Shown: positions 1-64,000 of the stretch, one piece after another
Numbering within the stretch: the first letter of the stretch is position 1
Layout: each line of letters opens with the position of its first letter
IMG/VR virus record: IMGVR_UViG_3300045988_057044
Span: 53,907 to 117,906 of that record
Length of the DNA stretch: 64,000 bases
DNA from: a virus
Strand: one strand, 5' to 3'
The notes under the pieces: model-generated
What the model saw: the letters and a program-made list of their open reading frames with translations, nothing else
Told to the model about the DNA's origin: nothing
Database searches by the model: none
Made by a program: the position numbers and the translations under genes

Positions 1-344
1 CCAAAATTGTAATTAGTAACTGAGATTATAATCTTTAGTTTATCTTCATTAGATAATATATCATCTGCAGATTCTATAACTTCTTCTAAAGAATCTCTAA
101 AGTTTTGTTTTGCATCCTCGCGCATCCGCTCATAGCTAGCATCAGAGCTATACAGTATATAGTTTATAAAGTTATCTCTTTGCTCTTCTACAAACTCATA
201 TCCTCTATCGTTAAGGAATTCCCTTAAACATTCTTCGGTTAATTCTTCCTCTAGTACAGGCAGGTCTTCATCATTTAAAGAACAGACGTAGTCTTCAGCT
301 AATCCATCAAGTTCATAATCACTAGGTATTTTGTATTCTTCCAT
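1..344 (-). CDS. hypothetical acidic protein, partial (3' end of gene lies beyond window start)
   Basis: Open frame on minus strand from ATG at 342-344 (MEEYKIPSDYELDGLAEDYV...) with no stop before position 1; same strand as neighbours. Confidence 0.4.
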   Translation of the reverse strand, partial: MEEYKIPSDYELDGLAEDYVCSLNDEDLPVLEEELTEECLREFLNDRGYEFVEEQRDNFINYILYSSDASYERMREDAKQNFRDSLEEVIESADDILSNEDKLKIIISVTNYNF

Positions 345-546
345 TTTCAATATTTAAAAGCGATTTGTTTAATAAATCCGTTGCTTCCTCTACACTTTTG
401 CTTCGCTGAGCTAAAAGCTTACATAGATAAACACCTAAGCCTGTATGCTTCCTAATTTCTGTTATATCAGTAAAAGAAACTTCTCTAACTATTGGGAAGT
501 TCTTCAATTCCTTAGAAAGTCTTGCATTAGATAAGATACAATACAT
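322..546 (-). CDS. hypothetical protein (74 aa)
   Basis: ORF track; ATG at 544-546 placed 2 nt after stop of upstream gene (TAAATATG junction). Confidence 0.35.
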   Translation of the reverse strand: MYCILSNARLSKELKNFPIVREVSFTDITEIRKHTGLGVYLCKLLAQRSKSVEEATDLLNKSLLNIENGRIQNT

Positions 547-548
547 AT

Positions 549-1355
549 TTATTTCTCGTTAGTCGGCTTTAACCATAGATTAGTCCTCTCGAATATATAA
601 TCTCTAAGTCTGGGAATCTCATGCAAGAACTCTAAGGTTTCAATGGTGTTACACTTGAAGCACTTAGTGAGTTCCTCCCTTATTCTCTCCTCTGAGACTA
701 CATACATTTTATGCTTATAAGGATAATGTTGGATAATATACATTAGGTCTTTTGGTATAACGAAACCCTTAGTAATAGCAAACCTTACTCCTCTAAGTAC
801 TCTCAAAGGGTCATCATCAAGGGTTGTAAGAGGGTCTAAAGGAGTCATCAATACTCTGTTTCTTAAATCCTCCATACCACCGAAGTAGTCAATAATCTCA
901 CCAGTATCAGGGTCTTTAGCCATTGCATTAACAGTGAAATCTCTACGAGATAAATCATCATAAAGATTACCCGGTTGTACAATTGGAATTCTAGTACCTG
1001 GAGGATAGCTCACTTCCTTTCTTGCCATTACAAAGTCCGCTACCCCTTGATACTTGTAACCCTCCGGAAACCTAGCTCGGATTGTATAACAGTCTGGAGT
1101 TACTAAGAAGATTTCAAACTTTTCTGCTATTAAATGTTCCCATAATAACTGAAACATATCACAAGTAGTCAAGTTTTCCTTTAAAGCTTCCTCACATGGA
1201 ACTGCCACATAATCAACATCTTTGTTAGTAAGGCCGAGAAGTTCATCCCGTACCTTACCTCCTACTTCGTAAAACTTAAACATCTCCATTTTCAAATAAT
1301 TCTCTAATATCGTAGCAGTCAATATAGGGAGTTCCACTTGCAGTTTCTTTTTCAC
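549..1355 (-). CDS. cca: tRNA nucleotidyltransferase (CCA-adding enzyme / Pol-beta superfamily head domain); true start probably MEMFKFYEVGG near 1289
   Basis: Motif FYEVGGKVRDELLG...DVDYVA matches the GGxVRD...DxD signature of class II CCA-adding/poly(A) polymerase head domain; the tRNA genes in this window do not encode CCA. Confidence 0.7.
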   Translation of the reverse strand: MKKKLQVELPILTATILENYLKMEMFKFYEVGGKVRDELLGLTNKDVDYVAVPCEEALKENLTTCDMFQLLWEHLIAEKFEIFLVTPDCYTIRARFPEGYKYQGVADFVMARKEVSYPPGTRIPIVQPGNLYDDLSRRDFTVNAMAKDPDTGEIIDYFGGMEDLRNRVLMTPLDPLTTLDDDPLRVLRGVRFAITKGFVIPKDLMYIIQHYPYKHKMYVVSEERIREELTKCFKCNTIETLEFLHEIPRLRDYIFERTNLWLKPTNEK

Positions 1356-1779
1356 TTGTGAAGAAGTCTACAAAGTCCTCCCATGCTCCATCGTCCTTTA
1401 GGATAAAATCAGCAAGAGGATATATTGCCATCTCTTCTAACTGCCAGGAAAGATGATACTCTTCAGCAGGAACCCACTGGGTAAGGTACTCTCCACAGTG
1501 GTCAACTACATACTGAATACAATGGTCTAGCCAGTCATTGCCTGCAACCTTACAATGATAATCGTAAAGTATTGGATACTTCTCTGCTAAGAATAGTAAG
1601 AAGTTTTTATCAGCCTCTCGTGAGAAGTCACAATAGTCAGTAAAAGACTCTCCAGCCTCTCCCTCCCATATTCCAATAAGGCGTACTACATCTTTAGCCT
1701 TCAAATCCTCCCTATTGTAAAATTTGGTCTTCTCCATAGATTTCTCCGCTATATTCATTCCATTCTTCATCGTCCTCAC
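1276..1779 (-). CDS. hypothetical protein (167 aa)
   Basis: ORF track, minus strand, abuts cca gene. Confidence 0.45.
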   Translation of the reverse strand: MRTMKNGMNIAEKSMEKTKFYNREDLKAKDVVRLIGIWEGEAGESFTDYCDFSREADKNFLLFLAEKYPILYDYHCKVAGNDWLDHCIQYVVDHCGEYLTQWVPAEEYHLSWQLEEMAIYPLADFILKDDGAWEDFVDFFTSEKETASGTPYIDCYDIRELFENGDV

Positions 1780-2038
1780 ATTCTTCTATAGAAGAACTAT
1801 AGTAAGCATTTTCATCTACTCTACTCCATAATTCATCCCAGTCGCCTTCTTCCATTTCGTCTGGGTCATAGCCTTCTTCCTCAGCTATGTCCTGGTCATG
1901 ATGACCATAAGAATAGAAGTTGTCATAAGCTAATTGCTCCGCTAAATCCCGCAAGTCCGACTCAGATTCAGCAACTGCTCTAAATGTATCCTCTTCCCCA
2001 CACCAATGTGTAGAAACATGAATTAAAAACCTTTTCAT
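1712..2038 (-). CDS. hypothetical acidic protein (108 aa)
   Basis: ORF track; Asp/Glu-rich. Confidence 0.4.
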   Translation of the reverse strand: MKRFLIHVSTHWCGEEDTFRAVAESESDLRDLAEQLAYDNFYSYGHHDQDIAEEEGYDPDEMEEGDWDELWSRVDENAYYSSSIEECEDDEEWNEYSGEIYGEDQILQ

Positions 2039-2229
2039 AATTTCTTAACAGTTATTTGGTCGTAAGTTATACCTTCTATAACTCCATCTAGATAATTATA
2101 TACCACGTCCATTAGAGTATCTTCTGGTACATCTTCTAAACTAGTATATTCTTCAGATCTACCATCGTTAGCATCTATCAATAACGAGCTATCTGAAATG
2201 TCAAATGTAAATTCTAATTTAAATTTCAT
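2035..2229 (-). CDS. hypothetical protein (64 aa)
   Basis: ORF track; ATGA overlap with downstream gene. Confidence 0.35.
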   Translation of the reverse strand: MKFKLEFTFDISDSSLLIDANDGRSEEYTSLEDVPEDTLMDVVYNYLDGVIEGITYDQITVKKL

Positions 2230-2230
2230 G

Positions 2231-2632
2231 TCAATCTACGTTACAACAAATTTGACTGAAGTCAGAAAAGCCTAAAGATGTCCACGATATGATATACCGT
2301 AGAAACTCACAATAATTTTTACTGGTAGTAAGCTCCTCTAGATATTCCTTCAAGAGTATAATTTCCTCGATATAATCTGGATTATTGGCAGCATATTTTT
2401 CATATAGAGTTAATCTCTCAGTAGAAGACTTTATATCCTCTTCAATACTATGGATAACTCCATCTAAGTCCGAAGTATTCAAGTTGGTATATACCTCACT
2501 TTCTCCAGCCCATGCCACATTAACTTCATCGCAAATTGCACTGTATATACAGTGGGATCGACTGAAGCTAACAATGTCTATAGGTTTACCTTCATTTTTA
2601 GGAACACCATATATAGTTAAGTAACTGCTCAT
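2231..2632 (-). CDS. hypothetical protein (133 aa)
   Basis: ORF track. Confidence 0.45.
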   Translation of the reverse strand: MSSYLTIYGVPKNEGKPIDIVSFSRSHCIYSAICDEVNVAWAGESEVYTNLNTSDLDGVIHSIEEDIKSSTERLTLYEKYAANNPDYIEEIILLKEYLEELTTSKNYCEFLRYIISWTSLGFSDFSQICCNVD

Positions 2633-2651
2633 AATTTTTCTATTATTTTAG

Positions 2652-2804
2652 TTAACTAAATTCCTTTAAAAAGGCTTCTATTATTTTGGAGGAATTTTCT
2701 CCGAGTATATTCTGTAGAACCTTAATAGCATCCTCCTTCTTTATATAATCTCCAGTGCCATTAGCACAGACAATCATAGCTCTTACTGGTGTATAAGTAT
2801 CCAT
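2652..2804 (-). CDS. small hypothetical protein (~50 aa; MDTYTPVRAMIVCANGTGDYIKKEDAIKVLQNILGENSSKIIEAFLKEFS)
   Basis: Manual rc translation of the 2633-2806 gap; ATG at 2802-2804, TAA at 2652-2654; below the 60-aa cutoff of the ORF track. Confidence 0.3.
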   Translation of the reverse strand: MDTYTPVRAMIVCANGTGDYIKKEDAIKVLQNILGENSSKIIEAFLKEFS

Positions 2805-2806
2805 GA

Positions 2807-3085
2807 TTATTTAGTACTAGGTTCTGTGTAGGATACTGGTTCGTATAACTCCCACCCAGTTAACCATACTGGAATGACTACAGTTTCTACAGCAATAACA
2901 TCCCAAACAATGTTACCAATACACGCTTCATAGGTTACTCCCTCGATTTTCTTAGTTTGATAGTTTGCCCAACCGTAAGGTTCAGCTACAAACTTAGTTC
3001 CGTCAGCTCTCTCAAAAGTCTTACTGTCTGCGCAAGAACTTAAAGCAATAATTGCTATTAACAATAAACCAAATAATTTTTTCAT
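2807..3085 (-). CDS. putative lipoprotein (92 aa)
   Basis: N-terminus MKKLFGLLLIAIIALSSCAD = signal peptide followed by lipobox Cys. Confidence 0.5.
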   Translation of the reverse strand: MKKLFGLLLIAIIALSSCADSKTFERADGTKFVAEPYGWANYQTKKIEGVTYEACIGNIVWDVIAVETVVIPVWLTGWELYEPVSYTEPSTK

Positions 3086-3140
3086 ACACTACTATATTTA
3101 ATTAAAAATGATGCCCTAACTGCGCTCTCAGCATTACGCC
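3086..3140 (-). terminator. putative intrinsic terminator / GC-rich hairpin cluster downstream of polA
   Basis: minus-sense ...ATGCTGAGAGCGCAGTTAGGGCATCATTTTT preceded by hairpins GGGGC(23 nt)GCCCC and CCTTGG(21 nt)CCAAGG; GC-rich island in AT-rich genome. Confidence 0.35.
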
Positions 3141-3210
3141 TTGGACTGTAGGCACTGTTAGTAGGCCAAGGGGGCTCAGGTTTGGCATCACTACTATAGC
3201 CCCTTATTCG

Positions 3211-5394
3211 TTAATGAATCCAATGATCTGATACAGTAACATCTGCACCTAAAAATACATTAGGACAGAATGGTTTCCCTCCATCTATCATACATTTAAC
3301 TAATACCTTAGATACTTCATCGGCAATAGATTCTGGGCATTCTAGATTAAACTCGTCATGGACTGGAACACACATCTTAACAATGTTAAGAAGCTTATGC
3401 TCCTTAATCCAATTAAATAGTTTAATAGAGGAAAGTTTAAAACACATTGCTCCCCTGTTCTGAATACGATAATTGATAGACTGCTTTTCAGATGCTGCTT
3501 TTCTCTGAAAATATCTCTTAACGTCTTGGACGGTATCACAGCCAGGAGAATCTCTCTTCATTTCTCTGTAATAATTCCAGAACTCTGGGTCGTTAAACTT
3601 CTTAGAAATCCGCCAGAGGTCATCAATATCATATATATGTGCTCTATGCTTAGTTATAGGATTTAACAAAATATAACCATCCCTCATTACTGCCATTCTA
3701 CAATAATCTTGATACTGTTTTACTCCAGGGAAACCCTTCATAAAGTTATCATAGATCTCTTGAGCTTCTGACAACGGTAGACCCTTGTTATTAGCTATAG
3801 TATTTGCATCGCCTCCATAATTGATGGCAAATTCAATACCTTTAGCATCCTGTCTTTGGGCATGGTATAATTTAGCTATATCCTCTATAGGGCAGTCTCT
3901 AGGGATAATATTCGGATAAGACATTTTAGCTACTAGACTATGAACATCCCCACAGCCATGTTCAAATAGTTCAATCATAGCCTCGTCCTTAGATACAGAA
4001 GCAATGATTCTACTTTCTTGAGACTGATAATCCGCAGAAATCCACTTATTACCTTTCTCTGCAGTAAAACATGCTCTAGTTTCCTTGTCATGAGGTAAAT
4101 TCTGTAGATTAAGTTTATATACTCCCCCTCCAGAACTTACTCTAGCTGTATCAGCTCCTAGTGAGTGAAAATCTACATGGATTCTTCCAGTCTTAGGGTT
4201 AATTGCCTTCAACCAGTTTTCCCCATAAGTAGAAACCACTTTTGCAGCTTCCTGATATTTTAGATAGATAGGAATAATCGGGAAATCTTTAGCCTGTGGA
4301 GCTAGAAGCTTAGCTTCAACAGATTTCTTTTCCTTCTTAGTTTGCTTATCAAATGTCTTGACTTTAATTCCTAATAATTCAAATAACTTGATAACTTGTT
4401 GAGAGCTACTCCAGTTAATTGTACACTTAGGCTTGGTATCAAAACCATTAAATAAATCACCTTGATTATCTACCTTAGTAAATTGACTTATTACTCTTTT
4501 TCTATAAGCTTTAACCTTTCCGTCTGGTGTTTCAAGGTCTTCCTGAGGGCATCGGACATATTTCTCTTTTAGTAGTCTAGCTACTTCATCCTCTATTTCC
4601 ATAAGGTTATAAAATTCCAGTTCTGGATATTTAATATCCCATCCATCATGTCTCTTTTCAGAATCCCATTGAACTACCCAATCGTTTAGTTCTTGCTCAG
4701 CATCCTTCAGCTTAACAAGGTCTTTAGCCATCTTATTTCTCCATTTTACGACATCTAGATGAACACCGCAATGCTTGAAATAAGCAAGACTCTTGATAAA
4801 CTCACACTCAAGTTTCATAGCAAGATTTAATTCTTGCTTAGCAAGCTCTATTTCTTGTTTTTCTTTAATGTCTTCTAGCCACATTACGTCTCCTGCAGCA
4901 TAGACTACTACATCTTCAGTAAGACCGTCATTTATAATCTTACCTCGAACAGATTTATCTAAGTCATAGTTTAGATAATTCCATGCAGCTGCTTTCAAAC
5001 TCATTTCTCTTATATTAGCTGGATAGCCTAACCAAAGTAATTTCTCGGCAATCATACCATCCCAGATATAATTTGGCCAAATATCCTGCACATATAAAAA
5101 CCCTAAGTCAAACATTAAATTCCATCCAAGAAATACTCTATCAGACTCAAAATAATTCTTTATCTCAGCTTTCTCTTCTGCTGACATAGTTGTCCAGTCA
5201 AAGACAACTTGATTTTCTTTGCAACCTAGTTGCACAGTTAGTAACTCCTTAGTATGCGCATCTAATCCCTTAGTTTCAGTATCAAATTGAACTAAAGAAA
5301 GAGGCAACAATATTTTCATTGCCTCTTCGAAACTTACTTCTTTGTATTTTGTAGACACAAATAAAGTTTTATTCCGACTTACTAAATAAATCAT
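3211..5394 (-). CDS. polA: DNA polymerase, family A (Pol I-like) with 3'-5' exonuclease domain
   Basis: Exo motifs FDTETKGLD (Exo I) and YAAGDV (Exo III); polymerase motif A ISADYQSQESRII (cf. DYSQIELR), motif B RQDAKGIEFAINYGG (RxxxKxxxFxxxYG), motif C VPVHDEF. Confidence 0.85.
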   Translation of the reverse strand: MIYLVSRNKTLFVSTKYKEVSFEEAMKILLPLSLVQFDTETKGLDAHTKELLTVQLGCKENQVVFDWTTMSAEEKAEIKNYFESDRVFLGWNLMFDLGFLYVQDIWPNYIWDGMIAEKLLWLGYPANIREMSLKAAAWNYLNYDLDKSVRGKIINDGLTEDVVVYAAGDVMWLEDIKEKQEIELAKQELNLAMKLECEFIKSLAYFKHCGVHLDVVKWRNKMAKDLVKLKDAEQELNDWVVQWDSEKRHDGWDIKYPELEFYNLMEIEDEVARLLKEKYVRCPQEDLETPDGKVKAYRKRVISQFTKVDNQGDLFNGFDTKPKCTINWSSSQQVIKLFELLGIKVKTFDKQTKKEKKSVEAKLLAPQAKDFPIIPIYLKYQEAAKVVSTYGENWLKAINPKTGRIHVDFHSLGADTARVSSGGGVYKLNLQNLPHDKETRACFTAEKGNKWISADYQSQESRIIASVSKDEAMIELFEHGCGDVHSLVAKMSYPNIIPRDCPIEDIAKLYHAQRQDAKGIEFAINYGGDANTIANNKGLPLSEAQEIYDNFMKGFPGVKQYQDYCRMAVMRDGYILLNPITKHRAHIYDIDDLWRISKKFNDPEFWNYYREMKRDSPGCDTVQDVKRYFQRKAASEKQSINYRIQNRGAMCFKLSSIKLFNWIKEHKLLNIVKMCVPVHDEFNLECPESIADEVSKVLVKCMIDGGKPFCPNVFLGADVTVSDHWIH

Positions 5395-5629
5395 GTTGAT
5401 AGATTTCGATGTTATTTATTTCAACATCTTTGGATTTGAACCTATTATAAATAGCTTCTTCAACTGCACCTTTAATATCATCTTCATCTATTACTTCTAC
5501 ATCTACGAATAACCCTAATTCAACTCCTACTTCTACCTTAACCTTAGTAGGTAGTGGTTCATTGTAAGGTGCTCTAGGGTCATTAGCTGCACCCATTGGA
5601 TAGTTATCTAAAGTCGTCATATGGGTCAT
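5369..5629 (-). CDS. hypothetical protein (86 aa)
   Basis: ORF track. Confidence 0.35.
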   Translation of the reverse strand: MTHMTTLDNYPMGAANDPRAPYNEPLPTKVKVEVGVELGLFVDVEVIDEDDIKGAVEEAIYNRFKSKDVEINNIEIYQHDLFSKSE

Positions 5630-5927
5630 AAGTTAAAGGATCAACTACTTCCCAATCATCTGCGTTTATATCTTCACCATCAAAAGGATAGTAAGTACAA
5701 GTCCTATCAGAAAAGTCATACATGATAAACTGGTCATGGTATGTAATACCTACACCGTAACTACACATAAGAGCTTTCATATCATCAGGGATAGAACGCA
5801 TAGCAGGTATTCCATCTCCAGAAATCATTGCAGGTATCTGCATAAATATTACCAGATTGCTCTGAAATACTTTCCTTCTTACTACTTTTCCCTCTTGTAA
5901 CTTAGACAATATTTCTCCGAATTTCAT
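5604..5927 (-). CDS. hypothetical protein (107 aa)
   Basis: ORF track. Confidence 0.4.
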   Translation of the reverse strand: MKFGEILSKLQEGKVVRRKVFQSNLVIFMQIPAMISGDGIPAMRSIPDDMKALMCSYGVGITYHDQFIMYDFSDRTCTYYPFDGEDINADDWEVVDPLTYDPYDDFR

Positions 5928-6772
5928 TACATTAAATTTTTAAGTTGATTAGAAAATCTACGTCTTAATTTAGCTAAAGCTCCCTCTTTCATCTGTCTTA
6001 TTCTTTCTCCTCCAACACCGTACATATCAGCTATAATTTTAGGATTGACAGGAGCCATTCCTATACCAAATAACATACAGATTAAATCGTGCTCTCTAAT
6101 TGTTAATTTAGAAAGTAGATTCTCTAGCTCTTTAGTTACATAGCTTTTATTTACTTGTTCATCAAGGGGGTCTTCACCATCTGGAATAATATCACAGACT
6201 TGACTGTTTTCTTCATCTCCTCCTATGAAATCGTCCACAGAAACTAACTTATTAGAAAACTGTGCTAGATAGTCAATTTGCTCCCTAGGAATATCAGTCA
6301 TTTCTGATATTTCTTCGGAACTTGGATTTCTATCATGCGATTGCAAGAATTTATTAGTTGCATCGAGTATACTTATTACCAATAATTGCTGAGACATTGG
6401 AAGACGAATTTCTCGTGCTTGCCAATATATAGAATTATAGATACTTTGTCTAATCCACCATACAGCATATGACAAGAATGTCACTCCTCTTTCTGGGTCA
6501 AACTTATCAATAGCTTTCATTAATCCTTCATTTCCACTAGAGATTAAATCCATTAAAGGGATACCTCTATTCTGAAATTGCTTGGCGATAGTCACAACAA
6601 ACCTAAGATTTGATTTTATGACTTGTTCTCTAGCAACATCATCTCCTTTTTGAGCCTCACAAATGAGACGAGTTACCTCAGTACTATCTAAGATCTTATA
6701 TTTAGATATATCCCTGAGATAACTCGTCAACAGTGAGTCAGAACGGTCTGTGAAAATGATTTTTTTACTCAC
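5927..6772 (-). CDS. RNA polymerase sigma-70 family factor (phage-encoded)
   Basis: Region 2 DLISSGNEGLMKAIDKFDPERGVTFLSYAVWWIRQSI and region 4.2 HTH ADMYGVGGERIRQMKEGALAKLRR. Confidence 0.75.
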   Translation of the reverse strand: MSKKIIFTDRSDSLLTSYLRDISKYKILDSTEVTRLICEAQKGDDVAREQVIKSNLRFVVTIAKQFQNRGIPLMDLISSGNEGLMKAIDKFDPERGVTFLSYAVWWIRQSIYNSIYWQAREIRLPMSQQLLVISILDATNKFLQSHDRNPSSEEISEMTDIPREQIDYLAQFSNKLVSVDDFIGGDEENSQVCDIIPDGEDPLDEQVNKSYVTKELENLLSKLTIREHDLICMLFGIGMAPVNPKIIADMYGVGGERIRQMKEGALAKLRRRFSNQLKNLM

Positions 6773-7007
6773 CTTCTTTTACAACCTGGGCTTCTGAAAT
6801 TTCATCTTTAGGAGCATTAAGACCAATACGAATAGATAGTACTGATATATATGCTTCCATTGCTTTTAGTTGGGCGACTAGTAAGTCTTTATTAAGGTTG
6901 TCAACCTCCTTGAACTTATCCCCTAGGATAAAATCTCTGAGCTTAACAGCACGTTCATTAACTTCGTTAAATTCTCCCAACATTCTTTGAAATACAGCTT
7001 GTTCCAT
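6765..7007 (-). CDS. hypothetical protein (80 aa)
   Basis: ORF track. Confidence 0.35.
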   Translation of the reverse strand: MEQAVFQRMLGEFNEVNERAVKLRDFILGDKFKEVDNLNKDLLVAQLKAMEAYISVLSIRIGLNAPKDEISEAQVVKEGE

Positions 7008-7145
7008 TTGATTAATTTTTAATATTTACAAATGAATCTAGACCCGTAGGTTTCAAGGAAGTCCTTTTCTTCCTGTATTATCTCATAAATTCCAACTGTT
7101 ACTAATGACAATACTAATCCTCCAAATATATAGACCAGAATAGTA

Positions 7146-7841
7146 TTAAATATCCAAATATAAAGGTTCATAATTAATATCGTAAGAATCATCGAGAATA
7201 GATACATTGGCGGTCTTTGTCTCGCCTGCATCTAGTAGCCAATGATTTCCTTCGTGGATATGTCCACAAAAAGCATACTTCGGTTTCTTATCTATAATAG
7301 CCTTAGCCAAGACCTCATTTCCTGCATTTATGGGAGTAGAACTCCACCTGCCAGGCGGAATCATACCACAATCATTTAATGCGGGAGCATCATGACTAAT
7401 CAATATATCGCAATTTCCTGGGATATGTGAATAGATTTCTTCCAGTTTCTCATCAGAATACATGAAAGCCCAATTACCAAATTCATGGCAGGCCGGAGTT
7501 CCATAAATTCTATATACCTTTCCTTCATCACTTAGATAGTCTAGATGAGAATTATCAAGAAATTCAGCTTTTCCTTCTGTAGGAAATTTAATCACAGAGT
7601 TATTCCAAATAAAATCCCTATTTTCAAAAACAAAATCATGGTTTCCAGCTGTAAATACTACCTTCTTACACGGCAATGATTTAATCCAATCTGCAAATAC
7701 AGTCTTCAACCACTTCTCACACTGTGGCTTGTTTCTCTGCATATAAAGAGGAACAATATCTCCACATATTAAAACAAGTTCACATGGCTCTATATAATCA
7801 ATTAGAAATCCATGTAAATCACTTATTGCACATATTTTCAT
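7146..7841 (-). CDS. calcineurin-like metallophosphoesterase
   Basis: Motifs ISDLHG, GDIV, GNHD, GHIH typical of metallophosphoesterases. Confidence 0.65.
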   Translation of the reverse strand: MKICAISDLHGFLIDYIEPCELVLICGDIVPLYMQRNKPQCEKWLKTVFADWIKSLPCKKVVFTAGNHDFVFENRDFIWNNSVIKFPTEGKAEFLDNSHLDYLSDEGKVYRIYGTPACHEFGNWAFMYSDEKLEEIYSHIPGNCDILISHDAPALNDCGMIPPGRWSSTPINAGNEVLAKAIIDKKPKYAFCGHIHEGNHWLLDAGETKTANVSILDDSYDINYEPLYLDI

Positions 7842-8134
7842 ATCTTATGAGCTAATCCGTAAACATTTTTAGTCCATCCATTCATATGCCCTTTGTTATT
7901 TCCAATAAGGCATCCTTTGTTTGAGTCTATCGCGTATACTTTGTGAGTAACGCAAGCGCCTCTAACTTTACAAAATACTACATCTCCAACATTACATTCT
8001 TGCCACCTTATAGGAGTGACAAGATGCTTTTCATTGCTCTTATACAGAGGGAGCATTGAATTTCCCGGCTCGCTTGTTATAAACGATTCACCAGCCTCCA
8101 ATCTCTGTATCTTTCTCAGTGTGTTTGGATTCAT
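7838..8134 (-). CDS. hypothetical protein (98 aa)
   Basis: ORF track. Confidence 0.35.
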   Translation of the reverse strand: MNPNTLRKIQRLEAGESFITSEPGNSMLPLYKSNEKHLVTPIRWQECNVGDVVFCKVRGACVTHKVYAIDSNKGCLIGNNKGHMNGWTKNVYGLAHKI

Positions 8135-8687
8135 CAGAATATTTATTTAGTCCTTCTCTAGTCATATTAGGTACTATACTAATATAAACCTTTTCACCAT
8201 CACGGTCATACGACCATATATGATTGTCTACTACATAGCTTAGAGATTTATCATATCTAGTATAGTCTAGAATAGCTTCCCAAGTAGCCATGCTGCCAGT
8301 AATACTATCCTTTTTATGTTTAGTAGCCCAGTTAAATATCCATAATAAATGCCAAGTTCTGAAAAATGTTATACAAATCATCGGGTCCCATTCGTGTCTG
8401 GGACTGTCCCATTTATCCTTCCATCCTAATGCATGAAATCCTATATCTATCACCGGACTATAGTAGTCTCTTCTTATGGGAAGTCCAAATGTCCAAAAGT
8501 TCTTTCTAAATAGAAAGTGGGCCTTGGGGCGTTTAAAGTATTTTCTGGCTTTCCACCAGTGATACCATGGATTACGATACTCGTTCCAGCCAGGAGAAAG
8601 GAAAGGAATTTTACTATGAAAAAAGTACGACAGCTTGTAACGCAAACTGCCATACTTTTTACTAGTTAAGTACTCTTTAACATTCAT
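8088..8687 (-). CDS. hypothetical protein (199 aa)
   Basis: ORF track. Confidence 0.45.
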   Translation of the reverse strand: MNVKEYLTSKKYGSLRYKLSYFFHSKIPFLSPGWNEYRNPWYHWWKARKYFKRPKAHFLFRKNFWTFGLPIRRDYYSPVIDIGFHALGWKDKWDSPRHEWDPMICITFFRTWHLLWIFNWATKHKKDSITGSMATWEAILDYTRYDKSLSYVVDNHIWSYDRDGEKVYISIVPNMTREGLNKYSDESKHTEKDTEIGGW

Positions 8688-8940
8688 ATCCTTGTTTTAC
8701 TAGCTCTTTCTCCATTTCGTCTAAAATATCATCAATGACATAGTCAGTTAGACAATCAGAGTCAGGAAAGCCTAAGTTCCGCAGATGATAATCTATGTTA
8801 TCTCCCGCTTCATTAAGTATCATCCAGCCTTCAACTTCTCCCTCTTCATCTTCCTTAAGTGTTTTCACCACTTGGTTGATTAACTTAGGGATATTCACAT
8901 CGTAGTTCTTAACTACCTCTACATTATAACTTATTATCAT
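8677..8940 (-). CDS. hypothetical acidic protein (87 aa)
   Basis: ORF track. Confidence 0.4.
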   Translation of the reverse strand: MIISYNVEVVKNYDVNIPKLINQVVKTLKEDEEGEVEGWMILNEAGDNIDYHLRNLGFPDSDCLTDYVIDDILDEMEKELVKQGYEC

Positions 8941-10304
8941 GCTTCGTCTTCAATATTAGTTTCACCTTTGTCAAGTTCCTTTCCTTCCTTATCTAGGAAT
9001 TTAAAACATTTAAGCTTAAATGCCTCAGATTTCATATTCTCAATCTTAATAACTATTCCCTCATGAGGTACTTTGTTATCGCAAGATGGCGAAGTTCGCT
9101 CCATATAGAATCTAGCGTCGTTAGCTAATTTCTCCATGAAATTTTCGTTCCAGTGCTCAGCTTCGTTAAGTTCTGGATATAAGCTATTGGCAGTACCATA
9201 ATACCACTCTTCTACTGGGATAAGACCTACCTTAGCGCACCATTGTTGAACTTCCCTAGCACTAAATTCGTGAACTACACCGTCAACATTAGTTAATGTT
9301 ACACGATATATTCGCACTTTAAAGTGCTTTTCGTGAGTATACTGTTCTCCTTCTTTAGGAGGTATACAGCCATAGTCATAATTCTTTTGGATATAGCCAC
9401 CATTAGGTAAGAAACCAACGATTTCATAATATGCAGTCATACCTTTAGACAAGCAAGGTTTAACTATTTTATCAGCTTCCGCCCAAACGTCACACCCGTA
9501 GAATCCAGGAGTAACATTCTTATTATAGAACTGATTCTTTATTACCGTTCTAGAAGCATACAAATAGTCATACTTATTGAACTCTTCTCCAGTAAGCCAT
9601 TTAGCGATTTTCTGTTTCCAGTTCAGGTCTTGTTTACAAAGCACATAAGCTGATATACCAGAAGTTCCGTGAATTTTCTCAGTAATACTGATTAAATCAT
9701 TTGGATGAATTACATTAGGACATTTCTTAATAAGAGTTGTGTCGTAGTGGAATCTAAATTGTTCATCAATGACCTTGCTGATTCCTTTGACCTTCTTCGT
9801 TTGGTTGTTACGTGGTGTACCACCTTGTCCTTGCTGTCTCTTAGGGATGTACTTCTTGTTAATCCAAAATTCTTTGCCTTCATGTTCTACAATATCAAAT
9901 TCAGTTCCTACTTCAATTTCTATCTCTTTATTAGTTACGGACATTATATAGTTTTGGAACTGTATAATGGGCATAATAAAACCTTCCGACAGTTCATTTT
10001 TAAGTCTAATAGCTTTGACCCTACCATTGTCTTCAAACATACCAGTTTGTTCTGGGTCGTTGTTCAACTCCTTATGTCTGTACAAGTTGCAATACCTTAG
10101 AAAATCAGGATTAATGCAACAAGCAGTTGGGAAATAAACATACAATCCTGGCTGGGAATCAATACCAGTAATAATGTTAAATCCATCGATGGTGCAACAC
10201 TTAAGTCTAGTTACTTCTGGGTTACTGTGTTGTCTAAAATTCTTAATTTCTACAATCTTTGCCAAATAATTGACATTGGCTTTCTTACTTTTTGATAACT
10301 TCAT
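8937..10304 (-). CDS. RNA ligase (Rnl2-like nucleotidyltransferase)
   Basis: Motif I EKIHGTSG (KxHGxx ligase lysine) and C-terminal motif IV/V HEGIVIKIE; sits beside a metallophosphoesterase gene. Confidence 0.65.
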   Translation of the reverse strand: MKLSKSKKANVNYLAKIVEIKNFRQHSNPEVTRLKCCTIDGFNIITGIDSQPGLYVYFPTACCINPDFLRYCNLYRHKELNNDPEQTGMFEDNGRVKAIRLKNELSEGFIMPIIQFQNYIMSVTNKEIEIEVGTEFDIVEHEGKEFWINKKYIPKRQQGQGGTPRNNQTKKVKGISKVIDEQFRFHYDTTLIKKCPNVIHPNDLISITEKIHGTSGISAYVLCKQDLNWKQKIAKWLTGEEFNKYDYLYASRTVIKNQFYNKNVTPGFYGCDVWAEADKIVKPCLSKGMTAYYEIVGFLPNGGYIQKNYDYGCIPPKEGEQYTHEKHFKVRIYRVTLTNVDGVVHEFSAREVQQWCAKVGLIPVEEWYYGTANSLYPELNEAEHWNENFMEKLANDARFYMERTSPSCDNKVPHEGIVIKIENMKSEAFKLKCFKFLDKEGKELDKGETNIEDEA

Positions 10305-10315
10305 TTCTTATATTT

Positions 10316-10642
10316 TTAAAATGGTTCTTCAGTAGTTTCTATAAATTCACACATAAAGTTAGCATATACTTGAGCCTGAATCTCATTAAATTCATTATTG
10401 TAATAGAACTGGAAAACATGAAACAGCTCATGATAAAATGTATTCCTAAGCTGTTCATCACTCATAGAGACGTTTCCTTCATATTCAGACTTTACTGTTC
10501 TCGCCAATTTAATAGTGTTAGTAGCATCACAAAAATAACCGTAATCGTTATTTGGAAGAGAATCTTCTATGATTACGGTTATTTCTTGATTAGCTATTTT
10601 AAACTTGTCTGGGAGCTTTCCTCCATTATTCAATTTCATCAT
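10316..10642 (-). CDS. small putative zinc metallopeptidase-like protein (HExxH)
   Basis: FYHELFHVFQFYYNNEFNE contains HExxH plus a downstream Glu. Confidence 0.35.
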   Translation of the reverse strand: MMKLNNGGKLPDKFKIANQEITVIIEDSLPNNDYGYFCDATNTIKLARTVKSEYEGNVSMSDEQLRNTFYHELFHVFQFYYNNEFNEIQAQVYANFMCEFIETTEEPF

Positions 10643-10859
10643 AATACAGTTTGTACAGACTATTTAAATAATCCACAAACTCCTGTTTGTTTTCAAAAAG
10701 ATTATCTACATCAGGAAGCTCTACCTTATTCTTTCTTCCATCGTTGTCATAATATTCTATACGTATCTGAGATACGCTATGGCACATGATATCACACATT
10801 CCAGCGAATATCATTTTCAGATAGATACTCCGACAACCAAGGAAAATCTTTGTTTTCAT
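10626..10859 (-). CDS. hypothetical protein (77 aa)
   Basis: ORF track. Confidence 0.3.
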   Translation of the reverse strand: MKTKIFLGCRSIYLKMIFAGMCDIMCHSVSQIRIEYYDNDGRKNKVELPDVDNLFENKQEFVDYLNSLYKLYYDEIE

Positions 10860-11109
10860 CTACATGGTGCCCATATCCTGCAGAGTTCCATCCTTTCTCA
10901 GAAAATCTTCCGGAATACTTACTAACATATGATAAAACCAATAGGAGAAGTTCGTCTTCTTCAAACGATTCTTTATCAAATTCAATAGTATCTCTCATGT
11001 AATCACCATCGTTTGCGTCACATTCTACATAAACTACATACAGCTCTCTATTATTCGGAACGATAGAATATTTAGCTTTCTTTAGAATATCAAATTTTTC
11101 GTATTTCAT
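10792..11109 (-). CDS. hypothetical protein (105 aa)
   Basis: ORF track. Confidence 0.4.
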   Translation of the reverse strand: MKYEKFDILKKAKYSIVPNNRELYVVYVECDANDGDYMRDTIEFDKESFEEDELLLLVLSYVSKYSGRFSEKGWNSAGYGHHVDENKDFPWLSEYLSENDIRWNV

Positions 11110-11330
11110 CGCGTATCAAGTACAATAAAATTATCACACATTTTTATAACATTTACTTTAAGCCCTCCTTTCAAGGCGCGAGTATCGCACACTTCATATT
11201 TCTCTTCAAGAAGGGCTGCATTCTCTTTGGTTATCTTTACCCAATAAACCCCGTTTTTCTGCTTAGAGCCATTCCAGATTAGATGATTAACTAGCCAAAT
11301 ATAGCGTTTTTCTACATCACTCATTTTCAA
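11106..11330 (-). CDS. hypothetical protein (74 aa)
   Basis: ORF track. Confidence 0.35.
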   Translation of the reverse strand: MKMSDVEKRYIWLVNHLIWNGSKQKNGVYWVKITKENAALLEEKYEVCDTRALKGGLKVNVIKMCDNFIVLDTR

Positions 11331-11520
11331 AGAAGTTTTTCAATGTCTCATATAGCGGCCTAAGCTCATCTGCATAATACTCCAACTCTATACCTTCTAT
11401 GTACGAGGCTGTATGATACACAAAATTTTCCGTATCCTGTTCCAGATAATTCCACATATCTTCGATGTCAGACTGCATTAGTTCAACGCTGTCATCGTCT
11501 AATCGAATACTTAAATACAT
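11317..11520 (-). CDS. hypothetical acidic protein (67 aa)
   Basis: ORF track. Confidence 0.35.
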   Translation of the reverse strand: MYLSIRLDDDSVELMQSDIEDMWNYLEQDTENFVYHTASYIEGIELEYYADELRPLYETLKNFFENE

Positions 11521-11522
11521 AA

Positions 11523-12161
11523 TTAATAATTTATTATAGAATTATAGATTTTATCTGCTTCTTCCTTAAACTTAGCAACTATATCATTAGAATTAGAGAA
11601 CTCCTCAAACCATATACGTCCATATGGTAATTCACTAACAGCCATAGAAGCAACTTCTGTTCCATCTATCCAGTTCTTGAAATACACACTACCTATCTCT
11701 ATACCTTTATAAGTAATACGTCTAAGCTTAGATATTTCGGATATACCCTTAGATTCCTTATATAATACTTGTAAGTCACTCCTATCCTGTTCAGAAGCTT
11801 CACTGAGCTTTCCTATTTTACTTAGAATAGCTGATATTTTGTTTTCTGCCACAGCATCTTTGTAGTATCTTACCATATACGCATTTTCAAATCTAGGAGC
11901 CTCCTCTACATTCTGTATAGGTATTTCTGAGTTTTCTATAAAAACATCGTCTAGGTAAGATAGATAAACATTACAAAGCAGTTTAGAATCCTCGATTTCT
12001 GAAGGACAAAGAAAAACATAAGCTTTAGTCTCACCTTCTTCAATCTTGTGAGATATATTCATAAAGCCTATCTCATAGATACGGCATTCGTCGGGAACTT
12101 CTAACTCTAGGTTAGAAAAGTTCCCATCGTAGTAATATTGCCTATACTTAATCTTCTTCAT
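11523..12161 (-). CDS. hypothetical protein (212 aa)
   Basis: ORF track. Confidence 0.45.
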   Translation of the reverse strand: MKKIKYRQYYYDGNFSNLELEVPDECRIYEIGFMNISHKIEEGETKAYVFLCPSEIEDSKLLCNVYLSYLDDVFIENSEIPIQNVEEAPRFENAYMVRYYKDAVAENKISAILSKIGKLSEASEQDRSDLQVLYKESKGISEISKLRRITYKGIEIGSVYFKNWIDGTEVASMAVSELPYGRIWFEEFSNSNDIVAKFKEEADKIYNSIINY

Positions 12162-12348
12162 AAAAATTGATTTTAAAAGTATTTCCAGCTATATAGTATT
12201 TGCCTTGATGATAGCAGTTGTCCCACTTATCATGTACTTCTGACTCTAGAGACTTTGGAAGATACAGCTCGTGTGATTGCCCGAATCTATTTGAGCTGTT
12301 GCCAACTATATTAGCGATAACTAAAATAATTATATCTTCAGCGCTCAT
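12148..12348 (-). CDS. hypothetical protein (66 aa)
   Basis: ORF track. Confidence 0.3.
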   Translation of the reverse strand: MSAEDIIILVIANIVGNSSNRFGQSHELYLPKSLESEVHDKWDNCYHQGKYYIAGNTFKINFYEED

Positions 12349-12583
12349 TCTTTAATCGCCTCCATTCTTCCAAAAATCCTTTTGGGTAACGCCAGTCTGA
12401 TTCGCAAGTGTATACTCTAGAGAACTTGATATGCTTGCGAAGTGTACCACACAATGTATCGTTAACTTCATCAAATAACTCATCTTCGTCCTCACAGTAT
12501 AGATAGTCACTAGGCTGCAGTTCGAATACTCCTTCACTAAGACCAGATATAACAAGCGACACATCAAATTTGTACTTACTCAT
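12338..12583 (-). CDS. hypothetical protein (81 aa)
   Basis: ORF track. Confidence 0.35.
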   Translation of the reverse strand: MSKYKFDVSLVISGLSEGVFELQPSDYLYCEDEDELFDEVNDTLCGTLRKHIKFSRVYTCESDWRYPKGFLEEWRRLKNER

Positions 12584-13775
12584 AATCGCGAATACATTTT
12601 AGTACAGGTTGCAATGGAGTACCTTCATCAGATAGATAGAAGTACTTAACAGTAGCCATCTTTCCTATCAGCTCCTTAAGTCTTTCCCTATATTGCTGTT
12701 TAAGTTCTCTAGAACCCATTGGTTTAGCTTTAAATTCTATACCATCTTCTGTTATTAGCGTAAAACACATATCTTCTTCCCGAAGACCTTCTGATAAACC
12801 AGTAATTTCAAACTCTGCATCTTTGTAGAATTTAAATTTTAGCATATCATTAGTACGCTTGCCGAAGCCATACTCTTTATCTGGATTTCTACATACTACT
12901 CCTTCCCAACCTTCTGAAACATATTGGTTGTGCAGTTTCATAATATTCTCGTACCCAGAGACCTTTTCCTGCGGGACTATTTGCAATTGTAACTCACCCT
13001 CTTCCCAATCTTTATCTGGATTAAATCCAAGATTAAGTTCTTTCTGAAGCTGCTTAAGAATTTCAAGCCTATCAGAGAACTTCATACTAGGAATCATTAT
13101 ATCGTAAACATAATATTCAAGCCAGTCGCAGTCAACTGCGTTTTTCTCAAGACGAGCTGCTCCACTGATTTGTTGGAGACTTTTACCATGTCTATACAAC
13201 TCTCCATCAAGAATGTAAGTGGGATGATTCCTGAAGAACTCAAGCAATCTCTCATTGTTTCGGATATGGCTTGTTGAATAGTCATAATTTCCCCCACCTC
13301 TGGAAGCAGATAGAATCTCACCGTCCTTATAGTAGAAGGAACACCTAACTCCATCAATTTTTCTGCTAGCATACCAATACTTAACCTTATTGATTGAGGA
13401 TTCCTTAACTTTATCTGCAGATTTTGCAAGCATGTGCTTTGCAAATCCATTCTGGTCGGTTTTAATGTCTCCATAAAATTCTTCCAATTGAGTTTCGCTA
13501 TAAGTTTCGGGATCGTTCTCTAGCTCCTTGTAACCCTTATCTAAATATTTCTTAAGCTCAGACTTAAACTGCAACTCAAGTTGTTCTCTATGCGTTCTAC
13601 CAGCTTTTCCTTTAGTAATGACTATTTCTGGTTGCTCTGTCATCTTTCCATGTAGCTGTCCTGTAACTCTATTAATTACAAATCCAGCTTTTTCTTCATC
13701 CCACTGCTCTGTAGTAGATAAATATACAACTCTAAATTTGCCAGTTGAGGCTTTGCTTAACAAATATTTAATCAT
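12576..13775 (-). CDS. ATP-dependent DNA ligase
   Basis: Motif I YASRKIDGVRC (KxDGxR adenylation lysine), motif IV EGWEGVVCRNPD; size similar to T7-type ligases. Confidence 0.8.
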   Translation of the reverse strand: MIKYLLSKASTGKFRVVYLSTTEQWDEEKAGFVINRVTGQLHGKMTEQPEIVITKGKAGRTHREQLELQFKSELKKYLDKGYKELENDPETYSETQLEEFYGDIKTDQNGFAKHMLAKSADKVKESSINKVKYWYASRKIDGVRCSFYYKDGEILSASRGGGNYDYSTSHIRNNERLLEFFRNHPTYILDGELYRHGKSLQQISGAARLEKNAVDCDWLEYYVYDIMIPSMKFSDRLEILKQLQKELNLGFNPDKDWEEGELQLQIVPQEKVSGYENIMKLHNQYVSEGWEGVVCRNPDKEYGFGKRTNDMLKFKFYKDAEFEITGLSEGLREEDMCFTLITEDGIEFKAKPMGSRELKQQYRERLKELIGKMATVKYFYLSDEGTPLQPVLKCIRDYE

Positions 13776-13998
13776 GAATAGTTACATTGAGGTTATCATA
13801 GATAATATCTTCAATATCACTAAGAGTTCCGTAGTAGGCATTTTTTATTGCTTGTAATAATCTTTCATCAGAACAAGCCTCCTCCTCTTGCAGTTCGAGA
13901 AACTCTAGCAGATCATCTTCATGTAAATCTTCCCCTAATACAATATTTTTGTGTACTGTAATAGTGACTACTTTCTTTTTAAGTTCTTCTAGTGTCAT
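13768..13998 (-). CDS. hypothetical protein (76 aa)
   Basis: ORF track. Confidence 0.35.
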   Translation of the reverse strand: MTLEELKKKVVTITVHKNIVLGEDLHEDDLLEFLELQEEEACSDERLLQAIKNAYYGTLSDIEDIIYDNLNVTIHD

Positions 13999-14363
13999 TT
14001 CTGGTAGTCCTTAACTAAGTTCCACAAATCATCAATCGTATCAGTAGGAATTATATTTCCGTCTTCATCATAAGCTTCATTAGGAAGACTATTTTTGAAT
14101 AATCCAGGCTTCTCAAACAACCACCAATTAACCCAGTCCACTCCTTCATCAGAGAACAATTCCGGAAGTACCGTATTTAAGAATCCCCAACCTAGTTCGG
14201 ATATAGGAAGTTCAAATAAATCAATTCCAAAATCAGACCATCTATCCAATTCCTTAGAATAGTTCTGAGCATTTTCAATAAGCTTTACAAATCCTTCTTT
14301 AGTCATAGTAGTAATTATTTTAATATTCTTTTTGTAATATCTGTCTTCCAACCGCAATCGCAC
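13995..14363 (-). CDS. hypothetical protein (122 aa)
   Basis: ORF track. Confidence 0.4.
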   Translation of the reverse strand: MRLRLEDRYYKKNIKIITTMTKEGFVKLIENAQNYSKELDRWSDFGIDLFELPISELGWGFLNTVLPELFSDEGVDWVNWWLFEKPGLFKNSLPNEAYDEDGNIIPTDTIDDLWNLVKDYQK

Positions 14364-14635
14364 TCCTCGGCTGCTATCTTAAATGATTCCTCTAGGTCTC
14401 CACTTTCCATATACTCTGTAATTAATATATCAGTGTCTACATCGTATTTATCAACAATTCTTTCAGTGACTATTTTAACTGCAACACCTTCGAGTTCGTC
14501 ATAGATAACATCTTCCAACTTACTCATTAATTCATCCCATTCATCACTTAGTTTAGCTGTGGTAGACTTGCTGTCTTCTTCTCTCATAGCTTCTTCGAGT
14601 TCTAATATTTTAGACCTCAATTCCTCTTTAGTCAT
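14315..14635 (-). CDS. hypothetical acidic protein (106 aa)
   Basis: ORF track. Confidence 0.4.
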   Translation of the reverse strand: MTKEELRSKILELEEAMREEDSKSTTAKLSDEWDELMSKLEDVIYDELEGVAVKIVTERIVDKYDVDTDILITEYMESGDLEESFKIAAEECDCGWKTDITKRILK

Positions 14636-14877
14636 GGTACTTTTAATACATTTTTAACAACAATTTCCTTTTTCATCTTACCAAATTGCTTCTCGATTTC
14701 TTCTGGAATATTCACTCGTATATCCATTAGAGAAGTTAGATACTTGACTTTGTCTCTTGTATCATCAATAAAGTGATAATTAGTTTTGATTTGATTACTA
14801 ATGTCCTCAACTCTCCGCATGAGACAAAGTATTAGGGCTAAATTACATAACCCCAATACCATTAATATCCATATCAT
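14632..14877 (-). CDS. hypothetical membrane protein (81 aa)
   Basis: N-terminal hydrophobic helix [19 protein letters not shown]. Confidence 0.35.
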
Positions 14878-15455
14878 ACTCCAGTATGTCCAAATCCTCC
14901 TTCTCCTCGTTCAGTAGAAGGTAATTCTTCAACAACTTCCCATTCTATAGTTTCATGCTTAGCAATGACTACTTGGGCAATTCTTTCTCCATCAGTAATT
15001 CTAACTGGGACATTGGAAGTGTTCACTAATACAACTCCAATCTCTCCTCTGTAGTCAGCGTCAATGGTTCCAGGTGAATTAAGGACAGTAAGTCCCAATT
15101 TTAGTGCAAGACCGCTTCGTGGTCGAACTTGCGCCTCATAACCCTTAGGTAAAGCTATAAACAATCCAGTCGGAATCAAACATCTACCTCCTGGCTTTAT
15201 TTCAATAGTAGAAGCAACGGGAATACTGGGAACTCTTCTATCAGTAGGATTTCCTTCCTTGTCTATCACAAATGGACCATTTGGATCTTCAATTTTACTA
15301 ATAGCTACAACATCAGCATCGAAAAAGAATTTCTCAGGCTTATTGTCTACTAACTTAATTCTACTAAAGTCTCCTCTAATATCCATACCTGCTGATAAGG
15401 GAGTTTCATACTGAGGAAGTTGATGTCTTGATTTATTAATTATGAGTACTTTCAT
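14874..15455 (-). CDS. dut: dUTP diphosphatase (dUTPase)
   Basis: dUTPase motifs [41 protein letters not shown]. Confidence 0.85.
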
Positions 15456-15990
15456 GTAATAAAATAAATTCAGTTAAATAAAATCTTGCATCTATAACAC
15501 ATTTAGGAACTAGTCCTTCTAGGCTTAAATTAGATCTTAGGGCATCTCTTACAACAGTAGCCGATATACCTTCTTCTACCTGTTCTCTTGCCATGAGAGT
15601 CATTGATATATAACCCTTTAGCATAAACTTTGGAAACCATGTTGTAATAATTTCGTATCCATCGCTATAGTAGATATTAAAATGGGACTCTTTTATAATA
15701 CTAACTATGTTAGCATATAAATAGAATCCCCAATCCTGAGAGTTATCAGACTCATCAGTCAAATCATTAAGAGGCTGAATGATACATCTACTAAGTAAAC
15801 CTTCGTCCTCTAAGGCAGTTTCTAGTAATTTTATCCTAACCTTTATAGGAATAGGATTACGCTTGTTTACTTTATCAGCACTACCAACTAACAAAAGAAC
15901 CTTATCGTTCTCTGAACAAGCTTTTTTAATTAAAGCTAGGTGCCCATTGTGAATGGGCTGAAACCTAGCTAAAATAACTCCATATTTCAT
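15436..15990 (-). CDS. nicotinamide/nicotinate mononucleotide adenylyltransferase-like cytidylyltransferase
   Basis: N-terminal [21 protein letters not shown] = (H/T)xGH nucleotidyltransferase motif of the NMNAT/NadM/NadR family. Confidence 0.65.
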
Positions 15991-16292
15991 TTCTGATCTT
16001 TTGGTTTTATCTCTGTTGTTTTAATTATTTCCCTAAAGTCGAGCAATTTCCAGTTCTGCCTCTTATACTTCTTATGGTCTTGTGAAAAATCTTTTAAATC
16101 AGATTTGTTACAGAACAAAGCAAAGGCATAATCAACAATAATCTCAGAAATCTTTTCATAATTCTGTTCCTTGTTTGTAGTCAGGTTGAGGATTACATCA
16201 TCAATCTCTAAGTCTGGACAATTATACTTAGCTGGAATATAATTTTTGTCGTTGTAATATACACAAACGATGTTAGTAAATTTTCTTATCAT
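15987..16292 (-). CDS. hypothetical protein (101 aa)
   Basis: ORF track. Confidence 0.35.
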   Translation of the reverse strand: MIRKFTNIVCVYYNDKNYIPAKYNCPDLEIDDVILNLTTNKEQNYEKISEIIVDYAFALFCNKSDLKDFSQDHKKYKRQNWKLLDFREIIKTTEIKPKDQK

Positions 16293-16630
16293 ACACTTAA
16301 TTCGTAGAGTCTTATTGGAGTAAATTCAAATATAAACCACTCTCCATCTGCATCCTGGAACATACTAGAGTCCCAATCTATCATGGTAATTCTCTGTATT
16401 ATCTTAGTCGGCTCACTATCAATAATTAGAGGAAGCTCAACCTTAAACGCTCCAGTTATCCCTTCGTACACTTTACCAGCGCCTGACCTATGACTAACTT
16501 TAATCATTCCGTGCTTGGAGTGCAAGAGATTTTCTTCTTCTTCAGTAAAGTCCTTGAAGATATTCTCTTCAAGTCCTTTTATCAGAAGTTTCTTCCTTTC
16601 AATAATATCTTTAACCTTCAATTCTACCAT
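16289..16630 (-). CDS. hypothetical protein (113 aa)
   Basis: ORF track. Confidence 0.4.
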   Translation of the reverse strand: MVELKVKDIIERKKLLIKGLEENIFKDFTEEEENLLHSKHGMIKVSHRSGAGKVYEGITGAFKVELPLIIDSEPTKIIQRITMIDWDSSMFQDADGEWFIFEFTPIRLYELSV

Positions 16631-16916
16631 ACACTACAGGATTATTTAATGCTTTCATTATCTCTTCTATGGTACAAGTATTAGCTTCACTGTAGAATGC
16701 CATTACTGGAGCTGCATCATTATCAATTAATACAGCAAATGGAGTATGTCTAGCGCTAAAACCTCCCTTAAGCTTGAAGGCGTTTTTACGTTCCTTAAAC
16801 AAGCCTTCATGGTAAGTTTGTAATTCTACTAAAGGATATTTAGAAAGAACCTTTTTTAATTCGTCAACCAGATGTTGACTGTTATCATCATATGCAACCT
16901 TAAGAATCATTTCCAA
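16611..16916 (-). CDS. hypothetical protein (101 aa) adjacent to nrdG
   Basis: ORF track. Confidence 0.4.
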   Translation of the reverse strand: MEMILKVAYDDNSQHLVDELKKVLSKYPLVELQTYHEGLFKERKNAFKLKGGFSARHTPFAVLIDNDAAPVMAFYSEANTCTIEEIMKALNNPVVYGRIEG

Positions 16917-17410
16917 AAACGTGATGTTATGTCTTTAACTATGGGTTTTCCACAGCTATTATCTATATGAAGCATAACTTGATTAGTTGTCTTACTATTT
17001 AAAGGTCCGTTTTCTTCAATATATGGACCTAGCTTGATATAATCGAAATGCTTCATATTCACGTGCTCAGATAGTTCTTGTCTACCTGAGTACCATGCCA
17101 CTTTTAAATTCGGATAATAATCTTTAACAAAACTAGCTAACACATTTACTAGGTGAGGATCAGAATCCCCTCCCATAAATGCTATACACGAAATACCATC
17201 TGTAATTAGTTCGTCTAGATGAATAATGTAATCATCGGAGAACCCCTGCGGATATTCAATTAATGGTTTACCTATATCTTCGGCTAGGTATTGACTATGA
17301 CATCCTTTACAATGACAAGGACAGTTAGATATATTTATAGCTAATGTAATCTCATCCGGAATTTCCTGAAAGACTACTCTGGCATCAACATATTTAAGCA
17401 TACTCCTCAA
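16907..17410 (-). CDS. nrdG: anaerobic ribonucleotide reductase activating protein (radical SAM)
   Basis: Cys cluster NCPCHCKGC (Cx3Cx2C), size ~167 aa, immediately downstream of nrdD. Confidence 0.7.
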   Translation of the reverse strand: MRSMLKYVDARVVFQEIPDEITLAINISNCPCHCKGCHSQYLAEDIGKPLIEYPQGFSDDYIIHLDELITDGISCIAFMGGDSDPHLVNVLASFVKDYYPNLKVAWYSGRQELSEHVNMKHFDYIKLGPYIEENGPLNSKTTNQVMLHIDNSCGKPIVKDITSRFWK

Positions 17411-18059
17411 TCTTTTTAGTTTCTGTATCTAATATAAAAGGTCTTCTTACATCTAAGCAAGCAAACTTGTCAGTAATAATGGGTTCTGATTCCAATTGAG
17501 TATGTCCAAATATTTGATAATATGTAGACTCTCTATCTCCTTCTCTGACATCGCTCCATACCATACCGCCTGTATTAGACCATCCTCCTCTCATACGAGA
17601 TACTTCCCATAGGAAGCCAACTAGAAAGTCCTCAGGCTTAGTAATTAGGTCAGTAATAGTAAAATCCATACTCTTTAACCAATCATTAGTAACTCCAGCA
17701 TGAGTATATAGAATACCTTCCGAGAAGTATTTGAGTTGGAATAGAGACTTGAAATTCTCAAACATTTCCTTAATTAGCTCTGCATTAGCGTAATCATACC
17801 TAGAAGCACTTCCGAAATCATAGCAATAAGCACAGTCGTGATTTCCAAGGAGTAGTATTACCTTATCGGGATTATCAACCTTGAATTGGATAATCTCTTT
17901 AAACTCCTCTATAGCATTCTCTCTAGTAATACCTTCATAACCATATGGGTCGAGGTAGTCCCCTAAAAAGACTACCTTATCCACACTATTAATCTTCTCT
18001 TTTGCTTTTCTCCAGAATGGTCTTCCGTGAACATCTGGAATAATTAAAATTTTACTCAT
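17394..18059 (-). CDS. Ser/Thr-phosphatase-like metallophosphoesterase
   Basis: Motifs IIPDVHGRP, GDYLDPYGY, GNHD. Confidence 0.7.
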   Translation of the reverse strand: MSKILIIPDVHGRPFWRKAKEKINSVDKVVFLGDYLDPYGYEGITRENAIEEFKEIIQFKVDNPDKVILLLGNHDCAYCYDFGSASRYDYANAELIKEMFENFKSLFQLKYFSEGILYTHAGVTNDWLKSMDFTITDLITKPEDFLVGFLWEVSRMRGGWSNTGGMVWSDVREGDRESTYYQIFGHTQLESEPIITDKFACLDVRRPFILDTETKKIEEYA

Positions 18060-18061
18060 TT

Positions 18062-20233
18062 TTAATTTACTTCTTTAGAATATGTTCTTTTCTCGGCTTC
18101 TATTCTTCTATCCTTACCAAAAGCAGTGATAGGTCTTAGATAGCCAATAATTCTGGTATATTGAGTAATATGTTCACTTCCACATTTAGGACATACCTTA
18201 ATGGGGGCTTTCACAATATGTTTGCAATCCTCGCACTTACTATTAGGAATATTGAACGTGAAGTAATTAGTTCCTTGCTGAATAGCAAAGTCTATAAGCT
18301 TCAAGTATTGCTCCTTAGATAGATGTTCCTCCAAGTTAATGTGGGCTGCACTACCTCCATCTGTATACTGATAAGTCTGCCTTCCATGAAGTATAAACTT
18401 ATCTAATACTGATGTATCATCATGGGCATTATAGAAGTAACTATTGTATAGATTCCTATCTTCAGGAACCCAATAGCCATCTGCTTTATCCCATTTATAA
18501 TTCTTACCTCCTAGACCTTCTGCAGGTACTACCTCAGAATTAAATAAGAAGGGACGCTTTTTATCATGGATAGAATGAATCTTGTTCTGCTCCTTAATAG
18601 TTCCGAGAATTAGTTGTAAGAACTTGAAATACTCTGGATTGTTAGATACCTTCATTCCTAAGAACTCAGCAGCTTCATTCAGACCATTTAGCCCAATAGT
18701 ACTATATAGGTCTTTGATGTTTATGTAACCTCCATTTGAAGAAGCAAACATCTTCTTATCCTCCCACTCATAGAGCATGGTCTTATAGGTAATGTGATAC
18801 TTGTATACTCTCTCTAGAATATCTATTAGATATTTTTTGAGTAGGGCAACATTATCTTTACAATGCAAGAGATTTTTGTCTCCATCTTCACTCCACCAAG
18901 TAGTTTCTTGTCTAGCCCAATCTTGGACAATTCTGTTAATATTCAGAGTAATAACATTACAAGAACCTGTCTTTACACCAGTCATACCAGAGGTAGGACT
19001 AAATGTATTTTCAGCTAATTCATTACGAAGACGACAACAAGATGCAAGACTATCTGCACTGTCTGAGATATAGGTAAAGAAACTATGACCTTGAGAATAC
19101 ATTTCTGCACATAAGTCTTTATAGTTCTTATCTATAATGTCTTTACCGTCATGCACCATAGCAAAGGTTTCTACTGGAAATGTTAGAACTTGTTTCAAGC
19201 GAAGTTTATTAAACCAAGACATGAACAATCTCTGTAAAGTATCAATTGCTACCCATTCCGGCTTAGTTCCGTCTGGATAGTAAAATTCTCCAAATAGAGA
19301 TTCAAAATAGGTCTTATCATAGTACGAAACATTAGTAAAGGGAGATTGATAACTTCTGTTTCCAGCAGGTTGATTAATTCCCCAAACAAACTGTTTAAAA
19401 GCTTTAAGGATGGAATCTTCGATAGTTCTCTTAATAAGAGAATGTTCCGAAGTACATATACAGTCGAGCTTCTCGTACCACTTTTCTCCGTATTCAGCAA
19501 TAATATAATAGTTAAGTGCAATAAAATAGCTACCTACAGCAACTGCTCCTTTACATTGAGAAGACAATAGAAATACTAAGTTAGTAACCTGTCCACTAAA
19601 TGACTGCAAATCGTTAGGAGGGCCAGGAGTAACTCCATCAATATTACCTACTCCCTCTAACATTAGAGGATATAGCGAGACTGCCATACAATACTGTTTA
19701 AGTACTGACGTAGAAGCCTCATCGTGAGTATAAATAATATGACTGTCTAGGTCTCTAGAATATTGAGAAGAGAGTTCGGGATAAAGAAGTTTTAATTTCT
19801 TCTTCATACGATAGCGCTGAATTTCTCTGTTCTCGCGCTTTCTATCCTCACTCTCTAATGTAGCAACGTTCTTAGATACAACATTAGCATTTCCATCTGT
19901 TTCAGATGAAGTAGCTGCATTTTCGGAACTATTAATATAGTTATCTTGATAACTAATCTTAGCTATGATTTCTCTAAGTCTAGATTGTTCGCTTCTATAC
20001 TGAGAATATGCTGAGGCTACATCATCGTAACCATAGTCCCTCAAGGTTTCTATTACTACGTCCTGAATCTCTTCTATAGTAATGCCGTCCCATAAATGCA
20101 TATCAGCCACCATAGCTGTAATGACTTCTTTATTTTCTTCAGGACAGCAAGCATTAAATGCTTTAGATATTGCTTCTACTATCTTATTACCGTCAAATTC
20201 CTGTAAACTTCCGTCTCTCTTTACTACTTGCAT
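18062..20233 (-). CDS. nrdD: anaerobic ribonucleoside-triphosphate reductase
   Basis: N-terminal ATP-cone (VVKRDGSLQEFDGNKIVEAISKAF), C-terminal Zn ribbon CEDCKH...CPKCG and glycyl-radical motif TRIIGYLRP. Confidence 0.9.
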   Translation of the reverse strand: MQVVKRDGSLQEFDGNKIVEAISKAFNACCPEENKEVITAMVADMHLWDGITIEEIQDVVIETLRDYGYDDVASAYSQYRSEQSRLREIIAKISYQDNYINSSENAATSSETDGNANVVSKNVATLESEDRKRENREIQRYRMKKKLKLLYPELSSQYSRDLDSHIIYTHDEASTSVLKQYCMAVSLYPLMLEGVGNIDGVTPGPPNDLQSFSGQVTNLVFLLSSQCKGAVAVGSYFIALNYYIIAEYGEKWYEKLDCICTSEHSLIKRTIEDSILKAFKQFVWGINQPAGNRSYQSPFTNVSYYDKTYFESLFGEFYYPDGTKPEWVAIDTLQRLFMSWFNKLRLKQVLTFPVETFAMVHDGKDIIDKNYKDLCAEMYSQGHSFFTYISDSADSLASCCRLRNELAENTFSPTSGMTGVKTGSCNVITLNINRIVQDWARQETTWWSEDGDKNLLHCKDNVALLKKYLIDILERVYKYHITYKTMLYEWEDKKMFASSNGGYINIKDLYSTIGLNGLNEAAEFLGMKVSNNPEYFKFLQLILGTIKEQNKIHSIHDKKRPFLFNSEVVPAEGLGGKNYKWDKADGYWVPEDRNLYNSYFYNAHDDTSVLDKFILHGRQTYQYTDGGSAAHINLEEHLSKEQYLKLIDFAIQQGTNYFTFNIPNSKCEDCKHIVKAPIKVCPKCGSEHITQYTRIIGYLRPITAFGKDRRIEAEKRTYSKEVN

Positions 20234-20234
20234 A

Positions 20235-21002
20235 TCAAATACCCATTACGTCCTTAATTAACAATGTCTTCTCGAATTTATTTACTAAGTCTCTCTTATC
20301 CTGGGTAATCAAGTCAGTAAATGCGTTATACACGGTAAATCCATCTACAACATTGTCTGTTGTATAATACTTAGATTTTTCATCATAAAACAAATCTTTA
20401 TAAACATCAATCGGAGCAGATTCAGCTAATTTTACAGAACCAAATCCCATGTTGATTTTAGAATTGATGCAGTTGTCAACCCAGTGACCTAGGTCAGCAT
20501 ATATATCATCTTTCTTATACTCCATCTCTGAAAGTTTCTTAAGCATTAAGTTGGTTTCATCTGTCATCGACATAGCATTTCTTAAGAAGCTATAGTTAAT
20601 AGCAGATTCTGGCTCTAGCTCAGAAACATTTAACATTTCTGGATTAAATACACACAAGTTTAGACAAGCCATATTTAAAGCTCCTACATAGAACTTAACT
20701 AATGGTTTACGAGTGTCAAGGGCATAAATCATACTAATTACTCTTTTATGATTATCCCAAGCATATTCGTCCGGCAAAACACCTTGAATCCAAACTCTAT
20801 TGTATATTACATCATCAAAATTAATCTCCCCATCTTTAGTAAGCGATATTTGGTCAGCAGGCTTAGCATTAATGATAAAATTATCAGTCATTTTAGATAC
20901 TCTGTCTATAAACGGAGTTACATAGGCTTCAGTAGTAAAATACTCTTTATCCTTAATTCTAGTTGCTTTCCCTTGCATCAATTGTTCAATCGTCAATTCC
21001 AT
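20235..21002 (-). CDS. hypothetical protein (255 aa)
   Basis: ORF track. Confidence 0.45.
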   Translation of the reverse strand: MELTIEQLMQGKATRIKDKEYFTTEAYVTPFIDRVSKMTDNFIINAKPADQISLTKDGEINFDDVIYNRVWIQGVLPDEYAWDNHKRVISMIYALDTRKPLVKFYVGALNMACLNLCVFNPEMLNVSELEPESAINYSFLRNAMSMTDETNLMLKKLSEMEYKKDDIYADLGHWVDNCINSKINMGFGSVKLAESAPIDVYKDLFYDEKSKYYTTDNVVDGFTVYNAFTDLITQDKRDLVNKFEKTLLIKDVMGI

Positions 21003-21004
21003 AT

Positions 21005-21595
21005 TTAAACATTATTATAGTAAATCTCCTTTAATAGGAGGTCTAATCTAAAGTGTTCATCCAATGCTTTAACTCTATGCCTTAGAGAATACATAGCTAA
21101 TTCTGCAAAACTCTCTAATTCTGGTTCTTTGTATGCTTTGGAAGGTGAAACTCGAAAATATTTGCGCCATAAAGGTTCAAATTTTTCCATTAGAGTATCT
21201 ATTTCTCTTCTCGGAATGTAGCAAAAATACCTTGCCGAATCGAGAAATACTCCATTGAAATTATCTACTCCTAAATGAGTACTAGTATCATAATACACGT
21301 TTCCTAAATACATCATAGCCTGTAATAAAGACCTATGTACGAAAACAGAGTTAATACCTATATCTCTTTTAGTTTCTTGAAGAATCCAGAACTTGACATT
21401 CCGGTTTTCATCATAGAACCTAACTATTCCATCTGTAGGTTTTCCCGCGATGGATTCTTTTCTTCCGATTATTAGAGGATTAACTAAGCTAAAATAGTTA
21501 TAGAAATGATTTTCTATTACATCTTCAAGCACACAACCTCTGTTTGTATAGAAATTAATTCTAATCTGAAGTCCTGTTATAGGAGTAAATTCCAT
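21005..21595 (-). CDS. hypothetical protein (196 aa)
   Basis: ORF track. Confidence 0.45.
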   Translation of the reverse strand: MEFTPITGLQIRINFYTNRGCVLEDVIENHFYNYFSLVNPLIIGRKESIAGKPTDGIVRFYDENRNVKFWILQETKRDIGINSVFVHRSLLQAMMYLGNVYYDTSTHLGVDNFNGVFLDSARYFCYIPRREIDTLMEKFEPLWRKYFRVSPSKAYKEPELESFAELAMYSLRHRVKALDEHFRLDLLLKEIYYNNV

Positions 21596-21670
21596 TTAAT
21601 TGTTAATTAGTTGTTACACTTCCATAATTAAATTACGTTTAATATCTATTAAATATTGCTTATCTCAAAA

Positions 21671-21710
21671 TAAAAAAGGAAGACCACCCTTAGGCAATCT
21701 TCCTTTTAAA
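21671..21710 (-). terminator. intrinsic terminator (bidirectional-looking) downstream of 21729..22286
   Basis: 7-bp stem AAGGAAG/CTTCCTT with 16-nt loop, flanked by A-run on one side and T-run on the other; minus sense hairpin followed by TTTTTTATTTT. Confidence 0.6.
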
Positions 21711-21728
21711 CGTATATCTTTCAAGAAA

Positions 21729-22286
21729 TTAGGCTTCGATACCGAAAGCTAACCAAGTACCATTCTTGGTATTCTTAGAAGGAGTATATTGTGCAGTTGC
21801 TACTACTGCCTGTCCTTCAACAACATCCTTAGTTTTCACCAACTCAGCATTTCCTTTATACTTACCGCTCTTATACAATTCTTTGATTGCGTTCTTAGCG
21901 TCAGCTTTGTTAGTATCAACTTGGCAAACAACAGCCTTAGTTTCTTTGTCAATCCACTTGTAGAAAGTCTTAAACTTACGCTTTCCATCACCTTTAACAT
22001 CGTCAATCTTGTACGGACGCTCACGCGTGTCTGCAACAGACGATTCGATAGTAATCAGATAACCAGCACCGGGGCAGTTCTTGCCTTTCTTAGCGAGATA
22101 TTCAAGCATAAACTCTTTTACATCACGCTCAGTAATACCCTTAGTCTGTTTAGCTTTCCAATTTTTGTAAGCCTGAGTTGCATCACCATTTACATGGAAT
22201 AATGTACTTTCAACTTGTGCGATTGCTGCTTCTTTGCTTTCTGCTACTACTTCTACTTTCTTAAAATTCAAAATCGTTGTACTCAT
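21729..22286 (-). CDS. lysine-rich hypothetical protein (185 aa), probably highly expressed
   Basis: ORF track; followed by strong terminator, preceded by 180-nt AT-rich leader. Confidence 0.5.
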   Translation of the reverse strand: MSTTILNFKKVEVVAESKEAAIAQVESTLFHVNGDATQAYKNWKAKQTKGITERDVKEFMLEYLAKKGKNCPGAGYLITIESSVADTRERPYKIDDVKGDGKRKFKTFYKWIDKETKAVVCQVDTNKADAKNAIKELYKSGKYKGNAELVKTKDVVEGQAVVATAQYTPSKNTKNGTWLAFGIEA

Positions 22287-22467
22287 AATAAATAAAATTT
22301 TTAAACATAAATCATTAACATATAATCTGAAATTATTTTTCCGTATCTAATCAGTATTGTTTCCCTTACTGATGTAATCAATTATACTACATCATACATA
22401 GAAACCCTAATCTTCAAATGTTAATTTTATGTTAAAGGACGTTAAAATCCTCTTAACTAAAAATCTC

Positions 22468-22821
22468 TTAAAATGGTACATAATTGTCGAGCAAAATCTG
22501 GAGCTGTTTGGGCATATCTTTCGGCTTAATACCAAAGTCAAGAAAAGTGGTACACCCGTACATTAAATCCTCACAGATAGCCCCTAAAGACTTCAGAAAG
22601 GTATTTTTCTCTCCTTCCCTAAAATCTTTTCCGACTTTCAATAAAACATCATAACACGTTACCTTTTGACCTTTTTTCTTTAACTCATTAGTTATATAAC
22701 AAGTAAGAGCAATACAGGCTAGTTTATCACCCATATTGCTCCCTAGGTAGTTTAAGGTAAAGTATTTTGAGTAAATTGATGACAATTGTTCAAAGCTGAT
22801 ATTTTGAAGGTCGTTCATCAA
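22468..22821 (-). CDS. hypothetical protein (117 aa)
   Basis: ORF track. Confidence 0.4.
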   Translation of the reverse strand: MMNDLQNISFEQLSSIYSKYFTLNYLGSNMGDKLACIALTCYITNELKKKGQKVTCYDVLLKVGKDFREGEKNTFLKSLGAICEDLMYGCTTFLDFGIKPKDMPKQLQILLDNYVPF

Positions 22822-23839
22822 GAGAATAGTCTCTATAACCTATCTGATAGGCTACATACTTCAAAAGAGTCTTGAACTCATGAAATCCTTGTCGCAATTC
22901 CAAATAAGTAACTGGCCTAACCTTACTATAAAAGTTCGGAATGGTAGAAACTACTAAGTAATTAGCTTGCAATTTTGGATTCTCCAAGTTATAGAACTTT
23001 TCAGCACACAACTTCAGAAGGTATAAATACATCGCAAACTCCCTACTATAGTGATACTTATTGATATTGGTATCAATTTCACTAACGATTTTTCCAATCG
23101 TCTTAATATCATTCACTACAATAGTGTTAGTTTCTGTATCTATTGTATAATTATCTAGTTTGGACTTCAGGTGTAAGATAAACTTTTTTCCATTAGGGCA
23201 GGTCGCCTCCACGTCCAATAAAATAGCTTGCTCATTTTCAGAAATAGGTGTTTTAGTTATCCCTTCAGGATGTAAAAGTTTCTGCACTTGCTTATTGCTA
23301 TTTAATGCTGATACACAAGACTTTACGATTTCTAGTGATTTGTTGTCAAGATATATAATTTCCTTATCTTGTGTTAAATCAAATTCTTTTAGCTGTCTAT
23401 TCTTCCAATAGTTAGTAGAAGCTTCAATCACAGATTTAGCTAGTTCCTTGGTAAGCTTTCCCTTGTAATATTCGACCTTGTCTGATGCTTTCTTTACATC
23501 GTCAAATGTTACTTCTCCTTTCAGAAAAACGGGATAGAGTTCATTAGCCATTGCTCCTAACTTTGCAGTAGGTTTACCAATGTCTTCTGACAGTTCAAAA
23601 CTATCTGGCTGTAGCACTAACTCGTGTACAGCGCTTCCAAGTTCCAGAGCGGAAGAGAAAGTATTTTTAAACCCAGTAAAGAATTTATCTGGATTACCAT
23701 CCTGCCGAGGATTAATTAATCCTAAACGGGAATTACTAACGTATCCACTGTACTGTTCAGAAAAATATACCTTATCACTTATCTTCTCCAATCTTAGTGT
23801 GTCTAGCAGCGGCCTAAGCTTGATATCTTTTAATTCCAT
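22790..23839 (-). CDS. hypothetical protein (349 aa)
   Basis: ORF track. Confidence 0.45.
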   Translation of the reverse strand: MELKDIKLRPLLDTLRLEKISDKVYFSEQYSGYVSNSRLGLINPRQDGNPDKFFTGFKNTFSSALELGSAVHELVLQPDSFELSEDIGKPTAKLGAMANELYPVFLKGEVTFDDVKKASDKVEYYKGKLTKELAKSVIEASTNYWKNRQLKEFDLTQDKEIIYLDNKSLEIVKSCVSALNSNKQVQKLLHPEGITKTPISENEQAILLDVEATCPNGKKFILHLKSKLDNYTIDTETNTIVVNDIKTIGKIVSEIDTNINKYHYSREFAMYLYLLKLCAEKFYNLENPKLQANYLVVSTIPNFYSKVRPVTYLELRQGFHEFKTLLKYVAYQIGYRDYSLDERPSKYQL

Positions 23840-24348
23840 CCTAAAGTTGCTAATTCTAATTCATATGCAAATCTAATTTCGTCAATATCTAAACTATAAA
23901 TGCGGAATAAAGGATCTCCATTCTGGTTATGTGGCCTATCTATTAGCAATGCTGGAAGTCCAGAGTTTATTGCCATAGTCACATTACTAATACTGTCGTC
24001 GATTAATACATCGCATTTGCCTTTTATCAAGTCAGCCTTGTTTCCGTGCTGATAATACATTTGATAAATAGGTCTTATGGGTAAATTGTATTTAGCTAGA
24101 CAATTTCGAGTATAAGTTTTACTGTTAATTCTTTTAGTCGCATAAATATGCGGCTCGAAATTTGGCTTTTCTAGCAAGGGTAAATTTTCCCAAAACTCCT
24201 TGTTGTAGCGAAGACTTACTACGTTTCGTGTAATTACGTGCTCGACTAAATCTGATTCTCTAGGGAATAGTGTTTTATATGCTCCCCAGAAATCGAAGAT
24301 TGTGTCATCCAAGTCTAACGCTATCCTTAATGGATTACATAAATTCAT
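23830..24348 (-). CDS. HAD-superfamily phosphatase (5'(3')-deoxyribonucleotidase-like)
   Basis: N-terminal IALDLDDTIFDF (DxDxT motif I), later DVLIDDS. Confidence 0.55.
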   Translation of the reverse strand: MNLCNPLRIALDLDDTIFDFWGAYKTLFPRESDLVEHVITRNVVSLRYNKEFWENLPLLEKPNFEPHIYATKRINSKTYTRNCLAKYNLPIRPIYQMYYQHGNKADLIKGKCDVLIDDSISNVTMAINSGLPALLIDRPHNQNGDPLFRIYSLDIDEIRFAYELELATLGWN

Positions 24349-24556
24349 TTATCTCAGATACGTCTCCTAAATATATTCCATGTTTTTCAGCAAGTTCTAT
24401 ACAGAAATCATCATAATCCAGAAGATCATCTAAATCGTCGTATTTATTTATATACATACTCTTTATCTTCTCTTCGCAATCCTCATAGCTTCTTGCTACT
24501 ACTTTGCTAATAGTACAGACTTCGTCTGTATGCCATGGAAATAAATATATGTTCAT
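24335..24556 (-). CDS. hypothetical protein (73 aa)
   Basis: ORF track. Confidence 0.35.
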   Translation of the reverse strand: MNIYLFPWHTDEVCTISKVVARSYEDCEEKIKSMYINKYDDLDDLLDYDDFCIELAEKHGIYLGDVSEINEFM

Positions 24557-24801
24557 AACTCGATTACTTCAATAACGTTCAATCGCTTCTTTATTAATAG
24601 CCCTAGGTCTTCTCTATCCACGTAGACAAAGTGACTCTTTTTCAAATCAGACAATGTGGAGTCAAATTCTAGAGAAAATGCTTCCTCAGTTCTCCAATTC
24701 TTCTTAGCTGTCCTCAAATAGAGAGCATACTCGTCATCAAAGTCATTAACTACACAGTTCTTAATCGTAGGAATTGGACCTTTAACTATTAACTTTTTCA
24801 T
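24553..24801 (-). CDS. hypothetical protein (82 aa)
   Basis: ORF track. Confidence 0.35.
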   Translation of the reverse strand: MKKLIVKGPIPTIKNCVVNDFDDEYALYLRTAKKNWRTEEAFSLEFDSTLSDLKKSHFVYVDREDLGLLIKKRLNVIEVIEL

Positions 24802-24846
24802 TTCTTAAGCAATTCATAAAAATATTCTATAGGTATTACAGCTACT

Positions 24847-25185
24847 TTAATTTTCAGAATATTTAATGTAACCACCAATTTTCTTATTAACCACTACAGC
24901 TGCGCACATCTTGTCGTCTGGAATATTATAATATTCAGCGGCTTCTGATATAGAGTCAAAAGACATTACGACGTTTCCAAGGTTATCACAAACACTTACC
25001 CTGGAATTAGATACTTTATTCCTGTTGTTTCCAATAGAATCAGTCCATCTAATATTAGACACACAATTGTTCTTTCTATCTTTATCAATATGATCCGCTA
25101 TTTCCAGATTATCAGGATTTGGAATAAATGTAATCGCAACGAGTCTGTTTATTCTTCTATAGTATTTCTTACCGTTATAGCACAA
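24847..25185 (-). CDS. HNH homing endonuclease (HNH_3-like)
   Basis: ADHIDKDRKNNCVSNIRWTD resembles the HNH_3 DHIDxxxxNNxxxNLR motif. Confidence 0.6.
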   Translation of the reverse strand: MCYNGKKYYRRINRLVAITFIPNPDNLEIADHIDKDRKNNCVSNIRWTDSIGNNRNKVSNSRVSVCDNLGNVVMSFDSISEAAEYYNIPDDKMCAAVVVNKKIGGYIKYSEN

Positions 25186-25267
25186 ACCGACTCCTAAGTA
25201 TCCATCCTCACGAGGTTTTAATATGTTTCCTCTTCTTCTATTTCGTACCTAGCCATTGCTAGACACT

Positions 25268-25762
25268 TCATACGTTGGAAACTCTGGATATATTCTCCAT
25301 TCCTCCATTTTTGCACATTTCTAATAGTTCGTAAAAGAAGCTGATTGGGATTACAGCAACTTGCCCTCTAGCTGACTCTCCATTCTTTCCTGCCTTTTTC
25401 CAGCATATACAGAACGGCTTTGACTTATCACTGCAAGCATCTCTAATATCAAAATAGTTAGGCATATTCTGAGTAAATTTAGCTTGGATATTAACCGGAA
25501 GTTCATTGTTCATGTCAACAATATCTATTTTGTCAGCATCAGCCAATTTGTTTTGACTTCTGCTAGACACACATCCTTCGTATCCTATATCTCTAAGTTT
25601 GTGAATTATTTCTAATTCATACTGAGAGCCTTTTTGTTTACTCTTCTTTGCCTGCTTACTTCTTCTAACTGCGGGGTCTGCCCATTCAAAGGTAATTCCG
25701 TCTTTTGATTTTGCTCCAGAGCCAGGCTTATTAGCTCTAGCTTTGATTGAGTTTATCTCCAA
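25268..25762 (-). CDS. hypothetical protein (164 aa)
   Basis: ORF track. Confidence 0.4.
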   Translation of the reverse strand: MEINSIKARANKPGSGAKSKDGITFEWADPAVRRSKQAKKSKQKGSQYELEIIHKLRDIGYEGCVSSRSQNKLADADKIDIVDMNNELPVNIQAKFTQNMPNYFDIRDACSDKSKPFCICWKKAGKNGESARGQVAVIPISFFYELLEMCKNGGMENISRVSNV

Positions 25763-25841
25763 ACCAGTTCCTTCGGAGGCTAATTCAACAGATTCAAAAG
25801 TTTTCCTACTACCGTCCTTAAAGATGGCTGTAACACTTGTA

Positions 25842-26855
25842 TTAGTCTACTTTTTCATTCTTCTTAAGTTTCTTTATGTAATTAGTAATAAATTCTTGTG
25901 TACCTTTTCTTCCATACATATGGTAATAATCACTTATATCCTTAGCTCCTGTGCTTCTGGGAATCATTGATACAATTAGTTCTGGATGCTCTTTCCTAAT
26001 CTTATTAGTAAAACGTACTCCAGTCAAATCATTATCATATAGCAACACAACGTATTTGAATCTCTGCTTTAATTCTTCTAAAATCTTATCAGAAACAAAC
26101 TGAGTTTCAGAGTTGGGAGCTATAGCTGGTATTCCTAAAGAATATAAACACATTACATCTTTCATAGATTTAGTTATAACAACTAGTTTTCCACTCTTAG
26201 CTAATTGCTTATAGCCTTGAATAGTCTTGGTTGAAACATTTCCTATGAATCTAAACTCCTTTCGTTTTGGCATATAAATTCGCCATTGCTCGATGTTCTC
26301 TTTCTTTCCAAAATAATAGCCATATATAGGACTATGCTGGGCAGATTGTGCGTATATGTTCCCATTCAAAAATACAGTACTACAACTGTATACTTTGAAC
26401 TTATATAGGATGTCTTTAGTTATACCAAAGCTTCCCCACCACTTCAACTCAGGTTCTGAAAAATCCTTAGCCTCTATCTGAATAAAAGTTTGTTTCTCTT
26501 CTTCAAACTTAGGCTGGATTTTCACTGCAACTTTCTTTACGGAAGAATCTTTCGTATATCCAAAGTCTTTAGCTATAATCCTTAAAGCAGTGTGGTAGTT
26601 ACAATTATACTTTTCCATAACTACTCCTTCGAATGTGAGACATTTTCCAGAAGCAAAGTCTTTAAAATACAAGTTTCCAGATTTTCCTCTAAAGAAACTG
26701 CAAGTGACATGACTGTCACTACGCAAAGGAGACTTGAACAATCCTTTCTTAACTGGGATGCCCAGATAATAAGTCATGTAAGTCTCCTCATTGTTTTTAG
26801 ATAGAAGAAATTCCTTAGTAATTTTTGGTTCAAAAGTATAATCAAACATGGTCAC
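25842..26855 (-). CDS. DNA primase (Toprim domain)
   Basis: Toprim signature VVITKSMKDVMCLYSLGIPAIAPNSE...VVLLYDNDLTG (conserved E and DxD). Confidence 0.6.
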   Translation of the reverse strand: MTMFDYTFEPKITKEFLLSKNNEETYMTYYLGIPVKKGLFKSPLRSDSHVTCSFFRGKSGNLYFKDFASGKCLTFEGVVMEKYNCNYHTALRIIAKDFGYTKDSSVKKVAVKIQPKFEEEKQTFIQIEAKDFSEPELKWWGSFGITKDILYKFKVYSCSTVFLNGNIYAQSAQHSPIYGYYFGKKENIEQWRIYMPKRKEFRFIGNVSTKTIQGYKQLAKSGKLVVITKSMKDVMCLYSLGIPAIAPNSETQFVSDKILEELKQRFKYVVLLYDNDLTGVRFTNKIRKEHPELIVSMIPRSTGAKDISDYYHMYGRKGTQEFITNYIKKLKKNEKVD

Positions 26856-26889
26856 TAAGGAATTTATGAATTACTCTACTAACAAATCA

Positions 26890-27585
26890 TTAGAGTAAGT
26901 CAGTGATGTCCAAATCATCTGCTGGAGCTTGGTCTACTCCTGCTACATCTGCAATTGGATCTTCTGACTTCATTTCAGTAGGCTTAGCCTTCAGATATTT
27001 CTGACGTTCTCCTTCCTCATAGTCAGAGAAGAACAGCTTATCGCCAATATAGTTATCAGAAATGAACGACTCACCCTGTTTGTTAATACCAACAATACGC
27101 GGTATATCAGCAACTACCTTACCGTCACGGTTTCTACCAATCAACTTCAACTTAGTCTCTGTTCCCTTCACCTTCTCAGTGATTGTAATCAAAGCCTTAG
27201 CTACATCGTCGAAGCTCTTAAACTTAGAGCTAGCTGCTTGCATCTTTTCGAATCCTGCAGGGTTAAGAACCTGCGCAGTCTGTTTAACTACAGCCATCAA
27301 AGTTTCGAAGTTGGAGGGCATCACTACCTTTCCACCATTCTTACTATCAAATTCTCGTCTCTCATCATCACCAGCTTTCGGGAAGAATTGAGTTACTGAG
27401 AAGTAACCATCTTCGTTCTCAAAATTGATAGACAAAACTTTATAGTGGGCTGTTGGGTCCTTCTTCCCATCAAATTCCTTGATTTCGCAACCCATGAATT
27501 TTACATCATGGATATTCCAAGGGGTTAAAGGACGACGTGTGTTTCTTACTGCTGAGTCTGCTGATATACCAAAATTAAATGCCAT
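26890..27585 (-). CDS. putative single-stranded DNA-binding protein
   Basis: Position in replication module and acidic C-terminal tail DDLDITDLL; weak. Confidence 0.35.
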   Translation of the reverse strand: MAFNFGISADSAVRNTRRPLTPWNIHDVKFMGCEIKEFDGKKDPTAHYKVLSINFENEDGYFSVTQFFPKAGDDERREFDSKNGGKVVMPSNFETLMAVVKQTAQVLNPAGFEKMQAASSKFKSFDDVAKALITITEKVKGTETKLKLIGRNRDGKVVADIPRIVGINKQGESFISDNYIGDKLFFSDYEEGERQKYLKAKPTEMKSEDPIADVAGVDQAPADDLDITDLL

Positions 27586-27587
27586 AA

Positions 27588-28163
27588 TTAATTCAAATTA
27601 AAATCAAATTTTTCTAAGTTTTTGTCATCTTCGTCTATGTTTAAATTATCTAATGCTTCTATATCGAGTTCTTTTTCGATATCAATTATCTCTTCCGGCA
27701 CAGGATTTGACTCCTGTACCTTGTCTCCTATCAGATAATAAATTCCTTTATCCTCTGTAGGTTCCAACTTAAAGACAGTACCGTAAGCAGAAAGCTTTTC
27801 GTTAGCAGCTCCTCTATAACTTACAGTATTACTTTTAGTCAGCTTGTTTCCAGCCTTAGTACCGAAAGCAGCATCGGTTCCAATAATAGGAACTGCCTTC
27901 TTATCCTTTTTCTTATACTTGATGTCTACACGACAATCTGCACAGACTTGTAACAAGTCTACTGCCCCTTGGGTTAAAATCAACTTGTTAGAATCAAGCG
28001 TAATAATAGGTTCAGGATTTTCATCTACCTTAGCAGATGAAGATTTACTACTTGCAGCTTTCTTAGTAGCTACGGTGTCAACATGGATTTCTTCTTTACC
28101 AATATAGGTGATTTCACCCGTTTGCTCATTCACATCATAGTGAAACAGTATGTCTAATTTCAT
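27588..28163 (-). CDS. hypothetical protein (191 aa)
   Basis: ORF track. Confidence 0.4.
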   Translation of the reverse strand: MKLDILFHYDVNEQTGEITYIGKEEIHVDTVATKKAASSKSSSAKVDENPEPIITLDSNKLILTQGAVDLLQVCADCRVDIKYKKKDKKAVPIIGTDAAFGTKAGNKLTKSNTVSYRGAANEKLSAYGTVFKLEPTEDKGIYYLIGDKVQESNPVPEEIIDIEKELDIEALDNLNIDEDDKNLEKFDFNLN

Positions 28164-28858
28164 TATTCCCCTTCGTTATAAGCGTCAATAACTTTAATAA
28201 TCTCATCCAAATCATTATCAATTTCTAAGTCTTCAAACATTCCCAAAGAAGTCTTTGCTACACAGCTACCATCATTGTTAGTGATAAGCTTATACTCCAT
28301 TCTACCGGAGTCTCCTTCGTTTACTTTAGTAAAGAAGATATATGTAAACAAACCTTCCAAGGTTACTTTTTCAGACAGCAACTTACCAACAGTCTTGATA
28401 ACATACTTAGGATTAACGTTGTCTCCAACATTTTCTGAGTGAGTCAAGAAGATCATTTTGCAATCCTCTCTCATCTTTTCTGAATATCTCAGAATTTCCA
28501 TAGCGTGTTGAGCTAATTCACTAAACTTAGTATAACCAACTTCAGTTGCTCTATCAACGAACTCATAAGAGAGAACATATTGGAAGTCATCAATGATTAC
28601 CTGCTTGATGTGTGGCATCATCTTATCAATAATTTGAAGAATTTTCAGTATTTGGTCCCACTTTGAACTTACATAGTAGTTACCACTCACGTTCTTTCCT
28701 TCGATTTTGATGGGAATATACTTCTTCTTCCATGCACGGAAGGGAAGGGGTTTACCCGTAGTACTTATAATAAAAGTAGTTTCGGGATTAAGATTTCTTA
28801 AACTTGTACTTTTTCCAGTACCTGATTCACCTACGATAGCAATTGTTTCAGCAGCCAT
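28163..28858 (-). CDS. P-loop NTPase (RecA-fold / Sak4-like ATPase?)
   Basis: Walker A AIVGESGTGKSTSL near N-terminus, ~230 aa. Confidence 0.55.
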   Translation of the reverse strand: MAAETIAIVGESGTGKSTSLRNLNPETTFIISTTGKPLPFRAWKKKYIPIKIEGKNVSGNYYVSSKWDQILKILQIIDKMMPHIKQVIIDDFQYVLSYEFVDRATEVGYTKFSELAQHAMEILRYSEKMREDCKMIFLTHSENVGDNVNPKYVIKTVGKLLSEKVTLEGLFTYIFFTKVNEGDSGRMEYKLITNNDGSCVAKTSLGMFEDLEIDNDLDEIIKVIDAYNEGE

Positions 28859-29952
28859 TATTCTAATGCAAAATTAAAATTCGAATTTGAATTATCTAAT
28901 TCTGTAATATCATCTAGCTCCTGTTCTACAATAGAACTATTATCTTCTAATATATAGTTTGGACTTGTATATCTCTCATAATCATAAATTTCATCGGGCT
29001 TCGGCAGCTCGTAGAACATATTAATCCATCCAAAGAAGTTTACTCCAACCTCAACATCGCAATCCCCATATCGGTTCTTAAGTACCATAATACTCCTATA
29101 ATAAGAGCCTAGATACTCAATATTGTAATGTTTATAAGTCTTCAATCCATCTCTGTGAGGATTATACAATGCAATCATGATATTACAATCTTGCACAGTA
29201 TTACCTGAATCCTTAGCATCGTGAATAGTAAACGCACTTTTGCCTTGTTTAAACCTCTCAATATTTCCTTGCTCTCTATTAGCTTGCTGTATTACTACAG
29301 GACTAATAAAACACTTATCTCTAAGAAAAAGAAGATAGCTAGACAACAAATCAATATCAGGCTTTGTACCAACAAGACCAATATGGTCTACGACTACATT
29401 ATAAATAAGATTAGGATTATTTGGAGTATAGACGAGGCGGGTTTCACTTTCAGAAAAGGTTCCCATTTCCTCCAACCTAGTTTTCAAGATGGCATATACC
29501 TTCTTCGGAGTTACCTTCTTGTCATAGATTTCTAACTTCTTACTAATCTTATCTATCCAAGGCATACATTGCTTAACTAAGTCATAATGCTCATCAGATA
29601 AAATATATTCTTTTTCTCTTGACAATATCTTCTTAAAAGATAGTTGGATTCCATAGGTCTCAAATATATATATGGATAACAGCTTAATATACAAAGCTAC
29701 TTCTCCCATTTCAAGACTGAAATATAATACCTTAAAATCATCATCATCAAGATGTTCCATTAGTGGTCGATATACATAAGCATATAAGGCAAACGAAGTC
29801 TTACCTGCACCAGAGTTTGATAGAATTAAAGTATAGGTTTCCCTAGTAACTCCATCAATAATACTCTCTAGCTTAGGAAGTTTCATAGAAATACCATGAT
29901 TTAGTCCCTGTCTACCTCTATCAATTTCATTGAGAAGTTTATCAGAAATCAT
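28858..29952 (-). CDS. DnaB-like replicative helicase (RecA-fold C-terminal domain)
   Basis: Walker A LILSNSGAGKTSFAL; Walker B-like NVVVDHIGLVG (cf. DnaB IDYLQL). Confidence 0.5.
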   Translation of the reverse strand: MISDKLLNEIDRGRQGLNHGISMKLPKLESIIDGVTRETYTLILSNSGAGKTSFALYAYVYRPLMEHLDDDDFKVLYFSLEMGEVALYIKLLSIYIFETYGIQLSFKKILSREKEYILSDEHYDLVKQCMPWIDKISKKLEIYDKKVTPKKVYAILKTRLEEMGTFSESETRLVYTPNNPNLIYNVVVDHIGLVGTKPDIDLLSSYLLFLRDKCFISPVVIQQANREQGNIERFKQGKSAFTIHDAKDSGNTVQDCNIMIALYNPHRDGLKTYKHYNIEYLGSYYRSIMVLKNRYGDCDVEVGVNFFGWINMFYELPKPDEIYDYERYTSPNYILEDNSSIVEQELDDITELDNSNSNFNFALE

Positions 29953-30554
29953 AGTAATCTCATAGAATCATAATTAACTCCGCCTTCATTCTTTAATGCC
30001 TCTAGTTCTTCCCACTTATGGTCTATTACAAAATTAGCTATTGTGGTACACAATATATTGTGTTCATTAGCCCACTTAACTAACTCTATAATATGGTTAT
30101 GAGTTTCTGGCTTCCATCTGATAGTTTTACCATAAAACCTATAGAAGTCTTCAATTGTATCAAATTTCTTAGATACGCTTTTCAGACCCACTTGTGTATT
30201 ATTAACTATTCCAAATAATGGATAAGTATCCCACAATTCCTTACCTAAGTCGAATGAACACTTATAAAAGTCTTTCACAACTAACTTATTTAGAGGAACA
30301 TCTAGTGGGTTAAATACAGACCCTTTCTCAGGAATCTTATAGGATTTATGAATAACTCCAGCATCGCGAAGTCCAGTTAATAGTTCTATTGTAAAACCAC
30401 GAGCGCATACTCTAGAAGAGAAATACTCGTGGACAATTTCGGGTTCATCACCCTCTTGGGCAATAAGAAGAATTTCTAACAACAACAGCTCACTTGGGTT
30501 TATGCTATATTTTTCACAAAACAAAAGTTGCTGTTTCAGTTCAAGATTTTTCAC
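29949..30554 (-). CDS. hypothetical protein (201 aa)
   Basis: ORF track. Confidence 0.4.
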   Translation of the reverse strand: MKNLELKQQLLFCEKYSINPSELLLLEILLIAQEGDEPEIVHEYFSSRVCARGFTIELLTGLRDAGVIHKSYKIPEKGSVFNPLDVPLNKLVVKDFYKCSFDLGKELWDTYPLFGIVNNTQVGLKSVSKKFDTIEDFYRFYGKTIRWKPETHNHIIELVKWANEHNILCTTIANFVIDHKWEELEALKNEGGVNYDSMRLL

Positions 30555-30642
30555 GTGTACAAATTAATAGATTTTCTACTAATCTATACACCAAGTCTAG
30601 TTTACTTGTTAAAGCGTTAAAACTTGGTTACGTGATAAACTT

Positions 30643-30861
30643 TTAGTCCTCAACTTTTTCGCTGGCAGTTTCAAGAAGTACTGCATAGTCCTTCTTTAAT
30701 TCCTTCAATTCAGCGGTAAGCTTACTAACTTTAGTTTCCAATGCTTTGCACTTCTTAGTCAAAGCAGACTTCATCTCATTAAACTCTTTTTTAGTGTAAT
30801 AAGTTTCCATAATTAAAAACGATATGTAAAATTCTGCAATTTTTTCTTGTAAGGTTCCCAA
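30643..30861 (-). CDS. small coiled-coil protein (72 aa)
   Basis: ORF track. Confidence 0.3.
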   Translation of the reverse strand: MGTLQEKIAEFYISFLIMETYYTKKEFNEMKSALTKKCKALETKVSKLTAELKELKKDYAVLLETASEKVED

Positions 30862-32090
30862 GGCTCTCCATTAAGTAACTTTCGTAAGTTATCTACATCA
30901 ATAGTAACATACTCGCTCTTTTGATGAGACTTCTTAAACCATTCTTGTTCAACGGTATCTTCTAGCACTAATGTGAATATTTCAGAGTATTTAGAACCTT
31001 CTTTTCTAATGACTCTACCAGCGGCTTGAGTGCTTTTTGTGCTACTAGAGTCAACTCCAAGCATTATCCCGACTGATAGACCGGGACAATCAAAACCTTC
31101 AATAGCCAATTTACAGCTATTAATCACGCCCTTGTCTAGTAGGGCGAACTCCTCAAGTGTAATTCTGTTTTGTTTTTTACTTTCTTTGCCAGTGTAAACA
31201 TATCCTACTCCTATCTTCTCTGCCATTGCAGTGTTAGCAGAGAATGTAATAATTTTCTTGTCTGCTCTGTGAGCAATAATCTCCCTAGCCACTTCTAATT
31301 TAGCCGGATGATTATGGATAAACTTTTTTCTAGCTTGTAAAGCTCTCATAAAAGCTGTAGAATGAAAGGTAATCTGCTTCAAAGCATTAGACAGCTCAGC
31401 TTTATCCGAACTACTACAAATCTGGTTTCTGTAATTAAGCCTATTTCTGAGGCCGTCTTTACCAGCCATACTCATTGCGAGTCCAAAATCAAAGTTAAAG
31501 AATTCAAAATGTCTTATAAATTCCCTATTTTGCTCTCGATAGCTTTCGATGTCTTCTGCTGTGATAATTACTTGATATTCAGTAAAATCAGATACCCAAC
31601 CATTGGCTTTGGCTACTTCAATAGTTACGCTATCAACTACAGGGCAATATTTCTCGACTATAGTATGTCTACCGTCAAGTCTTTCCAGAGTAGCAGTTAG
31701 TCCAAGAATTAACTTGTATTTAACCTTACTAAATACAAATTGTAAAGTCTCAGCAGCAGTTCTATGGATTTCATCAATGATTAAAAAGTCACATTCGTAT
31801 CCATTCTTTGCTGTAGTATTTACAACTTGCACCTCTGTATTTAACCCTAGACCTTCCTTATCTAATATATCTATCCACTGATTCTTTAAAAGTTCCGTGG
31901 GGACTACTACCAATGCTCTAATAGTAGGATATTTAGATAGAACAGCCTTTAAACAATTAATAGCACATCGTGTTTTACCAAAGCCTGTACAGGCTTCTAT
32001 GGTGCCTCTTCCTTTATGTAATAACCAGGCTCTCTTACATTGCTCCTGTCGCTCATCACGAGTAACAGGAGTAAAGAGGTCTTTCATCAA
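30813..32090 (-). CDS. superfamily-2 DNA/RNA helicase (DEAD/DEAH box)
   Basis: Motif I CTGFGKTRCA, motif II LIIDEIHR, motif VI QAAGRVIRK. Confidence 0.7.
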   Translation of the reverse strand: MMKDLFTPVTRDERQEQCKRAWLLHKGRGTIEACTGFGKTRCAINCLKAVLSKYPTIRALVVVPTELLKNQWIDILDKEGLGLNTEVQVVNTTAKNGYECDFLIIDEIHRTAAETLQFVFSKVKYKLILGLTATLERLDGRHTIVEKYCPVVDSVTIEVAKANGWVSDFTEYQVIITAEDIESYREQNREFIRHFEFFNFDFGLAMSMAGKDGLRNRLNYRNQICSSSDKAELSNALKQITFHSTAFMRALQARKKFIHNHPAKLEVAREIIAHRADKKIITFSANTAMAEKIGVGYVYTGKESKKQNRITLEEFALLDKGVINSCKLAIEGFDCPGLSVGIMLGVDSSSTKSTQAAGRVIRKEGSKYSEIFTLVLEDTVEQEWFKKSHQKSEYVTIDVDNLRKLLNGEPWEPYKKKLQNFTYRF

Positions 32091-32950
32091 TCTATATTCC
32101 TAGTGATGTCCCATCCTTTAAGTTCTGCAACTTTCTTGATTTCTTCCATCTTATCCTTCCATTGTTTAGCCTGGTTCTCGCATTGATTTTGGAAGCGATA
32201 AAGAACTTTGTTTGATAGCAGTCTGAGCTGATCACTAGTTAAGTTAGCATATTTATCTCGTTTCAATCTACACATAGATCTAAACTCAGCATAACTTAAT
32301 CCAGTATCACAGATTTTCAGAGCTATAGAAGGATTCAAACGAAGTTCCTTACTTACTACTAACAGTCTGTTAACAGCTTTACCTGTCACTGGGTCTTTAC
32401 GATACAAGTCTTTCTGCATTTCTTGCTGTGTAAACCACAGTCCCATTTTTACAATGAAGTTAAGCGTCAAATGAGAGTTGTCAAACAATCCCAAGGAATC
32501 TAAACAAGCATCCATAACTAAACTTACAGGTACTTCTCTAAACTCTACAGGGATTCCATTAAGAATCTCTCCAATTGGATAGACCTTAATAGCCTCATTA
32601 GTTAACACTTCCTTATTGTTTTTGATAACAGCTTTCAAGTCTTCCAAACAACGTGTGTTTGTGTATTGCTTTTCAGCTCTAAGCCATCTAATAAGAAGCT
32701 CTGCACGACATCTTTGTATTTGGTCGGATACAATTCCGAGTAATGTTACACGACCCGGATTCTTGGTATCAGAGTTGTACAACATTTGTTCACAATGATT
32801 GTAGAATCGTCTCAGCTGGTCATAACCTGCGTCTACCAATTTAATTTCCTCCTGGACCCCATTTACCTTAGGTCCTTTCCATACATAGCTATTAACGTCG
32901 TTTGCTTTATCGCTCAAAGCCTCTCTCAGCTTATCTCCTAATACAGTCAT
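32087..32950 (-). CDS. hypothetical protein (287 aa)
   Basis: ORF track. Confidence 0.45.
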   Translation of the reverse strand: MTVLGDKLREALSDKANDVNSYVWKGPKVNGVQEEIKLVDAGYDQLRRFYNHCEQMLYNSDTKNPGRVTLLGIVSDQIQRCRAELLIRWLRAEKQYTNTRCLEDLKAVIKNNKEVLTNEAIKVYPIGEILNGIPVEFREVPVSLVMDACLDSLGLFDNSHLTLNFIVKMGLWFTQQEMQKDLYRKDPVTGKAVNRLLVVSKELRLNPSIALKICDTGLSYAEFRSMCRLKRDKYANLTSDQLRLLSNKVLYRFQNQCENQAKQWKDKMEEIKKVAELKGWDITRNID

Positions 32951-32995
32951 AAATTATTCTTTAAAAATACTTCATAGTTTATCTCCTTTTTAATG

Positions 32996-33319
32996 TTAAT
33001 CTAATAATATTTGTCCATCTTCAATGATAGGCTTTTCATGAATAAATTTCAAGAAAATTATATTACTATCCTTGTATGGAACAAAATCTTTACCATCGTA
33101 CCATTTATCGATGCCTTCTTCTACGTATCTTAGTGAAACATAGCCGACATCTCCTAATTTCATAGAACACTGGTTCCAATTCGGGAATCGAACACACATT
33201 ATATCCTTGTAATCTAGATTATCATATTCTAGCCTTTCAAAGACATAATTAGCGTATCCCATCCCGTCCTCACATTCAGCAACAAATTTGACATGGTAAG
33301 TTACTTCTTTGGTTTCCAC
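32996..33319 (-). CDS. hypothetical protein (107 aa)
   Basis: ORF track. Confidence 0.35.
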   Translation of the reverse strand: METKEVTYHVKFVAECEDGMGYANYVFERLEYDNLDYKDIMCVRFPNWNQCSMKLGDVGYVSLRYVEEGIDKWYDGKDFVPYKDSNIIFLKFIHEKPIIEDGQILLD

Positions 33320-33510
33320 ACTTCAAATGTATTAATATCCTCGAACTTCCTACAACCATAAGAAGCGAAGTCTCCTTGCAGCTTATCCATGTTGGGCAAG
33401 CAAGGGTAATTCTTACACCTAGTGCAGCTACGTTCAGGATGTTTGTAGTGAAAACCATCTTTGTCCTTAAACATTACTTCAGTAATAGGCATAATAATAT
33501 TAATACACAT
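33301..33510 (-). CDS. Cys-rich small protein (69 aa)
   Basis: ORF track; CTRCKNYPC...GCRKF. Confidence 0.3.
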   Translation of the reverse strand: MCINIIMPITEVMFKDKDGFHYKHPERSCTRCKNYPCLPNMDKLQGDFASYGCRKFEDINTFEVWKPKK

Positions 33511-33848
33511 GAACCAGCAGCGCCATATTTAATGACATTCTGCTTCTTTTTTAAAGACTTATTAAGACCTTCAATAGATCTATTTTTATCTTCAATTATG
33601 TTTCCATAATACAGTAACTGAACTCTACGAAGAGAATCCGTTTTTTCCCAACTCTTATTTATTAGTTCTAGATTAGTTATTCGCTTATTCAATAACGGAA
33701 CAGTTTCAGACAACTTCTGATGCTCGGCAAATATCAGATTAGTTGTTTTTAGTTGCTCGCTGGTTATTGTAACGGTCGATGTATTCTGAGAAAAAGCACA
33801 AATTGATGCTATCAGAACTAGACATAATAGTAGATACTTTCTCATCAT
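33474..33848 (-). CDS. secreted coiled-coil protein (124 aa)
   Basis: Signal peptide MMRKYLLLCLVLIASICAFSQ. Confidence 0.4.
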   Translation of the reverse strand: MMRKYLLLCLVLIASICAFSQNTSTVTITSEQLKTTNLIFAEHQKLSETVPLLNKRITNLELINKSWEKTDSLRRVQLLYYGNIIEDKNRSIEGLNKSLKKKQNVIKYGAAGSCVLILLCLLLK

Positions 33849-34044
33849 ACTCTTTGTCTATATACTTAATTTTCTCCACGATGGAATCGTTAACTATATA
33901 GATGCTATCTCTAATTATAGAATCCCTTACTATTTCCTGCACATTAGGTGGAGAAACTGCGGTTTCCTTCTTAGGTATTAGCAAATAAATAATTAACAAT
34001 CCCATCAAGGCTATTAAGATATAGCAAAACTTAGTCCTGTTCAT
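33739..34044 (-). CDS. membrane protein (101 aa)
   Basis: TM helix ILIALMGLLIIYLLI. Confidence 0.35.
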   Translation of the reverse strand: MNRTKFCYILIALMGLLIIYLLIPKKETAVSPPNVQEIVRDSIIRDSIYIVNDSIVEKIKYIDKEYDEKVSTIMSSSDSINLCFFSEYIDRYNNQRATKNN

Positions 34045-34615
34045 TCAGCTCAACGCCTATTGCCTTGGCTTTAGTTACCAGTTCAGCGCATTTAACTACA
34101 TCTATACCTTCTTTAGCTAGATTCAAAGCTTGCTTCTCTTTATCAGAGAGATTTTTGATTTCATTTTTGAGGGCTTCTTTTCTTTCAAACCGAGCTTTCA
34201 TTTGGTTATATCCCTTAATGATACGCTCTGGATTTTCTTTCAAGAAAGTAAGCTCCTGTTCCAAGAATGCTTTTACCAGCACTTTACCTGCTACACCTCT
34301 AGATGTAGTATAAATAGCTGGACACTTTGGATCATGAAGAGCCTTATCGTAAGCCTTCTTCTGTCCCTTAGCCAAATCGAAGGTATCACTAGGATTACAT
34401 ACTGCAATACCAACGGTTACTACTCTGCAGATTCTAGCATAGTCCGGATCATTTGTGCATATGTATTCATCGGGAGCCACCCAACCTACTGCTAAGACAC
34501 AATCATCCTCACTTACTTCAGCAGCCTGACTTAAAGCACAAGCTACAATTTTACGTTCTTCACCCTTAAAGTCTACAAATGAGTCTACCATGTACTCAAT
34601 CACATCCTGTTTCAT
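34031..34615 (-). CDS. hypothetical protein (194 aa)
   Basis: ORF track. Confidence 0.4.
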   Translation of the reverse strand: MKQDVIEYMVDSFVDFKGEERKIVACALSQAAEVSEDDCVLAVGWVAPDEYICTNDPDYARICRVVTVGIAVCNPSDTFDLAKGQKKAYDKALHDPKCPAIYTTSRGVAGKVLVKAFLEQELTFLKENPERIIKGYNQMKARFERKEALKNEIKNLSDKEKQALNLAKEGIDVVKCAELVTKAKAIGVELNEQD

Positions 34616-34880
34616 TTTCTACAATTTTAAAACCGTTATTAATTAAATATTCTTCGGGAGCAAATTGTAATTCAAAGAATCTATGCAGAGAGTATTTCTT
34701 CCTCTTACAACATAGTTGACTCTTTTTCAATACAATAGGTTTATTAGAAGAGTAGTATTTTTCTTCCATTAGAGCAGCTCCCCAGCTCCATATTTGATAT
34801 ACTGAACTACAGTAGATAAACTTATCATGTGTATGCACAATCTGTTTATCCTTCTCGTAAGTCCTCCGTGAGGTCGTCAT
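34596..34880 (-). CDS. hypothetical protein (94 aa)
   Basis: ORF track. Confidence 0.3.
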   Translation of the reverse strand: MTTSRRTYEKDKQIVHTHDKFIYCSSVYQIWSWGAALMEEKYYSSNKPIVLKKSQLCCKRKKYSLHRFFELQFAPEEYLINNGFKIVENETGCD

Positions 34881-35319
34881 AAAACACCTTTATAGTCTTA
34901 AAAATGAATTGATTCTTTCGAGTATTATAACAGTCATTCCAGCTACATTTCTGATAGTGAGATAGTAGTTCGGAAGCTTTTACGCCAGTATACACATTTC
35001 TGCAAAAGCTATCGTCATCATCACAATCTGCTGCGTTTATGGTGTACTTTCCAATAGAAATCGCATAATGATAATGACTTCTCGCCACTTCGCTAAACTT
35101 TTCTTCTAGTTCATAATCCTCGTAAATAATGACTTTGAACTTGAATTTATCTCTACTTAGTAGCCTGGCTAGACAGTATGCTATATAGCAACACCCTCCA
35201 CAATTAACGTCATATTCCTCATCTAAGAATCTACAAAGCTTATTCAGCCTCTCCGCTAGAATCTCCTGAATCTCATGAGACTTCGAGTTTAATTTCCTCC
35301 TTTGCCTTTTTAAACTCAT
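34846..35319 (-). CDS. hypothetical protein (157 aa)
   Basis: ORF track. Confidence 0.4.
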   Translation of the reverse strand: MSLKRQRRKLNSKSHEIQEILAERLNKLCRFLDEEYDVNCGGCCYIAYCLARLLSRDKFKFKVIIYEDYELEEKFSEVARSHYHYAISIGKYTINAADCDDDDSFCRNVYTGVKASELLSHYQKCSWNDCYNTRKNQFIFKTIKVFYDDLTEDLREG

Positions 35320-35542
35320 CTAAGTACCTACCTAAAGTTATAACTTCATCTTTTCCGAACTTTTTTCTTACTGCATAATGGCGACATCGCTCTATAGCAG
35401 CTTCTAGGGGATAGCCATAGCCTTCCACTTTAAATTCTTTTCTCGGATTTTTCCCACCAATATCATACAACAATTCCAAGTCAAACCTCGGAGAAGATTC
35501 ACTAATGGGAGTAAGTCTGTAAAAAGGACCTTCAATTACCAT
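35273..35542 (-). CDS. hypothetical protein (89 aa)
   Basis: ORF track. Confidence 0.35.
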   Translation of the reverse strand: MVIEGPFYRLTPISESSPRFDLELLYDIGGKNPRKEFKVEGYGYPLEAAIERCRHYAVRKKFGKDEVITLGRYLDEFKKAKEEIKLEVS

Positions 35543-35551
35543 TTTATTTTG

Positions 35552-36361
35552 TTATTTACAAACGTCTATTACAGTTAAGTTCTCGTTGCTGGGACGATAA
35601 TTAATATCCCTATGAGAATTAGATACAATAACCTGGTCAAAATTATTACACATATTAATCAGACCTTTATTATTAACTGCGTGACATACGATTATGATAA
35701 ACTTGCTATTTGGATATCTCTCTTTGAGAACCTTAAGCTCTCCTAGGAAAGTTCCTCCAGCATCACACAAGTCATCAATGAACACAAATGTAGAATAGTA
35801 GCAATTCTTAGACTCCTCTATTTCAAAGGACTCAATTCTTCCAGTCTCTAGATTTCTTTCCTTTTTGAAGACTAAATAACCATAGTGAGAATAGTTACTT
35901 CCATATCTGTCCTTCGCCCCATGGTCTGGGAACACGATATTACTTTGGGCTGGAATCCAAGAGTGGTGTCCAAATTCCCAAGGTAAACATCTGTCACCAA
36001 GAAGATGAAAAGTTCTACTAGAATGTGCCTCAAGAACATATATGTTTCTATAGCCTAAGCTATTTAACATATTACATACTACTTTCAAGGAGAATGGACG
36101 ATTAAAACTCATTACTCTATCCATACGCATAGACATTAAATAAGTAATGTGTAAATCCCATTCTACTTCTTGTCTATCTAAAATATCTCCTACTTGCATT
36201 AAGAGGAATAAATCCTCAGTATTAGATATTCTACAAATGACATCAATAGATTCCTTTCTGTTTAATTCCTCAGTAAGGAAAAACTGAGGCTCTCCATCAG
36301 GAAATCTAGTAACATCGTACTTAATTTCACTGATTTCCTTGTTGATTAAGTTTAATTTCAT
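35552..36361 (-). CDS. ribose-phosphate pyrophosphokinase family protein (Prs / possibly ADP-ribose pyrophosphokinase Adps)
   Basis: N-terminal VTRFPDGEPQFFL (cf. Prs RFSDGE) and PRPP-binding loop FIDDLCDAGGTFL (type I PRTase motif). Confidence 0.7.
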   Translation of the reverse strand: MKLNLINKEISEIKYDVTRFPDGEPQFFLTEELNRKESIDVICRISNTEDLFLLMQVGDILDRQEVEWDLHITYLMSMRMDRVMSFNRPFSLKVVCNMLNSLGYRNIYVLEAHSSRTFHLLGDRCLPWEFGHHSWIPAQSNIVFPDHGAKDRYGSNYSHYGYLVFKKERNLETGRIESFEIEESKNCYYSTFVFIDDLCDAGGTFLGELKVLKERYPNSKFIIIVCHAVNNKGLINMCNNFDQVIVSNSHRDINYRPSNENLTVIDVCK

Positions 36362-36782
36362 CTACTACATATTTTAAGATTTCATAACTTTCTTCCAGAC
36401 CTGCCCTATCATCTAGGAGGATATTATAATAGGGTTTCTCAGAATTAGGAAATACAGGACTTTCATTTGTATATAGCTCAAAGTCTTCATCCAGACCTAA
36501 TAATTTAGCAGTTTTCATCTGTTTAATACATAGCTCTTGAAGATTTGTTTCACAGGTAAACAATATCAAATGAAATCCCAATTTATAACACTTATTAAGT
36601 AAATTTATGACTTCACTATAATCTCCTCCATTATTATGGTAATCGAAAATAGTATTATCAAAATCGAAAGCGACTATTAGCTTTCCGTATTTATGATACT
36701 CTTCTAATAGTCGTTTCTTGCAAGCTTCTTTCCCAAAAGGATGATTAAAGTCCATTGTCAATTCTTTGTCTGATTTCTTCAA
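36327..36782 (-). CDS. HAD-superfamily phosphatase
   Basis: VAFDFDNTIFDY (DxDxT motif I). Confidence 0.5.
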   Translation of the reverse strand: MKKSDKELTMDFNHPFGKEACKKRLLEEYHKYGKLIVAFDFDNTIFDYHNNGGDYSEVINLLNKCYKLGFHLILFTCETNLQELCIKQMKTAKLLGLDEDFELYTNESPVFPNSEKPYYNILLDDRAGLEESYEILKYVVDEIKLNQQGNQ

Positions 36783-38295
36783 GAGAATATTCTTTCTTCA
36801 AGATGCCATCTTCAAAGACAGTCTCTAAGCATCCCTCTTTTTCCTCCTCGATTGAGACCTGGTCGGTAGCAGTATACTTCCCATCCAGACATTTATAGAC
36901 AGCAATCAAACCTTTCAAAGAGTTCTTAGTACCATCATCAGTTTTAGGATGTTTGAAGATTTCTTTCAATTCGCCATTTACTACGCAAGCAGTAGCCTTA
37001 ATAGCAAACCCAAGACTATCTCTACTTGCATACTGATAGGAATATGAACCTACTCCCAGAACGAGATTACAAGCCGCCATATGAGCGTTTTCTAATCTCA
37101 AGTAGATTTGCTTTTGACGTTCTAGAGTAATAGAATCTCCATAAAGCAAACCAACCTTAGTGCTAGGATAGCGGTAATCCTTTGAAGTAGTATTCCATCC
37201 GAAGATTTTACCAAGCATATAATATGCCCCATAATATTGACCTTCGGACACTTCAACATACTCTGCATCGTCATTAAACGGAGCATAGCAGCAATAATAC
37301 TTACCTTCTTTCATTCTGGTATTGAAGTGAGGATTAGTTCTCAACCCGCAGATTATATCTACTGGGTCTCCACTATCAGGACGGATTACTACTCTACCAT
37401 CACGAGCCATAATGTCTTTCTTCAGCTTGGGCAAGAAATTTTCAATTACATTCCAGAAATCCCAAGTATCAGATACAATAGAAACAAACCCAGAAGGATA
37501 CAAATCATTAATTAGACGTTTGAAAGTGCCCAGCTCATCTTCCTCCCCTCCAGCACACATTACAGAGTGTTCTGTTGCTGGAACTGTAGCAGCAATCAAT
37601 TCCTCGTCTGAATTAGCTCCATAATATTCTTCCAAAGCAGCAATAGCTGGAATAGTCTCACTTCCCACAAAAGAAGTCATATGCGCCATACCAGATATAA
37701 TTGCGGCTTCCATTCCTGCCATACCTCGCATTGAGAAATCATGACAGCAAAAACCAAGATTTACATCTGTTGGAAAACCAGTCTTGCAAGCATGACGATG
37801 TAGCTCTTTCTTATAGAGCCTAGCTCTAGTAGCAGATGTGCACGGCATCCACAAGGTACAGCTGATAATAGTCTCTAAGTAGTTAGTTAACCAAAAGAAC
37901 TCGGGTAGGGTATTTGTAATGGTCATCATGGGAACCCGAATAGGGCACACAGAACCTTCAGGAAGAGCCTTTATGCGAATTGGTAGATACCCAAGGTCAT
38001 ATAAAGCTTCAATATGTCTGTACCCAACGGATTCAATACCAACAAAGTTGTTTACTCTACGATAGAACATCTCTACAGCTTCCTTCTTTGGTAGATTAAA
38101 GAAGTTTTTCTCAAACTGTTTAATGAGATATTCTTTGATTAGGTATTGAATACCAAATACTACTGAACCTTCGGTTGCTTCTGGGAAGTATTTATTACTT
38201 CTAGGAGTCCAGTTACTATAAACTTGTTCAGTACCTTCTGGGTACATCCTGTGATGGCCTAATTTGTAACCATCTGTTGCATTAATTATTTCCAT
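36745..38295 (-). CDS. nadV: nicotinamide phosphoribosyltransferase family (NadV/NAMPT; possibly Namat)
   Basis: N-terminus ATDGYKLGHHRMYPEGTEQVYSNWTPRS is the conserved NAMPT start; ~516 aa. Confidence 0.85.
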   Translation of the reverse strand: MEIINATDGYKLGHHRMYPEGTEQVYSNWTPRSNKYFPEATEGSVVFGIQYLIKEYLIKQFEKNFFNLPKKEAVEMFYRRVNNFVGIESVGYRHIEALYDLGYLPIRIKALPEGSVCPIRVPMMTITNTLPEFFWLTNYLETIISCTLWMPCTSATRARLYKKELHRHACKTGFPTDVNLGFCCHDFSMRGMAGMEAAIISGMAHMTSFVGSETIPAIAALEEYYGANSDEELIAATVPATEHSVMCAGGEEDELGTFKRLINDLYPSGFVSIVSDTWDFWNVIENFLPKLKKDIMARDGRVVIRPDSGDPVDIICGLRTNPHFNTRMKEGKYYCCYAPFNDDAEYVEVSEGQYYGAYYMLGKIFGWNTTSKDYRYPSTKVGLLYGDSITLERQKQIYLRLENAHMAACNLVLGVGSYSYQYASRDSLGFAIKATACVVNGELKEIFKHPKTDDGTKNSLKGLIAVYKCLDGKYTATDQVSIEEEKEGCLETVFEDGILKKEYSLEEIRQRIDNGL

Positions 38296-38308
38296 TCTAA
38301 AAATTATT

Positions 38309-38815
38309 TTAATAACTGATTGTTAATAAACTCTTCATGTTTTTACCGACAGCTAAATTCTTAAAACATTGAGTGATAAACTCTTTTGTCTCTGGATGAA
38401 TCGCCCTGGGAGCGCTAATATATTTAATCCACCAGTTATATTCTCCTTGGAAACTATTTCCATTATACACCTTACCAGCGGCTAAATAATCACACACTAG
38501 CTCCAATGCATATTCTCTAGGGATTTTCACCGGGACTCCACCAGAATCTAATTGAGTTACCCAATATTCATAATGATGTGGATTTCTTCCTCTATGATGT
38601 AAATAGGACCTAGAATAGCCCAGAATTTCTTTCTCCTTATTTAATGGAGATGTGTTATCATCGTAAAATTTAACAGAACGAGAAAATTCATACCATCCGA
38701 ACTTAGATAAATCGTGCAAAATGCCCTGCCTATATAGTCCTAATTGGAAGCAATAGTATGCAACCCAGAACTTATGCCTTAGTATCCTTCTTAGATGCTT
38801 TAATATCCGAATCAT
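38309..38815 (-). CDS. HD-domain phosphohydrolase-like protein
   Basis: GILHDLSKF ... LHHRGRNPHH (H...HD...H...H metal ligands). Confidence 0.4.
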   Translation of the reverse strand: MIRILKHLRRILRHKFWVAYYCFQLGLYRQGILHDLSKFGWYEFSRSVKFYDDNTSPLNKEKEILGYSRSYLHHRGRNPHHYEYWVTQLDSGGVPVKIPREYALELVCDYLAAGKVYNGNSFQGEYNWWIKYISAPRAIHPETKEFITQCFKNLAVGKNMKSLLTISY

Positions 38816-39104
38816 ATAACGAATCTCCTAGAAAGTTAAGAATAGGGACATCTACTGTATAGTCTTCATTGTACACTGCAAATGCGTATACTACCCACGA
38901 TACTAGTGAGGCACCTAAACCAAGCGGAGGGATAATCAAACTAGCTACAACAATAATAATAGTCCATCTAGGGATTTTTATTCTTGTAGCTTTAGAAGTT
39001 AACCAATTTACCTGGTAGGTGTAGTACAGACAGTAATATAGAAGCGCATAAAGTATAAGCCCTATGCCATCGCATATTAAATACACAAATTTAAGATCTT
39101 CCAT
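38772..39104 (-). CDS. small integral membrane protein (110 aa)
   Basis: Multiple hydrophobic helices (GLILYALLYYCLYY..., IIIVVASLIIPPLGLGASLVSWVVYAFAV). Confidence 0.4.
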   Translation of the reverse strand: MEDLKFVYLICDGIGLILYALLYYCLYYTYQVNWLTSKATRIKIPRWTIIIVVASLIIPPLGLGASLVSWVVYAFAVYNEDYTVDVPILNFLGDSLYDSDIKASKKDTKA

Positions 39105-39424
39105 ATCTTCTTTATAATTTTAGTCAGAAAATTTCTACCTCTTAACGTATACTTGTGAGTATATCCGTCATTTCTGTTAGGATTCCACAGAGCATGGATT
39201 GCATAGTATATATAGCCTACCATATATAGTACTATATTCAAGACAGGAACAAATCCCAGAACTATGATTAGTAATACTGCCCAGATTGGAACCTTAATGT
39301 CATACTCTTCGTCTATGTTAGCATAGTTGCTACTATACCCAGTCCAATAAACCGTAACATGAGTATCTTTTAAGATAAGCACCGTGACGATTATCATCAC
39401 AGTGCATATTATTAAGTACATCAT
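39077..39424 (-). CDS. small integral membrane protein (115 aa)
   Basis: Hydrophobic helices MMYLIICTVMIIVTVLIL, WAVLLIIVLGFVPVLNIVLYMVGYIYYAI. Confidence 0.4.
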   Translation of the reverse strand: MMYLIICTVMIIVTVLILKDTHVTVYWTGYSSNYANIDEEYDIKVPIWAVLLIIVLGFVPVLNIVLYMVGYIYYAIHALWNPNRNDGYTHKYTLRGRNFLTKIIKKIWKILNLCI

Positions 39425-39693
39425 AGTTATTTCCCAGCTACATCCTTAAATAAGGTAGGAACAGTACCATAAGTAGGCAGTTTTCCATCCCACTTCTCTA
39501 CAAAATTCTGTTGTACAATCAATGCAGATAAGGATCATAGTAGATATATGCGATGAATAGTAAGCATATAATTATAAACGCAATCACCGAGTTTTTACAG
39601 AACCTGGTCTAGTGGTAGCAGCTTGAAAATCCTTCCCTTGCTTATCCCACCATGCTTGCTTTGATTTCAACCAAGCTACTCTCTTCTTGTACT

Positions 39694-40710
39694 TCATTGC
39701 TCAGAAACTATTACAATTCTGTTAAATTCATTATCTCCAAAATCAGTAGTAACTCCACATCCCTTCACGGTAAGTTTGTCTTCCGGAGCACCATAGTTAA
39801 CCAGAGCCTTCTTCATAGATTCCGCTCTAGCATTAGCTAATTTGTTGTTGAAATCAATAGGTCCCTCTTCAGAAGCATATCCCTCTATAATATATGACTT
39901 ACCACTATTTGCTATGTAGGCTGCTAATTCAGACACGGCAACATTAGAGGTAGCAGATATTTCAGAGGAGTTTTGTAAGAATTGGATTTTAGGAGTAAGT
40001 AATTCTACCTTAGTAATTTCTATGGTATCTACCTTAACTACCTCAACAGGTTTGCGAGCCATAAGTTCATTATTCTTCTCTCTCAATTCATTAATAGACG
40101 CATTTAAGCTTTCTATTTCCGAATCGTTATAAAGTTTCATAACTGGGAAATTCCCTTTGCTCGACTTAAATCTGTAAGTAGCTCCTACATAAACATTGAC
40201 TTCTTGGTTTAATGGGGTAGTTTTAGGAAGTAGCATATATTCTGGGGTTATATTTAACGCCCACGTATCAGTAATGTTGAAATTACATCTTACTGCACCA
40301 CGCGCAGATACATTGTTATAGACGTACCCATAGGTATGATACCAACCTGCTCCTATAATCAATACTGGTTCAAACAGACGTCTATTGCCTTCATAGCCAC
40401 ATACCAGATTACTAAGATTGGTAGTAACATTAGCCGTAAGGTTGTGTGAATCAAAGAATGTCTTATTTCCCTGATTCATACCAGCTACCATGTCTAATTC
40501 TAGGCCAAAGATAGGTGTAATTTCTTTACCTACAGCAATATTCACCAGAATATCATTAGGTTCAGCCCAACTTCTCTGATTGTCCCAAACTGTAGTTCCA
40601 ACATTACCGGAAATATACCAATTGTCTTTCAAACTTCCAGTTTCTACAACTTGTGCACTTACAAACGCACACATTAAACACAAACAAATAATACTAAAAA
40701 TTTTCTTCAT
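39694..40710 (-). CDS. OmpA-family outer-membrane protein (beta-barrel + OmpA C-terminal peptidoglycan-binding domain)
   Basis: Signal peptide MKKIFSIICLCLMCAFVSAQ; C-terminal FLQNSSEISATSNVAVSELAAYIANSGKSYIIEGYASEEGPIDFNNKLANARAESMKKAL...KGCG matches OmpA_C. Confidence 0.75.
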   Translation of the reverse strand: MKKIFSIICLCLMCAFVSAQVVETGSLKDNWYISGNVGTTVWDNQRSWAEPNDILVNIAVGKEITPIFGLELDMVAGMNQGNKTFFDSHNLTANVTTNLSNLVCGYEGNRRLFEPVLIIGAGWYHTYGYVYNNVSARGAVRCNFNITDTWALNITPEYMLLPKTTPLNQEVNVYVGATYRFKSSKGNFPVMKLYNDSEIESLNASINELREKNNELMARKPVEVVKVDTIEITKVELLTPKIQFLQNSSEISATSNVAVSELAAYIANSGKSYIIEGYASEEGPIDFNNKLANARAESMKKALVNYGAPEDKLTVKGCGVTTDFGDNEFNRIVIVSEQ

Positions 40711-40728
40711 AATTACATTAATTAAAAT

Positions 40729-41163
40729 TTAATCCCACCAAGTTCTCATACGCTCAAACTTAAGTTTGTTGTATAAGTACCAGGCTTTTTCTCTTCTCAA
40801 ATAGTCTTGGAGAATAGGTTCGCTCCAATCGAGATCAGCAGCTTTAGGACGGAATCGTTTCCAATTCTTAATGTTTATGTGCCTATCTACAAATCCTTTA
40901 GACCTCGGTCTGAAATCACAGTGATAGGCAGAATCTATCTCCAACACAATGTCCAAGAGTCCTAGTGCTAGTTTTAGATCCCTTTCAACAAATTCATTAC
41001 CTTCAGCAATTCTAGATACTTTGAAGTATTCATACATCCTGATTAAGGCTTGCTTCTCTAGTGAGAGCACGAAACCATAATCAAACGGATAGAACTTCAT
41101 AGCCTCTTTAATGAGCTTCTTGTTCTTACTCTTTCTTAGTTTCATATTCTTGACTTGCTTCAA
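40729..41163 (-). CDS. hypothetical protein (144 aa)
   Basis: ORF track. Confidence 0.4.
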   Translation of the reverse strand: MKQVKNMKLRKSKNKKLIKEAMKFYPFDYGFVLSLEKQALIRMYEYFKVSRIAEGNEFVERDLKLALGLLDIVLEIDSAYHCDFRPRSKGFVDRHINIKNWKRFRPKAADLDWSEPILQDYLRREKAWYLYNKLKFERMRTWWD

Positions 41164-41569
41164 CTGCTAATTTATCTGTGAGATTATTCATCTTAGAAAA
41201 GAAATCAGAATTGGAGGTATGTCCTTTTACCCAACAAAAATCTATATTAGGACAAAATTGCTTTGCCTTATTTAAGACCTTGTCGTATAAATTCCATAAC
41301 TCTACGTTCTTCTTTCTTTTCCATCCTTTAGTAGCACATCCTATGACGTACTGAGAATCTGAGTAAATAGTCAGAGATTCGATTTTACGACTTACTGCAT
41401 TTAGAGCATAAATTACTGCTAACAACTCACATTTATTATTAGTAGTATTAGGAATCATCTTACTAAATTCATAGGCTTTTTCCCCATCAATTACGAATAC
41501 AACTCCTACTCCTCCTGTGTCTCTAGACGAGCTAAAAGCTCCATCAGTGAACACTTCTAGCCTGCTCAT
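41126..41569 (-). CDS. rnhA: ribonuclease HI
   Basis: FTDGAFSS...NNKCELLAVIYAL...YSDSQYVIGCATKGWKRKKNVELW...WVKGHTSNSDF... = RNase H catalytic DEDD-type motifs. Confidence 0.8.
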   Translation of the reverse strand: MSRLEVFTDGAFSSSRDTGGVGVVFVIDGEKAYEFSKMIPNTTNNKCELLAVIYALNAVSRKIESLTIYSDSQYVIGCATKGWKRKKNVELWNLYDKVLNKAKQFCPNIDFCWVKGHTSNSDFFSKMNNLTDKLAVEASQEYETKKE

Positions 41570-41957
41570 CAGCAGTATTTACTCTCATGTTAGTTCCGAG
41601 TAATATTGCTATCTTTAGCAAATCGTCTTGATTGTCACAAAATATATTATCTAAAATATAGTTTGCATAATCAACAATTCTAACTCTCTTTCCTATAGCA
41701 CCATATTTTTCGTTAAGCCATTTAAGCTGAGGAGCAAAATCTTCTAGGTCGTCCCCTAAATGCCGTAAAGCCTTCCTAATAGGAACAGGAAACCACATTT
41801 TCTCCTTTATCCAGTCTAAATGACAATAACCAAACGCAAATGCTCTACTTAAATCCTTCTGAATAAACTCGTCTAACTCGAAATTTCTCTCATGCCTACC
41901 AGCTTCCTCGAAATCATCTTTCAAATCCTCACAAAAAATCTGATTAAATTCAATCAT
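41544..41957 (-). CDS. hypothetical protein (137 aa)
   Basis: ORF track. Confidence 0.4.
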   Translation of the reverse strand: MIEFNQIFCEDLKDDFEEAGRHERNFELDEFIQKDLSRAFAFGYCHLDWIKEKMWFPVPIRKALRHLGDDLEDFAPQLKWLNEKYGAIGKRVRIVDYANYILDNIFCDNQDDLLKIAILLGTNMRVNTADEQARSVH

Positions 41958-42348
41958 AACTCCAAGTTTCTAGGCAAGCTATAAGTTCCAGCATCCCATA
42001 TCTGCAAATAACCTTGAATGGTCCAGTAGCTATAGAAAGATAAGGACTTTTGTTGTCATTGTACAGCTTCATTACTTCTCTTAGTAGTATACTAGCATTT
42101 CTGGATAGTTCGTAAAGAGTAGGAACTCTGTGTTCGTTCGGACCTACGTACATTTTCCATGTACTTTTGCCTATACAGCGACCCTCGTCATCATATTCTC
42201 TATGACTCTTGTTCCACTGCATATACTCCAGAACCTTATCAAAATCAAAGTTCTCCATAATGCTTTTGTATTGTTCCTCCAATGGGGGACAATCATCCCT
42301 TGTCAGGACTGTTCTCTTTGTTTTGCTCATTTTTGTAACAATTAACAA
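41950..42348 (-). CDS. hypothetical protein (132 aa)
   Basis: ORF track. Confidence 0.4.
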   Translation of the reverse strand: MLIVTKMSKTKRTVLTRDDCPPLEEQYKSIMENFDFDKVLEYMQWNKSHREYDDEGRCIGKSTWKMYVGPNEHRVPTLYELSRNASILLREVMKLYNDNKSPYLSIATGPFKVICRYGMLELIACLETWSYD

Positions 42349-42634
42349 GATTCTGTAAGTTGGACAACTTATCAGTTCTTACACTGACCAGTAGCCCACC
42401 CTTACGTAAGTTGTAACTAAGTTTAATTCCGCAATGATTTAGAATTTCGATAAACTCTCTCAATGCGCTTCCCTTTAACACATTTCTGTAGACTAGTTTC
42501 TGACCATCTTGATATCCTGCTCGATAATATTCATTCGCAACATCAGAAATAAGCCATCGCTTAATAGGAGATACCCTACTTAAGAGTTCATTGACTCTGG
42601 TTGCGATAAAATCCATATTACTGAATACTATCAA
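42293..42634 (-). CDS. hypothetical protein (113 aa)
   Basis: ORF track. Confidence 0.4.
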   Translation of the reverse strand: MIVFSNMDFIATRVNELLSRVSPIKRWLISDVANEYYRAGYQDGQKLVYRNVLKGSALREFIEILNHCGIKLSYNLRKGGLLVSVRTDKLSNLQNLVNCYKNEQNKENSPDKG

Positions 42635-42792
42635 TTACAAGACTATCCACACCTAGAGTGTCTACACTCATTGTGTCAGCAACTTCTTTAACGATTGCGA
42701 TAGAATCGTTTTCTGGAGCCTGAGTCTTTGTATTACCTGCACAAGCAGACATCAGTGCAACCATTCCGAAAAGCAATAGTACTTTCTTCATT
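42618..42792 (-). CDS. small putative lipoprotein (57 aa; MKKVLLLFGMVALMSACAGNTKTQAPENDSIAIVKEVADTMSVDTLGVDSLVIDSIQ)
   Basis: Manual rc translation; signal peptide + Cys at +17; below ORF-track size cutoff. Confidence 0.4.
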
Positions 42793-42830
42793 TTTCTTAA
42801 TTTAAATTAGTTAATAATCATTTTATCTAT

Positions 42831-42900
42831 CAAAAAAAAGAGTGGTTCCAGTATCTGTGCTTCACCAGATACTTTCCCCACTCCTATCACTCCGAAGAGC
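42831..42900 (-). terminator. strong rho-independent terminator (minus strand)
   Basis: minus sense GGAGTGGGGAAAGTATCTGGTGAAGCACAGATACTGGAACCACTC followed by TTTTTTTT (long imperfect hairpin incl. CAGTATCTG/CAGATACT arms). Confidence 0.7.
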
Positions 42901-43247
42901 TTGTACCATTATTAGGTTGGTCAACCTCCCTCTTCATCTTGTTGAGAATTTGGGATAATAGTCACCAAGTTTAAAGATTACTTGTAACTGAAGCAAAAGG
43001 CTAGAATCCCGAAGGGATTCCGTAACTCCTTCAACACGTGGTTGACGAGCTATGTAGGAAGCTAACGCGCAGGCAAAGATGAAGTCAAAGACCTAGCTAC
43101 ACTAACAAAGACTCTCAATTAGAGAGTAGGTTGTAAATTTTTGTGTAGCCAGCGAATAAAGATTAAATCCATGCGGATTTAAGAATATACTGTTCATAAT
43201 TATTCCTGTTAAGTATGTTATGTTAGCTTCCTACGGAAGTCCTCTAA
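42841..43247 (-). ncRNA. candidate ~400-nt structured non-coding RNA (function unknown)
   Basis: No ORF >16 codons on the coding strand; locally GC-richer; stable hairpins incl. two C(UUCG)G tetraloops (minus-sense CCCUUCGGG and CUCUUCGGAG), AAATCC-GCAT-GGATTT, CTTCC-GTA-GGAAG; ends in the terminator above. Confidence 0.35.
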
Positions 43248-43430
43248 TTACTTAGAGGAAGAGTCGCCTTGTCTCCTAATCTCTTCGAAAATATCTAAAA
43301 GATTCTTAGGCAAAGCGATTTTTAGTTTGGAAATACGTTCCATTTCAGAAGTTTTCCAACTATTGAAACGACTTCTCAACTCTCCTAATTCGGAGGTATA
43401 TTTGTCGTATTTTGCTTTAAATTCAGCCAT
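43248..43430 (-). CDS. hypothetical protein (60 aa)
   Basis: ORF track. Confidence 0.35.
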   Translation of the reverse strand: MAEFKAKYDKYTSELGELRSRFNSWKTSEMERISKLKIALPKNLLDIFEEIRRQGDSSSK

Positions 43431-43446
43431 TTTCTCACGATACTCT

Positions 43447-43532
43447 TGTTCTTGAGGGGACTCGAACCCACACGCCCATTACTGGGCATCAGAGCTTAAA
43501 TCTGACGTGTCTACCAATTCCACCATTCGGGC
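43447..43532 (-). tRNA. tRNA-Leu(TAA)-like, type II; acceptor stem does not pair (possible pseudogene/chimera)
   Basis: minus sense GCCCGAA-TG-GTG-GAATTGGTAGA-CAC, anticodon arm TCAGA-TTTAAGC-TCTGA (anticodon TAA), variable hairpin TGCCCAGTAATGGGCG, T-loop GGG-TTCGAGT-CCC, but 3' strand CAAGAAC cannot pair with 5' GCCCGAA. Confidence 0.4.
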
Positions 43533-43618
43533 ATAGTGATTAGCTATACTCACGTACCGCTAATCAACTTACTATAATAACAGTACAAGTGTTAAATTCA
43601 AAGTTAAAAACCGTTAAC

Positions 43619-43933
43619 TTATTTAAACTGCAAACAAATGTTAATAAATTTATCGACATCAGTTCCGCAATCTACATAGTTCGGAGTGTTAGCTTCGAAG
43701 TATTTGAGAACGGCCTCTGTTCCAAAAAGTCCCATCTCTTCGAAGTCATACCCCTCACCGTGAATATCCGATGTAGGCATATTTGGTCTGAATACTAACC
43801 AGGCTGTACCAGGAAATTCACAACACGTACAAACAGTCAATCCACTTTCTCTTAGTTTATCTAAGATTTGTGGACTAACTGTTTTCAATACGACACAATT
43901 ATCCGAGTTCTGCAAGTCGTTGTCTGATTTCAT
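43619..43933 (-). CDS. hypothetical protein (104 aa)
   Basis: ORF track. Confidence 0.4.
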   Translation of the reverse strand: MKSDNDLQNSDNCVVLKTVSPQILDKLRESGLTVCTCCEFPGTAWLVFRPNMPTSDIHGEGYDFEEMGLFGTEAVLKYFEANTPNYVDCGTDVDKFINICLQFK

Positions 43934-44273
43934 CTTCGGACATACTTTCCATTTTCTCGGACTGTTTCTTAGCCAGCAGTTCAGTCAGGCGTGCCTTCTC
44001 AGCTGCCTTATCTTTAGCTGCTTCTCTAGCGGCCTTGTCTTTCAGCTTATCAGTGATAACATCTTTCACAATATTGAACTTTAACTCCAGTTCGCTATTG
44101 CTAGGAGTATCATTAGTTATGAAAGATTTTCTAGGACTCTTGGCTAATTCTTCGTCATAGGACACTGCCAGTCTGTCCAATGCAGGCAGACTTAAGTCCC
44201 ACAAATCTTCCACACTCAAATTACCTTTACTAGTTGCAAAGCGCAACTTCATTTTAGACGCTTGTTTGTACAT
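43899..44273 (-). CDS. hypothetical coiled-coil protein (124 aa)
   Basis: ORF track. Confidence 0.4.
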   Translation of the reverse strand: MYKQASKMKLRFATSKGNLSVEDLWDLSLPALDRLAVSYDEELAKSPRKSFITNDTPSNSELELKFNIVKDVITDKLKDKAAREAAKDKAAEKARLTELLAKKQSEKMESMSEDEIRQRLAELG

Positions 44274-44275
44274 AA

Positions 44276-46282
44276 TTAGAATTTAATTTTAAATGGTTTA
44301 TTATCAACTTTAACTACAACCTCGTCGTGAGACGTACTAGAGAATCCCAGTCCACTCAACTGGTTATCGTTGTATTCTGCTTTAGCTCTAGAGCCAATAG
44401 CTTCGAATACTCTCTTATGATCTTTTTCGAGATCGGGTCTCAGATATTCATTGAAGAATCCTCGAACTGGGTCAGGATTTTTACATCCATCAATCATGAA
44501 GAATAGGTGCTTGTTTCCTATTTCATTACCTTCCCAATAATTTGGAGAATACATGATGCAAGAAACAGTTTGGAAACGCATAGTATCAATGCCCCACTCG
44601 TTCATAGACTTGTATGAAGTTGCACCTTCGGCAATTACCGGACTTAGGGTTATATTACCAATAGAATCTACCTTGATAATTGCTACCGCAATATATTCTC
44701 TGTCTGACACCATCTTATCATAGTTGAACTTATGAAGTTCTCCATTGATTTCGATTTCTACCTCGAATCCAAAGTCTATATGTTCTCTTTTGCAGAAGTT
44801 ATGCACTCTCACTACATATTGACCTGCTCTGAGTCTAGATTGGTCAGTCCAGATAATATTCTCGACTGCATCTCTGGTTTTACCAGAACCAGCGTTCATA
44901 TCTACATCTAGTGTACCACCAGTTAATCCTCTCTTGTGCCCGTAATAGATTTCATTACCGCCGGGTTCTGTTACATGGAGGTCAAGGTCATCATAGTTAA
45001 ACCAGTGTAGAGAACACCTTAGGAATCCATTTACGTTACCACCTGCTGCTTTCACTTTCTCCTTAAATGAATCCGCCATAGAGCCATTATACACCCAAGC
45101 GAAGTTATTCTTCCATTTGAACAGCTGACCTGCATCAGGGTTCTCTGGAGCAGTTAGGGTAACAAAATTAGGAATATGCTTATTCTCAACAAGAATTTGC
45201 ACATCCTTAGAGTGCGGCAATACATTAGTTACAAACTCCGAAATTGAGATTTCAGTAGCTTTGGTATACTCTTTAGGATTAACCGTTGAGGTCTCTTTTA
45301 AAGAGTCAAATATACCTCCTTTCATACGTGCACGAGTATCTCTATTTACGAACAGAACGTCGTTTACAGAAATATCTTCTACACGAGCATGACGGCGAGG
45401 AAGGGCATCAGTTAACCCAAGTTCTTCAACCTTCTTCTGAGCAGCCTCAATTTGTTTCTTAGTAATAAGAGCAGTAGGTCTCTTATAGTTAGATGGAGCC
45501 ATAATGTTCTCATAAGACTTAACAGCTCTTTCCAGGTCTACACCATTACTTAAGTCAATCAGTAGAGTTCCCATAGCCGTATTTCTAATTTTAGCTATTG
45601 GAGATTTGAAGTTAAACCAACAATAGTTAGTGCGAACCTCTGGTGAGAGATTATCGGCCTCAAGTATAGTTCTTCTGAACTCTTGCAGAGTCTTTAGGAA
45701 CTCCTCTCCGCGATAGAGATTATTATCCTCTATCAACTCAATTACGGTTTCTACTGCACTTAGTTTAAGCTCGGAAAGAGAGCGTTCAAAGACACCAGCT
45801 CTAGCTCTAACATCTCCGCGATAACCTGCGGCAGAATCGAAATGATGTACTCTCTTGTTGAATTTAAACTTGTTAGGAATAGTCACGTACAAGTGAGTCC
45901 AAGTTCTAGTAGTTCCATCAGGAAGAAGTTGCACATTATGGTCACAACCGTGAAACTCATTAACATCCTGAATGAATATATCTCCTATTCCGGCTTCCTT
46001 AACGAGTTTAGCCAAATCCGATGCGGTCTTTTCATAGCCAGGAGTGTGAACATCATCCCAGAAGGTTTTCACCTTGTAGGTTTGAGGGTCTATAGCGACT
46101 ACCTTACCATAGTGACGTATGAAAGACTTACAAGCATTACAATTGTGATCTTGTCGAATTGTTTCGTCCTCAAAGGAGAGAAGATAACTCATCCACAAAA
46201 GGTCTTTGTCTACATTAACTACAAATAAATTATCTGCAATCATAGCATTGAAAGCAGACTCTACATCTTTCTTGAAATCCAT
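44276..46282 (-). CDS. large hypothetical protein (668 aa)
   Basis: ORF track; long uninterrupted frame. Confidence 0.5.
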   Translation of the reverse strand: MDFKKDVESAFNAMIADNLFVVNVDKDLLWMSYLLSFEDETIRQDHNCNACKSFIRHYGKVVAIDPQTYKVKTFWDDVHTPGYEKTASDLAKLVKEAGIGDIFIQDVNEFHGCDHNVQLLPDGTTRTWTHLYVTIPNKFKFNKRVHHFDSAAGYRGDVRARAGVFERSLSELKLSAVETVIELIEDNNLYRGEEFLKTLQEFRRTILEADNLSPEVRTNYCWFNFKSPIAKIRNTAMGTLLIDLSNGVDLERAVKSYENIMAPSNYKRPTALITKKQIEAAQKKVEELGLTDALPRRHARVEDISVNDVLFVNRDTRARMKGGIFDSLKETSTVNPKEYTKATEISISEFVTNVLPHSKDVQILVENKHIPNFVTLTAPENPDAGQLFKWKNNFAWVYNGSMADSFKEKVKAAGGNVNGFLRCSLHWFNYDDLDLHVTEPGGNEIYYGHKRGLTGGTLDVDMNAGSGKTRDAVENIIWTDQSRLRAGQYVVRVHNFCKREHIDFGFEVEIEINGELHKFNYDKMVSDREYIAVAIIKVDSIGNITLSPVIAEGATSYKSMNEWGIDTMRFQTVSCIMYSPNYWEGNEIGNKHLFFMIDGCKNPDPVRGFFNEYLRPDLEKDHKRVFEAIGSRAKAEYNDNQLSGLGFSSTSHDEVVVKVDNKPFKIKF

Positions 46283-46363
46283 AATCTTTATTCGTTAAAT
46301 ATTTGATTGCATAATATAATAGTTAGACCAGTCATAACTGCGGTCTCAAAACCCATTACTTCC

Positions 46364-46630
46364 CTAGTTACTAATAGTATTGTTCCCATCAGAACTATTA
46401 CTAGTAATCTTACTAATTCCTTTTTCCACCATTTCATGCTCTAGCTTCTTCAAAGTTTCTACACTCTCCTCATTGAACTTATCCACTCCCAGTTCACTAA
46501 CCTTATATATCATAAGAATTTGGTGAAATCTTAGATAAGGATATTGGTCAATGATTTGACTCAATCTAGTTAATATCTTGAAATTAGCTTTCTTTCTAAA
46601 TCTGATAGCTTCTTCAATTTGAGCTTCCAT
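46364..46630 (-). CDS. hypothetical protein (88 aa)
   Basis: ORF track. Confidence 0.35.
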   Translation of the reverse strand: MEAQIEEAIRFRKKANFKILTRLSQIIDQYPYLRFHQILMIYKVSELGVDKFNEESVETLKKLEHEMVEKGISKITSNSSDGNNTISN

Positions 46631-47108
46631 ATTTATTAAGTATATCTAATTCCAATTCCTTAACTTTACTTTCATACAAGGAATCCTCAGCGTAGCCAAT
46701 TCTGTCTAGGAATTTGTAGTAATCCTCTTCTGGGTTATACTTACTAAGGATAAATTGCTTATAAGCGAATACACAGCTTATCCAACTATCGAACTTGAAG
46801 TAAGACATTGTTCTGGAATTATACAATCCGAACAGATTGTTATTGTCCTTACAAAGTTTCGATTTAAAATTGCCAGATTCCAGAACAGCCTGAGCTGTTA
46901 TAATTGCTGGATTTGGAAAATCGTAATGCTTCAAAGTATTGTACAATACTTCTTCGTTTACTTCATCCAATAAGTAGAATGGATGCTCTGGCAGCAATAC
47001 CATTTCCTCCTGTTTCTGATTGAAATGTATCAGATGATGCAAAGAATAACCAGTTGCAAATCCGAATACAATACCAATCATGAGGATAATTAAAACTTTC
47101 TTTTTCAT
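46614..47108 (-). CDS. membrane-anchored hypothetical protein (164 aa)
   Basis: N-terminal TM helix KKVLIILMIGIVFGFATGYSL. Confidence 0.4.
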   Translation of the reverse strand: MKKKVLIILMIGIVFGFATGYSLHHLIHFNQKQEEMVLLPEHPFYLLDEVNEEVLYNTLKHYDFPNPAIITAQAVLESGNFKSKLCKDNNNLFGLYNSRTMSYFKFDSWISCVFAYKQFILSKYNPEEDYYKFLDRIGYAEDSLYESKVKELELDILNKYGSSN

Positions 47109-47407
47109 ATCTCAATTGAATTAATAAATCTCGCATCATTAGCTAATTGATACACAGTAGTATTTAGCTCTGGTACATAGACTATATAGTAGTAATCAAA
47201 GAATTGATTATTATCCTCAAATCCTATGATTACTCCTTTTCGTCCTCCATCTACAATGCAGTCTCTATACATATATTTTGCAATATCTTGGCGGATTCCG
47301 TCATGATTTATTACAGCCTGCAATGCAGAAAGTCCGTAGTAAGATGTATTTACACCCCTTATCTCATGTCCAAGCAAATCTTTATCAAAAGGAGAACTTA
47401 CTATCAT
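47105..47407 (-). CDS. hypothetical protein (100 aa)
   Basis: ORF track. Confidence 0.35.
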   Translation of the reverse strand: MIVSSPFDKDLLGHEIRGVNTSYYGLSALQAVINHDGIRQDIAKYMYRDCIVDGGRKGVIIGFEDNNQFFDYYYIVYVPELNTTVYQLANDARFINSIEI

Positions 47408-47721
47408 AACAATACTTTAGTTAGGTCCTCTACAGTTAGATTAGCTATCTTCGATAATTCACAGATTTGGTTTGAGAAATCTAGCCTTGTTTTAAGTTCT
47501 AAATCCCTCCATTGCCGTACCTCCTCTCGACTCTTTCTAAGTTCTTCTTGTAAGTAGGATATAGCCGCCCTTGCTGACTTTAATTGCTCTGTAGAACAAA
47601 CGACAAAGTGCTTAGCTCCCTTCTTATTTGTAGAAGGAAGAGCGGCCTCTTCAATACTATCGAACTGTCCTAAGATAAAAGGAATATTATTACATTCCTT
47701 AATTAAATAGTACTTACTCAT
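47404..47721 (-). CDS. hypothetical protein (105 aa)
   Basis: ORF track. Confidence 0.35.
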   Translation of the reverse strand: MSKYYLIKECNNIPFILGQFDSIEEAALPSTNKKGAKHFVVCSTEQLKSARAAISYLQEELRKSREEVRQWRDLELKTRLDFSNQICELSKIANLTVEDLTKVLL

Positions 47722-47938
47722 CTTTAATTCCTAGATAATCCTTTAATAATTGAATGTTTCCTTCTCTCAAATGCCGAATAAAAGCCTCCCTTTCTCTCTC
47801 AAATAGCAGAATTTTACTCTCTAACAGGTCTATTCGTCTTTGTTGATTTTCCTCGTATTCTTCAATAGCGTCAGAAATTGCTTTAAGTATAGAAGATTCC
47901 TTCATAGCGCTACTCATTGTAGAACTCTTCGTCCCCAT
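47714..47938 (-). CDS. hypothetical protein (74 aa)
   Basis: ORF track. Confidence 0.35.
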   Translation of the reverse strand: MGTKSSTMSSAMKESSILKAISDAIEEYEENQQRRIDLLESKILLFEREREAFIRHLREGNIQLLKDYLGIKDE

Positions 47939-48335
47939 TATCGTCGCCTATAGGATTCTCCCATCCGTACTTTACAGCAGTAGCCTTAAACAAAGGCAAC
48001 CCATACATAGCATAATTCTCTTCAGGATAATTCTCTAAGCCCTCTTCTAGAACTTGATTCCATCTTAGTACCACGTAGAACATTAGGCTAGCTGAAATGC
48101 CTCTCTGGTCTAAAGCCTTCTCAAAACCAAACTCTACATCAGACTTAAGTTGCTCTAGGATATTCTCTCTAGTCCATTCCTTAGGCTCTGGATAAGGCTC
48201 ATCACCATCGTACTTGAAGCCTATTTTTCTAACTGCTCTTCTGTTAAAAACTTTGCTAATCTAGAACCGAAACGGTCATCGAGAACTACGGGCATAGTCT
48301 TTGTAATTGTCTAGAATCTCATTTAACGTTTTCAT
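47910..48335 (-). pseudogene. interrupted ORF: ATG(48333-48335) + 19 codons, in-frame TGA (48276-48278), 4 codons, in-frame TAG (48261-48263), then 112 protein-like codons without any canonical start (…KIGFKYDGDEPYPEPKEWTRENILEQLKSDVEFGFEKALDQRG…DDNGDEEFYNE)
   Basis: Manual rc translation; frame is shared with upstream ORF 48339..48659. Confidence 0.3.
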
Positions 48336-48338
48336 TTT

Positions 48339-48659
48339 TTACATATCTTTTAGGTAAATATTTTGAGGATATTCCCCGAATACTGATAGAGTTACAGCAC
48401 AAATCCATACCCTGTCATTGTAATTCTTACTTTTGCATAAGTAAGTTGCTCCACATTCATCCTCCTCAATTTTAGACAACGTTATCTTAGCTGCAGCTGG
48501 GTCAACCATCTGCAATCTAACAAACTTATTATCTAGAGAATCAAGAAGTTCATCTGCACCACCAACCATTGCTAGTTCCTCTGGTGTTCCGTCATAATCT
48601 GGCCACCAATAGAACCAGACTCCTCCAACCTTTACAAACTCAAATGTTTTTCTCATCAA
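48339..48659 (-). CDS. hypothetical protein (106 aa)
   Basis: ORF track. Confidence 0.4.
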   Translation of the reverse strand: MMRKTFEFVKVGGVWFYWWPDYDGTPEELAMVGGADELLDSLDNKFVRLQMVDPAAAKITLSKIEEDECGATYLCKSKNYNDRVWICAVTLSVFGEYPQNIYLKDM

Positions 48660-48675
48660 TTATTAATTATATTAA

Positions 48676-48716
48676 ACAAAAAATACCCCAACAACTTCCG
48701 CTGCTGGGGTACATAG
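48676..48716 (-). terminator. intrinsic terminator after tRNA-Glu
   Basis: minus sense CCCCAGCAGCGGAAGTTGTTGGGG then TATTTTTTGTTT. Confidence 0.55.
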
Positions 48717-48788
48717 TAACGCCAACGGGATTCGAACCCGTATGGCAGGCGTGAAAAGCCTGAATCCTAACCATTAGATGATGGCGCT
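48717..48788 (-). tRNA. tRNA-Glu(TTC)
   Basis: minus sense AGCGCCA...anticodon arm CAGGC-TTTTCAC-GCCTG, T arm ACGGG-TTCGAAT-CCCGT, acceptor pairs (one G.U); CCA not encoded. Confidence 0.8.
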
Positions 48789-48791
48789 ATC

Positions 48792-49466
48792 CTACTGCAC
48801 AATCAAGCTATAAGCTTCTTGCAACAGTTTAATAGTTGGAACCATATGGTTATCAACAACTATTATTTTATAAATGTTCAGAATTTCTTTGTAGGTTAAA
48901 GATGTACAAGTTAGAAATATCTGCGCATCTTCGTTTACAGAACCATTTGACAATCCCAAATCTACTTTAATCATACTGGGTAATGTTCCAATCTGAGAAA
49001 TGTCCCAAGTAGATTTAGTTCTCCTGAAAACTTCCCGCTGTTTGGAAGTAAGTTGCTTTTCTTTCAATCTAGACTCAATAATAGTACCATCAAACGTTAA
49101 CGAACCTCCATCGGTATTACTATTATTTAATGCTAGCTGAATCTTCTGAACTACAGAGTCTTTAGATTTTGGCTTAAGTTGCACTCCTTCCTTCAAGCCC
49201 TTAATAATCTGCAATGAAGGAATAAAGTCTTTTATTTGAGTTGCATTCCACACAAGAAATTTTCCAGGACTATCTTTAACAGTAACTATATACTTAGTCC
49301 CTCCGTTCAATGGAATAATCACTTGTAAGTCTGCATCACTCATTTTACTTAAATGGTCTGATACTCTAACTTTGACGTTTCCAATGACAAAGTAGCGAGA
49401 AACAGTTGTTTCTGCTTCGATAATCTCAGTAGCAGTTGCTACTAAATACTTTTCTAATCTAGTCAT
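48792..49466 (-). CDS. hypothetical protein (224 aa)
   Basis: ORF track. Confidence 0.45.
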   Translation of the reverse strand: MTRLEKYLVATATEIIEAETTVSRYFVIGNVKVRVSDHLSKMSDADLQVIIPLNGGTKYIVTVKDSPGKFLVWNATQIKDFIPSLQIIKGLKEGVQLKPKSKDSVVQKIQLALNNSNTDGGSLTFDGTIIESRLKEKQLTSKQREVFRRTKSTWDISQIGTLPSMIKVDLGLSNGSVNEDAQIFLTCTSLTYKEILNIYKIIVVDNHMVPTIKLLQEAYSLIVQ

Positions 49467-49493
49467 AAAAATTAATCTGATTTAATGGTTAAG

Positions 49494-49566
49494 ATCCCCC
49501 ACTCGGATTCGAACCGAGGTCTCGAGATTACAAATCACGTGTTCTAACCAACTAAACTACAGGGGA
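49494..49566 (-). tRNA. tRNA-Thr(TGT)
   Basis: minus sense TCCCCTG-TA-GTTT-AGTTGGTTA-GAAC-A-CGTGA-TTTGTAA-TCTCG-AGAC-CTCGG-TTCGAAT-CCGAG-TGGGGGA-T; one U.U in anticodon stem. Confidence 0.7.
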
Positions 49567-49702
49567 ATATAGTGGAGATTTCCACTATTTACTAATTCTA
49601 ACCTCTGCGGGAATATACTCATTAGTAAAAGTTTCTAGGTTTTACTTCGGGAACCATTAACCTTGTGCTTACTGTCGGGGACCTTATCCATCCAGAAGCC
49701 TT

Positions 49703-49740
49703 GCCGAGACTGGGGGATTCGAACCCCAACCTTCACAGTG
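49703..49740 (-). pseudogene. tRNA 3'-half remnant (T arm TGGGG-TTCGAAT-CCCCA + acceptor strand AGTCTCGG) abutting tRNA-Asp
   Basis: plus GCCGAGAC-TGGGGGATTCGAACCCCA-ACCTTCACAGT-GCCGAGAG: direct repeat GCCGAGA flanks a T-arm-like hairpin; no 5' half present. Confidence 0.35.
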
Positions 49741-49812
49741 CCGAGAGTACCAGACTCGAACTGGTGACCTTCGCATAGACAGTGCGCTATTCTACCACTG
49801 AACTAACCCTCG
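49741..49812 (-). tRNA. tRNA-Asp(GTC)
   Basis: minus sense CGAGGGT-TA-GTTC-AGTGGTA-GAAT-A-GCGCA-CTGTCTA-TGCGA-AGGTC-ACCAG-TTCGAGT-CTGGT-ACTCTCG-G. Confidence 0.7.
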
Positions 49813-49823
49813 GTGTAACTGGA

Positions 49824-50279
49824 TTACTCCAGACTAATTAAACCCTTCTCTAACATAATATGGTGATTCGGACATAACCATACTAAATTATTCTCATTGT
49901 TAATCTCTTTAATAAGAGTGTCTTCGTCAAATTCTAATATTCCTTTAAGATGATGTACTTCAAGTATTGCATCAAATTCATGATTATGACAATATTGGCA
50001 TACTTTCTCACGTTCGGAACTTTCTAATACTCTACGAGCATTAGTCCTTATTTCTTGACATTTAGATGATAAGTACTTCTGCCCAGATGTATAATAACCT
50101 AATGTTTTGTTACCAATTCCATTAAGTTCTTCCCAGCAACTACGACACATTTCTGAATCTTTATGCTTAGGTTTACCACATCTAGGACATATCTTGTTTT
50201 CATCGTGCTTTATCCTACCTCTATTATTGTAAGAAGCTAATAATGAACTCCATAGGGATATGATAACTATCTGTAACAA
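49824..50279 (-). CDS. HNH endonuclease
   Basis: CPRCGK...CRSCW...CQYCHNHEFDAILEVHHL...NLVWLCPNHH (Zn-finger + HNH His-Me motif). Confidence 0.65.
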   Translation of the reverse strand: MLQIVIISLWSSLLASYNNRGRIKHDENKICPRCGKPKHKDSEMCRSCWEELNGIGNKTLGYYTSGQKYLSSKCQEIRTNARRVLESSEREKVCQYCHNHEFDAILEVHHLKGILEFDEDTLIKEINNENNLVWLCPNHHIMLEKGLISLE

Positions 50280-50442
50280 GCATACCGTTACTTATATGGT
50301 AACGTTCTTTTCTTTCTAATCTAGTGGGATTACCGTTTAGAGTAATCTCACCAGAATATTCATTCTCTTTATCAGGTTTAATTCCCTTTATGTAAATAGA
50401 ACTGCCTGATTCAGCTAAGTAGACCTGTTGTATTACGCTCAT
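50224..50442 (-). CDS. hypothetical protein (72 aa)
   Basis: ORF track. Confidence 0.3.
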   Translation of the reverse strand: MSVIQQVYLAESGSSIYIKGIKPDKENEYSGEITLNGNPTRLERKERYHISNGMLVTDSYHIPMEFIISFLQ

Positions 50443-50864
50443 AGTTCTGGAACATCTGAACGGTCATCATAATAGCCTTCATCCCCAACGAGCTGAGCCA
50501 AGCATCCGTGCATATACGGAACTAATTCCGGTCTTTCTCGATAAGTTCGGAATAAAAGCCAACTCATGCTCGTAGAGTTTCCAGTATGTCCGTTATCAAA
50601 GAACTGAAGTTTGTCCTTAATAGCATCAACTAAGTCGTATAAGCTCTCATATTGCTTCAAGAAGTCTTGATACTGTTCATCACCGAAATCTTGGAAAAAT
50701 TCCGAGAATGAAAGAGCTTGCTTTATACATAACATTTCATACTCAAACAAGTCATCCTCTTCGAAGGAATGGTCGGTTGCAGCTGAGAATAGACGATTAA
50801 ATCGTTCGATTCTGTTTTGAAACTCTACAGGGAGAGTTTCTTTGGTAAGATTTTCGTAATTCAT
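50439..50864 (-). CDS. hypothetical acidic protein (141 aa)
   Basis: ORF track. Confidence 0.4.
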   Translation of the reverse strand: MNYENLTKETLPVEFQNRIERFNRLFSAATDHSFEEDDLFEYEMLCIKQALSFSEFFQDFGDEQYQDFLKQYESLYDLVDAIKDKLQFFDNGHTGNSTSMSWLLFRTYRERPELVPYMHGCLAQLVGDEGYYDDRSDVPEL

Positions 50865-50897
50865 AATCTAAAAATTAAGTATCTAATTAATTACTAG

Positions 50898-50956
50898 TAG
50901 CGGGACTCGACCTTCAGGTTATGAGCCTGACTAGCTACCTCTGCTAACACCCCGCG
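50898..50956 (-). tRNA. tRNA-Met(CAT)-like with deleted T arm (initiator-like 5' end CGCGGGGTG)
   Basis: minus sense CGCGGGG-TG-TTAGC-AGAGGTA-GCTA-G-TCAGG-CTCATAA-CCTGA-AGGTCGAG-TCCCGCT-A; acceptor, D and anticodon arms canonical, only ~3 nt where the 17-nt T arm should be. Confidence 0.4.
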
Positions 50957-50959
50957 ATA

Positions 50960-51139
50960 TTACAAATGTTTTTTAAATATTTCACAATGATTGTATTCAC
51001 TTCCCCAACGTATGGGATATTCTTCTTCCTTGGCTTTCTTATAGCCTTCGGCTTCCTTTTTATCCAGAAATATCTGACACTCAGTTTTATAGTTCTGAGG
51101 CGCATTAGCTGGATGATGATTCACTACGTATACTTTCAT
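50960..51139 (-). CDS. small hypothetical protein (59 aa; MKVYVVNHHPANAPQNYKTECQIFLDKKEAEGYKKAKEEEYPIRWGSEYNHCEIFKKHL)
   Basis: Manual rc translation between two tRNA genes; length multiple of 3, ATG 51137-51139, TAA 50960-50962. Confidence 0.35.
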   Translation of the reverse strand: MKVYVVNHHPANAPQNYKTECQIFLDKKEAEGYKKAKEEEYPIRWGSEYNHCEIFKKHL

Positions 51140-51157
51140 AATTATTTAATTTTGTTG

Positions 51158-51230
51158 TGGACACGCAGGGACTCGAACCCTATCTTCCGGTGTGCAAAAC
51201 CAGCGCTCTAGCCATTTGAGCTAACGGCCC
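51158..51230 (-). tRNA. tRNA-Ala(TGC), acceptor stem weak in inner 3 pairs
   Basis: minus sense GGGCCGT-TA-GCTC-AAATGGCTA-GAGC-G-CTGGT-TTTGCAC-ACCGG-AAGA-TAGGG-TTCGAGT-CCCTG-CGTGTCC-A; G3.U70 present; pairs 5-7 mismatched. Confidence 0.5.
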
Positions 51231-51415
51231 ATGTTTGAGATTTTCTTTTTAATTGGTGACATAACTCATAAATTTCCACTGTTAGGATTCCATAACCTAA
51301 CATCACCAGATAAGTCTTTAATTAGTTATATTCTGGATACATAAGTTTGTAACTATATATCTTTTAACGGCAACCATCCGTTTAACAATTCTCAAGTTCA
51401 GCTTGCCTATTATAA

Positions 51416-51778
51416 CTACGCAGGGACTGGCTTCGACTTATTAGCATAAATGCTAACAAAATGTCCACCACCTTGTTGAGGCGGAAGTATCAAATTTGGA
51501 AAGCGACTACTCCATAGTGCTAATCCAAGAGGAGACGTGCTTGTAAAAAACTCTCCAAGTTCCGATATAGGTTTTTTCAGTTCTCTAAGTTTTTCCGAAA
51601 TTTCCTTATACCTTTTACTCTTTTTATTAATCCCACTTCGCTGTGCCTCTAACTCAGCTATATTATCTAATATAGGTTTGACAATAGACTTGTAGTCTTC
51701 CTGAGTTATTAACAGCTTAACTTGACTTATACCATTTGCATAAGTAAGTTTAAACTTTCCAATAGGTTGTACTATCAT
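51416..51778 (-). CDS. hypothetical protein (120 aa)
   Basis: ORF track. Confidence 0.4.
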   Translation of the reverse strand: MIVQPIGKFKLTYANGISQVKLLITQEDYKSIVKPILDNIAELEAQRSGINKKSKRYKEISEKLRELKKPISELGEFFTSTSPLGLALWSSRFPNLILPPQQGGGHFVSIYANKSKPVPA

Positions 51779-51932
51779 ATCTAATTAATTAAAAGTTGGT
51801 GGATGCTAGCCGTTTCTATTCCACCATTGCGTACTACAGTGCTAGCTACCGTCTAGACGACTCTCTTCCTCACATCGGTCTAGAGTTTGCTGGATTACTT
51901 AGTTAAAAACTAAGGAGGGTTCAGCAAAAAGG

Positions 51933-52017
51933 CGTATGGTGCAGGATTCGAACCTGCGATGGGATTTCTCACGGCGGGTTAACAGCCCGCTGCCGTCGGC
52001 CACTTGGCTAACCATAC
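51933..52017 (-). tRNA. type II (long variable arm, 85 nt) tRNA with anticodon GTT (nominally Asn)
   Basis: minus sense GTATGGT-TA-GCC-AAGTGGCCGAC-GGC-A-GCGGG-CTGTTAA-CCCGC-CGTGAGAAATCCCATC-GCAGG-TTCGAAT-CCTGC-ACCATAC-G; Tyr/Ser-like body, Asn-like anticodon loop. Confidence 0.55.
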
Positions 52018-52259
52018 ATATTATTTCCTCCCAGACATCTGTAAGTACCCCATTGGTACTTACCTTTTAATGATATTTTTACTCTTGTCCTCTGTATGGA
52101 GGAGGTATTGTTCCAGACACTAACCAAGTGTAGTTCTTAGAACTCTGTTCAAAATACCATTTAGCAGCTTTCTTTACAACATTAATTACTTTCTTCATAA
52201 CATTAAAGTTTAAAATTGTTAATAATTAATCTAATAACAGAGCCACAAAAGGAGTTTAG

Positions 52260-52339
52260 TTGCGGAGGTAGGATTCGAACCGTTTATGACGATTTCTAGG
52301 TTATGAGCCTAGCGAGATGACCAACTTCTCTACTCCACG
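52260..52339 (-). tRNA. tRNA-Met(CAT), initiator-like (C1.A72 mismatch), with enlarged/irregular T region
   Basis: minus sense CGTGGAG-TA-GAGA-AGTTGGTCA-TCTC-G-CTAGG-CTCATAA-CCTAG-AAATCGTCATAAACGG-TTCGAAT-CCTAC-CTCCGCA-A; T stem does not form canonically. Confidence 0.45.
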
Positions 52340-52475
52340 ATATTAGTAGCTAATTTACATCCGCTACTCAGGATGCCTTTCACGATAAGGGACGCCCTTC
52401 TAACCGTAGGTGACGACTGGGTGATAACGTAACCAGACACGTTAACTATTGTAGTTAAAAGACTTGCACGTCGAG

Positions 52476-52550
52476 ACTCGGTGGTCAGATTCGAACTGAC
52501 GAATCAGCAGATTTGCAGTCTGAGCCATTAAACCACTCTGGTACACCGAG
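52476..52550 (-). tRNA. tRNA-Cys(GCA)
   Basis: minus sense CTCGGTG...TCAGA-CTGCAAA-TCTGC...GTCAG-TTCGAAT-CTGAC-CACCGAG-T. Confidence 0.7.
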
Positions 52551-52560
52551 GTGACTACTT

Positions 52561-52620
52561 CTCCACCCCGTAAGACTAGTTATTCGGAGATAAGACCAGT
52601 TACAACTTGTAACTGTGGAG
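52561..52620 (-). other. ~60-nt hairpin-rich element (possible tRNA remnant or small RNA)
   Basis: CTCCAC...GTGGAG terminal pairing; perfect 7-bp hairpin CAGTTACA-ACTT-TGTAACTG; no T-loop consensus. Confidence 0.25.
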
Positions 52621-52633
52621 CCTTGTTTCGTCG

Positions 52634-52708
52634 TTCCGATTAAAGGATTTGAACCTCCCACTAATGCTTTATTGGTATGGGCGCTCTACCATACTGAGCT
52701 AAATCGGA
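52634..52708 (-). tRNA. tRNA, anticodon undetermined (canonical acceptor, D and T arms; aberrant 23-nt anticodon region)
   Basis: minus sense TCCGATT-TA-GCTC-AGTATGGTA-GAGC-G-[CCCATACCAATAAAGCATTAGTG]-GGAGG-TTCAAAT-CCTTT-AATCGGA-A; no 5-7-5 anticodon arm can be drawn. Confidence 0.45.
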
Positions 52709-52712
52709 AAAG

Positions 52713-52784
52713 AGTGGATAATGAGAATCGAACTCACATCCTCGGCATGGCAAGCCGATGCACTAACCATTGTGCTATACCCAC
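52713..52784 (-). tRNA. tRNA-Gly(GCC)
   Basis: minus sense GTGGGTA-TA-GCAC-AATGGTTA-GTGC-A-TCGGC-TTGCCAT-GCCGA-GGAT-GTGAG-TTCGATT-CTCAT-TATCCAC-T. Confidence 0.8.
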
Positions 52785-52789
52785 AAATG

Positions 52790-52859
52790 TGCAGGTAGAG
52801 AGACTCTCCCCTCCAGATTGGAAGTCTGGCGTGCTCAATCCATTAACACCACACCTGCA
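52790..52859 (-). tRNA. tRNA-Gly(TCC)-like with T loop reduced to 1 nt
   Basis: minus sense GCAGGTG-TG-GTGT-TAATGGATTGA-GCAC-G-CCAGA-CTTCCAA-TCTGG-AGGG-GAGAG-T-CTCTC-TACCTGC-A; T stem retained, 7-nt T loop missing. Confidence 0.45.
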
Positions 52860-52893
52860 TAATGGAGAGTTTTACGATACTCTCCTAAACGAA

Positions 52894-53238
52894 TTACTCA
52901 GATAACAGCTCCTGCATATCAATCTCGCCAGCTACCTTAGTAATAGCGATTTTGAACGGATTCCCCTTGATTTTGTCAAACAAGTGAGCATCACGAGTTT
53001 CTTTCACCTCGTCAGGGACGTTAAATTTCTTCTTGCCTTTCTCTATGGTTTTCCATGTAACCACCTCGCAGCGAGTTATCTCGTAAACGCTGTCGTTTCG
53101 GTCAACGTAAACCTTGAAAAAGTTCTTTTTGTAGTTGAACTTCTCAACCCTTTTGAAATTCTTGGGATGAGCGTGGAACTTCAAGTCGCATTTTCCATTA
53201 GCTAAGAAAATCAATTCTGCCATAATAATACTCCGCAT
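52894..53238 (-). CDS. hypothetical protein (114 aa)
   Basis: ORF track. Confidence 0.4.
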   Translation of the reverse strand: MRSIIMAELIFLANGKCDLKFHAHPKNFKRVEKFNYKKNFFKVYVDRNDSVYEITRCEVVTWKTIEKGKKKFNVPDEVKETRDAHLFDKIKGNPFKIAITKVAGEIDMQELLSE

Positions 53239-53359
53239 AGTCGGAGATTCAAAGTTAAACTATGTTAATTCCAGTCTTTCGTCTGGCACTCCACCTCGTT
53301 TTAACCAATAGCTACTATTATTCACTATTTGAGCTAAGCTCTAAACTGGGATAAAGGTA

Positions 53360-53635
53360 TTAGTCTATGTAAATAAACGGTTTTCCAAATTCTTCCATGA
53401 AGGACTCAAACCATCCCTCCATTTCTTCGTCACTATCAAAATAGATAGATTCATCATGTCTTTTAGAGAACTCTAAAATGATATGAGGTTTCTGATATAC
53501 TATTCCATCCTTGTAGAAGGCATATCTCTTCTCTAAAGATGAAATCATTTTTTCTTCCGTATAAGTTCCAAAACATGGGTTCCAATAATCTCGATGTATT
53601 TTCCAAAACAAGAATCGTCCACATAATGTACCCAA
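53360..53635 (-). CDS. hypothetical protein (91 aa)
   Basis: ORF track. Confidence 0.35.
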   Translation of the reverse strand: MGTLCGRFLFWKIHRDYWNPCFGTYTEEKMISSLEKRYAFYKDGIVYQKPHIILEFSKRHDESIYFDSDEEMEGWFESFMEEFGKPFIYID

Positions 53636-53675
53636 TCGGGATGCTTTCTAGTTTTAAAAACTAAAACTCTCTTTA

Positions 53676-53978
53676 CTAAACTTCCATTAATATACTTGTC
53701 CATACTTTAATCCCAATATTCTGGGCAGTCATTAATAATCCCTTTTCGCAAAAGCCTTTATCATAGAAAATGCAGGATGAACACGAAAGATTGTCCCTAG
53801 ATTCATATTCTTGAATACCTTCTTGAATATCTCTTTTTGCTTTATATCTATCCTTTCTATTCTCTTTCTTGTATTCATATTGCATCATTCTGCTTCTATA
53901 AGGAGAAGTGCAATTCTTAAGCATCTTTGCGTATTTAGAACTATCAAGGAAGTCCGTAATTGACTCACAGACCTTCAA
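53676..53978 (-). CDS. hypothetical protein (100 aa)
   Basis: ORF track. Confidence 0.35.
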   Translation of the reverse strand: MKVCESITDFLDSSKYAKMLKNCTSPYRSRMMQYEYKKENRKDRYKAKRDIQEGIQEYESRDNLSCSSCIFYDKGFCEKGLLMTAQNIGIKVWTSILMEV

Positions 53979-54121
53979 CGCCTTATTATAGGAACATTAT
54001 ACCTTACATTGGCTTTAATCCCGGCAACAGGTACGTAAAATTTACCGCAAGCGTTGTAAACCTTTTTAGCTCTCGAAATCCACTTTCTTTTAGAAAGTTC
54101 TCTTCTTAATTCTCTATCCAT
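53975..54121 (-). CDS. small basic protein (48 aa; MDRELRRELSKRKWISRAKK...)
   Basis: ORF-track frame 53975..54268 truncated to internal ATG (54119-54121) because its 5' part overlaps tRNA-Cys. Confidence 0.3.
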   Translation of the reverse strand: MDRELRRELSKRKWISRAKKVYNACGKFYVPVAGIKANVRYNVPIIRR

Positions 54122-54141
54122 AAGCAATAAGATTAGTGTAG

Positions 54142-54215
54142 AATCTAGAGTGGGATTCGAACCCACGAAACACGGTTTTGCAGACCGTTCCCTTAGACCG
54201 CTCGGGCATCTAGAC
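54142..54215 (-). tRNA. tRNA-Cys(GCA) (second copy, different body)
   Basis: minus sense GTCTAGA-TG-CCC-GAGCGGTCTAA-GGG-A-ACGGT-CTGCAAA-ACCGT-GTTTC-GTGGG-TTCGAAT-CCCAC-TCTAGAT-T. Confidence 0.7.
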
Positions 54216-54242
54216 ATAAAGGGGAGACTAGCTCCCCAAGTT

Positions 54243-55655
54243 TTATAGTACCAAAGAGTTGTAAGCACCTCTACGATACAGAGACGGTCTACTATTTGGA
54301 TCTTTAATCCAGTAGTAATTGATTTCCTTGCTGTCTTTAGTAACTACGATTCCTAGTTTCTTGTCAATCGCAATAATTTCGTCATCATAGAAGTCATCTC
54401 CAACTGCCAGATTTGCGAACTTAATATCCGAAGATACATAGTAATATGACAGATTGTGGAAATTGTGGCGGCGATATTCATAATACTCGTTAAGAGCTTT
54501 TCTTTCCTCAACAGTACAGTTATCCTCATCGTCTACAATAGGCTTCGGCATCGGATTGTTGAATCTCTCAACAGCTTTAGAGAACTCTTCAATAGAGAAT
54601 TTATTCTTATCAGCAGAAATCTCACCAGCATATGCATAACCTCTAATGCAGGAATAGTCATACTCATTAGTTACTACGTTGAAGAAGCCTTTAGCTCTTC
54701 TCAATCCTTCTATACCGTGAATATTGACCTCATTAACTATAGTTTTGAGAATATCAATAGTAGATATAGTCAAAGAATCAATGAAATCAAGCAAATCTTG
54801 ACGAGCTTCCGGCACTTGAAGTGCGTCGTCCAGATATTCGTTCACAACCTTCAAATCCAAGTTGCCAAATTCCTTGACATAACGGATTCTAGACGGACGT
54901 CCTACCATATTCTCATTGATGGTCATAGCATTAGTAGTAAGCAGGAAAACCTTGCGATACTTAGAGTTGTAAACACCGTCCATGATTTGCAAGATAGTAG
55001 AATCCGATTCACTGAAATTCTTTTCAAATTCATCCAAGAACAGAATGCAATCTCCTTCAATACCAGAAAGGAACTCAATCATAGATTGATTATGGTCTCC
55101 CATATCCTTTACGATAATGATGGGCAGATTTAGCTTGTTAGCCAGTTCCTTAGCAGTAACAGTCTTTCCAGTGCCCTTTGTACCAGTAAGCATAATTCCG
55201 AGATTGCCTTCTGTAGCGTGATACGTCTTAATTACATGGTCAATAAACTCGTTCTGCAAACCATACATTTTGTACGGGAATACAAACTTATCCGCATATC
55301 TGTCTAGGTGATAACCTGTCATTGTCAGACAAATACTGTAGATTCCAACTGGGAGAGACTGCTCAACGCTATAGCCTGAGCTTACCTGGGTATATGTAGA
55401 CCCAGAACACATCCAAACTTTGTTCATTTTTTCTTTTTCTAAGTTACTTAAAACAGATGCCTGTTTGAGACATCCTACTAATTGATTAGCTATAGAATCT
55501 ATAGCTTCTTTGTTATCAGTTTCCTCTGAGAGTCTTTTTACAAACCACTCTTTAGAACGGGCAACTATTTGCTCATCAGTCTCATTTTCAGAGATTGTTT
55601 CAGCAAATTCATGGTAGATACTAGTCAGCTTACCTTCTAATTCTTCTACGGTCAT
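54243..55655 (-). CDS. AAA+ ATPase
   Basis: Walker A IMLTGTKGTGKTVTAKEL, Walker B CILFLDEFEK. Confidence 0.65.
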   Translation of the reverse strand: MTVEELEGKLTSIYHEFAETISENETDEQIVARSKEWFVKRLSEETDNKEAIDSIANQLVGCLKQASVLSNLEKEKMNKVWMCSGSTYTQVSSGYSVEQSLPVGIYSICLTMTGYHLDRYADKFVFPYKMYGLQNEFIDHVIKTYHATEGNLGIMLTGTKGTGKTVTAKELANKLNLPIIIVKDMGDHNQSMIEFLSGIEGDCILFLDEFEKNFSESDSTILQIMDGVYNSKYRKVFLLTTNAMTINENMVGRPSRIRYVKEFGNLDLKVVNEYLDDALQVPEARQDLLDFIDSLTISTIDILKTIVNEVNIHGIEGLRRAKGFFNVVTNEYDYSCIRGYAYAGEISADKNKFSIEEFSKAVERFNNPMPKPIVDDEDNCTVEERKALNEYYEYRRHNFHNLSYYYVSSDIKFANLAVGDDFYDDEIIAIDKKLGIVVTKDSKEINYYWIKDPNSRPSLYRRGAYNSLVL

Positions 55656-55810
55656 TAGTAATCCTCCTCGTTATGTTCATTAGTTATGAGAGAACGAGCC
55701 TTTTCCATACCAGATTCGTAAGACTCTGTAACAAACACTATGGCAGTTTTTAGGTCCATGGAATTGCCATTGTCTACCATTTCCTGAATAATTTCACTTA
55801 ACTCTTTCAT
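55655..55810 (-). CDS. small hypothetical protein (~51 aa) translationally coupled (TAATG) to the AAA+ gene
   Basis: Manual rc translation MKELSEIIQEMVDNGNSMDLKTAIVFVTESYESGMEKARSLITNEHNEEDY; stop overlaps downstream ATG. Confidence 0.3.
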   Translation of the reverse strand: MKELSEIIQEMVDNGNSMDLKTAIVFVTESYESGMEKARSLITNEHNEEDY

Positions 55811-55832
55811 ATTACTTAATAAATAAAAGTTG

Positions 55833-55907
55833 TAGGGTAGGAGGGACTCGAACCCTCACGGCACATGGGCCTAAACCATGCCTGTCTACCAATTCCAGCA
55901 CTACCCC
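55833..55907 (-). tRNA. tRNA with anticodon TAG (Leu, reads CUA) on a class-I-length (75 nt) body
   Basis: minus sense GGGGTAG-TG-CTG-GAATTGGTAGA-CAG-G-CATGG-TTTAGGC-CCATG-TGCCGT-GAGGG-TTCGAGT-CCCTC-CTACCCT-A; lacks the long variable arm of bacterial tRNA-Leu. Confidence 0.6.
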
Positions 55908-55916
55908 TTGCTCTAG

Positions 55917-56348
55917 TTAATTGTTATTATAATTGTGAAGTTGCATATGACAGTTAGAGCAAACTATCATTAGATTATCCAACTTATTATTATAATGGTT
56001 ATTATCCTTGTGATGTAATTCTAAAGGAATTTTCATTCCCTCTGATAATCCACAACGCTCACACTTATCTTCTTTATATCCATCCTCTATTAATCTTATC
56101 CTCTTTCTAGAATTAGAAACATTAGGATTTTCTATCAGGTCTAAAGCATCTTTCCTCTTTGGGTCTAGTCTTTTTCCCTTAGAACCTTGATTCCCCTTAT
56201 ACTCTATTCCCATCTTAATATAATAGGATTTTAAAGTATCAACCTTGCAATTTAGTCTTCTAGCTATTTCAGCATTAGACTCATTTTCTGAAATCCATTG
56301 TCGGATTTCCTATTCTCTTTCTAAAATGTCGATTCTTGCCTTTGCCAT
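55917..56348 (-). CDS. HNH endonuclease with N-terminal HTH domain, interrupted by an in-frame TAG (56310-56312) 12 codons after the ATG
   Basis: ORF-track ORF 55917..56213 (CERCG...HHKDNNHYNNKLDNLMIVCSNCH = HNH). Its frame continues upstream through EIRQWISENESNAEIARRLNCKVDTLKSYYIK (sigma-region-4/LuxR-type HTH) with no start codon until MAKARIDILERE-TAG. Confidence 0.5.
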
Positions 56349-56383
56349 ATTAAATACTATAAATTCCGCCACTACCCCAACTG

Positions 56384-56845
56384 TTAGGTTGCTTTTATTT
56401 CTTTAGCAACCTTAACCATTTCGTTATATTTCTCTACTACCTTATTAAAGTCTTCCTCAGATATTTGAAAAACTTTGTGAGAGTTTCCATACCACTCTTC
56501 TTGACCAGGAAGCCACGTTATATTAATATACCTCTTCTTTTCTAATTCCATATGTACCTTAGATGAATCAATATAAACTGAATAGGCATCCTCTTCGATT
56601 CTACTACTTCGTGGATCTGTTGGGTCGGATGTAAGTCTGAAAAACATTGTTGACATACCATTGAAGTCTATCTTGAAACACTTTCCTATATAGCTTTTAA
56701 GTAGTGCTTTATGTCTATTATCGCTATCTACCTTCTCTTGGTGTCTCTTCCGTTCTTCTTCCTTAACATATTCATTATACTCTCTTAGAGTGCTGTCTGG
56801 ATGCTTGTCCAGATATTCTTCTATAGGACTCTTTCTTCCCCACAT
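56384..56845 (-). CDS. hypothetical protein (153 aa)
   Basis: ORF track. Confidence 0.4.
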   Translation of the reverse strand: MWGRKSPIEEYLDKHPDSTLREYNEYVKEEERKRHQEKVDSDNRHKALLKSYIGKCFKIDFNGMSTMFFRLTSDPTDPRSSRIEEDAYSVYIDSSKVHMELEKKRYINITWLPGQEEWYGNSHKVFQISEEDFNKVVEKYNEMVKVAKEIKAT

Positions 56846-56846
56846 A

Positions 56847-57257
56847 TTATACTACTTTAAGATGGCAATAAATACTAAATTCTGGAATTGGAATCCAAGT
56901 TGCAATACCATTGCTATCTACTGGTTTACCCTTGTTGATTGTACAAATAGTGATATGAGGTTTAGCATTTGCACAAGGCAGATATTGGTCTCCCAATTCT
57001 ACTCCAAAAGCTATTGCTTTCTCAGAAATCCCTATTTTGTTTACAATTAATCGAAAATTACCATCTATACGATATTGTAGGTCATTAGCCATCTTTTCTT
57101 CATGTTGATTTTTATGGAGAAGAGTGCAATGATCTAAATAAATAGTACTTCCTCTTTGGAACACCAGATTGCAAATAATGGGATTTCCAATGATAACTTG
57201 CATAAGTTTGTTTCTAGTTGGTTCATCTAAGAACAATCCAAAATACTGATAATTCAT
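56847..57257 (-). CDS. hypothetical protein (136 aa)
   Basis: ORF track. Confidence 0.4.
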   Translation of the reverse strand: MNYQYFGLFLDEPTRNKLMQVIIGNPIICNLVFQRGSTIYLDHCTLLHKNQHEEKMANDLQYRIDGNFRLIVNKIGISEKAIAFGVELGDQYLPCANAKPHITICTINKGKPVDSNGIATWIPIPEFSIYCHLKVV

Positions 57258-57395
57258 AAGTTTTATTTTTTAATTATTTGAAATCAGACCTCATATCCGT
57301 TCCATGGAGCGCAATATAAGCCGACTATACTCGTGGCAACCTATATTACTTGATATGTCTTTTCGGTTGTACTACTTTCTCCGTATCTGATTATG

Positions 57396-57464
57396 TGAAC
57401 CTATTGGGACTTGAACCCAAATCTAGCCAACGCGTCTAGACCTTTATTCCAATTAGGTAGGCTC
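57396..57464 (-). tRNA. tRNA-like sequence, undetermined (good acceptor and T arm, 4 nt short, no canonical D/anticodon arms)
   Basis: minus sense GAGCCTA...GGTCTAGACGCGTTGGCTAGA...TTGGG-TTCAAGT-CCCAA-TAGGTTC-A; interior is palindrome-rich (GTCTAGAC, ACGCGT). Confidence 0.3.
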
Positions 57465-57479
57465 AAGTGTGGACCTAGA

Positions 57480-57554
57480 GGGCTTTGAACCCCCGACCTT
57501 CTGATTATGAGTCAGCTGCTCTGACCGGACTGAGCTATAGGTCCTAAATATTAT
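57480..57554 (-). tRNA. tRNA-Met or tRNA-Ile2(CAT)
   Basis: minus sense GGACCTA-TA-GCTC-AGTCCGGTCA-GAGC-A-GCTGA-CTCATAA-TCAGA-AGGTC-GGGGG-TTCAAAG-CCCTC-TAGGTCC-A. Confidence 0.75.
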
Positions 57555-57904
57555 TCGTATGCACTTATTGATTTGCATTCAAATATTACTGTCTTCCCTA
57601 GAACATCACTTGGTTTTATATTAAACTTAGCAAATTCCAGCATCAACTTTTCCATTTCTTCTACAGAATGTGTTTCTCCTATGATACTTTTTCTATCTAT
57701 AGAAGTTTGAAAATTGGCAAACAATTCTGTAACTAAACAACTATTACTCTCATTTCTTACTATTATTTGTTCTTCTGGTTTTAACTTTTCTGCTGCATCA
57801 GAGTGTAACTTACCACACCAACAAACTCCGAATGAATTTTCCCGGACTTTACATTTACCTTTGTCACAAAACTTGACAACCTTTCTATAATCTTCTGGCT
57901 TCAT
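57551..57904 (-). CDS. hypothetical protein (117 aa)
   Basis: ORF track. Confidence 0.4.
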   Translation of the reverse strand: MKPEDYRKVVKFCDKGKCKVRENSFGVCWCGKLHSDAAEKLKPEEQIIVRNESNSCLVTELFANFQTSIDRKSIIGETHSVEEMEKLMLEFAKFNIKPSDVLGKTVIFECKSISAYE

Positions 57905-58329
57905 AATTTAGAACGTATATCGTTAATTAACGCTTGAATCATATGAGTTTGTTCTCTCCATTTGTAATGAAATTCAAGACTGTTAGACTCTTCTTCGGTT
58001 AATGGAATATGAAATAATATTTTATGGTATATATTCTTAAACCATTTCCTCTCAAGCTTCCTACTTTCCTTAGTTCCTACCTCATATCCTCTCTTAGATT
58101 TACGGTTCTTAGAACGACCACGTGCCCAACCAAATTGTTTGCCATCATTCACCCATTTCCAGTCGGCTCTGGCTTCTTTTTGCCTAAGCCTCTTGTTAAT
58201 GATATTAATCTTTTCTATCTCTTCCATATTTGTTAATTTTGTTGGGCTACTAGGACTCGAACCTAGACTGACAGAATCAAAATCTGTAGTGCTAACCATT
58301 ACACCCAATACTAACTTAACTATTCTCAC
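57901..58329 (-). CDS. hypothetical basic protein (142 aa)
   Basis: ORF track. Confidence 0.4.
   Translation of the reverse strand: MRIVKLVLGVMVSTTDFDSVSLGSSPSSPTKLTNMEEIEKINIINKRLRQKEARADWKWVNDGKQFGWARGRSKNRKSKRGYEVGTKESRKLERKWFKNIYHKILFHIPLTEEESNSLEFHYKWREQTHMIQALINDIRSKL
58242..58313 (-). tRNA. tRNA-Gln(TTG)-like; acceptor strands do not pair (possible chimera/pseudogene)
   Basis: minus sense TAGTATT-GG-GTGT-AATGGTTA-GCAC-T-ACAGA-TTTTGAT-TCTGT-CAGT-CTAGG-TTCGAGT-CCTAG-TAGCCCA-A. Confidence 0.45.
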
Positions 58330-58370
58330 GAACCATTAAGTCCACATTTACCATGAAAACACACAATGTG

Positions 58371-58447
58371 TGGGACGAGGCAGAATCGAACTGCCGCTAT
58401 CGTCCCGGATTTTCAGTCCAGCGCTCTACCAACTGAGCTATCGTCCC
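58371..58447 (-). tRNA. tRNA-Phe(GAA) with 9-nt variable loop
   Basis: minus sense GGGACGA-TA-GCTC-AGTTGGTA-GAGC-G-CTGGA-CTGAAAA-TCCGG-GACGATAGC-GGCAG-TTCGATT-CTGCC-TCGTCCC-A; variable region repeats the 5' motif GGGACGATAGC. Confidence 0.7.
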
Positions 58448-58698
58448 ATGTAATCAGATACTCAAATCTAATACATTTTTGTTCCACCAGTTAGTTAAAT
58501 CTTGTAAAGAAAACTTAAATACAGTTTCAAAGTCTTCTACAGAAACAACTTCCTCTCCTATCTCTCCAGCCCACATGCTTTTGTCTCTTCTAAGGAAATG
58601 GGTTCTTCCATAAGCCATGTATCATTCAGTAACATATCCATGAATGGCTTATGTAGTGATGCAAATATTCTAATCTTCCATAACAATGTTTATTTAAG

Positions 58699-58783
58699 CG
58701 GAGGCAGCTGGATTCGAACCAGCGGGACCCGAAGGCCCTCCGTCTTAGCAGGACGGTGGTTTAAGCCACTCACCCATACCTCC
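58699..58783 (-). tRNA. tRNA-Ser(GCT)
   Basis: minus sense GGAGGTA-TG-GGT-GAGTGGCTTAA-ACC-A-CCGTC-CTGCTAA-GACGG-long variable arm-GCTGG-TTCGAAT-CCAGC-TGCCTCC-G. Confidence 0.8.
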
Positions 58784-58845
58784 AGATTGCAAAGGGGCTT
58801 TTGTTATACTTTACTATTGAAATTGTAAAGCCCCTTCGCTGTGAA

Positions 58846-60819
58846 TTACTTCACTTCTTCAAACTCAGTTGTTTCAGCTTTCTTCTCCTCCAACTCTTTC
58901 TTGCCGAGAACACTTTTCAGTGTATCAGCGAAAGGTATAGAGCGAAGCAAGTCGAACGCAGGATTCAAGTTCTCAGCAGTTTTAGCCATGAAGTTACCAG
59001 CGGTATTCTCGTTACCATAAACAGTAACCTGTCCAAGGTGAACGTGTTCAAACATCTGAGCAGATGCTTCTGCAATACCTGTCAACTGGTCAACTGTCTT
59101 GTACTGAACCACCATTTCCGGAGTCAAGCCAGATTCAATCATCTTCTGGACTGCCAGAGCAGGAGCCATTTCAATAGCCTGGACTTTATCAGCCTCAGCC
59201 ATCAAAGACGCTCTCTTACCCTCAGCTTCAGCAAGCAGTTTCTTTCTTGTACCTTCAGCTTCAGCTTCTAGCTGCAACTTTGTAGCATTTGCTTTAGCTT
59301 CTGCTTCTTTCAGAATTTCAGCAGCCTTAGCTTCTGCTTCAAGTACGGCTTTTTGCTTAACAGCTTCTGCCTCAATTGTGATACGTTCCTTCTCCTTTTG
59401 AGCGGGAACAATCGTCTCTGCATGAAGCTTAGCTTCCATAGCCAATGCAGCTGCTTCGTTTACTTCCAGTTGCTTTTCTTGCTTAGTTTTCTCGATAGTC
59501 ATTTGAGCTTCTACCTTAGAAGTTCCTGCTACCTTTTCAGCTTCAGCCTTAGCTTTCTCGGCTTCTCCCTTAGCTTTAGAGACTTCAATCGTGGCATTTT
59601 GTTCTGCCACTCCTGCAATCTTATCAGCTTCGGCTGCCTTTACACGCTTGTCTGACTCATACTTAGCAACTGCAGCTTCCTGTTCGTTAATTGCCTTTTG
59701 CGTCTCAGCTTCCTGTTTTTGCTTAGCCTGAGCAATACGAGTTTGTTTCTCTGCTTCTGCTTCTGCTTTCTTAGAGTCAGCTTCTGCTTTAGCCTTGGCT
59801 ACATTAGCCTCAGCTAGTGATTCAGACTCTGCTCTATTAGAATCGGCTTCTGCTTGAGCTTTGGCTATAGCTGAAATTTTCTCAGCTTCTGCTTTAGCTT
59901 TCTCCGATTCTGCTGCAGTATTAGCTTTAGCAATATTGGCAGCTTGCTCAGCTTTCTGATTAGCAATACCTGATTGCTTATTCTTCTCAGCTTCTGCAAG
60001 TTTGATTTCCTTCTCCTGGTTAATCTCTGCCACACGAACCTCCTGCTCTTGTCTAGTCTGAGCAACAGTAGTTTCACGCTCTTTCTCAGCGTCTGCTACA
60101 GCAATTTCACGTTGCTTGTTGGTTTCTGCAATCTGAATATCTCCTTTCTTTTTCTCTTCTGCAATGTCAGCCTGTGCTTGAGCAAGAGCTTTAGTTGCAG
60201 CTTTCTGACCTAGATTCTTGATATAGTTTGCATCATCCGAAATATCAGCATTGTTAATGTTGATAATACTGAAACCTACCTTATTCAACTCGGTCTCAAT
60301 ATTCTCCTTAGCTTTGCCGATAAACTTGATTCTATCAGCGTTAATTTCCTCAATCGTCATCGTAGCCATCAAGCTTCTCACTTCACCAATGAGAATATCC
60401 TTGATTTGGTCTGAGATTTCAGAAGTTTTAGCTGTTAAGAATCTACTTGCAGCATTTTGCATTAATGTTTGAGTAGTCCCAATACCAGTGGTCAATGTTA
60501 CAGGAATAGTTACCTTAATCATTTGACTGGAAACACCAGTAACATTTACTTGAATTTGGATAGGTTTCAAAGACATTTTAGCCCAGTCTTGAATTACTGG
60601 CATTACGAATGTACCTCCACCATGAATGATTTTGGACGGCAGAATAACTTCCTCCGACTTTCCAGTCTTCTCGTTAACTACCTTTTTCTTACCAGCTTTA
60701 CCAAACACAACCAAGATTTCATCACTGGCACACTTACGATACCGTGACAAAAGTCCAATAAAGGTTAAAACTACCAGCAATACAATAACACCTGCTACAA
60801 TAAGAGTTTCTGTTGTCAT
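58846..60819 (-). CDS. flotillin-like SPFH/band-7 protein with long Ala/Glu/Lys-rich coiled coil
   Basis: N-terminal TM helix (LIVAGVIVLLVVLTFIGLL), SPFH-like region, then ~300 aa of AEAEK/KAEAE repeats typical of flotillins (FloT/YqiK family). Confidence 0.65.
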   Translation of the reverse strand: MTTETLIVAGVIVLLVVLTFIGLLSRYRKCASDEILVVFGKAGKKKVVNEKTGKSEEVILPSKIIHGGGTFVMPVIQDWAKMSLKPIQIQVNVTGVSSQMIKVTIPVTLTTGIGTTQTLMQNAASRFLTAKTSEISDQIKDILIGEVRSLMATMTIEEINADRIKFIGKAKENIETELNKVGFSIININNADISDDANYIKNLGQKAATKALAQAQADIAEEKKKGDIQIAETNKQREIAVADAEKERETTVAQTRQEQEVRVAEINQEKEIKLAEAEKNKQSGIANQKAEQAANIAKANTAAESEKAKAEAEKISAIAKAQAEADSNRAESESLAEANVAKAKAEADSKKAEAEAEKQTRIAQAKQKQEAETQKAINEQEAAVAKYESDKRVKAAEADKIAGVAEQNATIEVSKAKGEAEKAKAEAEKVAGTSKVEAQMTIEKTKQEKQLEVNEAAALAMEAKLHAETIVPAQKEKERITIEAEAVKQKAVLEAEAKAAEILKEAEAKANATKLQLEAEAEGTRKKLLAEAEGKRASLMAEADKVQAIEMAPALAVQKMIESGLTPEMVVQYKTVDQLTGIAEASAQMFEHVHLGQVTVYGNENTAGNFMAKTAENLNPAFDLLRSIPFADTLKSVLGKKELEEKKAETTEFEEVK

Positions 60820-60835
60820 CTTTTAAAAATTCTTT

Positions 60836-61354
60836 TTAGTTAAAATAATACTTTCCATTCTCAAATTTAGAAATTACCACACGAGTACCAACCATATATC
60901 CCATTTTTGGGACTTCTGGATAGGCTACAATTTCCTCAGAACCTCCATTTACTTCAATAGTAATGAAGAAATGGTTTTCACAAGGAACTGTGATAATTCC
61001 AACCCTTCCAATCAAGGCTTCACCCTCTTCTGGAATAACTTGATGCTGGAGTTTTAAACAGAGTTTATATAAGTAGTAAAGTATAACCACGAAAAGAATA
61101 CCGCATACTAATGCGATTAGATAATCATACCATTCTACAGAATGGGATACGGATTGCTTAACACAAAGCCATCCACTAGCCCCCATTATAAAATGGATTA
61201 ATCCCTTAAATGAGACAATATCACTCACGTTCATATCTAGTTCTCCATCTAAATCAACATCTAAGTCAGTGTCTCCGCCAAACCAAGATAAGATGAATTG
61301 AACTAGAAAAATGCCATATGAAATGGCTGCCAAAAGATAATACACTTCACTCAT
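60836..61354 (-). CDS. NfeD-like membrane protein (flotillin partner)
   Basis: Hydrophobic N-terminal helices plus C-terminal beta-rich OB-like segment (GRVGIITV...GYMVGTRVVISKFENG); located immediately upstream of the flotillin gene as in bacterial nfeD-floT operons. Confidence 0.5.
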   Translation of the reverse strand: MSEVYYLLAAISYGIFLVQFILSWFGGDTDLDVDLDGELDMNVSDIVSFKGLIHFIMGASGWLCVKQSVSHSVEWYDYLIALVCGILFVVILYYLYKLCLKLQHQVIPEEGEALIGRVGIITVPCENHFFITIEVNGGSEEIVAYPEVPKMGYMVGTRVVISKFENGKYYFN

Positions 61355-61575
61355 CTCTTACAATATTTACAATCTGGGTCATGGACTACTCCTACAACTT
61401 GGTATTGTCCCTCGGTGAATTTAATGTACTGATGATTCTTGTATTTAAAGTGAACTGCGGTATCAAATGGAATAATTCCATCTCTGGTATTCCTAGTAGC
61501 TTCTAGTTCACTAGTTGGACCTGAACAACTAAATAGTAGCACAAGTCCTAATGAGATAATTGTTAGCTTTTTCAT
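61351..61575 (-). CDS. small lipoprotein (74 aa)
   Basis: MKKLTIISLGLVLLFSCSG = signal peptide + lipobox. Confidence 0.45.
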   Translation of the reverse strand: MKKLTIISLGLVLLFSCSGPTSELEATRNTRDGIIPFDTAVHFKYKNHQYIKFTEGQYQVVGVVHDPDCKYCKR

Positions 61576-61583
61576 AATTCTTT

Positions 61584-62000
61584 TTAATCTTTGTTTTTAT
61601 TTTTAAAGTGTATATCTCTATGACAATTTGCACACAGAACTATACATTTCTTTAATTCTTCCTCCATCTTTTTTCTAGAACCATTGTGAGCTAAAGTAGC
61701 AATACATGATTCCTTTTCATCCGGATTTTCATGGTGAAAGTCCAAGACCCACCATCTGTCTTCTCCACATATAGAACATTTCAAAGAAGATTTTATCTCT
61801 CTAATATAATCTTCGCATTCTTTCGAACTTTCCCTAGCTTTTGCTAGATAGGTCTCCTTGTTCTTCTGATAGTGAAGTTTATTGTAGGCAGATTTACACT
61901 CTTTGCATTCTGCCTGCAATCCGTCTTTCTTAGCCTTATTCTTTCCAAACTCAGAAATAGGCTTTTCCTTTTTGCATTTACTACAAATTTTTGTTTCCAT
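61584..62000 (-). CDS. HNH endonuclease (Zn-finger type); ORF-track N-terminal extension to 62159 is translated tRNA
   Basis: METKICSKCKK...CKECK...CSICGEDRWWVLDFHHENPDEK...CANCHRDIH; upstream 50 codons of the track ORF overlap tRNA-Ser(TGA). Confidence 0.6.
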   Translation of the reverse strand: METKICSKCKKEKPISEFGKNKAKKDGLQAECKECKSAYNKLHYQKNKETYLAKARESSKECEDYIREIKSSLKCSICGEDRWWVLDFHHENPDEKESCIATLAHNGSRKKMEEELKKCIVLCANCHRDIHFKNKNKD

Positions 62001-62068
62001 AGCACGCCCGCTAGGAATAATAGTTTTGGAGACTATCCTCTTAAACCACTTGAGTACGGACGTATTTG

Positions 62069-62157
62069 CGGAAGGACAGGGATTCGAACCCTGGGGACGT
62101 GTTACCGCCCGACGGTTTTCAAGACCGTTGCAATAAGCCTGACTCTGCCACCCTTCC
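62069..62157 (-). tRNA. tRNA-Ser(TGA)
   Basis: minus sense GGAAGGG-TG-GCA-...-TGC-A-ACGGT-CTTGAAA-ACCGT-long variable arm-CAGGG-TTCGAAT-CCCTG-TCCTTCC-G. Confidence 0.8.
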
Positions 62158-62181
62158 AAAAGCTAGTCTTATGACTAGCCA
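62158..62181 (-). terminator. intrinsic terminator between 62270..62719 and tRNA-Ser
   Basis: perfect hairpin GCTAGTC-ATAA-GACTAGC (minus sense) followed by TTTT. Confidence 0.5.
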
Positions 62182-62269
62182 AAAATCATACCAAGAAGCA
62201 ATATTACACAGAATATAGCTAGAATACACCAGCCTATAGCCTGGATTGCTCCTCAGCCAAATATACAAA

Positions 62270-62719
62270 TCATTGAAGATATAAAGCTCCTCCTACTACA
62301 CTTATCCAACCTCCAGCATCGTTTTTGGATAGTCTACCTCTACCAGTTAATAGCATAAATACTGATATTCCTAATAGTATGGTGCCTACTACAATTCCGG
62401 CTATCTCCTTATAGAGGAGTTTCCACACTACGATAGTTATTGCTGTTTGTCCTAGGTTGGATTCTGCTATTCTTATGGCTGAATCTTCAACTGCTTTTAA
62501 GGTTTCATTGACTGCTACGCCAATTTCCTTACCAAGATTTGCATACTCAGAAACTTCCTTGATTTCACCCTTTATAGCTTTCTCTGTTGTTATCTTCTCA
62601 ATTTGAGTTCTAGTATCGCTTGGCAACTTATCATAGTCTTCTTGTGATATAGTTATCTGAGAAAAAGCTGCTACGCTCATCCAGAGCATAGCAAGCATAA
62701 ATACAAGGAACTTTTTCAT
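62270..62719 (-). CDS. secreted/membrane-anchored protein (149 aa)
   Basis: Signal peptide MKKFLVFMLAMLWMSVAAFSQ and C-terminal TM helix. Confidence 0.45.
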   Translation of the reverse strand: MKKFLVFMLAMLWMSVAAFSQITISQEDYDKLPSDTRTQIEKITTEKAIKGEIKEVSEYANLGKEIGVAVNETLKAVEDSAIRIAESNLGQTAITIVVWKLLYKEIAGIVVGTILLGISVFMLLTGRGRLSKNDAGGWISVVGGALYLQ

Positions 62720-63279
62720 TAGTCAAGCCATTCAAATTCTTTACCTTCAAAATGTCTTGCAAAACAAGCATCAAACACTAGCTTTCCAAACTGAGTTGAC
62801 ACATATTTTGCAATCTCTTCAGATTTGCACGCTAGCATCCCGACACCGGAAGCGGCACCGCCGACGTCAGTGCAAGAATGGAAAGAGCCGAGACCCGCAT
62901 CGCCGCCAGAATACGCGCCGCCGCCCACCAACGCGAATTTCTCGCCCTGATAACGGAAGTGACCAATGACCTCTGCATCCTTCGGAACTGATTTCATTCT
63001 AAAGAAGCGAACCCAGGGATACCATATAGTACCAGTCAACAGATTGAACTTGTGACCTTCATTTAGCGCATCCAAGACTGTCTGCAACTTAGCTAGAGAA
63101 TTTACAGATCTATTGTAGTAAATAGTATCTCTAGTAACACACCCTAGATAGTTTACAGCATCCTCATAGGTTCTTATCCGTCCCATAATGTTTTCTGGAA
63201 CGATTTCAACATTGCCAGTTTCGGCATTATAGATGGGTTTATAACCATCTGGACATTCAATTTCAATTGTCTTTTTCAT
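62719..63279 (-). CDS. hypothetical protein (186 aa)
   Basis: ORF track. Confidence 0.45.
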   Translation of the reverse strand: MKKTIEIECPDGYKPIYNAETGNVEIVPENIMGRIRTYEDAVNYLGCVTRDTIYYNRSVNSLAKLQTVLDALNEGHKFNLLTGTIWYPWVRFFRMKSVPKDAEVIGHFRYQGEKFALVGGGAYSGGDAGLGSFHSCTDVGGAASGVGMLACKSEEIAKYVSTQFGKLVFDACFARHFEGKEFEWLD

Positions 63280-63309
63280 TCGTTATAATATTTAATAAAA
63301 CATGATTAG

Positions 63310-63377
63310 GGTGTTATAGCGAACCGCTGACCTCTACAGCCACAATGTAGCGTTCTGCCAACTGAACTAATAACACC
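63310..63377 (-). tRNA. tRNA-His(GTG)-like with encoded G-1 and T arm reduced to a 4-bp/3-nt mini-hairpin
   Basis: minus sense G(-1)-GTGTTAT-TA-GTTC-AGTTGGCA-GAAC-G-CTACA-TTGTGGC-TGTAG-AGGTC-AGCG-GTT-CGCT-ATAACAC-C. Confidence 0.45.
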
Positions 63378-63383
63378 ATCAAA

Positions 63384-63848
63384 TTATTTAAGTAATGGCA
63401 ATAACTTTTTACCAAGAATCTTTACTGCTTTCTGTGCATCAGCTACAGTTCTGAAATAAACAACACCTGGATACTTTACATTTTGATGCATGGCGACGTA
63501 CACTCCTTTTATATCAGTTTCCGTCTTTCCAGATAGAGAAGAACCCTTTCCAAGGAAATAGCCAATATTACATTCTGTTTTGATCCATCCTTTATTTAGA
63601 TAGTTAGCAACTATTTGTAAACTAGCTAGAGAACTGAGTTGTTCTGTCATGCTTGGAGGACATACTAATGTATTCCAAAAACCATAATCTTCTTCAGACT
63701 CTACTATCTCTTTAAAGGAAGGAATTAGCATTTCCTCACTAAATGCAGTAAGAGCTAATTTCTTCAAGTCTTCATTACCGCTTTCATACCATTCGCGTGC
63801 CTGCTCTAAAGTTACCTCAAGATAGGCTTTTGTCTTAATTCTATTCAT
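63384..63848 (-). CDS. hypothetical protein (154 aa)
   Basis: ORF track. Confidence 0.45.
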   Translation of the reverse strand: MNRIKTKAYLEVTLEQAREWYESGNEDLKKLALTAFSEEMLIPSFKEIVESEEDYGFWNTLVCPPSMTEQLSSLASLQIVANYLNKGWIKTECNIGYFLGKGSSLSGKTETDIKGVYVAMHQNVKYPGVVYFRTVADAQKAVKILGKKLLPLLK

Positions 63849-63850
63849 TT

Positions 63851-64000
63851 TTGTTTATTAGTTTTTAATGGACACCAATCCGGAATTAATACCCTTTCGT
63901 AAGGTCTTAACATTCCCTCAATTAGTTTATTCCCTACTTCTTTACAAAGCGCTTTTTCATCATTGAACCAGTCATCAGGGTCAGGAGCGATTCTACAATG
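63851..64000 (-). CDS. hypothetical protein, partial (start lies beyond window end)
   Basis: Open minus-strand frame running into the window edge, same strand as all neighbours; weak. Confidence 0.25.

Follow-up and report, generated by a model that had tools for sequence, protein, structure and literature searches.

T-arm-less tRNA-like loci of a crAss-like gut phage are very probably recent, strain-specific pseudogenes formed by short direct-repeat deletions

The window analysed here, a 64,000-nucleotide stretch of viral DNA, belongs to a common crAss-like gut phage with a genome of roughly 185-190 kb, for which the only GenBank phage relative is MT837398.1 (7 kb, unannotated). Its accessory region (43000..64000, minus strand) carries tRNA genes and small ORFs. 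Standard ARAGORN identifies 14 tRNAs in the window, none of them at four minus-strand loci resembling tRNA-Met(CAT), tRNA-Gly(TCC), tRNA-His(GTG) and tRNA-Trp(CCA). All four display a 7-bp acceptor stem, a D arm and an anticodon arm with a 7-nt loop, while the canonical T arm (5-bp stem, 7-nt GTTCRANYC-type loop) is absent from each. Minus-strand reading confirms the abnormal T arm and intact remaining arms that a sequence-only reading had described for Met-CAT, Gly-TCC and His-GTG; all three of its loci are real, but the T-arm deletion in tRNA-Trp and four other damaged tRNA genes in the array had been missed.

The initiator-like tRNA-Met(CAT) remnant, defined by sequence, alignment and ARAGORN -mt, occupies 50898..50956 and reads, from 50956 to 50898 on the minus strand, CGCGGGG TG TTAGC AGAGGTA GCTAG T CAGGC TCATAA CCTGA AGGTC GAG TCCCGCT A. 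Its T arm is reduced to GAG (3 nt), the 14 missing nucleotides comprising 8 nt between TCGAG repeats and 6 nt between TCCC repeats. The tRNA-Gly(TCC) remnant (52790..52858, minus strand; sequence and comparison with relatives) begins at 52858, one nucleotide away from the 52859 first given for a locus and structure that otherwise hold. Its 3' part reads AGGG GAGAG T CTCTC TACCTGC A, with the T arm shortened from GAGAG TTCGAGT CTCTC to GAGAG T CTCTC through loss of 6 T-loop nucleotides between GAGT direct repeats. The tRNA-His(GTG) remnant (63310..63377, minus strand; sequence, Rfam and relatives) carries G-1 and GTGTTAT at its 5' end and AGGTC AGCG GTT CGCT ATAACAC C at its 3' end, the loss of 6 nt (CGAGTC) from the T loop and 3' stem leaving a 4-bp stem with a 3-nt loop and CG as the junction repeat. 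In the tRNA-Trp(CCA) remnant (62003..62063, or 62002-62063 by ARAGORN; minus strand; alignment and ARAGORN mitochondrial models), 13 nt (TCCTAGGTTCGAA, the 5' T stem and loop) are lost between TCCTAG direct repeats, and 4 nt are left. Alignment to relatives demonstrates that all four loci equal the intact alleles outside the deleted stretches.

Two checks proposed in the sequence-only reading agree with it. An Infernal search with Rfam RF00005 finds a canonical fold at none of its three loci, matching the His-like locus alone (43.3 bits, with a collapsed T loop), while the Met-like and Gly-like loci stay without a match even when hits up to E<=10 are admitted. The mitochondrial armless models of ARAGORN accept all three, along with the Trp locus and a tRNA-Gln remnant. 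The intact alleles of relatives score 64.2 (His), 55.1 (Gly-TCC), 41.4 (Met) and 60.3 bits (Trp, L034 7231-7305) in Rfam. Judged from sequence, the truncated loci are clearly tRNA-derived and no chance matches. The minimum-energy structure of the truncated Met and His forms is not a cloverleaf, and these altered folds, together with the missing T loop and elbow, suggest that tRNA function would be lost.

Canonical 17-nt T arms are present at the corresponding loci in more than 50 related contigs, including relatives at only ~80% DNA identity. The full arm is found at the Gly locus in 16/16 IMG/VR relatives and 10/10 further public contigs, at the His locus in 38/39, and at the Met locus in 12. 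The 12 Met relatives align with the arm GAGGG TTCGAGT CCCTC and the 38 His relatives with AGCGG TTCRART CCGCT; one of these 38, L040, has its own 7-nt deletion (GGTCAGC) just upstream, affecting the 5' T stem and variable loop. Compensatory T-stem pairs occur among relatives at both Met (GAGGG/CCCTC, GTCGG/CCGAC, GTGGG/CCCAC) and His (AGCGG/CCGCT versus ACTGG/CCAGT), and the genes are intact in the distant relatives L001, L014, L015 and L060. This comparison shows the deleted state to be derived. At the Met locus, L012 carries only the 8-nt deletion, L004 has it too and has also lost 2 nt and gained 1 nt in the acceptor stem, and the window combines the 8-nt loss with an additional 6-nt deletion, a series that reads as stepwise decay. 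IMG/VR has 0 matches to the truncated junctions of Gly, Trp and His; in the metagenome collection, the His junction in its truncated form likewise has 0, versus 40 for the intact His allele. T-arm deletions are found elsewhere in other strains, in Asp, Pro, Tyr and Ser tRNA genes.

The sequence-only reading had held that full T arms in relatives would imply an assembly or transcription error. The arms are there, but an assembly error does not follow, since the deletions recur in independently made assemblies. Five public records contain sequence that matches the window at 99.96-100% identity and has the truncations of Gly, Met, Gln, His and Trp, namely ENA ERZ1310010 (SPAdes), ERZ28579017, ERZ916318 (MEGAHIT of ERR321365), NCBI GCA_900521865.1 and Logan ERR209356; these cover three or more assemblers and two or more sequencing runs, and represent one near-clonal strain only. 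The odd size spectrum, with a 6-9-nt peak and few 1-5-nt events, and the division of strains into those with no deletions and those with many, unnatural at first sight, would suit a sequencing or assembly artefact behind which the true phage tRNAs are intact. Yet several assemblers and runs return the same sequence, some deletions are common to different strains in a mosaic pattern (seven in L011, three in L012), and the replication-gene regions of deletion-rich strains hold very few deletions, most of them 6 nt and therefore in frame, a mark of purifying selection, whereas an artefact would ignore reading frames. On these grounds an artefact was rejected as very improbable.

The same region holds further lesions, all on the minus strand. 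The tRNA-Gln(TTG) remnant (58242..58307, ARAGORN 58241-58305; alignment and Rfam) has lost 6 nt (GGCTAT) from the 5' acceptor strand and positions 8-9, scoring 40.5 bits versus 65-66 for the intact allele. An odd 'Tyr(ATA)'-like gene (52634..52708; alignment) is without 7 nt (GAGGTCA) of the variable loop, an allele common to L011, L012, L219 and L221. By alignment and Rfam, tRNA-Leu(TAG) (55832..55907) lacks 7 nt (CGCAAGG) of its long variable arm (52.9 versus 60.5 bits intact), and tRNA-Leu(TAA) (43448..43533) has its 3' acceptor strand swapped for unrelated sequence (26 bits, below threshold, versus 56.9 intact). Gene calls also reveal two broken small ORFs at 53360..54110, hit by four deletions (three of 7 nt, one of 9 nt) at ~53988, 53730, 53618 and 53581; relatives have them intact (142 and 119 aa called), while the window strain gives 48, 82 and 62 aa. 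Altogether, 35 indel clusters are private to the window, 32 of them within 43-64 kb; about 25 are deletions of at least 5 nt, mostly 6-9 nt, in 21 kb, and no private insertion of at least 5 nt occurs among the 35. Microhomology at deletion junctions averages 3.5 nt versus 0.8 at random positions, with 59% of junctions having at least 3 nt versus 7.7% at random.

A rival reading is that the truncated genes work in translation as minimal T-armless tRNAs, or as decoys or baits for anticodon nucleases of the host or tRNA-targeting defence systems. The untouched acceptor, D and anticodon arms and the acceptance of all four loci by the armless models fit such a role, as do the repeated T-arm deletions in other strains. 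Enzymes of the RNA-repair type are also present in the phage, namely an RNA ligase and the product of a tRNA_lig_CPD-like ORF, making a tRNA-directed conflict with the host plausible. Nevertheless, the truncations are confined to one near-clonal strain, while relatives keep their T arms through compensatory changes, and the four architectures differ, with loss of the loop only, the loop and part of the 3' stem, the 5' stem and loop, or the whole arm. In the same strain, ORFs are frameshifted, other tRNAs have lesions of the acceptor or variable arm, and the Met locus is still decaying. Moreover, the T arm and elbow are features on which the EF-Tu, RNase P and CCA-adding enzyme of bacteria depend. 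The likeness to the T-armless tRNAs of nematode and arachnid mitochondria lies in the intact acceptor, D and anticodon arms and in acceptance by the ARAGORN mitochondrial models, with 8-9 nt replacing the variable loop/T arm in the Met and Trp remnants, similar in size to the mitochondrial TV-replacement loop. The mitochondrial forms, however, show conservation between species and have evolved together with specialised EF-Tu and CCA-adding enzymes (PMC1636415, PMC4013460, PMC12013499), and those of nematodes work only with dedicated EF-Tu variants (PMC1636415, PMC4013460), whereas the phage forms are limited to a single strain and lack a uniform replacement loop. No adapted factor for armless tRNAs was seen in the 64-kb window, and no EF-Tu-like gene among the ORFs scanned in these 64 kb of the ~185-kb genome. 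A functional role is accordingly rated highly unlikely, and it is just as doubtful that the genes are still transcribed into T-armless RNAs useful to this strain as decoys or minimal adaptors; if they were, the repeated T-arm deletions across strains (Asp, Pro, Tyr, Ser, His) would reflect selection and not accident.

The T-arm-less loci are instead very probably recent tRNA pseudogenes of one strain, arising from short direct-repeat deletions in a dispensable region. They are most likely dead tRNA genes because the deletions are recent, limited to one strain and part of a scatter that also breaks neighbouring genes. The sequence-only reading had considered the losses unlikely to be random decay and possibly functional, as minimal tRNAs, decoys or enzyme substrates; nothing speaks for function, with conservation and a common architecture both lacking and the Met locus decaying stepwise. 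Recent deletions, which it had listed last and as a surprising coincidence, are supported; the coincidence dissolves because, with about 25 private deletions of 6-9 nt spread over 21 kb, several are expected to fall in tRNA genes. A counterpoint to the pseudogene reading is that in the Gly and His remnants the acceptor stem is complete and a mini T hairpin of 4-5 bp persists.

Under the proposed mechanism, DNA between two nearby short direct repeats would be removed, mostly 6-9 nt per event, most simply by replication slippage or microhomology-mediated misalignment. The deletions built up in the dispensable tRNA and small-ORF region of the strain, striking four T arms (Met, Gly, His, Trp) and other parts of three tRNA genes (Gln, Leu-TAG, Tyr-like) and frameshifting ORFs. 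The 6-9-nt size peak could arise from loops too large for host mismatch repair, and the deletion load from a mutator episode or weak selection. The lacI and phage T4/T7 deletion spectra are the classic cases of replication slippage between short direct repeats; here, too, one repeat copy and the intervening bases are lost and junction microhomology is far above chance, but the size range is very narrow (6-9 nt), the burden sharply strain-dependent and the events concentrated in one genome region. Pseudogenes in phage tRNA clusters likewise bear derived, lineage-specific lesions in genes intact in close relatives, lie in a fast-evolving dispensable tRNA block and escape standard tRNA finders. 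The present case differs from them in affecting several genes of one strain by narrow 6-14-nt microhomology deletions, four of which fall in the T arm.

Across the deletion-rich strains, tRNA genes account for 19/93 deletions versus 8.8% of the sequence (2.3x, p=4e-4), and about half of these (roughly 9-11/19 versus ~28% expected) overlap the T arm, a borderline share. The intuition of the sequence-only reading that the losses are non-random is borne out to this extent, but not its functional interpretation. Strains rich in such deletions are in the minority, the others having none. Short direct-repeat density in tRNAs or T arms does not account for the excess, and hairpin-promoted slippage found no support as a general cause, non-tRNA deletion sites being no more structured than random sites. 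With neither repeat density nor hairpin stability explaining the tRNA excess, pure neutral slippage is incomplete and needs to be supplemented, either by selection that is weaker on tRNAs than on ORFs or by a tRNA-specific effect.

Preferential inactivation of tRNA genes, T arms especially, by selection or a tRNA-specific mutational process would account for the over-representation, the T-arm overlap and the failure of repeats and hairpins to explain them; examples would be the selective loss of tRNAs that are costly or defence-triggering in a new host, and transcription-associated instability as the mutational process. This reading is nonetheless improbable, as the excess is modest, as if ORF deletions were purged ~2x as efficiently as tRNA ones, 74/93 deletions lie outside tRNA genes, and the T-arm share is only borderline. 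Restriction-like motif loss was rejected, the deleted sequences having no common motif and GAGTC persisting in the Gly remnant. A mutator DNA polymerase was also rejected, no polymerase allele being common to the deletion-rich strains, and no SNP allele in the 64-kb window marks them. In the DNA polymerase, four or five substitutions are private to strain 061913, and the window has a 2-aa deletion also found in four other contigs. More speculatively, and with odds still well against it, a distinct, strain-specific process might act in crAss-like phages and produce microhomology deletions of 6-9 nt in bursts, favouring tRNA genes.

T-armless phage tRNAs would be remarkable, and reading these loci as strain-specific pseudogenes closes off an attractive but misleading trail. 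Before an unusual tRNA-like gene from a metagenomic phage genome is taken for new biology, it should be set beside its counterparts in related phages. The region cleanly illustrates how microhomology deletions wear down the tRNA array of a phage in nature, a case that could inform the turnover speed and dispensability of phage tRNA sets.

Three tRNA-like genes on the minus strand of the window lack a normal T arm, in agreement with the sequence-only reading: an initiator-like tRNA-Met (50956..50898), holding GAG only in place of the T arm, a tRNA-Gly(TCC) (52858..52790) with the T arm GAGAG-T-CTCTC, and a tRNA-His(GTG) (63377..63310), with G-1 present and the T arm AGCG-GTT-CGCT. The minus strand carries all genes examined, the entire tRNA array (43.4-63.4 kb) among them, and the window is AT-rich (35-40% GC). 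Standard ARAGORN called 14 tRNAs in the window and none of these three loci, while Rfam RF00005 matched the His-like locus at 43.3 bits with a collapsed T loop and gave no match at the Met-like and Gly-like loci even at E≤10. The ARAGORN mitochondrial armless models, a check proposed earlier, called all three, along with Trp and Gln remnants. The missing T arms and the agreeing tool results confirm the observation; the earlier description holds for the Gly architecture but not its start coordinate (1-nt offset), and its list of loci, correct for the three named, missed a T-arm deletion in a tRNA-Trp gene.

Alignment to relatives, also proposed earlier, revealed full T arms elsewhere and mapped the exact deletions. 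The Gly-TCC T arm is GAGAG TTCGAGT CTCTC in 16/16 relative loci and full in 10/10 further ENA and Logan contigs. The His arm is AGCGG TTCRART CCGCT in 38 of 39 relative loci, the sole exception, L040, having lost a different 7 nt just upstream, from the variable loop and the 5' T stem, and the Met arm is full at 12 relative loci. Between distant relatives the T stems vary by paired changes (GAGGG/CCCTC, GTCGG/CCGAC and GTGGG/CCCAC in Met; AGCGG/CCGCT and ACTGG/CCAGT in His), indicating that the T arm is under selection in the family. Compared with relatives, the window has lost 6 nt between GAGT repeats in Gly-TCC, 6 nt (CGAGTC) in His, and 14 nt in two steps in Met. The 8-nt Met step, between TCGAG repeats, stands alone in the related contig L012, with no further step, and is accompanied in L004 by the loss of 2 more nt and a 1-nt insertion; the second step, added in the window, removes 6 nt between TCCC repeats. 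The Met locus is thus a case of stepwise decay of a gene already broken.

Gene-by-gene comparison against clean relatives exposed the fourth T-arm deletion, in tRNA-Trp(CCA) (62063..62003, minus strand), where 13 nt (5' T stem and loop) are lost between TCCTAG repeats. Also lost are 6 nt of the 5' acceptor strand of tRNA-Gln, 7 nt of the variable arm of tRNA-Leu(TAG), 7 nt of a Tyr-like gene, and the 3' acceptor strand of tRNA-Leu(TAA). Because of these lesions, Rfam scores drop from 64.2 bits in intact genes to 43.3 in the window for His, from 65-66 to 40.5 for Gln and from 56.9 to 26 for Leu-TAA, with no window match for Trp, Gly-TCC and Met (intact 60.3, 55.1 and 41.4, respectively). Eleven other window tRNA genes are identical or near-identical to those of relatives.

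Relatives carry a tmRNA (RF00023, 63.6 bits) followed by tRNA-Ile(GAT) (11573-12214 of the related contig L010), both absent from the window strain; at 49702-50227, 487 nt stand in place of about 1.7 kb with these two genes, and a 3' fragment of a second tRNA-Asp (49702-49740) remains after the replacement. Odd tRNA-like genes at 52634-52708, 51931-52017, 52259-52339 and 51158-51230 are kept across strains: a 'Tyr(ATA)' gene whose anticodon loop spans about 15 nt, a tRNA-Asn(GTT) of 87 nt that has a long variable arm, a tRNA-Met of 81 nt, and an Ala(TGC)-like gene that has G3:U70 yet three acceptor-stem mismatches.

Recent deletion had earlier been ranked last among the explanations, as a surprising coincidence. 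Comparison over 8-64 kb, 1-8 kb being covered by no fetched relative, identified 35 indel clusters private to the window against all close relatives, 32 of them in 43-64 kb and three in 8-42 kb. About 25 of these clusters are deletions of 5 nt or more, the usual sizes being 6, 7 and 9 nt, and no private insertion of at least 5 nt was found in the window against close relatives. Each private deletion takes out one copy of a short near-tandem repeat (such as CGTAGT/CGTAGT, AATAAGG/AATAAGG and GGTGTGTTA/GGTGTGGTA), with a mean junction microhomology of 3.5 nt, versus 0.8 nt at random positions. Several 7-nt deletions frameshift ORFs intact in relatives, and genes of 142 and 119 aa in relatives are called as 48-, 82- and 62-aa fragments in the window strain. 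The deletions are not tRNA-specific, and the supposed coincidence of several tRNA hits is explained by the high local deletion load, the roughly 25 private deletions of at least 5 nt accounting for them. The sole private deletions of that size in the replication-gene part of the window lie at 10814 and 25212, one of 8 nt, inside a perfect TGATATTC tandem repeat, and one of 6 nt.

Most strains have zero private deletions of at least 5 nt, though 50-130 private SNPs, while a deletion-rich minority (the window, contig 061913 and five others) shows 0.13-0.67 deletions for each private SNP and a common 6-9-nt size spectrum. These microhomology deletions cluster in the tRNA and small-ORF region, and a few strains carry dozens; loci tied to the uneven burden are window 43000-64000 and, among relatives, L011, L057, L028, L030, L035, L040 and L055. 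In deletion-rich strains, 7-nt deletions are common in the accessory region, and replication-gene regions have very few deletions, mostly of 6 nt and hence in frame, a scarcity that indicates purifying selection on real mutations. The tRNA genes of these strains take 19 of 93 deletions against 8.8% expected (2.3-fold, p=4e-4), and Asp, Pro, Tyr and Ser genes of other deletion-rich strains carry independent T-loop deletions; by our count 9-11 of the 19 distinct tRNA events overlap the T arm, a share that is only borderline. Selection weaker on tRNAs than on ORFs would account for the tRNA excess. Repeat density and hairpin stability, also considered, do not account for it.

Neither any polymerase allele nor any SNP of the window sets the deletion-rich strains apart. 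The window DNA polymerase (3211-5394) is without E250 and H251 of the common allele, as in four other contigs, and contig 061913, the most deletion-rich strain, has four or five private DNA polymerase substitutions. Mismatch repair, as Parker and Marinus reportedly found in 1992, corrects slippage loops only up to about 4 nt, and the paucity of 1-5-nt events is consistent with slippage loops escaping repair above that size.

Carriers were sought by the exact sequence of proteins bearing window-private deletions. The His, Trp, Gly, Met and Gln truncations are present in contigs that match the window at 99.96-100% identity: ENA ERZ1310010 (SPAdes, 117,775 bp), ERZ28579017 (183,563-bp scaffold) and ERZ916318 (MEGAHIT of ERR321365), NCBI GCA_900521865.1, and Logan ERR209356. 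Recurrence of the same truncations across these contigs implies that the deletions are present in the reads. All carriers represent one near-clonal strain and may stem from a single cohort. In IMG/VR the truncated Gly, Trp and His junctions had 0 matches, and the truncated His junction had 0 in the metagenome collection, against 40 for the intact His allele there. Some non-tRNA deletions are common to the window and L011 (seven) or L012 (three) in a mosaic pattern, indicating that deletion alleles are inherited and recombining.

A non-random, possibly functional loss of the T arms had earlier been favoured. The predicted minimum-energy fold of truncated Gly retains three hairpins and has a 3-nt T loop, and those of truncated Met and His are not cloverleaves. 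T-armless tRNAs are known to function only in nematode and arachnid mitochondria, alongside EF-Tu and CCA-adding enzymes that co-evolved with them (PMC1636415, PMC4013460, PMC12013499). Neither was seen in the window. With full arms kept in relatives and lesions that are strain-specific and not limited to tRNAs, a functional role is very unlikely, and the loci are very probably tRNA pseudogenes that microhomology deletions produced recently in this one strain.

Among GenBank phages the one relative is MT837398.1 (L001; unannotated, 7 kb, 79% identity), which has a full-length Gly-TCC gene and the Met T arm GTCGG TTCGAAT CCGAC. With neighbouring ORFs as anchors, IMG/VR yielded dozens of same-group contigs (95-192 kb). 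The group is very common, with 3786 blocks of a public assembly collection indexed for one neighbouring protein. The phage DNA polymerase shares 45-52% identity with those of the crAss-like phages IAS virus, cr111_1 and PhiCrAssBcn, and genome size, tRNA block and replication block are consistent with what PMC12386605 and PMC7886860 describe for the large 'zeta' crAss-like phages. A relative's tRNA with a CTA anticodon, of amber-suppressor type (L031, 916-986), hints at stop-codon recoding in the group, as reported for zeta crAss-like phages. The window encodes an RNA ligase (8937-10304), a small tRNA_lig_CPD-like protein (56847-57257), an ATP-dependent DNA ligase (12576-13775), a nicotinamide phosphoribosyltransferase (36745-38295) and an anaerobic ribonucleotide reductase (18062-20233), and the presence of RNA-repair-type genes beside the tRNA array suggests a conflict with host defences that cleave tRNAs.

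Follow-up and report, generated by a model that had tools for sequence, protein, structure and literature searches.

An in-frame TAG probably read as glutamine in a putative free-standing HTH-HNH homing-endonuclease gene of a probable crAss-like gut phage

The HTH-HNH gene on the minus strand of the 64,000-nucleotide stretch of viral DNA analysed in this study (IMG/VR record IMGVR_UViG_3300045988_057044, positions 53,907 to 117,906; hereafter the window) is very probably an intact, free-standing homing-endonuclease gene of a crAss-like gut phage of about 183 kb that uses genetic code 15 (TAG read as glutamine) in part of its genome. The single in-frame TAG of this gene, at codon 13, is a conserved sense codon under purifying selection, and the gene is not broken by it. 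The TAG is very probably decoded, and we infer glutamine as the inserted residue. A sequence-only reading of the locus had put forward two explanations. Recoding of TAG to glutamine, as in crAss-like phages, was borne out by the conservation of the TAG, by the presence of CAG in its place in a near-identical relative and by a suppressor tRNA; a recent nonsense mutation in a decaying gene, considered there to be the simpler explanation, found no such support, since the TAG is conserved, the gene is under purifying selection and a suppressor exists.

The HTH-HNH frame (positions 55917-56348, minus strand) runs from an ATG at 56348-56346 to a TAA at 55919-55917 and comprises 143 sense codons, including the TAG at 56312-56310 (codon 13), which is its sole interruption. 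The read-through product has the form MAKARIDILERE[TAG]EIRQWISENESNAEIARRLNCKVDTLKSYY...HNH. None of the 32 codons between this TAG and the ATG at 56213-56211, where the ORF track begins, is ATG, GTG or TTG. The coordinates given in the sequence-only reading for the ATG, the TAG, the ORF-track start and the TAA were all exact, and its statement that no start codon follows the TAG before the ATG at 56213 was confirmed. Analysis of the product with Pfam revealed a GerE/LuxR-type helix-turn-helix (HTH) at residues 10-43 (56220-56321, minus strand), a segment that spans the TAG (PF00196; 1.6e-05, 24.9 bits against a gathering cut-off of 23.5). The HTH_38 profile also matches this segment (2.9e-05). 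The LuxR-like HTH that had been noticed upstream of the ORF-track start is thus supported by a Pfam match above the cut-off. Residues 96-139 (55932-56063, minus strand) match the HNH nuclease domain (PF01844; 21.8 bits against a cut-off of 21.4), with the pattern CxxC ... PLELHH ... N ... CSNCH, and residues 12-141 match the HNH endonuclease family PHROG 10822 (4e-16).

C96, C99, H112, H113 and N121 were found to be invariant columns in the homologue alignment (A1). Approximately 290 database homologues, roughly 145 amino acids each, span the entire read-through product, and therefore the HTH is normally fused to the HNH domain; the suspicion that this fusion might not be the norm was not upheld by the alignment. 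The public gene call for this gene on a scaffold that matches the window (L103, described below) is 143 amino acids long, that is, with the TAG read through.

Comparison of the gene with its relatives revealed a TAG at codon 13 in the window, in MT838061 (L001, Mexico), in ENA contigs L002 and L003, in IMG/VR sequences L004-L010 and in L103. A TAG at the equivalent site was also found in homologues with 87% (L112), 72% (L109) and 66% identity (L116, L117 and L119), all of them from other phage contigs, four of which span 166-183 kb. More than 15 independent assemblies, produced by various studies in different countries, share the codon-13 TAG, and because it recurs in independent data its interpretation as a sequencing or assembly artefact is refuted. 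It persists despite heavy synonymous divergence in six of the seven lineages examined, and CAG was found at codon 13 in the near-identical relative L104. Codon differences between the window and L112 amount to 57 synonymous and 17 non-synonymous; between the window and L010 they amount to 11 and 4, respectively. The 12 codons ahead of the TAG and the HTH after it are both conserved among the homologues.

Each homologue has between two and six in-frame stops, all of which are TAG and all of which fall at positions where glutamine is conserved. Among the homing-endonuclease genes examined, TAG accounts for 30 of 30 in-frame stops, with neither TAA nor TGA present. The CAA of the window in the motif CHMQLH, where glutamine is at least 90% conserved, is replaced by TAG in L112, L109, L117 and L119, and L116 has a TAG at the equivalent position (CHA#). 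The glutamine of NLQILC is a TAG in L109, and that of GNQ is a TAG in L083. Alignment of the HNH gene with its homologues, which the sequence-only reading had suggested as a check, thus showed a TAG that is kept down to 66% identity and that occupies glutamine positions.

The closest database proteins have glutamine at codon 13 (EREQEIRQW). The possibility that the Q of three of these proteins (P0001, P0002 and P0009) represents an ancestral CAG was considered and rejected, as the DNA has TAG and the proteins are code-15 translations. The DNA behind P0009, a 190,730-bp ENA contig, has TAG at codon 13, and its translation differs from the database protein; the ...NNNQ ending of P0001 and P0002 has its counterpart in the TAG-TAA of L010. 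Since the DNA has TAG where these proteins show glutamine, the public gene calls used TAG as a glutamine codon, which hints that code 15 gave the better score over whole contigs.

No suppressor tRNA(CTA) was found within the 64-kb window, either by ARAGORN in default, relaxed and intron modes or by Rfam, in agreement with the sequence-only reading, which had found none readable there; the relaxed and intron output of ARAGORN on the window was noise. Search of the matching scaffold did reveal a tRNA(CTA), so that the absence of any suppressor tRNA, which the same reading had linked to a pseudogene, is not the case. This scaffold, L103 (ENA ERZ28579017, CHAT13-1_SAMEA2146320_METAG-scaffold_20, 183,563 bp), matches the terminal 10.6 kb of the window with one mismatch and no gaps over 10,617 nt and reaches 9.8 kb past window coordinate 64000. 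The tRNA(CTA) lies at L103 2182-2254 on the opposite strand, about 7.6 kb past window coordinate 64000. It is also present in six relatives (L084, L085, L088, L089, L104 and L106), and in the D and T arms it agrees with the tRNA-Gln(TTG) of the phage itself. Because the phage has an amber-suppressor tRNA of its own, with which TAG is read as an amino acid, the codon-13 TAG would be an ordinary glutamine codon.

The genes around the tRNA(CTA) of L103 are ORFs with 1-4 in-frame TAGs each. In L089, a 786-aa ORF with 15 TAGs was identified by PHROGs as the terminase large subunit (phrog_6681, 1e-61), Pfam giving no match for it, and the ORFs beside it have 3-7 TAGs each. This terminase was read in contigs of close relatives (L089), whose HNH gene has 98% protein identity; L089 and L006 belong to the same UViG, of which the L006 part carries the HTH-HNH gene. 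TAG represents 0.32-0.48 (about 30-50%) of the glutamine codons in the late genes of close relatives. Other conserved genes therefore do need TAG read-through, namely the 15-TAG terminase and GIY-YIG, PD-(D/E)XK and other HNH genes, contrary to the possibility, raised before, that there were none.

Analysis of further tRNA genes gave the following observations. A second suppressor (SupA) was sought at L103 3700-5300 and was not found. A second tRNA of 71 nt, at one conserved position in close relatives and not found in L103, has the anticodon CTA in L089 (11544-11614) and L104 (3488-3559), CTG (Gln) in L084 (11539-11609) and TTA (ochre-type) in L106 (4284-4354); its anticodon therefore switches over short evolutionary distances. 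The tRNA-like gene at 52633-52708 (minus strand) of the window, called 'tRNA-Tyr(ATA)', is conserved (L002 13642-13724) and has a mismatched anticodon stem. It was rejected as a hidden suppressor since its anticodon loop does not contain CTA.

These results bear on the alternative that the gene is a fresh pseudogene, in which a recent change from CAG to TAG killed a decaying endonuclease and left at most a 98-aa HNH-only ORF starting from the ATG at 56213. A single C-to-T change is enough to make TAG from CAG, the codon present in L104; the window allele has lost two nearly invariant residues through a 6-nt deletion, small deletions in the region hit several tRNA genes and small ORFs, and one relative (L107) lacks everything 3' of the TAG. 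Against this stand the retention of the TAG to 66% identity with the remaining frame open, the excess of synonymous over non-synonymous codon differences (57 against 17), the conservation of the frame on either side of the TAG, with 12 codons ahead of it and the HTH behind it, the two to six stops of the homologues, and the tRNA(CTA) of the matching scaffold together with the 15 in-frame TAGs in the terminase of a relative. As the only stops are TAG, as they occur only at glutamine sites and as the substitutions are mainly synonymous, the gene is not a decaying pseudogene in our reading, and we regard a fresh pseudogene as highly improbable.

Coding sequence makes up 91% of the window when it is read with the standard code, and 113 ORFs lie on the minus strand. 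Only seven of the 113 end in TAG (53676-53978, 51416-51778, 48792-49466, 47910-48083, 46364-46630, 1712-2038 and 322-546), and in each of these a TAA or TGA follows after 0-8 codons (Mann-Whitney p = 0.0085). TAG is thus avoided as a terminator in the window, and late read-through of the seven ORFs would add few residues because of the TAA/TGA back-up. TAG makes up none of the glutamine codons in PolA, NrdD, the AAA ATPase and a 668-aa gene of the window; PolA and NrdD have 28 CAA/CAG glutamine codons each. Since the suppressor tRNA lies outside it, the window alone looks like standard-code DNA.

The best hits of PolA are crAss-like (IAS virus and PhiCrAssBcn, 45-52% identity). Among named or annotated phages the best hits of the terminase large subunit (TerL) are also crAss-like (26-29% identity), with two unannotated human-faecal phage contigs scoring higher (42-45%). 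The phage contigs of this lineage are 183-192 kb long and contain a large tRNA array. Zeta-group crAss-like phages are reported to have the largest genomes, many tRNAs and suppressors, and TAG or TGA reassignment (PMC7886860). The phage thus probably belongs to the Zeta group of crAss-like phages, which fits its size, tRNA array, suppressors and code switching.

The HTH-HNH gene is present in the window, L002-L010, L103 and L104 and absent in L106 and L108. The flanks of the latter two are 97-99% identical to the window, and in both an intact tRNA-Leu(TAG) starts directly after a 153-aa ORF. Alignment with these HNH-less genomes revealed a 17-nt copy of the tRNA-Leu 5' end (GGGGTAGTGGCGGAATT; 56362-56378, minus strand) upstream of the HTH-HNH gene, which marks the upstream edge of the insertion. 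The order in the window is the 17-nt tRNA copy, a 13-nt spacer, the HNH gene and, directly downstream of it, a complete tRNA-Leu(TAG) at 55907-55832 on the minus strand (ARAGORN, Rfam and alignments). The D and anticodon stems of this tRNA-Leu differ from the allele of the HNH-less genomes, and the window copy has a 7-nt deletion in the variable arm. This arrangement is characteristic of a free-standing homing endonuclease whose flanks have been co-converted, and it suggests that the HTH-HNH gene may be capable of homing.

A group I intron origin of the gene was rejected, as Rfam reported only tRNAs and no group I intron in the window and the downstream tRNA-Leu is complete without splicing. 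In L107 (approximately 17745-17900) only codons 1-13 of the HNH gene survive, the TAG included, and they are joined to a gene whose position in the window is about 2.4 kb further downstream; the deletion has taken out the remainder of the HNH gene together with tRNA-Leu and the AAA ATPase. Elsewhere in the lineage, the nrdD match in L151, L152, L155, L167, L180 and L181 (10001 to approximately 12900-13245) is about 0.75-1.1 kb longer than window 18062-20233, which suggests an intron or intein insertion in these relatives.

Analysis of the replication/tRNA module revealed convincing TAG sense codons only in homing-endonuclease genes, where TAG represents 0.25-1.0 of the glutamine codons, and Pfam domains span the TAGs in each recoded nuclease gene of the module. 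A code-15 ORF scan of the window identified a NUMOD4 homing-endonuclease-like gene at 24847-25308 (minus strand) with a TAG at codon 20 (25251-25249). Its product, MEEWRIYPEFPTYEVSSNG[TAG]VRN..., has a Pfam match (2.2e-07, 31.4 bits) at residues 2-34, across the TAG. In relatives, three TAGs were found in a PD-(D/E)XK gene and two each in a GIY-YIG gene and an HNH_3/treble-clef gene.

Other ORFs of this kind were also recorded. An ORF of 196 codons at 25268-25858 (minus strand) overlaps the NUMOD4 gene upstream, and its ATG start is reachable only if the TAG at codon 4 (25849-25847) is read through. It has no Pfam match, and the two ORFs (24847-25308 and 25268-25858) may form a split or two-part nuclease cassette. 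An HNH_2 and zinc ribbon gene in the tRNA array (49824-50279, minus strand) is free of in-frame TAGs, and its possible starts are TTG or GTG, with no ATG. Members of the HTH-HNH family were also found in a TGA-recoded phage (L021 10001-10420), with TGA at three conserved Trp/Met positions, and in another TAG-recoded phage of 196 kb (L083 10001-10420), with three TAGs; the family therefore passes between phages that differ in their codes and adopts the code of its resident phage. Code-15 ORF extensions at 56968, 53523, 46675, 38869, 32114, 12233 and 1391, and a 186-aa call in L002 with three TAGs, were judged to be 5' over-extensions and not recoding.

The window allele carries a 6-nt in-frame deletion (GTGGAT) in comparison with L001-L008, with its junction at 56037-56042 (minus strand). 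The deletion removes the Trp-Met of '...GLSEWMGMKIP...', just upstream of the HNH motif. The lost W and M are each at least 90% conserved in alignment A1, and an independent run (L115) shows this deletion too. The window allele may be catalytically weakened, and the loss of W-M may leave it non-functional whatever the decoding of the TAG. Its activity is uncertain because this loss is one of many local microdeletions. The description of the gene as a decaying endonuclease in the sequence-only reading thus fails as regards the TAG and holds as regards the W-M lost through the 6-nt deletion.

Across 46-64 kb, approximately 23 deletions, each 5-14 nt long, set the window apart from all relatives; they are located between short direct repeats (for example at 63321, 58305, 56040, 55860, 55759, 53987, 53729, 53617, 53580, 52657 and 50905). 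These microdeletions frameshift small ORFs in the region and damage tRNA-His (63310-63376), tRNA-Gln (58242-58307), the variable arm of tRNA-Leu and the tRNA-like gene at 52633-52708. The tRNA-like genes that had been found uninterpretable are, with this explanation, real tRNA genes with short deletions, such as tRNA-His and tRNA-Gln.

The deletions, peculiar to the window against all relatives, could be taken to mean that they and the TAG are errors of one assembly. Only about one such deletion was found in 22 kb of the replication region in comparison with ten relatives, two of the microdeletions recur in the unrelated run L115, and the TAG is the same in more than 15 independent assemblies. 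Because the microdeletions are region-specific and two of them recur in L115, a global assembly artefact was rejected as their cause, and we consider errors of one assembly to have next to no probability as an explanation of the TAG and the deletions together. The microdeletions might have arisen because selection on the tRNA array is relaxed, or because cuts by endonucleases were repaired in an error-prone way; that the burst represents scarring from cuts by these very nucleases is speculative.

Overall, our analysis suggests how a TAG at codon 13 might act during infection. In early infection, the release factor RF1 of the host, which is probably a Bacteroidota species, would end translation after 12 residues, and for this reason no nuclease would be made. 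As the suppressor tRNA accumulates, UAG would be read as glutamine and the full HTH-HNH protein would be produced. The HTH would then guide the nuclease to co-infecting relatives whose tRNA-Leu allele has no endonuclease gene, and repair of the break would copy the HTH-HNH gene into the gene-less allele (homing). The TAG would in this way constitute a late-phase translational lock on a selfish nuclease, kept by selection or by mere tolerance. Synthesis of the mobile HTH-HNH nuclease is probably limited to the late phase.

A stronger proposal is that the code-15 switch serves as a timer specifically for selfish nucleases, with selection keeping the amber lock. It draws on the confinement of TAG to at least four unrelated nuclease families, on its late-gene frequency in them and on the retention of the codon-13 TAG to 66% identity; we offer it tentatively and hold it to be rather unlikely. 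Such a lock is not obligatory, given the lack of TAG in the HNH_2 gene and the CAG that L104 has in place of the codon-13 TAG. The same two observations agree with an account in which TAG means glutamine without regulatory meaning, the endonuclease genes having drifted to late-gene usage or having come from recoded phages. That account, for which the odds are less than even though appreciable, also fits the TAG share of the endonuclease genes (0.25-1.0), which resembles that of late genes (0.32-0.48), and the L021 family member, which uses TGA at Trp positions, the code of its own phage. The persistence of the codon-13 TAG in six of seven lineages and the lack of TAG in neighbouring early genes (PolA and NrdD) speak against the account, although neither is statistically decisive.

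Code 15 (TAG to Gln) is well documented in crAss-like and other gut phages (Ivanova 2014; Yutin 2021, PMC7886860; Borges 2021/2022, bioRxiv 10.1101/2021.08.26.457843; PMC9523058), and metaproteomics has been carried out for other crAss-like phages (Peters 2022, PMC9523058). No description of this lineage with its HTH-HNH gene was found in the code-15 phage literature cited. Consistent with the known code-15 phages, TAG occurs here in late genes such as the terminase while replication genes keep the standard code, a tRNA(CTA) is phage-encoded, and few genes end in TAG, those that do having a TAA or TGA as back-up. A genome of about 183-192 kb and a large tRNA array are shared with Zeta-group crAss-like phages. 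There is no difference in kind from known code-15 phages, except that the suppressor here lies outside the window, and the HTH-HNH case adds one more instance to the code-15 recoding already known from crAss-like phages.

The case has consequences for annotation and detection. Read with the standard code, the HTH-HNH gene and several other nuclease genes of the lineage look truncated or broken; read with code 15, they are intact. As much as 64 kb of a recoded phage can pass as standard-code DNA, and here nothing but the mobile nuclease genes gives a clue to the recoding. Fragmentary contigs of recoded phages could therefore be flagged at little cost by in-frame TAGs in homing endonucleases.

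A recoded homing endonuclease, encoded in a group I intron of an early gene, has been described in the TGA-recoded Agate phages, and Borges et al. proposed that its stops delay synthesis of the nuclease to late infection (bioRxiv 10.1101/2021.08.26.457843). As in Agate, a selfish nuclease with recoded stops is found here amid early standard-code genes. Unlike in Agate, the recoded stop is TAG (Gln) instead of TGA (Trp), the gene is not intron-encoded but stands by itself next to a tRNA gene, and at least four families in the tRNA array are involved (HTH-HNH, HNH_3/NUMOD4, GIY-YIG and PD-(D/E)XK). This study thus adds a multi-family TAG example to the one case published so far in which a homing endonuclease of an early region is recoded, and it supports the idea that a code switch gates the timing of selfish nuclease synthesis.

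Phage tRNA clusters are known to hold free-standing homing endonucleases, such as SegB of T4 and the HNH nucleases of T5-like phages. The HTH-HNH gene resembles these in being a small nuclease gene between tRNA genes, in being present or absent among relatives and in adjoining a tRNA allele that differs with and without the nuclease gene. It differs from them in its combination of a GerE/LuxR-type HTH with an HNH domain and in its putative dependence on an amber suppressor for translation, its cleavage activity being likewise putative. With a classical amber mutant or pseudogene the gene shares a single in-frame TAG that is one transition away from CAG; in contrast to such a mutant, the TAG here is conserved, the gene is under purifying selection, a cognate suppressor is encoded and no other disabling stop is present.

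Follow-up and report, generated by a model that had tools for sequence, protein, structure and literature searches.

How did a phage come to carry a flotillin gene with a gene for a small NfeD-like membrane protein directly upstream of it, and what would the two proteins do during infection? The window analyzed here is a stretch of 64,000 nucleotides (positions 53,907 to 117,906 of IMG/VR record IMGVR_UViG_3300045988_057044), in which an earlier note had marked a candidate nfeD-flotillin operon. Both open reading frames were found where that note had placed them, on the minus strand and 16 nt apart. The upstream gene (60836..61354) encodes a 172-aa NfeD2-like flotillin partner with three transmembrane (TM) helices and a C-terminal OB barrel. 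The spacer, read from the sequence, occupies 60820..60835 on the same strand, and the downstream gene (58846..60819) encodes a 657-aa SPFH2-type protein, assigned from its Band_7, FloT and PDB matches and its identity to Bacteroidales proteins.

The pair had been described as not typical phage cargo, and the records agree: the window flotillin was matched in only 7 of 50,697 phage records, and of these only two are complete genomes in which a flotillin gene is annotated. A literature search returned no paper that ties flotillin or NfeD to crAss-like phages. The phage Perkons paper was considered as a precedent and rejected; it concerns integration into the host floA gene. The kinds of component and their automatic flotillin and NfeD-like labels are already known. 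The context and evolution of the pair are new, and no new mechanism is claimed.

Genomic setting and the flotillin

Functionally, the window is a replication and nucleotide-metabolism module of the phage; it encodes PolA, NrdD, NAMPT, ligases and helicases, and an RNA ligase and a tRNA-ligase CPD-type ORF are also among the genes around the pair. Its PolA is closest to those of crAss-like Bacteroides phages, and the carrier is an abundant lineage of large (~150-190 kb) crAss-related human-gut phages. The pair is flanked by tRNA-Ser(gct) (58698-58783) and tRNA-Ser(tga) (62068-62157) and lies in a run of 14 tRNA genes. The earlier label "tRNA/HNH region" holds for the tRNA genes, but Pfam did not reproduce the HNH label of the neighboring ORFs.

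A 74-aa lipoprotein-like ORF (61351..61575, minus strand; lipobox-like MKKLTIISLGLVLLFSC) precedes the partner gene, and its stop overlaps the partner gene start (ATGA). It was considered as a third core member of the operon and rejected. The ORF is present only in 23 closely related loci, in all of which it ends at the partner-gene start, and it is therefore classed as a lineage-specific accessory. A sigma-70 promoter scan found 8 sites where 8.5 were expected, which is chance level, and Bacteroidetes-type TAnnTTTG motifs occurred at background density only, so neither scan supports a promoter claim. There is no terminator-like site between the partner and flotillin genes.

Hydropathy, Pfam and composition bear out the layout first proposed for the 657-aa protein, an N-terminal TM helix followed by an SPFH domain and a long coiled coil. 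The single strongly hydrophobic segment, a predicted membrane anchor, spans residues ~5-24 (60748..60807, minus strand) with a hydropathy peak of 3.18. It is followed by the basic motif SRYRKC, and 6 K/R fall within residues 24-45, from which we infer by the positive-inside rule that the bulk of the protein is cytoplasmic. The motif, in the form SRYR[KR]C, is invariant among the aligned phage flotillins and also occurs in the Bacteroidales sequences inspected. The SPFH/Band_7 domain (Pfam PF01145 envelope, residues 47-223; 60151..60681, minus strand) was matched with E = 1.3e-19 and 71.3 bits against a cutoff of 23.6.

An Ala/Glu/Lys-rich helical region of ~365 residues, the putative coiled coil, extends from residue ~198 to ~562 (59134..60228, minus strand) as judged by composition, model helices and alignment. 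A+E+K+Q make up 62-74% of residues 201-550, which are predicted to be helical, and the region aligns with the coiled coil of Bacteroides flotillins and with that of YqiK. The AF2 model of the flotillin monomer, whose pLDDT of 53.9 is too low for a fold search, was used for secondary structure alone; its low-confidence helices cover residues 198-286, 291-430, 435-468 and 474-562. At this pLDDT, cage formation draws no support from any structure computed here.

Sequence searches place the protein in the flotillin family. Every PDB sequence matched at E <= 0.001 was flotillin-1 or flotillin-2 (best 2.4e-17), with no other SPFH class among them; the closest solved relatives are human flotillin-1/2. 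The best NCBIfam match was the FloT model NF058507 (residues 9-282), at 133.6 bits against an equivalog cutoff of 700 bits, which indicates a family-level relative and not a FloT ortholog. The C-terminal flotillin domain, Pfam Flot PF15975, had no match in the window flotillin at E <= 0.1, whereas the B. thetaiotaomicron ortholog does match it (1.4e-6). The phage C-terminus nevertheless aligns with that ortholog save for an insertion of ~22 aa. A tail-fiber or tape-measure protein had been named as the alternative. With a significant SPFH domain and an alignment to Bacteroidales proteins named "flotillin family protein" that runs from end to end, the 657-aa protein is a flotillin homolog along its entire length and neither of these.

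The partner protein and its relation to NfeD

AF2 was used to model the partner, and the model (mean pLDDT 79.9) supports the original description of a 172-aa protein with TM helices and a C-terminal OB-like beta segment. The predicted TM helices lie at residues 2-24, 49-70 and 75-102, followed by a hydrophilic linker (103-117) and a five-stranded beta domain (118-171; pLDDT 85-91). The OB-fold domain, taken as residues 117-172, maps to 60839..61006 on the minus strand, and its five-stranded barrel provides the NfeD-type fold that the first reading had supposed. NfeD2 proteins are small, with about three N-terminal hydrophobic stretches, a short hydrophilic linker and a C-terminal beta-barrel (Hinderhofer 2009; PMC2636767), and the architecture of the partner equals this description. 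The ClpP-like serine protease domain of long NfeD/STOPP proteins was found in the partner neither by Pfam nor in the AF2 model, and the protein is only 172 aa long.

The loop between TM1 and TM2 is acidic (residues 28-45, DTDLDVDLDGELDMNVSD, with DxDxDG at residue 32; 61220..61273, minus strand). Residues 25-48 contain 8 D/E and zero K/R; two positions of the loop, D32 and D40, never vary, and D28, D36, G37 and D45 hardly do. Model confidence is under pLDDT 50 at residues 28-35. The Bacteroidales orthologs likewise carry a D-rich loop.

When the partner was compared with PDB structures, all four NfeD structures ranked ahead of any other OB fold. Because this fold is generic, likeness of structure does not by itself prove that the partner and NfeD are homologous. 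The window partner had no match in Pfam (E <= 0.1), NCBIfam or PHROGs, and a profile search of PDB sequences returned no NfeD, just TM-helix noise. Pfam YqiJ_N and YqiJ_OB (PF21001, PF07290) matched neither the window partner nor the 8 Bacteroidales orthologs scanned, and hhalign of the partner against E. coli YqiJ gave a non-significant E of 0.11. Among 34 close relatives of the partner, three reached a sub-threshold E of 0.039 with Pfam NfeD (PF01957). A distant family member, P0346, matched Pfam NfeD over the OB region with E = 4.4e-6 and 27.2 bits, a little short of the 29.1-bit cutoff. The earlier note had proposed a Pfam check, and its outcome was mixed: Band_7 was significant, but Flot and NfeD had no significant match in the window proteins. 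Automatic names for the partner in IMG, UniRef and BFVD are NfeD-like. The family is common to Bacteroidales and their phages, with ~1,000 representatives at 50% identity, and is missed by the Pfam NfeD and YqiJ models.

The absence of a significant match to the NfeD and YqiJ models, and the commonness of OB folds, would suit an unrelated small membrane protein with a chance OB likeness, a pair carried along neutrally, or one created by misassembly. The structure ranking (4/4 NfeD structures first) and the transitive NfeD match of P0346, which sits in the OB region, speak against this explanation, as do the linkage and selection data given below.

The TM segments of the partner bear on a different alternative. 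HflK/C-FtsH controls lambda CII, and by analogy a scaffold with a three-TM partner might tie up holins or a membrane protease, or regulate them, and so control the timing of lysis. Bacterial partner orthologs match holin families weakly (E 0.0018-0.3), and NfeD/SPFH pairs are tied to membrane proteases (the name of COG1585; PH1510/PH1511, PMC2636767). The holin matches, however, are below cutoffs and cover TM segments only, the partner has no protease domain, the pair lies in a replication, nucleotide and tRNA region and not beside lysis genes, and Bacteroidales chromosomes carry the same pair outside any phage context. Control of lysis timing is highly improbable.

Linkage, selection and descent

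In all 79 genuine related viral loci the two genes are neighbors and share a strand, with intergenic gaps of 0-33 nt across 17 divergent pairs. The exact partner sequence is present on 675 contigs, and hundreds of independent contigs carry the pair. Values of dN/dS (flotillin, 0.05-0.20; partner, 0.12-0.25) show that both genes are held under purifying selection in phages. Strict adjacency to the flotillin in all 79 viral loci and in every informative bacterial one, purifying selection on both genes and recurrence on independent contigs largely refute a chance likeness, a passenger or an artefact, and any of these is extremely improbable.

Chromosomal Bacteroidales flotillins are the nearest cellular relatives, with 42-46% identity over the first 300 residues. 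Seventy-six Bacteroidales loci were recovered, and a partner homolog lies directly upstream in every one with intact upstream DNA, ending ~20 nt before the flotillin gene. A profile built from phage sequences only detected the Bacteroidales partners with E values of 1e-25 to 1e-50, plus one truncated match at 2e-15. These searches show, at the level of sequence, that the phage and chromosomal Bacteroidales pairs are homologous for both proteins. The operon analogy, which had rested on gene order, now extends to the 79/79 viral adjacency and to gene-for-gene homology with the chromosomal Bacteroidales pair.

The earlier proposal to look for host acquisition by phylogeny led to the Bacteroidales. 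The neighbor-joining trees included a single distant outgroup. That of the flotillins recovers a phage clade (bootstrap 88) whose sister group is the clade of Bacteroidales sequences, with phage branches much longer than the bacterial ones; support in the partner tree is low (bootstrap 45 for the phage clade). The flotillin of phage csAssE-Sib groups with bacterial sequences (bootstrap 87) and is without the phage-clade insertions, and for these two reasons the csAssE-Sib copy is probably a separate acquisition. The flotillin tree thus suggests two acquisitions, an old one in the lineage of 150-190-kb phages and another in csAssE-Sib.

Two other lines of evidence on origin were considered and rejected. 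GC content might have pointed to recent horizontal transfer, but the flotillin gene owes its high GC to the first positions of Ala and Glu codons, and its GC3 of 0.34 is inside the range of other phage genes. A host assignment from MAG labels failed, with whole phage contigs binned under Bacteroides, Clostridium, Gastranaerophilales and Methanobrevibacter. The analysis gives host-range evidence, pointing to Bacteroidales, for this uncultured phage lineage.

Proposed roles and known counterparts

Retention of the complete module under purifying selection through deep divergence argues for a fitness benefit during Bacteroidales infection. In B. subtilis, FloT recruits NfeD2, with >96% co-localization and co-migration, and deletion of nfeD2 gives no phenotype (PMC4928834). 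By analogy with B. subtilis FloT/NfeD2 and with flotillin cages, the single N-terminal helix of the phage flotillin would enter the cytoplasmic membrane after infection, leaving the bulk of the protein in the cytoplasm. The long helices would drive oligomerization into a membrane-attached scaffold, and the scaffold would recruit the three-TM partner through the OB domain of the latter. We tentatively favor a module that supplements or replaces the host flotillin system, which is the most likely reading of its role. The membrane and its protein complexes would thereby stay functional until a big phage has completed its infection cycle. Such a role would fit the nearby genes of the "replace or repair host consumables" kind, namely NAMPT, RNA ligase and 14 tRNAs. 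Taken as a whole, the account of the pair as a phage-borne copy of the Bacteroidales flotillin operon is probably correct.

The same neighborhood could be read as counter-defense or membrane repair, in which the scaffold would protect the membrane from abortive-infection effectors or entry damage and buy time for replication. NAMPT, RNA ligase, the tRNA-ligase CPD-type ORF and the 14 tRNAs are of a type that restores what defenses destroy, and in B. subtilis the membrane-repair system PspA is connected with the membrane through an SPFH protein (PMC8581546). PADLOC models, however, gave zero matches, no PspA-like or defense-related gene adjoins the pair, and the argument from neighborhood is circumstantial. 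This role, which overlaps the favored one and is inseparable from it by sequence, is unlikely.

Alternatively, the diverged phage flotillin might interfere with the host system, poisoning or re-purposing host microdomains so as to block the entry of rival phages or disable membrane complexes. It keeps a host-like anchor and SRYRKC, and its C-terminal region aligns with that of the host protein, so that mixed phage-host assemblies could form. The long phage branches and clade-specific insertions are compatible with neofunctionalization. A dedicated partner gene and purifying selection on both genes, on the other hand, look like a self-sufficient module and not a decoy; flotillin is in no known exclusion system, and PADLOC found no match. 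Interference or superinfection exclusion is quite unlikely.

Length differences raise a further possibility. Flotillins of the main phage clade, which excludes csAssE-Sib, are ~100 aa longer than those of Bacteroidales (657 versus 535-562 aa), with ~55-65 extra coiled-coil residues and the ~22-aa insertion near the C-terminus, both of which fall in the helical region of residues ~198-562, and most phage lineages also have an SPFH loop insertion at residues 45-62. The longer coiled coil suggests that the phage assembly differs in size from the host one and may fail to mix with it. It is a long shot that the captured operon has become a phage-specific membrane organelle, in which a larger, non-mixing cage and the acidic-loop partner would form dedicated platforms that the phage needs, perhaps as anchors for replication or assembly or as a shield of the membrane against abortive-infection pore formers. 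If so, flotillin would be a bona fide viral infection factor, and bacterial flotillin and NfeD function would gain a selectable phenotype. The phage pair also offers a natural system where an effect on, for example, burst size, membrane integrity or resistance to defense systems might be measured.

The Pyrococcus horikoshii pair PH1510-PH1511 differs from the phage pair in both members: PH1510 (STOPP/NfeD1b) has a ClpP-type protease domain that the phage partner does not have, and PH1511 is a stomatin (SPFH1) whereas the phage SPFH protein is a flotillin. E. coli yqiJ-yqiK has the same order, partner then flotillin-family protein, and YqiK shares 24% identity with the phage flotillin (E 2e-13), but YqiJ belongs to Pfam YqiJ_N/YqiJ_OB, which match neither the phage nor the Bacteroidales partners. 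In B. subtilis yuaF(nfeD2)-yuaG(floT), the SPFH2a/NfeD2a type of Hinderhofer et al. 2009, the partner has no detectable sequence similarity to that of the phage, and the operon has a third gene, yuaI, that the phage pair lacks. Among phages, Vibrio phage KIT04 (LC487410) has an annotated flotillin family protein, but the protein upstream of it has 82 aa, three TM helices and no OB domain, unlike the window partner. csAssE-Sib (OR575929) carries the same pair in its replication module, annotated as a "transmembrane protein" (37% identity) and a "flotillin family protein" (41% identity). The pair of the Bacteroidales (for example B. thetaiotaomicron, B. xylanisolvens, Parabacteroides gordonii and Phocaeicola massiliensis) is like that of the phage in gene order and tight spacing. 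Its partner has 164-177 aa with TM1, a D-rich loop, an SFKG..HF motif, TM2, TM3 and an OB domain, and its flotillin has SRYR[KR]C, an SPFH domain, a coiled coil and a conserved C-terminus, all as in the phage proteins.

Homology and architecture of the two proteins

Both ORFs lie exactly where the earlier note had placed them and are read on the minus strand: a 657-aa flotillin gene at 58846-60819 and a 172-aa NfeD-like partner gene at 60836-61354, with a 16-nt spacer. The 657-aa protein is a flotillin. Band_7/SPFH was matched at residues 47-223 (E = 1.3e-19), in line with the SPFH domain claimed for this coiled-coil protein, and a tail-fibre or tape-measure identity was rejected. The NCBIfam FloT model matches residues 9-282 with 133.6 bits, far under its 700-bit equivalog cutoff, and flotillin-1 and flotillin-2 were the sole matches in a sequence search of all PDB entries (E ≤ 0.001), at E ~2e-17 over residues 61-289. 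One strongly hydrophobic N-terminal segment is followed by a basic stretch, which by the positive-inside rule predicts that the bulk of the protein is cytoplasmic. The AF2 model of the monomer is of poor quality (pLDDT 53.9) and served for secondary structure only; in it a TM helix precedes an alpha/beta region (~43-190), after which come ~365 helical residues. Ala, Glu, Lys and Gln make up 62-74% of residues 201-550. The N-terminal TM helix and the long coiled coil noted earlier were both recovered, the helix also in this low-confidence model.

The 172-aa protein is assigned as a probable NfeD2-type partner through modelled structure and context, not sequence models. Sequence evidence for an NfeD identity is weak. 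Nothing significant was found in Pfam, NCBIfam or PHROGs, and Pfam NfeD was touched by just 3/34 close homologs (E = 0.039). A partner profile search of PDB sequences did not find NfeD, and an hhalign comparison with E. coli YqiJ was not significant. An exhaustive profile search gave a family of 1031 representatives, and the OB region of a distant member, P0346, matches Pfam NfeD at E = 4.4e-6, slightly below the gathering score. The IMG name of the phage partner is a COG1585/NfeD phrase; 'NfeD-like C-terminal domain-containing protein' is the UniRef name of Parabacteroides and Phocaeicola orthologs and the BFVD name of a viral protein 76% identical to the partner.

Structural evidence for an NfeD-type partner is strong. 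An AF2 model derived from 33 homologs (pLDDT 79.9) predicts three TM helices, an acidic loop of low confidence and, at residues 118-171, a five-stranded barrel (pLDDT 85-91). Foldseek returned no match at E ≤ 0.001; its three lowest-E matches were all at ~0.015, and those at ranks 2 and 3 (3wwv and 3cp0) cover the whole target domain with TM scores of 0.73 and 0.66. NfeD2 proteins (YuaF/YqiJ) as described by Hinderhofer et al. 2009 (PMC2636767) have the same architecture, and sequence similarity is nearly absent within that class (PMC2636767). A chance resemblance of the OB domain is largely excluded.

Linkage, selection and genome setting

The flotillin and partner genes are a unit. The partner profile retrieved 80 loci from IMG/VR; in 79 of them flotillin lies directly downstream of the partner, on the same strand, and the remaining one is a spurious match of 34 residues. 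Linkage persists at partner identities as low as 36-45% (flotillin N-terminus 47-53%), the gap is 0-33 nt in 17 divergent pairs, and no terminator-like site was found between the two genes in the window. The operon arrangement, previously argued from gene order, now has this adjacency, these gaps and the upstream Bacteroidales partner behind it. Purifying selection acts on both genes (dN/dS 0.05-0.20 for flotillin, 0.12-0.25 for the partner), with faster evolution of the partner in several comparisons; that the pair is a neutral passenger can largely be set aside. One viral contig, IMGVR_UViG_3300045988_069849 (270,378 bp; L030 and L077), carries two divergent copies whose partners are 76% and 43% identical to the window partner; it represents either two phages joined in a chimeric assembly or one genome that has two modules.

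The window is phage DNA, with replication and nucleotide-metabolism genes arrayed on one strand: family A DNA polymerase (3211-5394), NrdD (18062-20233), NAMPT, RNA and DNA ligases, and DnaB-like and other helicases. The polymerase is nearest to crAss-like phages (IAS virus, 52%; cr111_1, 50%; Bacteroides phage PhiCrAssBcn, 45%). Near-identical DNA is present in human-faeces 'Bacteriophage sp.' records, and IMG/VR viral contigs with the pair are mostly 95-193 kb long. On the strand of the pair are RNA ligase (8937-10304), NAMPT (36745-38295), an ORF matching a tRNA_lig_CPD-annotated gene of a sister contig (56847-57257) and 14 tRNA genes (43448-62157; 43.4 to 62.2 kb), including the two on either side of the pair. 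Together these look like a set that restores NAD+ and tRNA pools.

A 668-aa protein at 44276-46282 (minus) matches phrog_1735 over its full length (E = 3.5e-239), lacks a Pfam domain and is a highly conserved, uncharacterised protein of these phages. The 191-aa ORF at 61584-62159 (minus) has no HNH match in Pfam, although CxxC...CxxCH motifs are present. It overlaps tRNA-Ser(tga) (62068-62157), so its true start must be internal; the sister contig's shorter call carries a PDDEXK_5 annotation. A 74-aa lipoprotein-like ORF (61351-61575, minus; signal MKKLTIISLGLVLLFSC) has a stop that overlaps the partner start (ATGA). It is confined to 23 closely related loci and ends at the partner start in all of them.

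Affinity to Bacteroidales

A profile of the phage flotillin N-terminus, run against 185,579 species genomes, yielded 76 Bacteroidales loci and four mis-binned phage contigs. The bacterial loci (42-46% identity) come from Bacteroides, Parabacteroides, Prevotella, Phocaeicola, Leyella and Xylanibacter; many of them lie in complete chromosomes or on chromosomal scaffolds of Mb size. Wherever the DNA upstream is intact, a partner homolog ends ~20 nt before the flotillin gene. Searched with a profile of phage partners only, these partners matched at E = 1e-25 to 1e-50, plus one truncated at 2e-15; no Pfam family was found for them either. The four phage contigs (L086-L089; three of 140-186 kb and one 5.9-kb fragment) carry the pair and were deposited in MAGs labelled Bacteroides, Clostridium, Gastranaerophilales and Methanobrevibacter; these placements are binning artefacts, not host evidence.

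The proposed phylogenetic check for host acquisition, by neighbour-joining with E. coli YqiK as root, united 16 phage flotillins in a single clade (bootstrap 88) whose sister group is the Bacteroidales clade; the flotillin of phage csAssE-Sib (OR575929) clusters with bacterial sequences (bootstrap 87). These placements suggest one old acquisition in the main, crAss-related phage clade and a separate one in csAssE-Sib; the partner tree does not resolve. A recent transfer was rejected because flotillin GC3 (0.34) is within the range of other phage genes and the higher overall GC of the gene reflects Ala and Glu codons.

Compared with Bacteroidales flotillins, the main-clade proteins have a coiled coil longer by ~55-65 residues, a ~22-aa insertion close to the C-terminus and, in most lineages, an SPFH loop insertion at residues 45-62, whereas csAssE-Sib flotillin lacks the main-clade insertions. 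Phage and Bacteroidales flotillins share a basic motif next to the membrane anchor, SRYR[KR]C (flotillin residues 24-30; 60730-60750, minus), that E. coli YqiK lacks; Cys included, it does not vary among the aligned phage sequences, and all Bacteroidales sequences inspected have it. Their partners share an acidic loop with an invariant DxDxD(G) motif (residues 28-45; 61220-61273, minus); counted over residues 25-48, the loop of the window partner has 8 D/E and no K/R. Motif and loop may dock together or bind a cation.

Possible roles and known relatives

In B. subtilis, NfeD2 is recruited by FloT and the two co-migrate as one assembly (PMC4928834). By analogy, the phage flotillin would form a membrane-attached oligomer and recruit the three-TM partner via its OB domain. 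With lower confidence, the pair might supplement or replace the host system, keeping the membrane functional in infection; many of the genes around it replace host consumables (NAMPT, RNA ligase, tRNAs). Rival explanations, indistinguishable from sequence data, are that the pair repairs the membrane against abortive-infection effectors, interferes with host microdomains or excludes other phages, or controls lysis timing.

Phage flotillins are rare, as expected for what had been called atypical phage cargo: 7/50,697 phage records matched, among them only two complete genomes in which a flotillin gene is annotated. No paper on a phage flotillin and NfeD module was found in the literature searched; an SPFH lipoprotein has been noted in a phage and its presence called unexplained (PMC13239085). 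Of the two annotated genomes, only csAssE-Sib (L001) has the full pair, with replication genes on one side and an exonuclease on the other; the start of its NfeD-like gene is overlapped by a gene annotated 'acyl carrier protein' (7182-7433). The T5-like Vibrio phage KIT04 (LC487410) encodes a 473-aa 'flotillin family protein' (L166, 2189-3859). The gene just before it encodes an 82-aa protein that has three hydrophobic stretches, lacks an OB domain and is either a truncated or a different kind of partner. Automated database names already exist for both window proteins. The pair belongs to an already known kind of system and carries phage-specific modifications.
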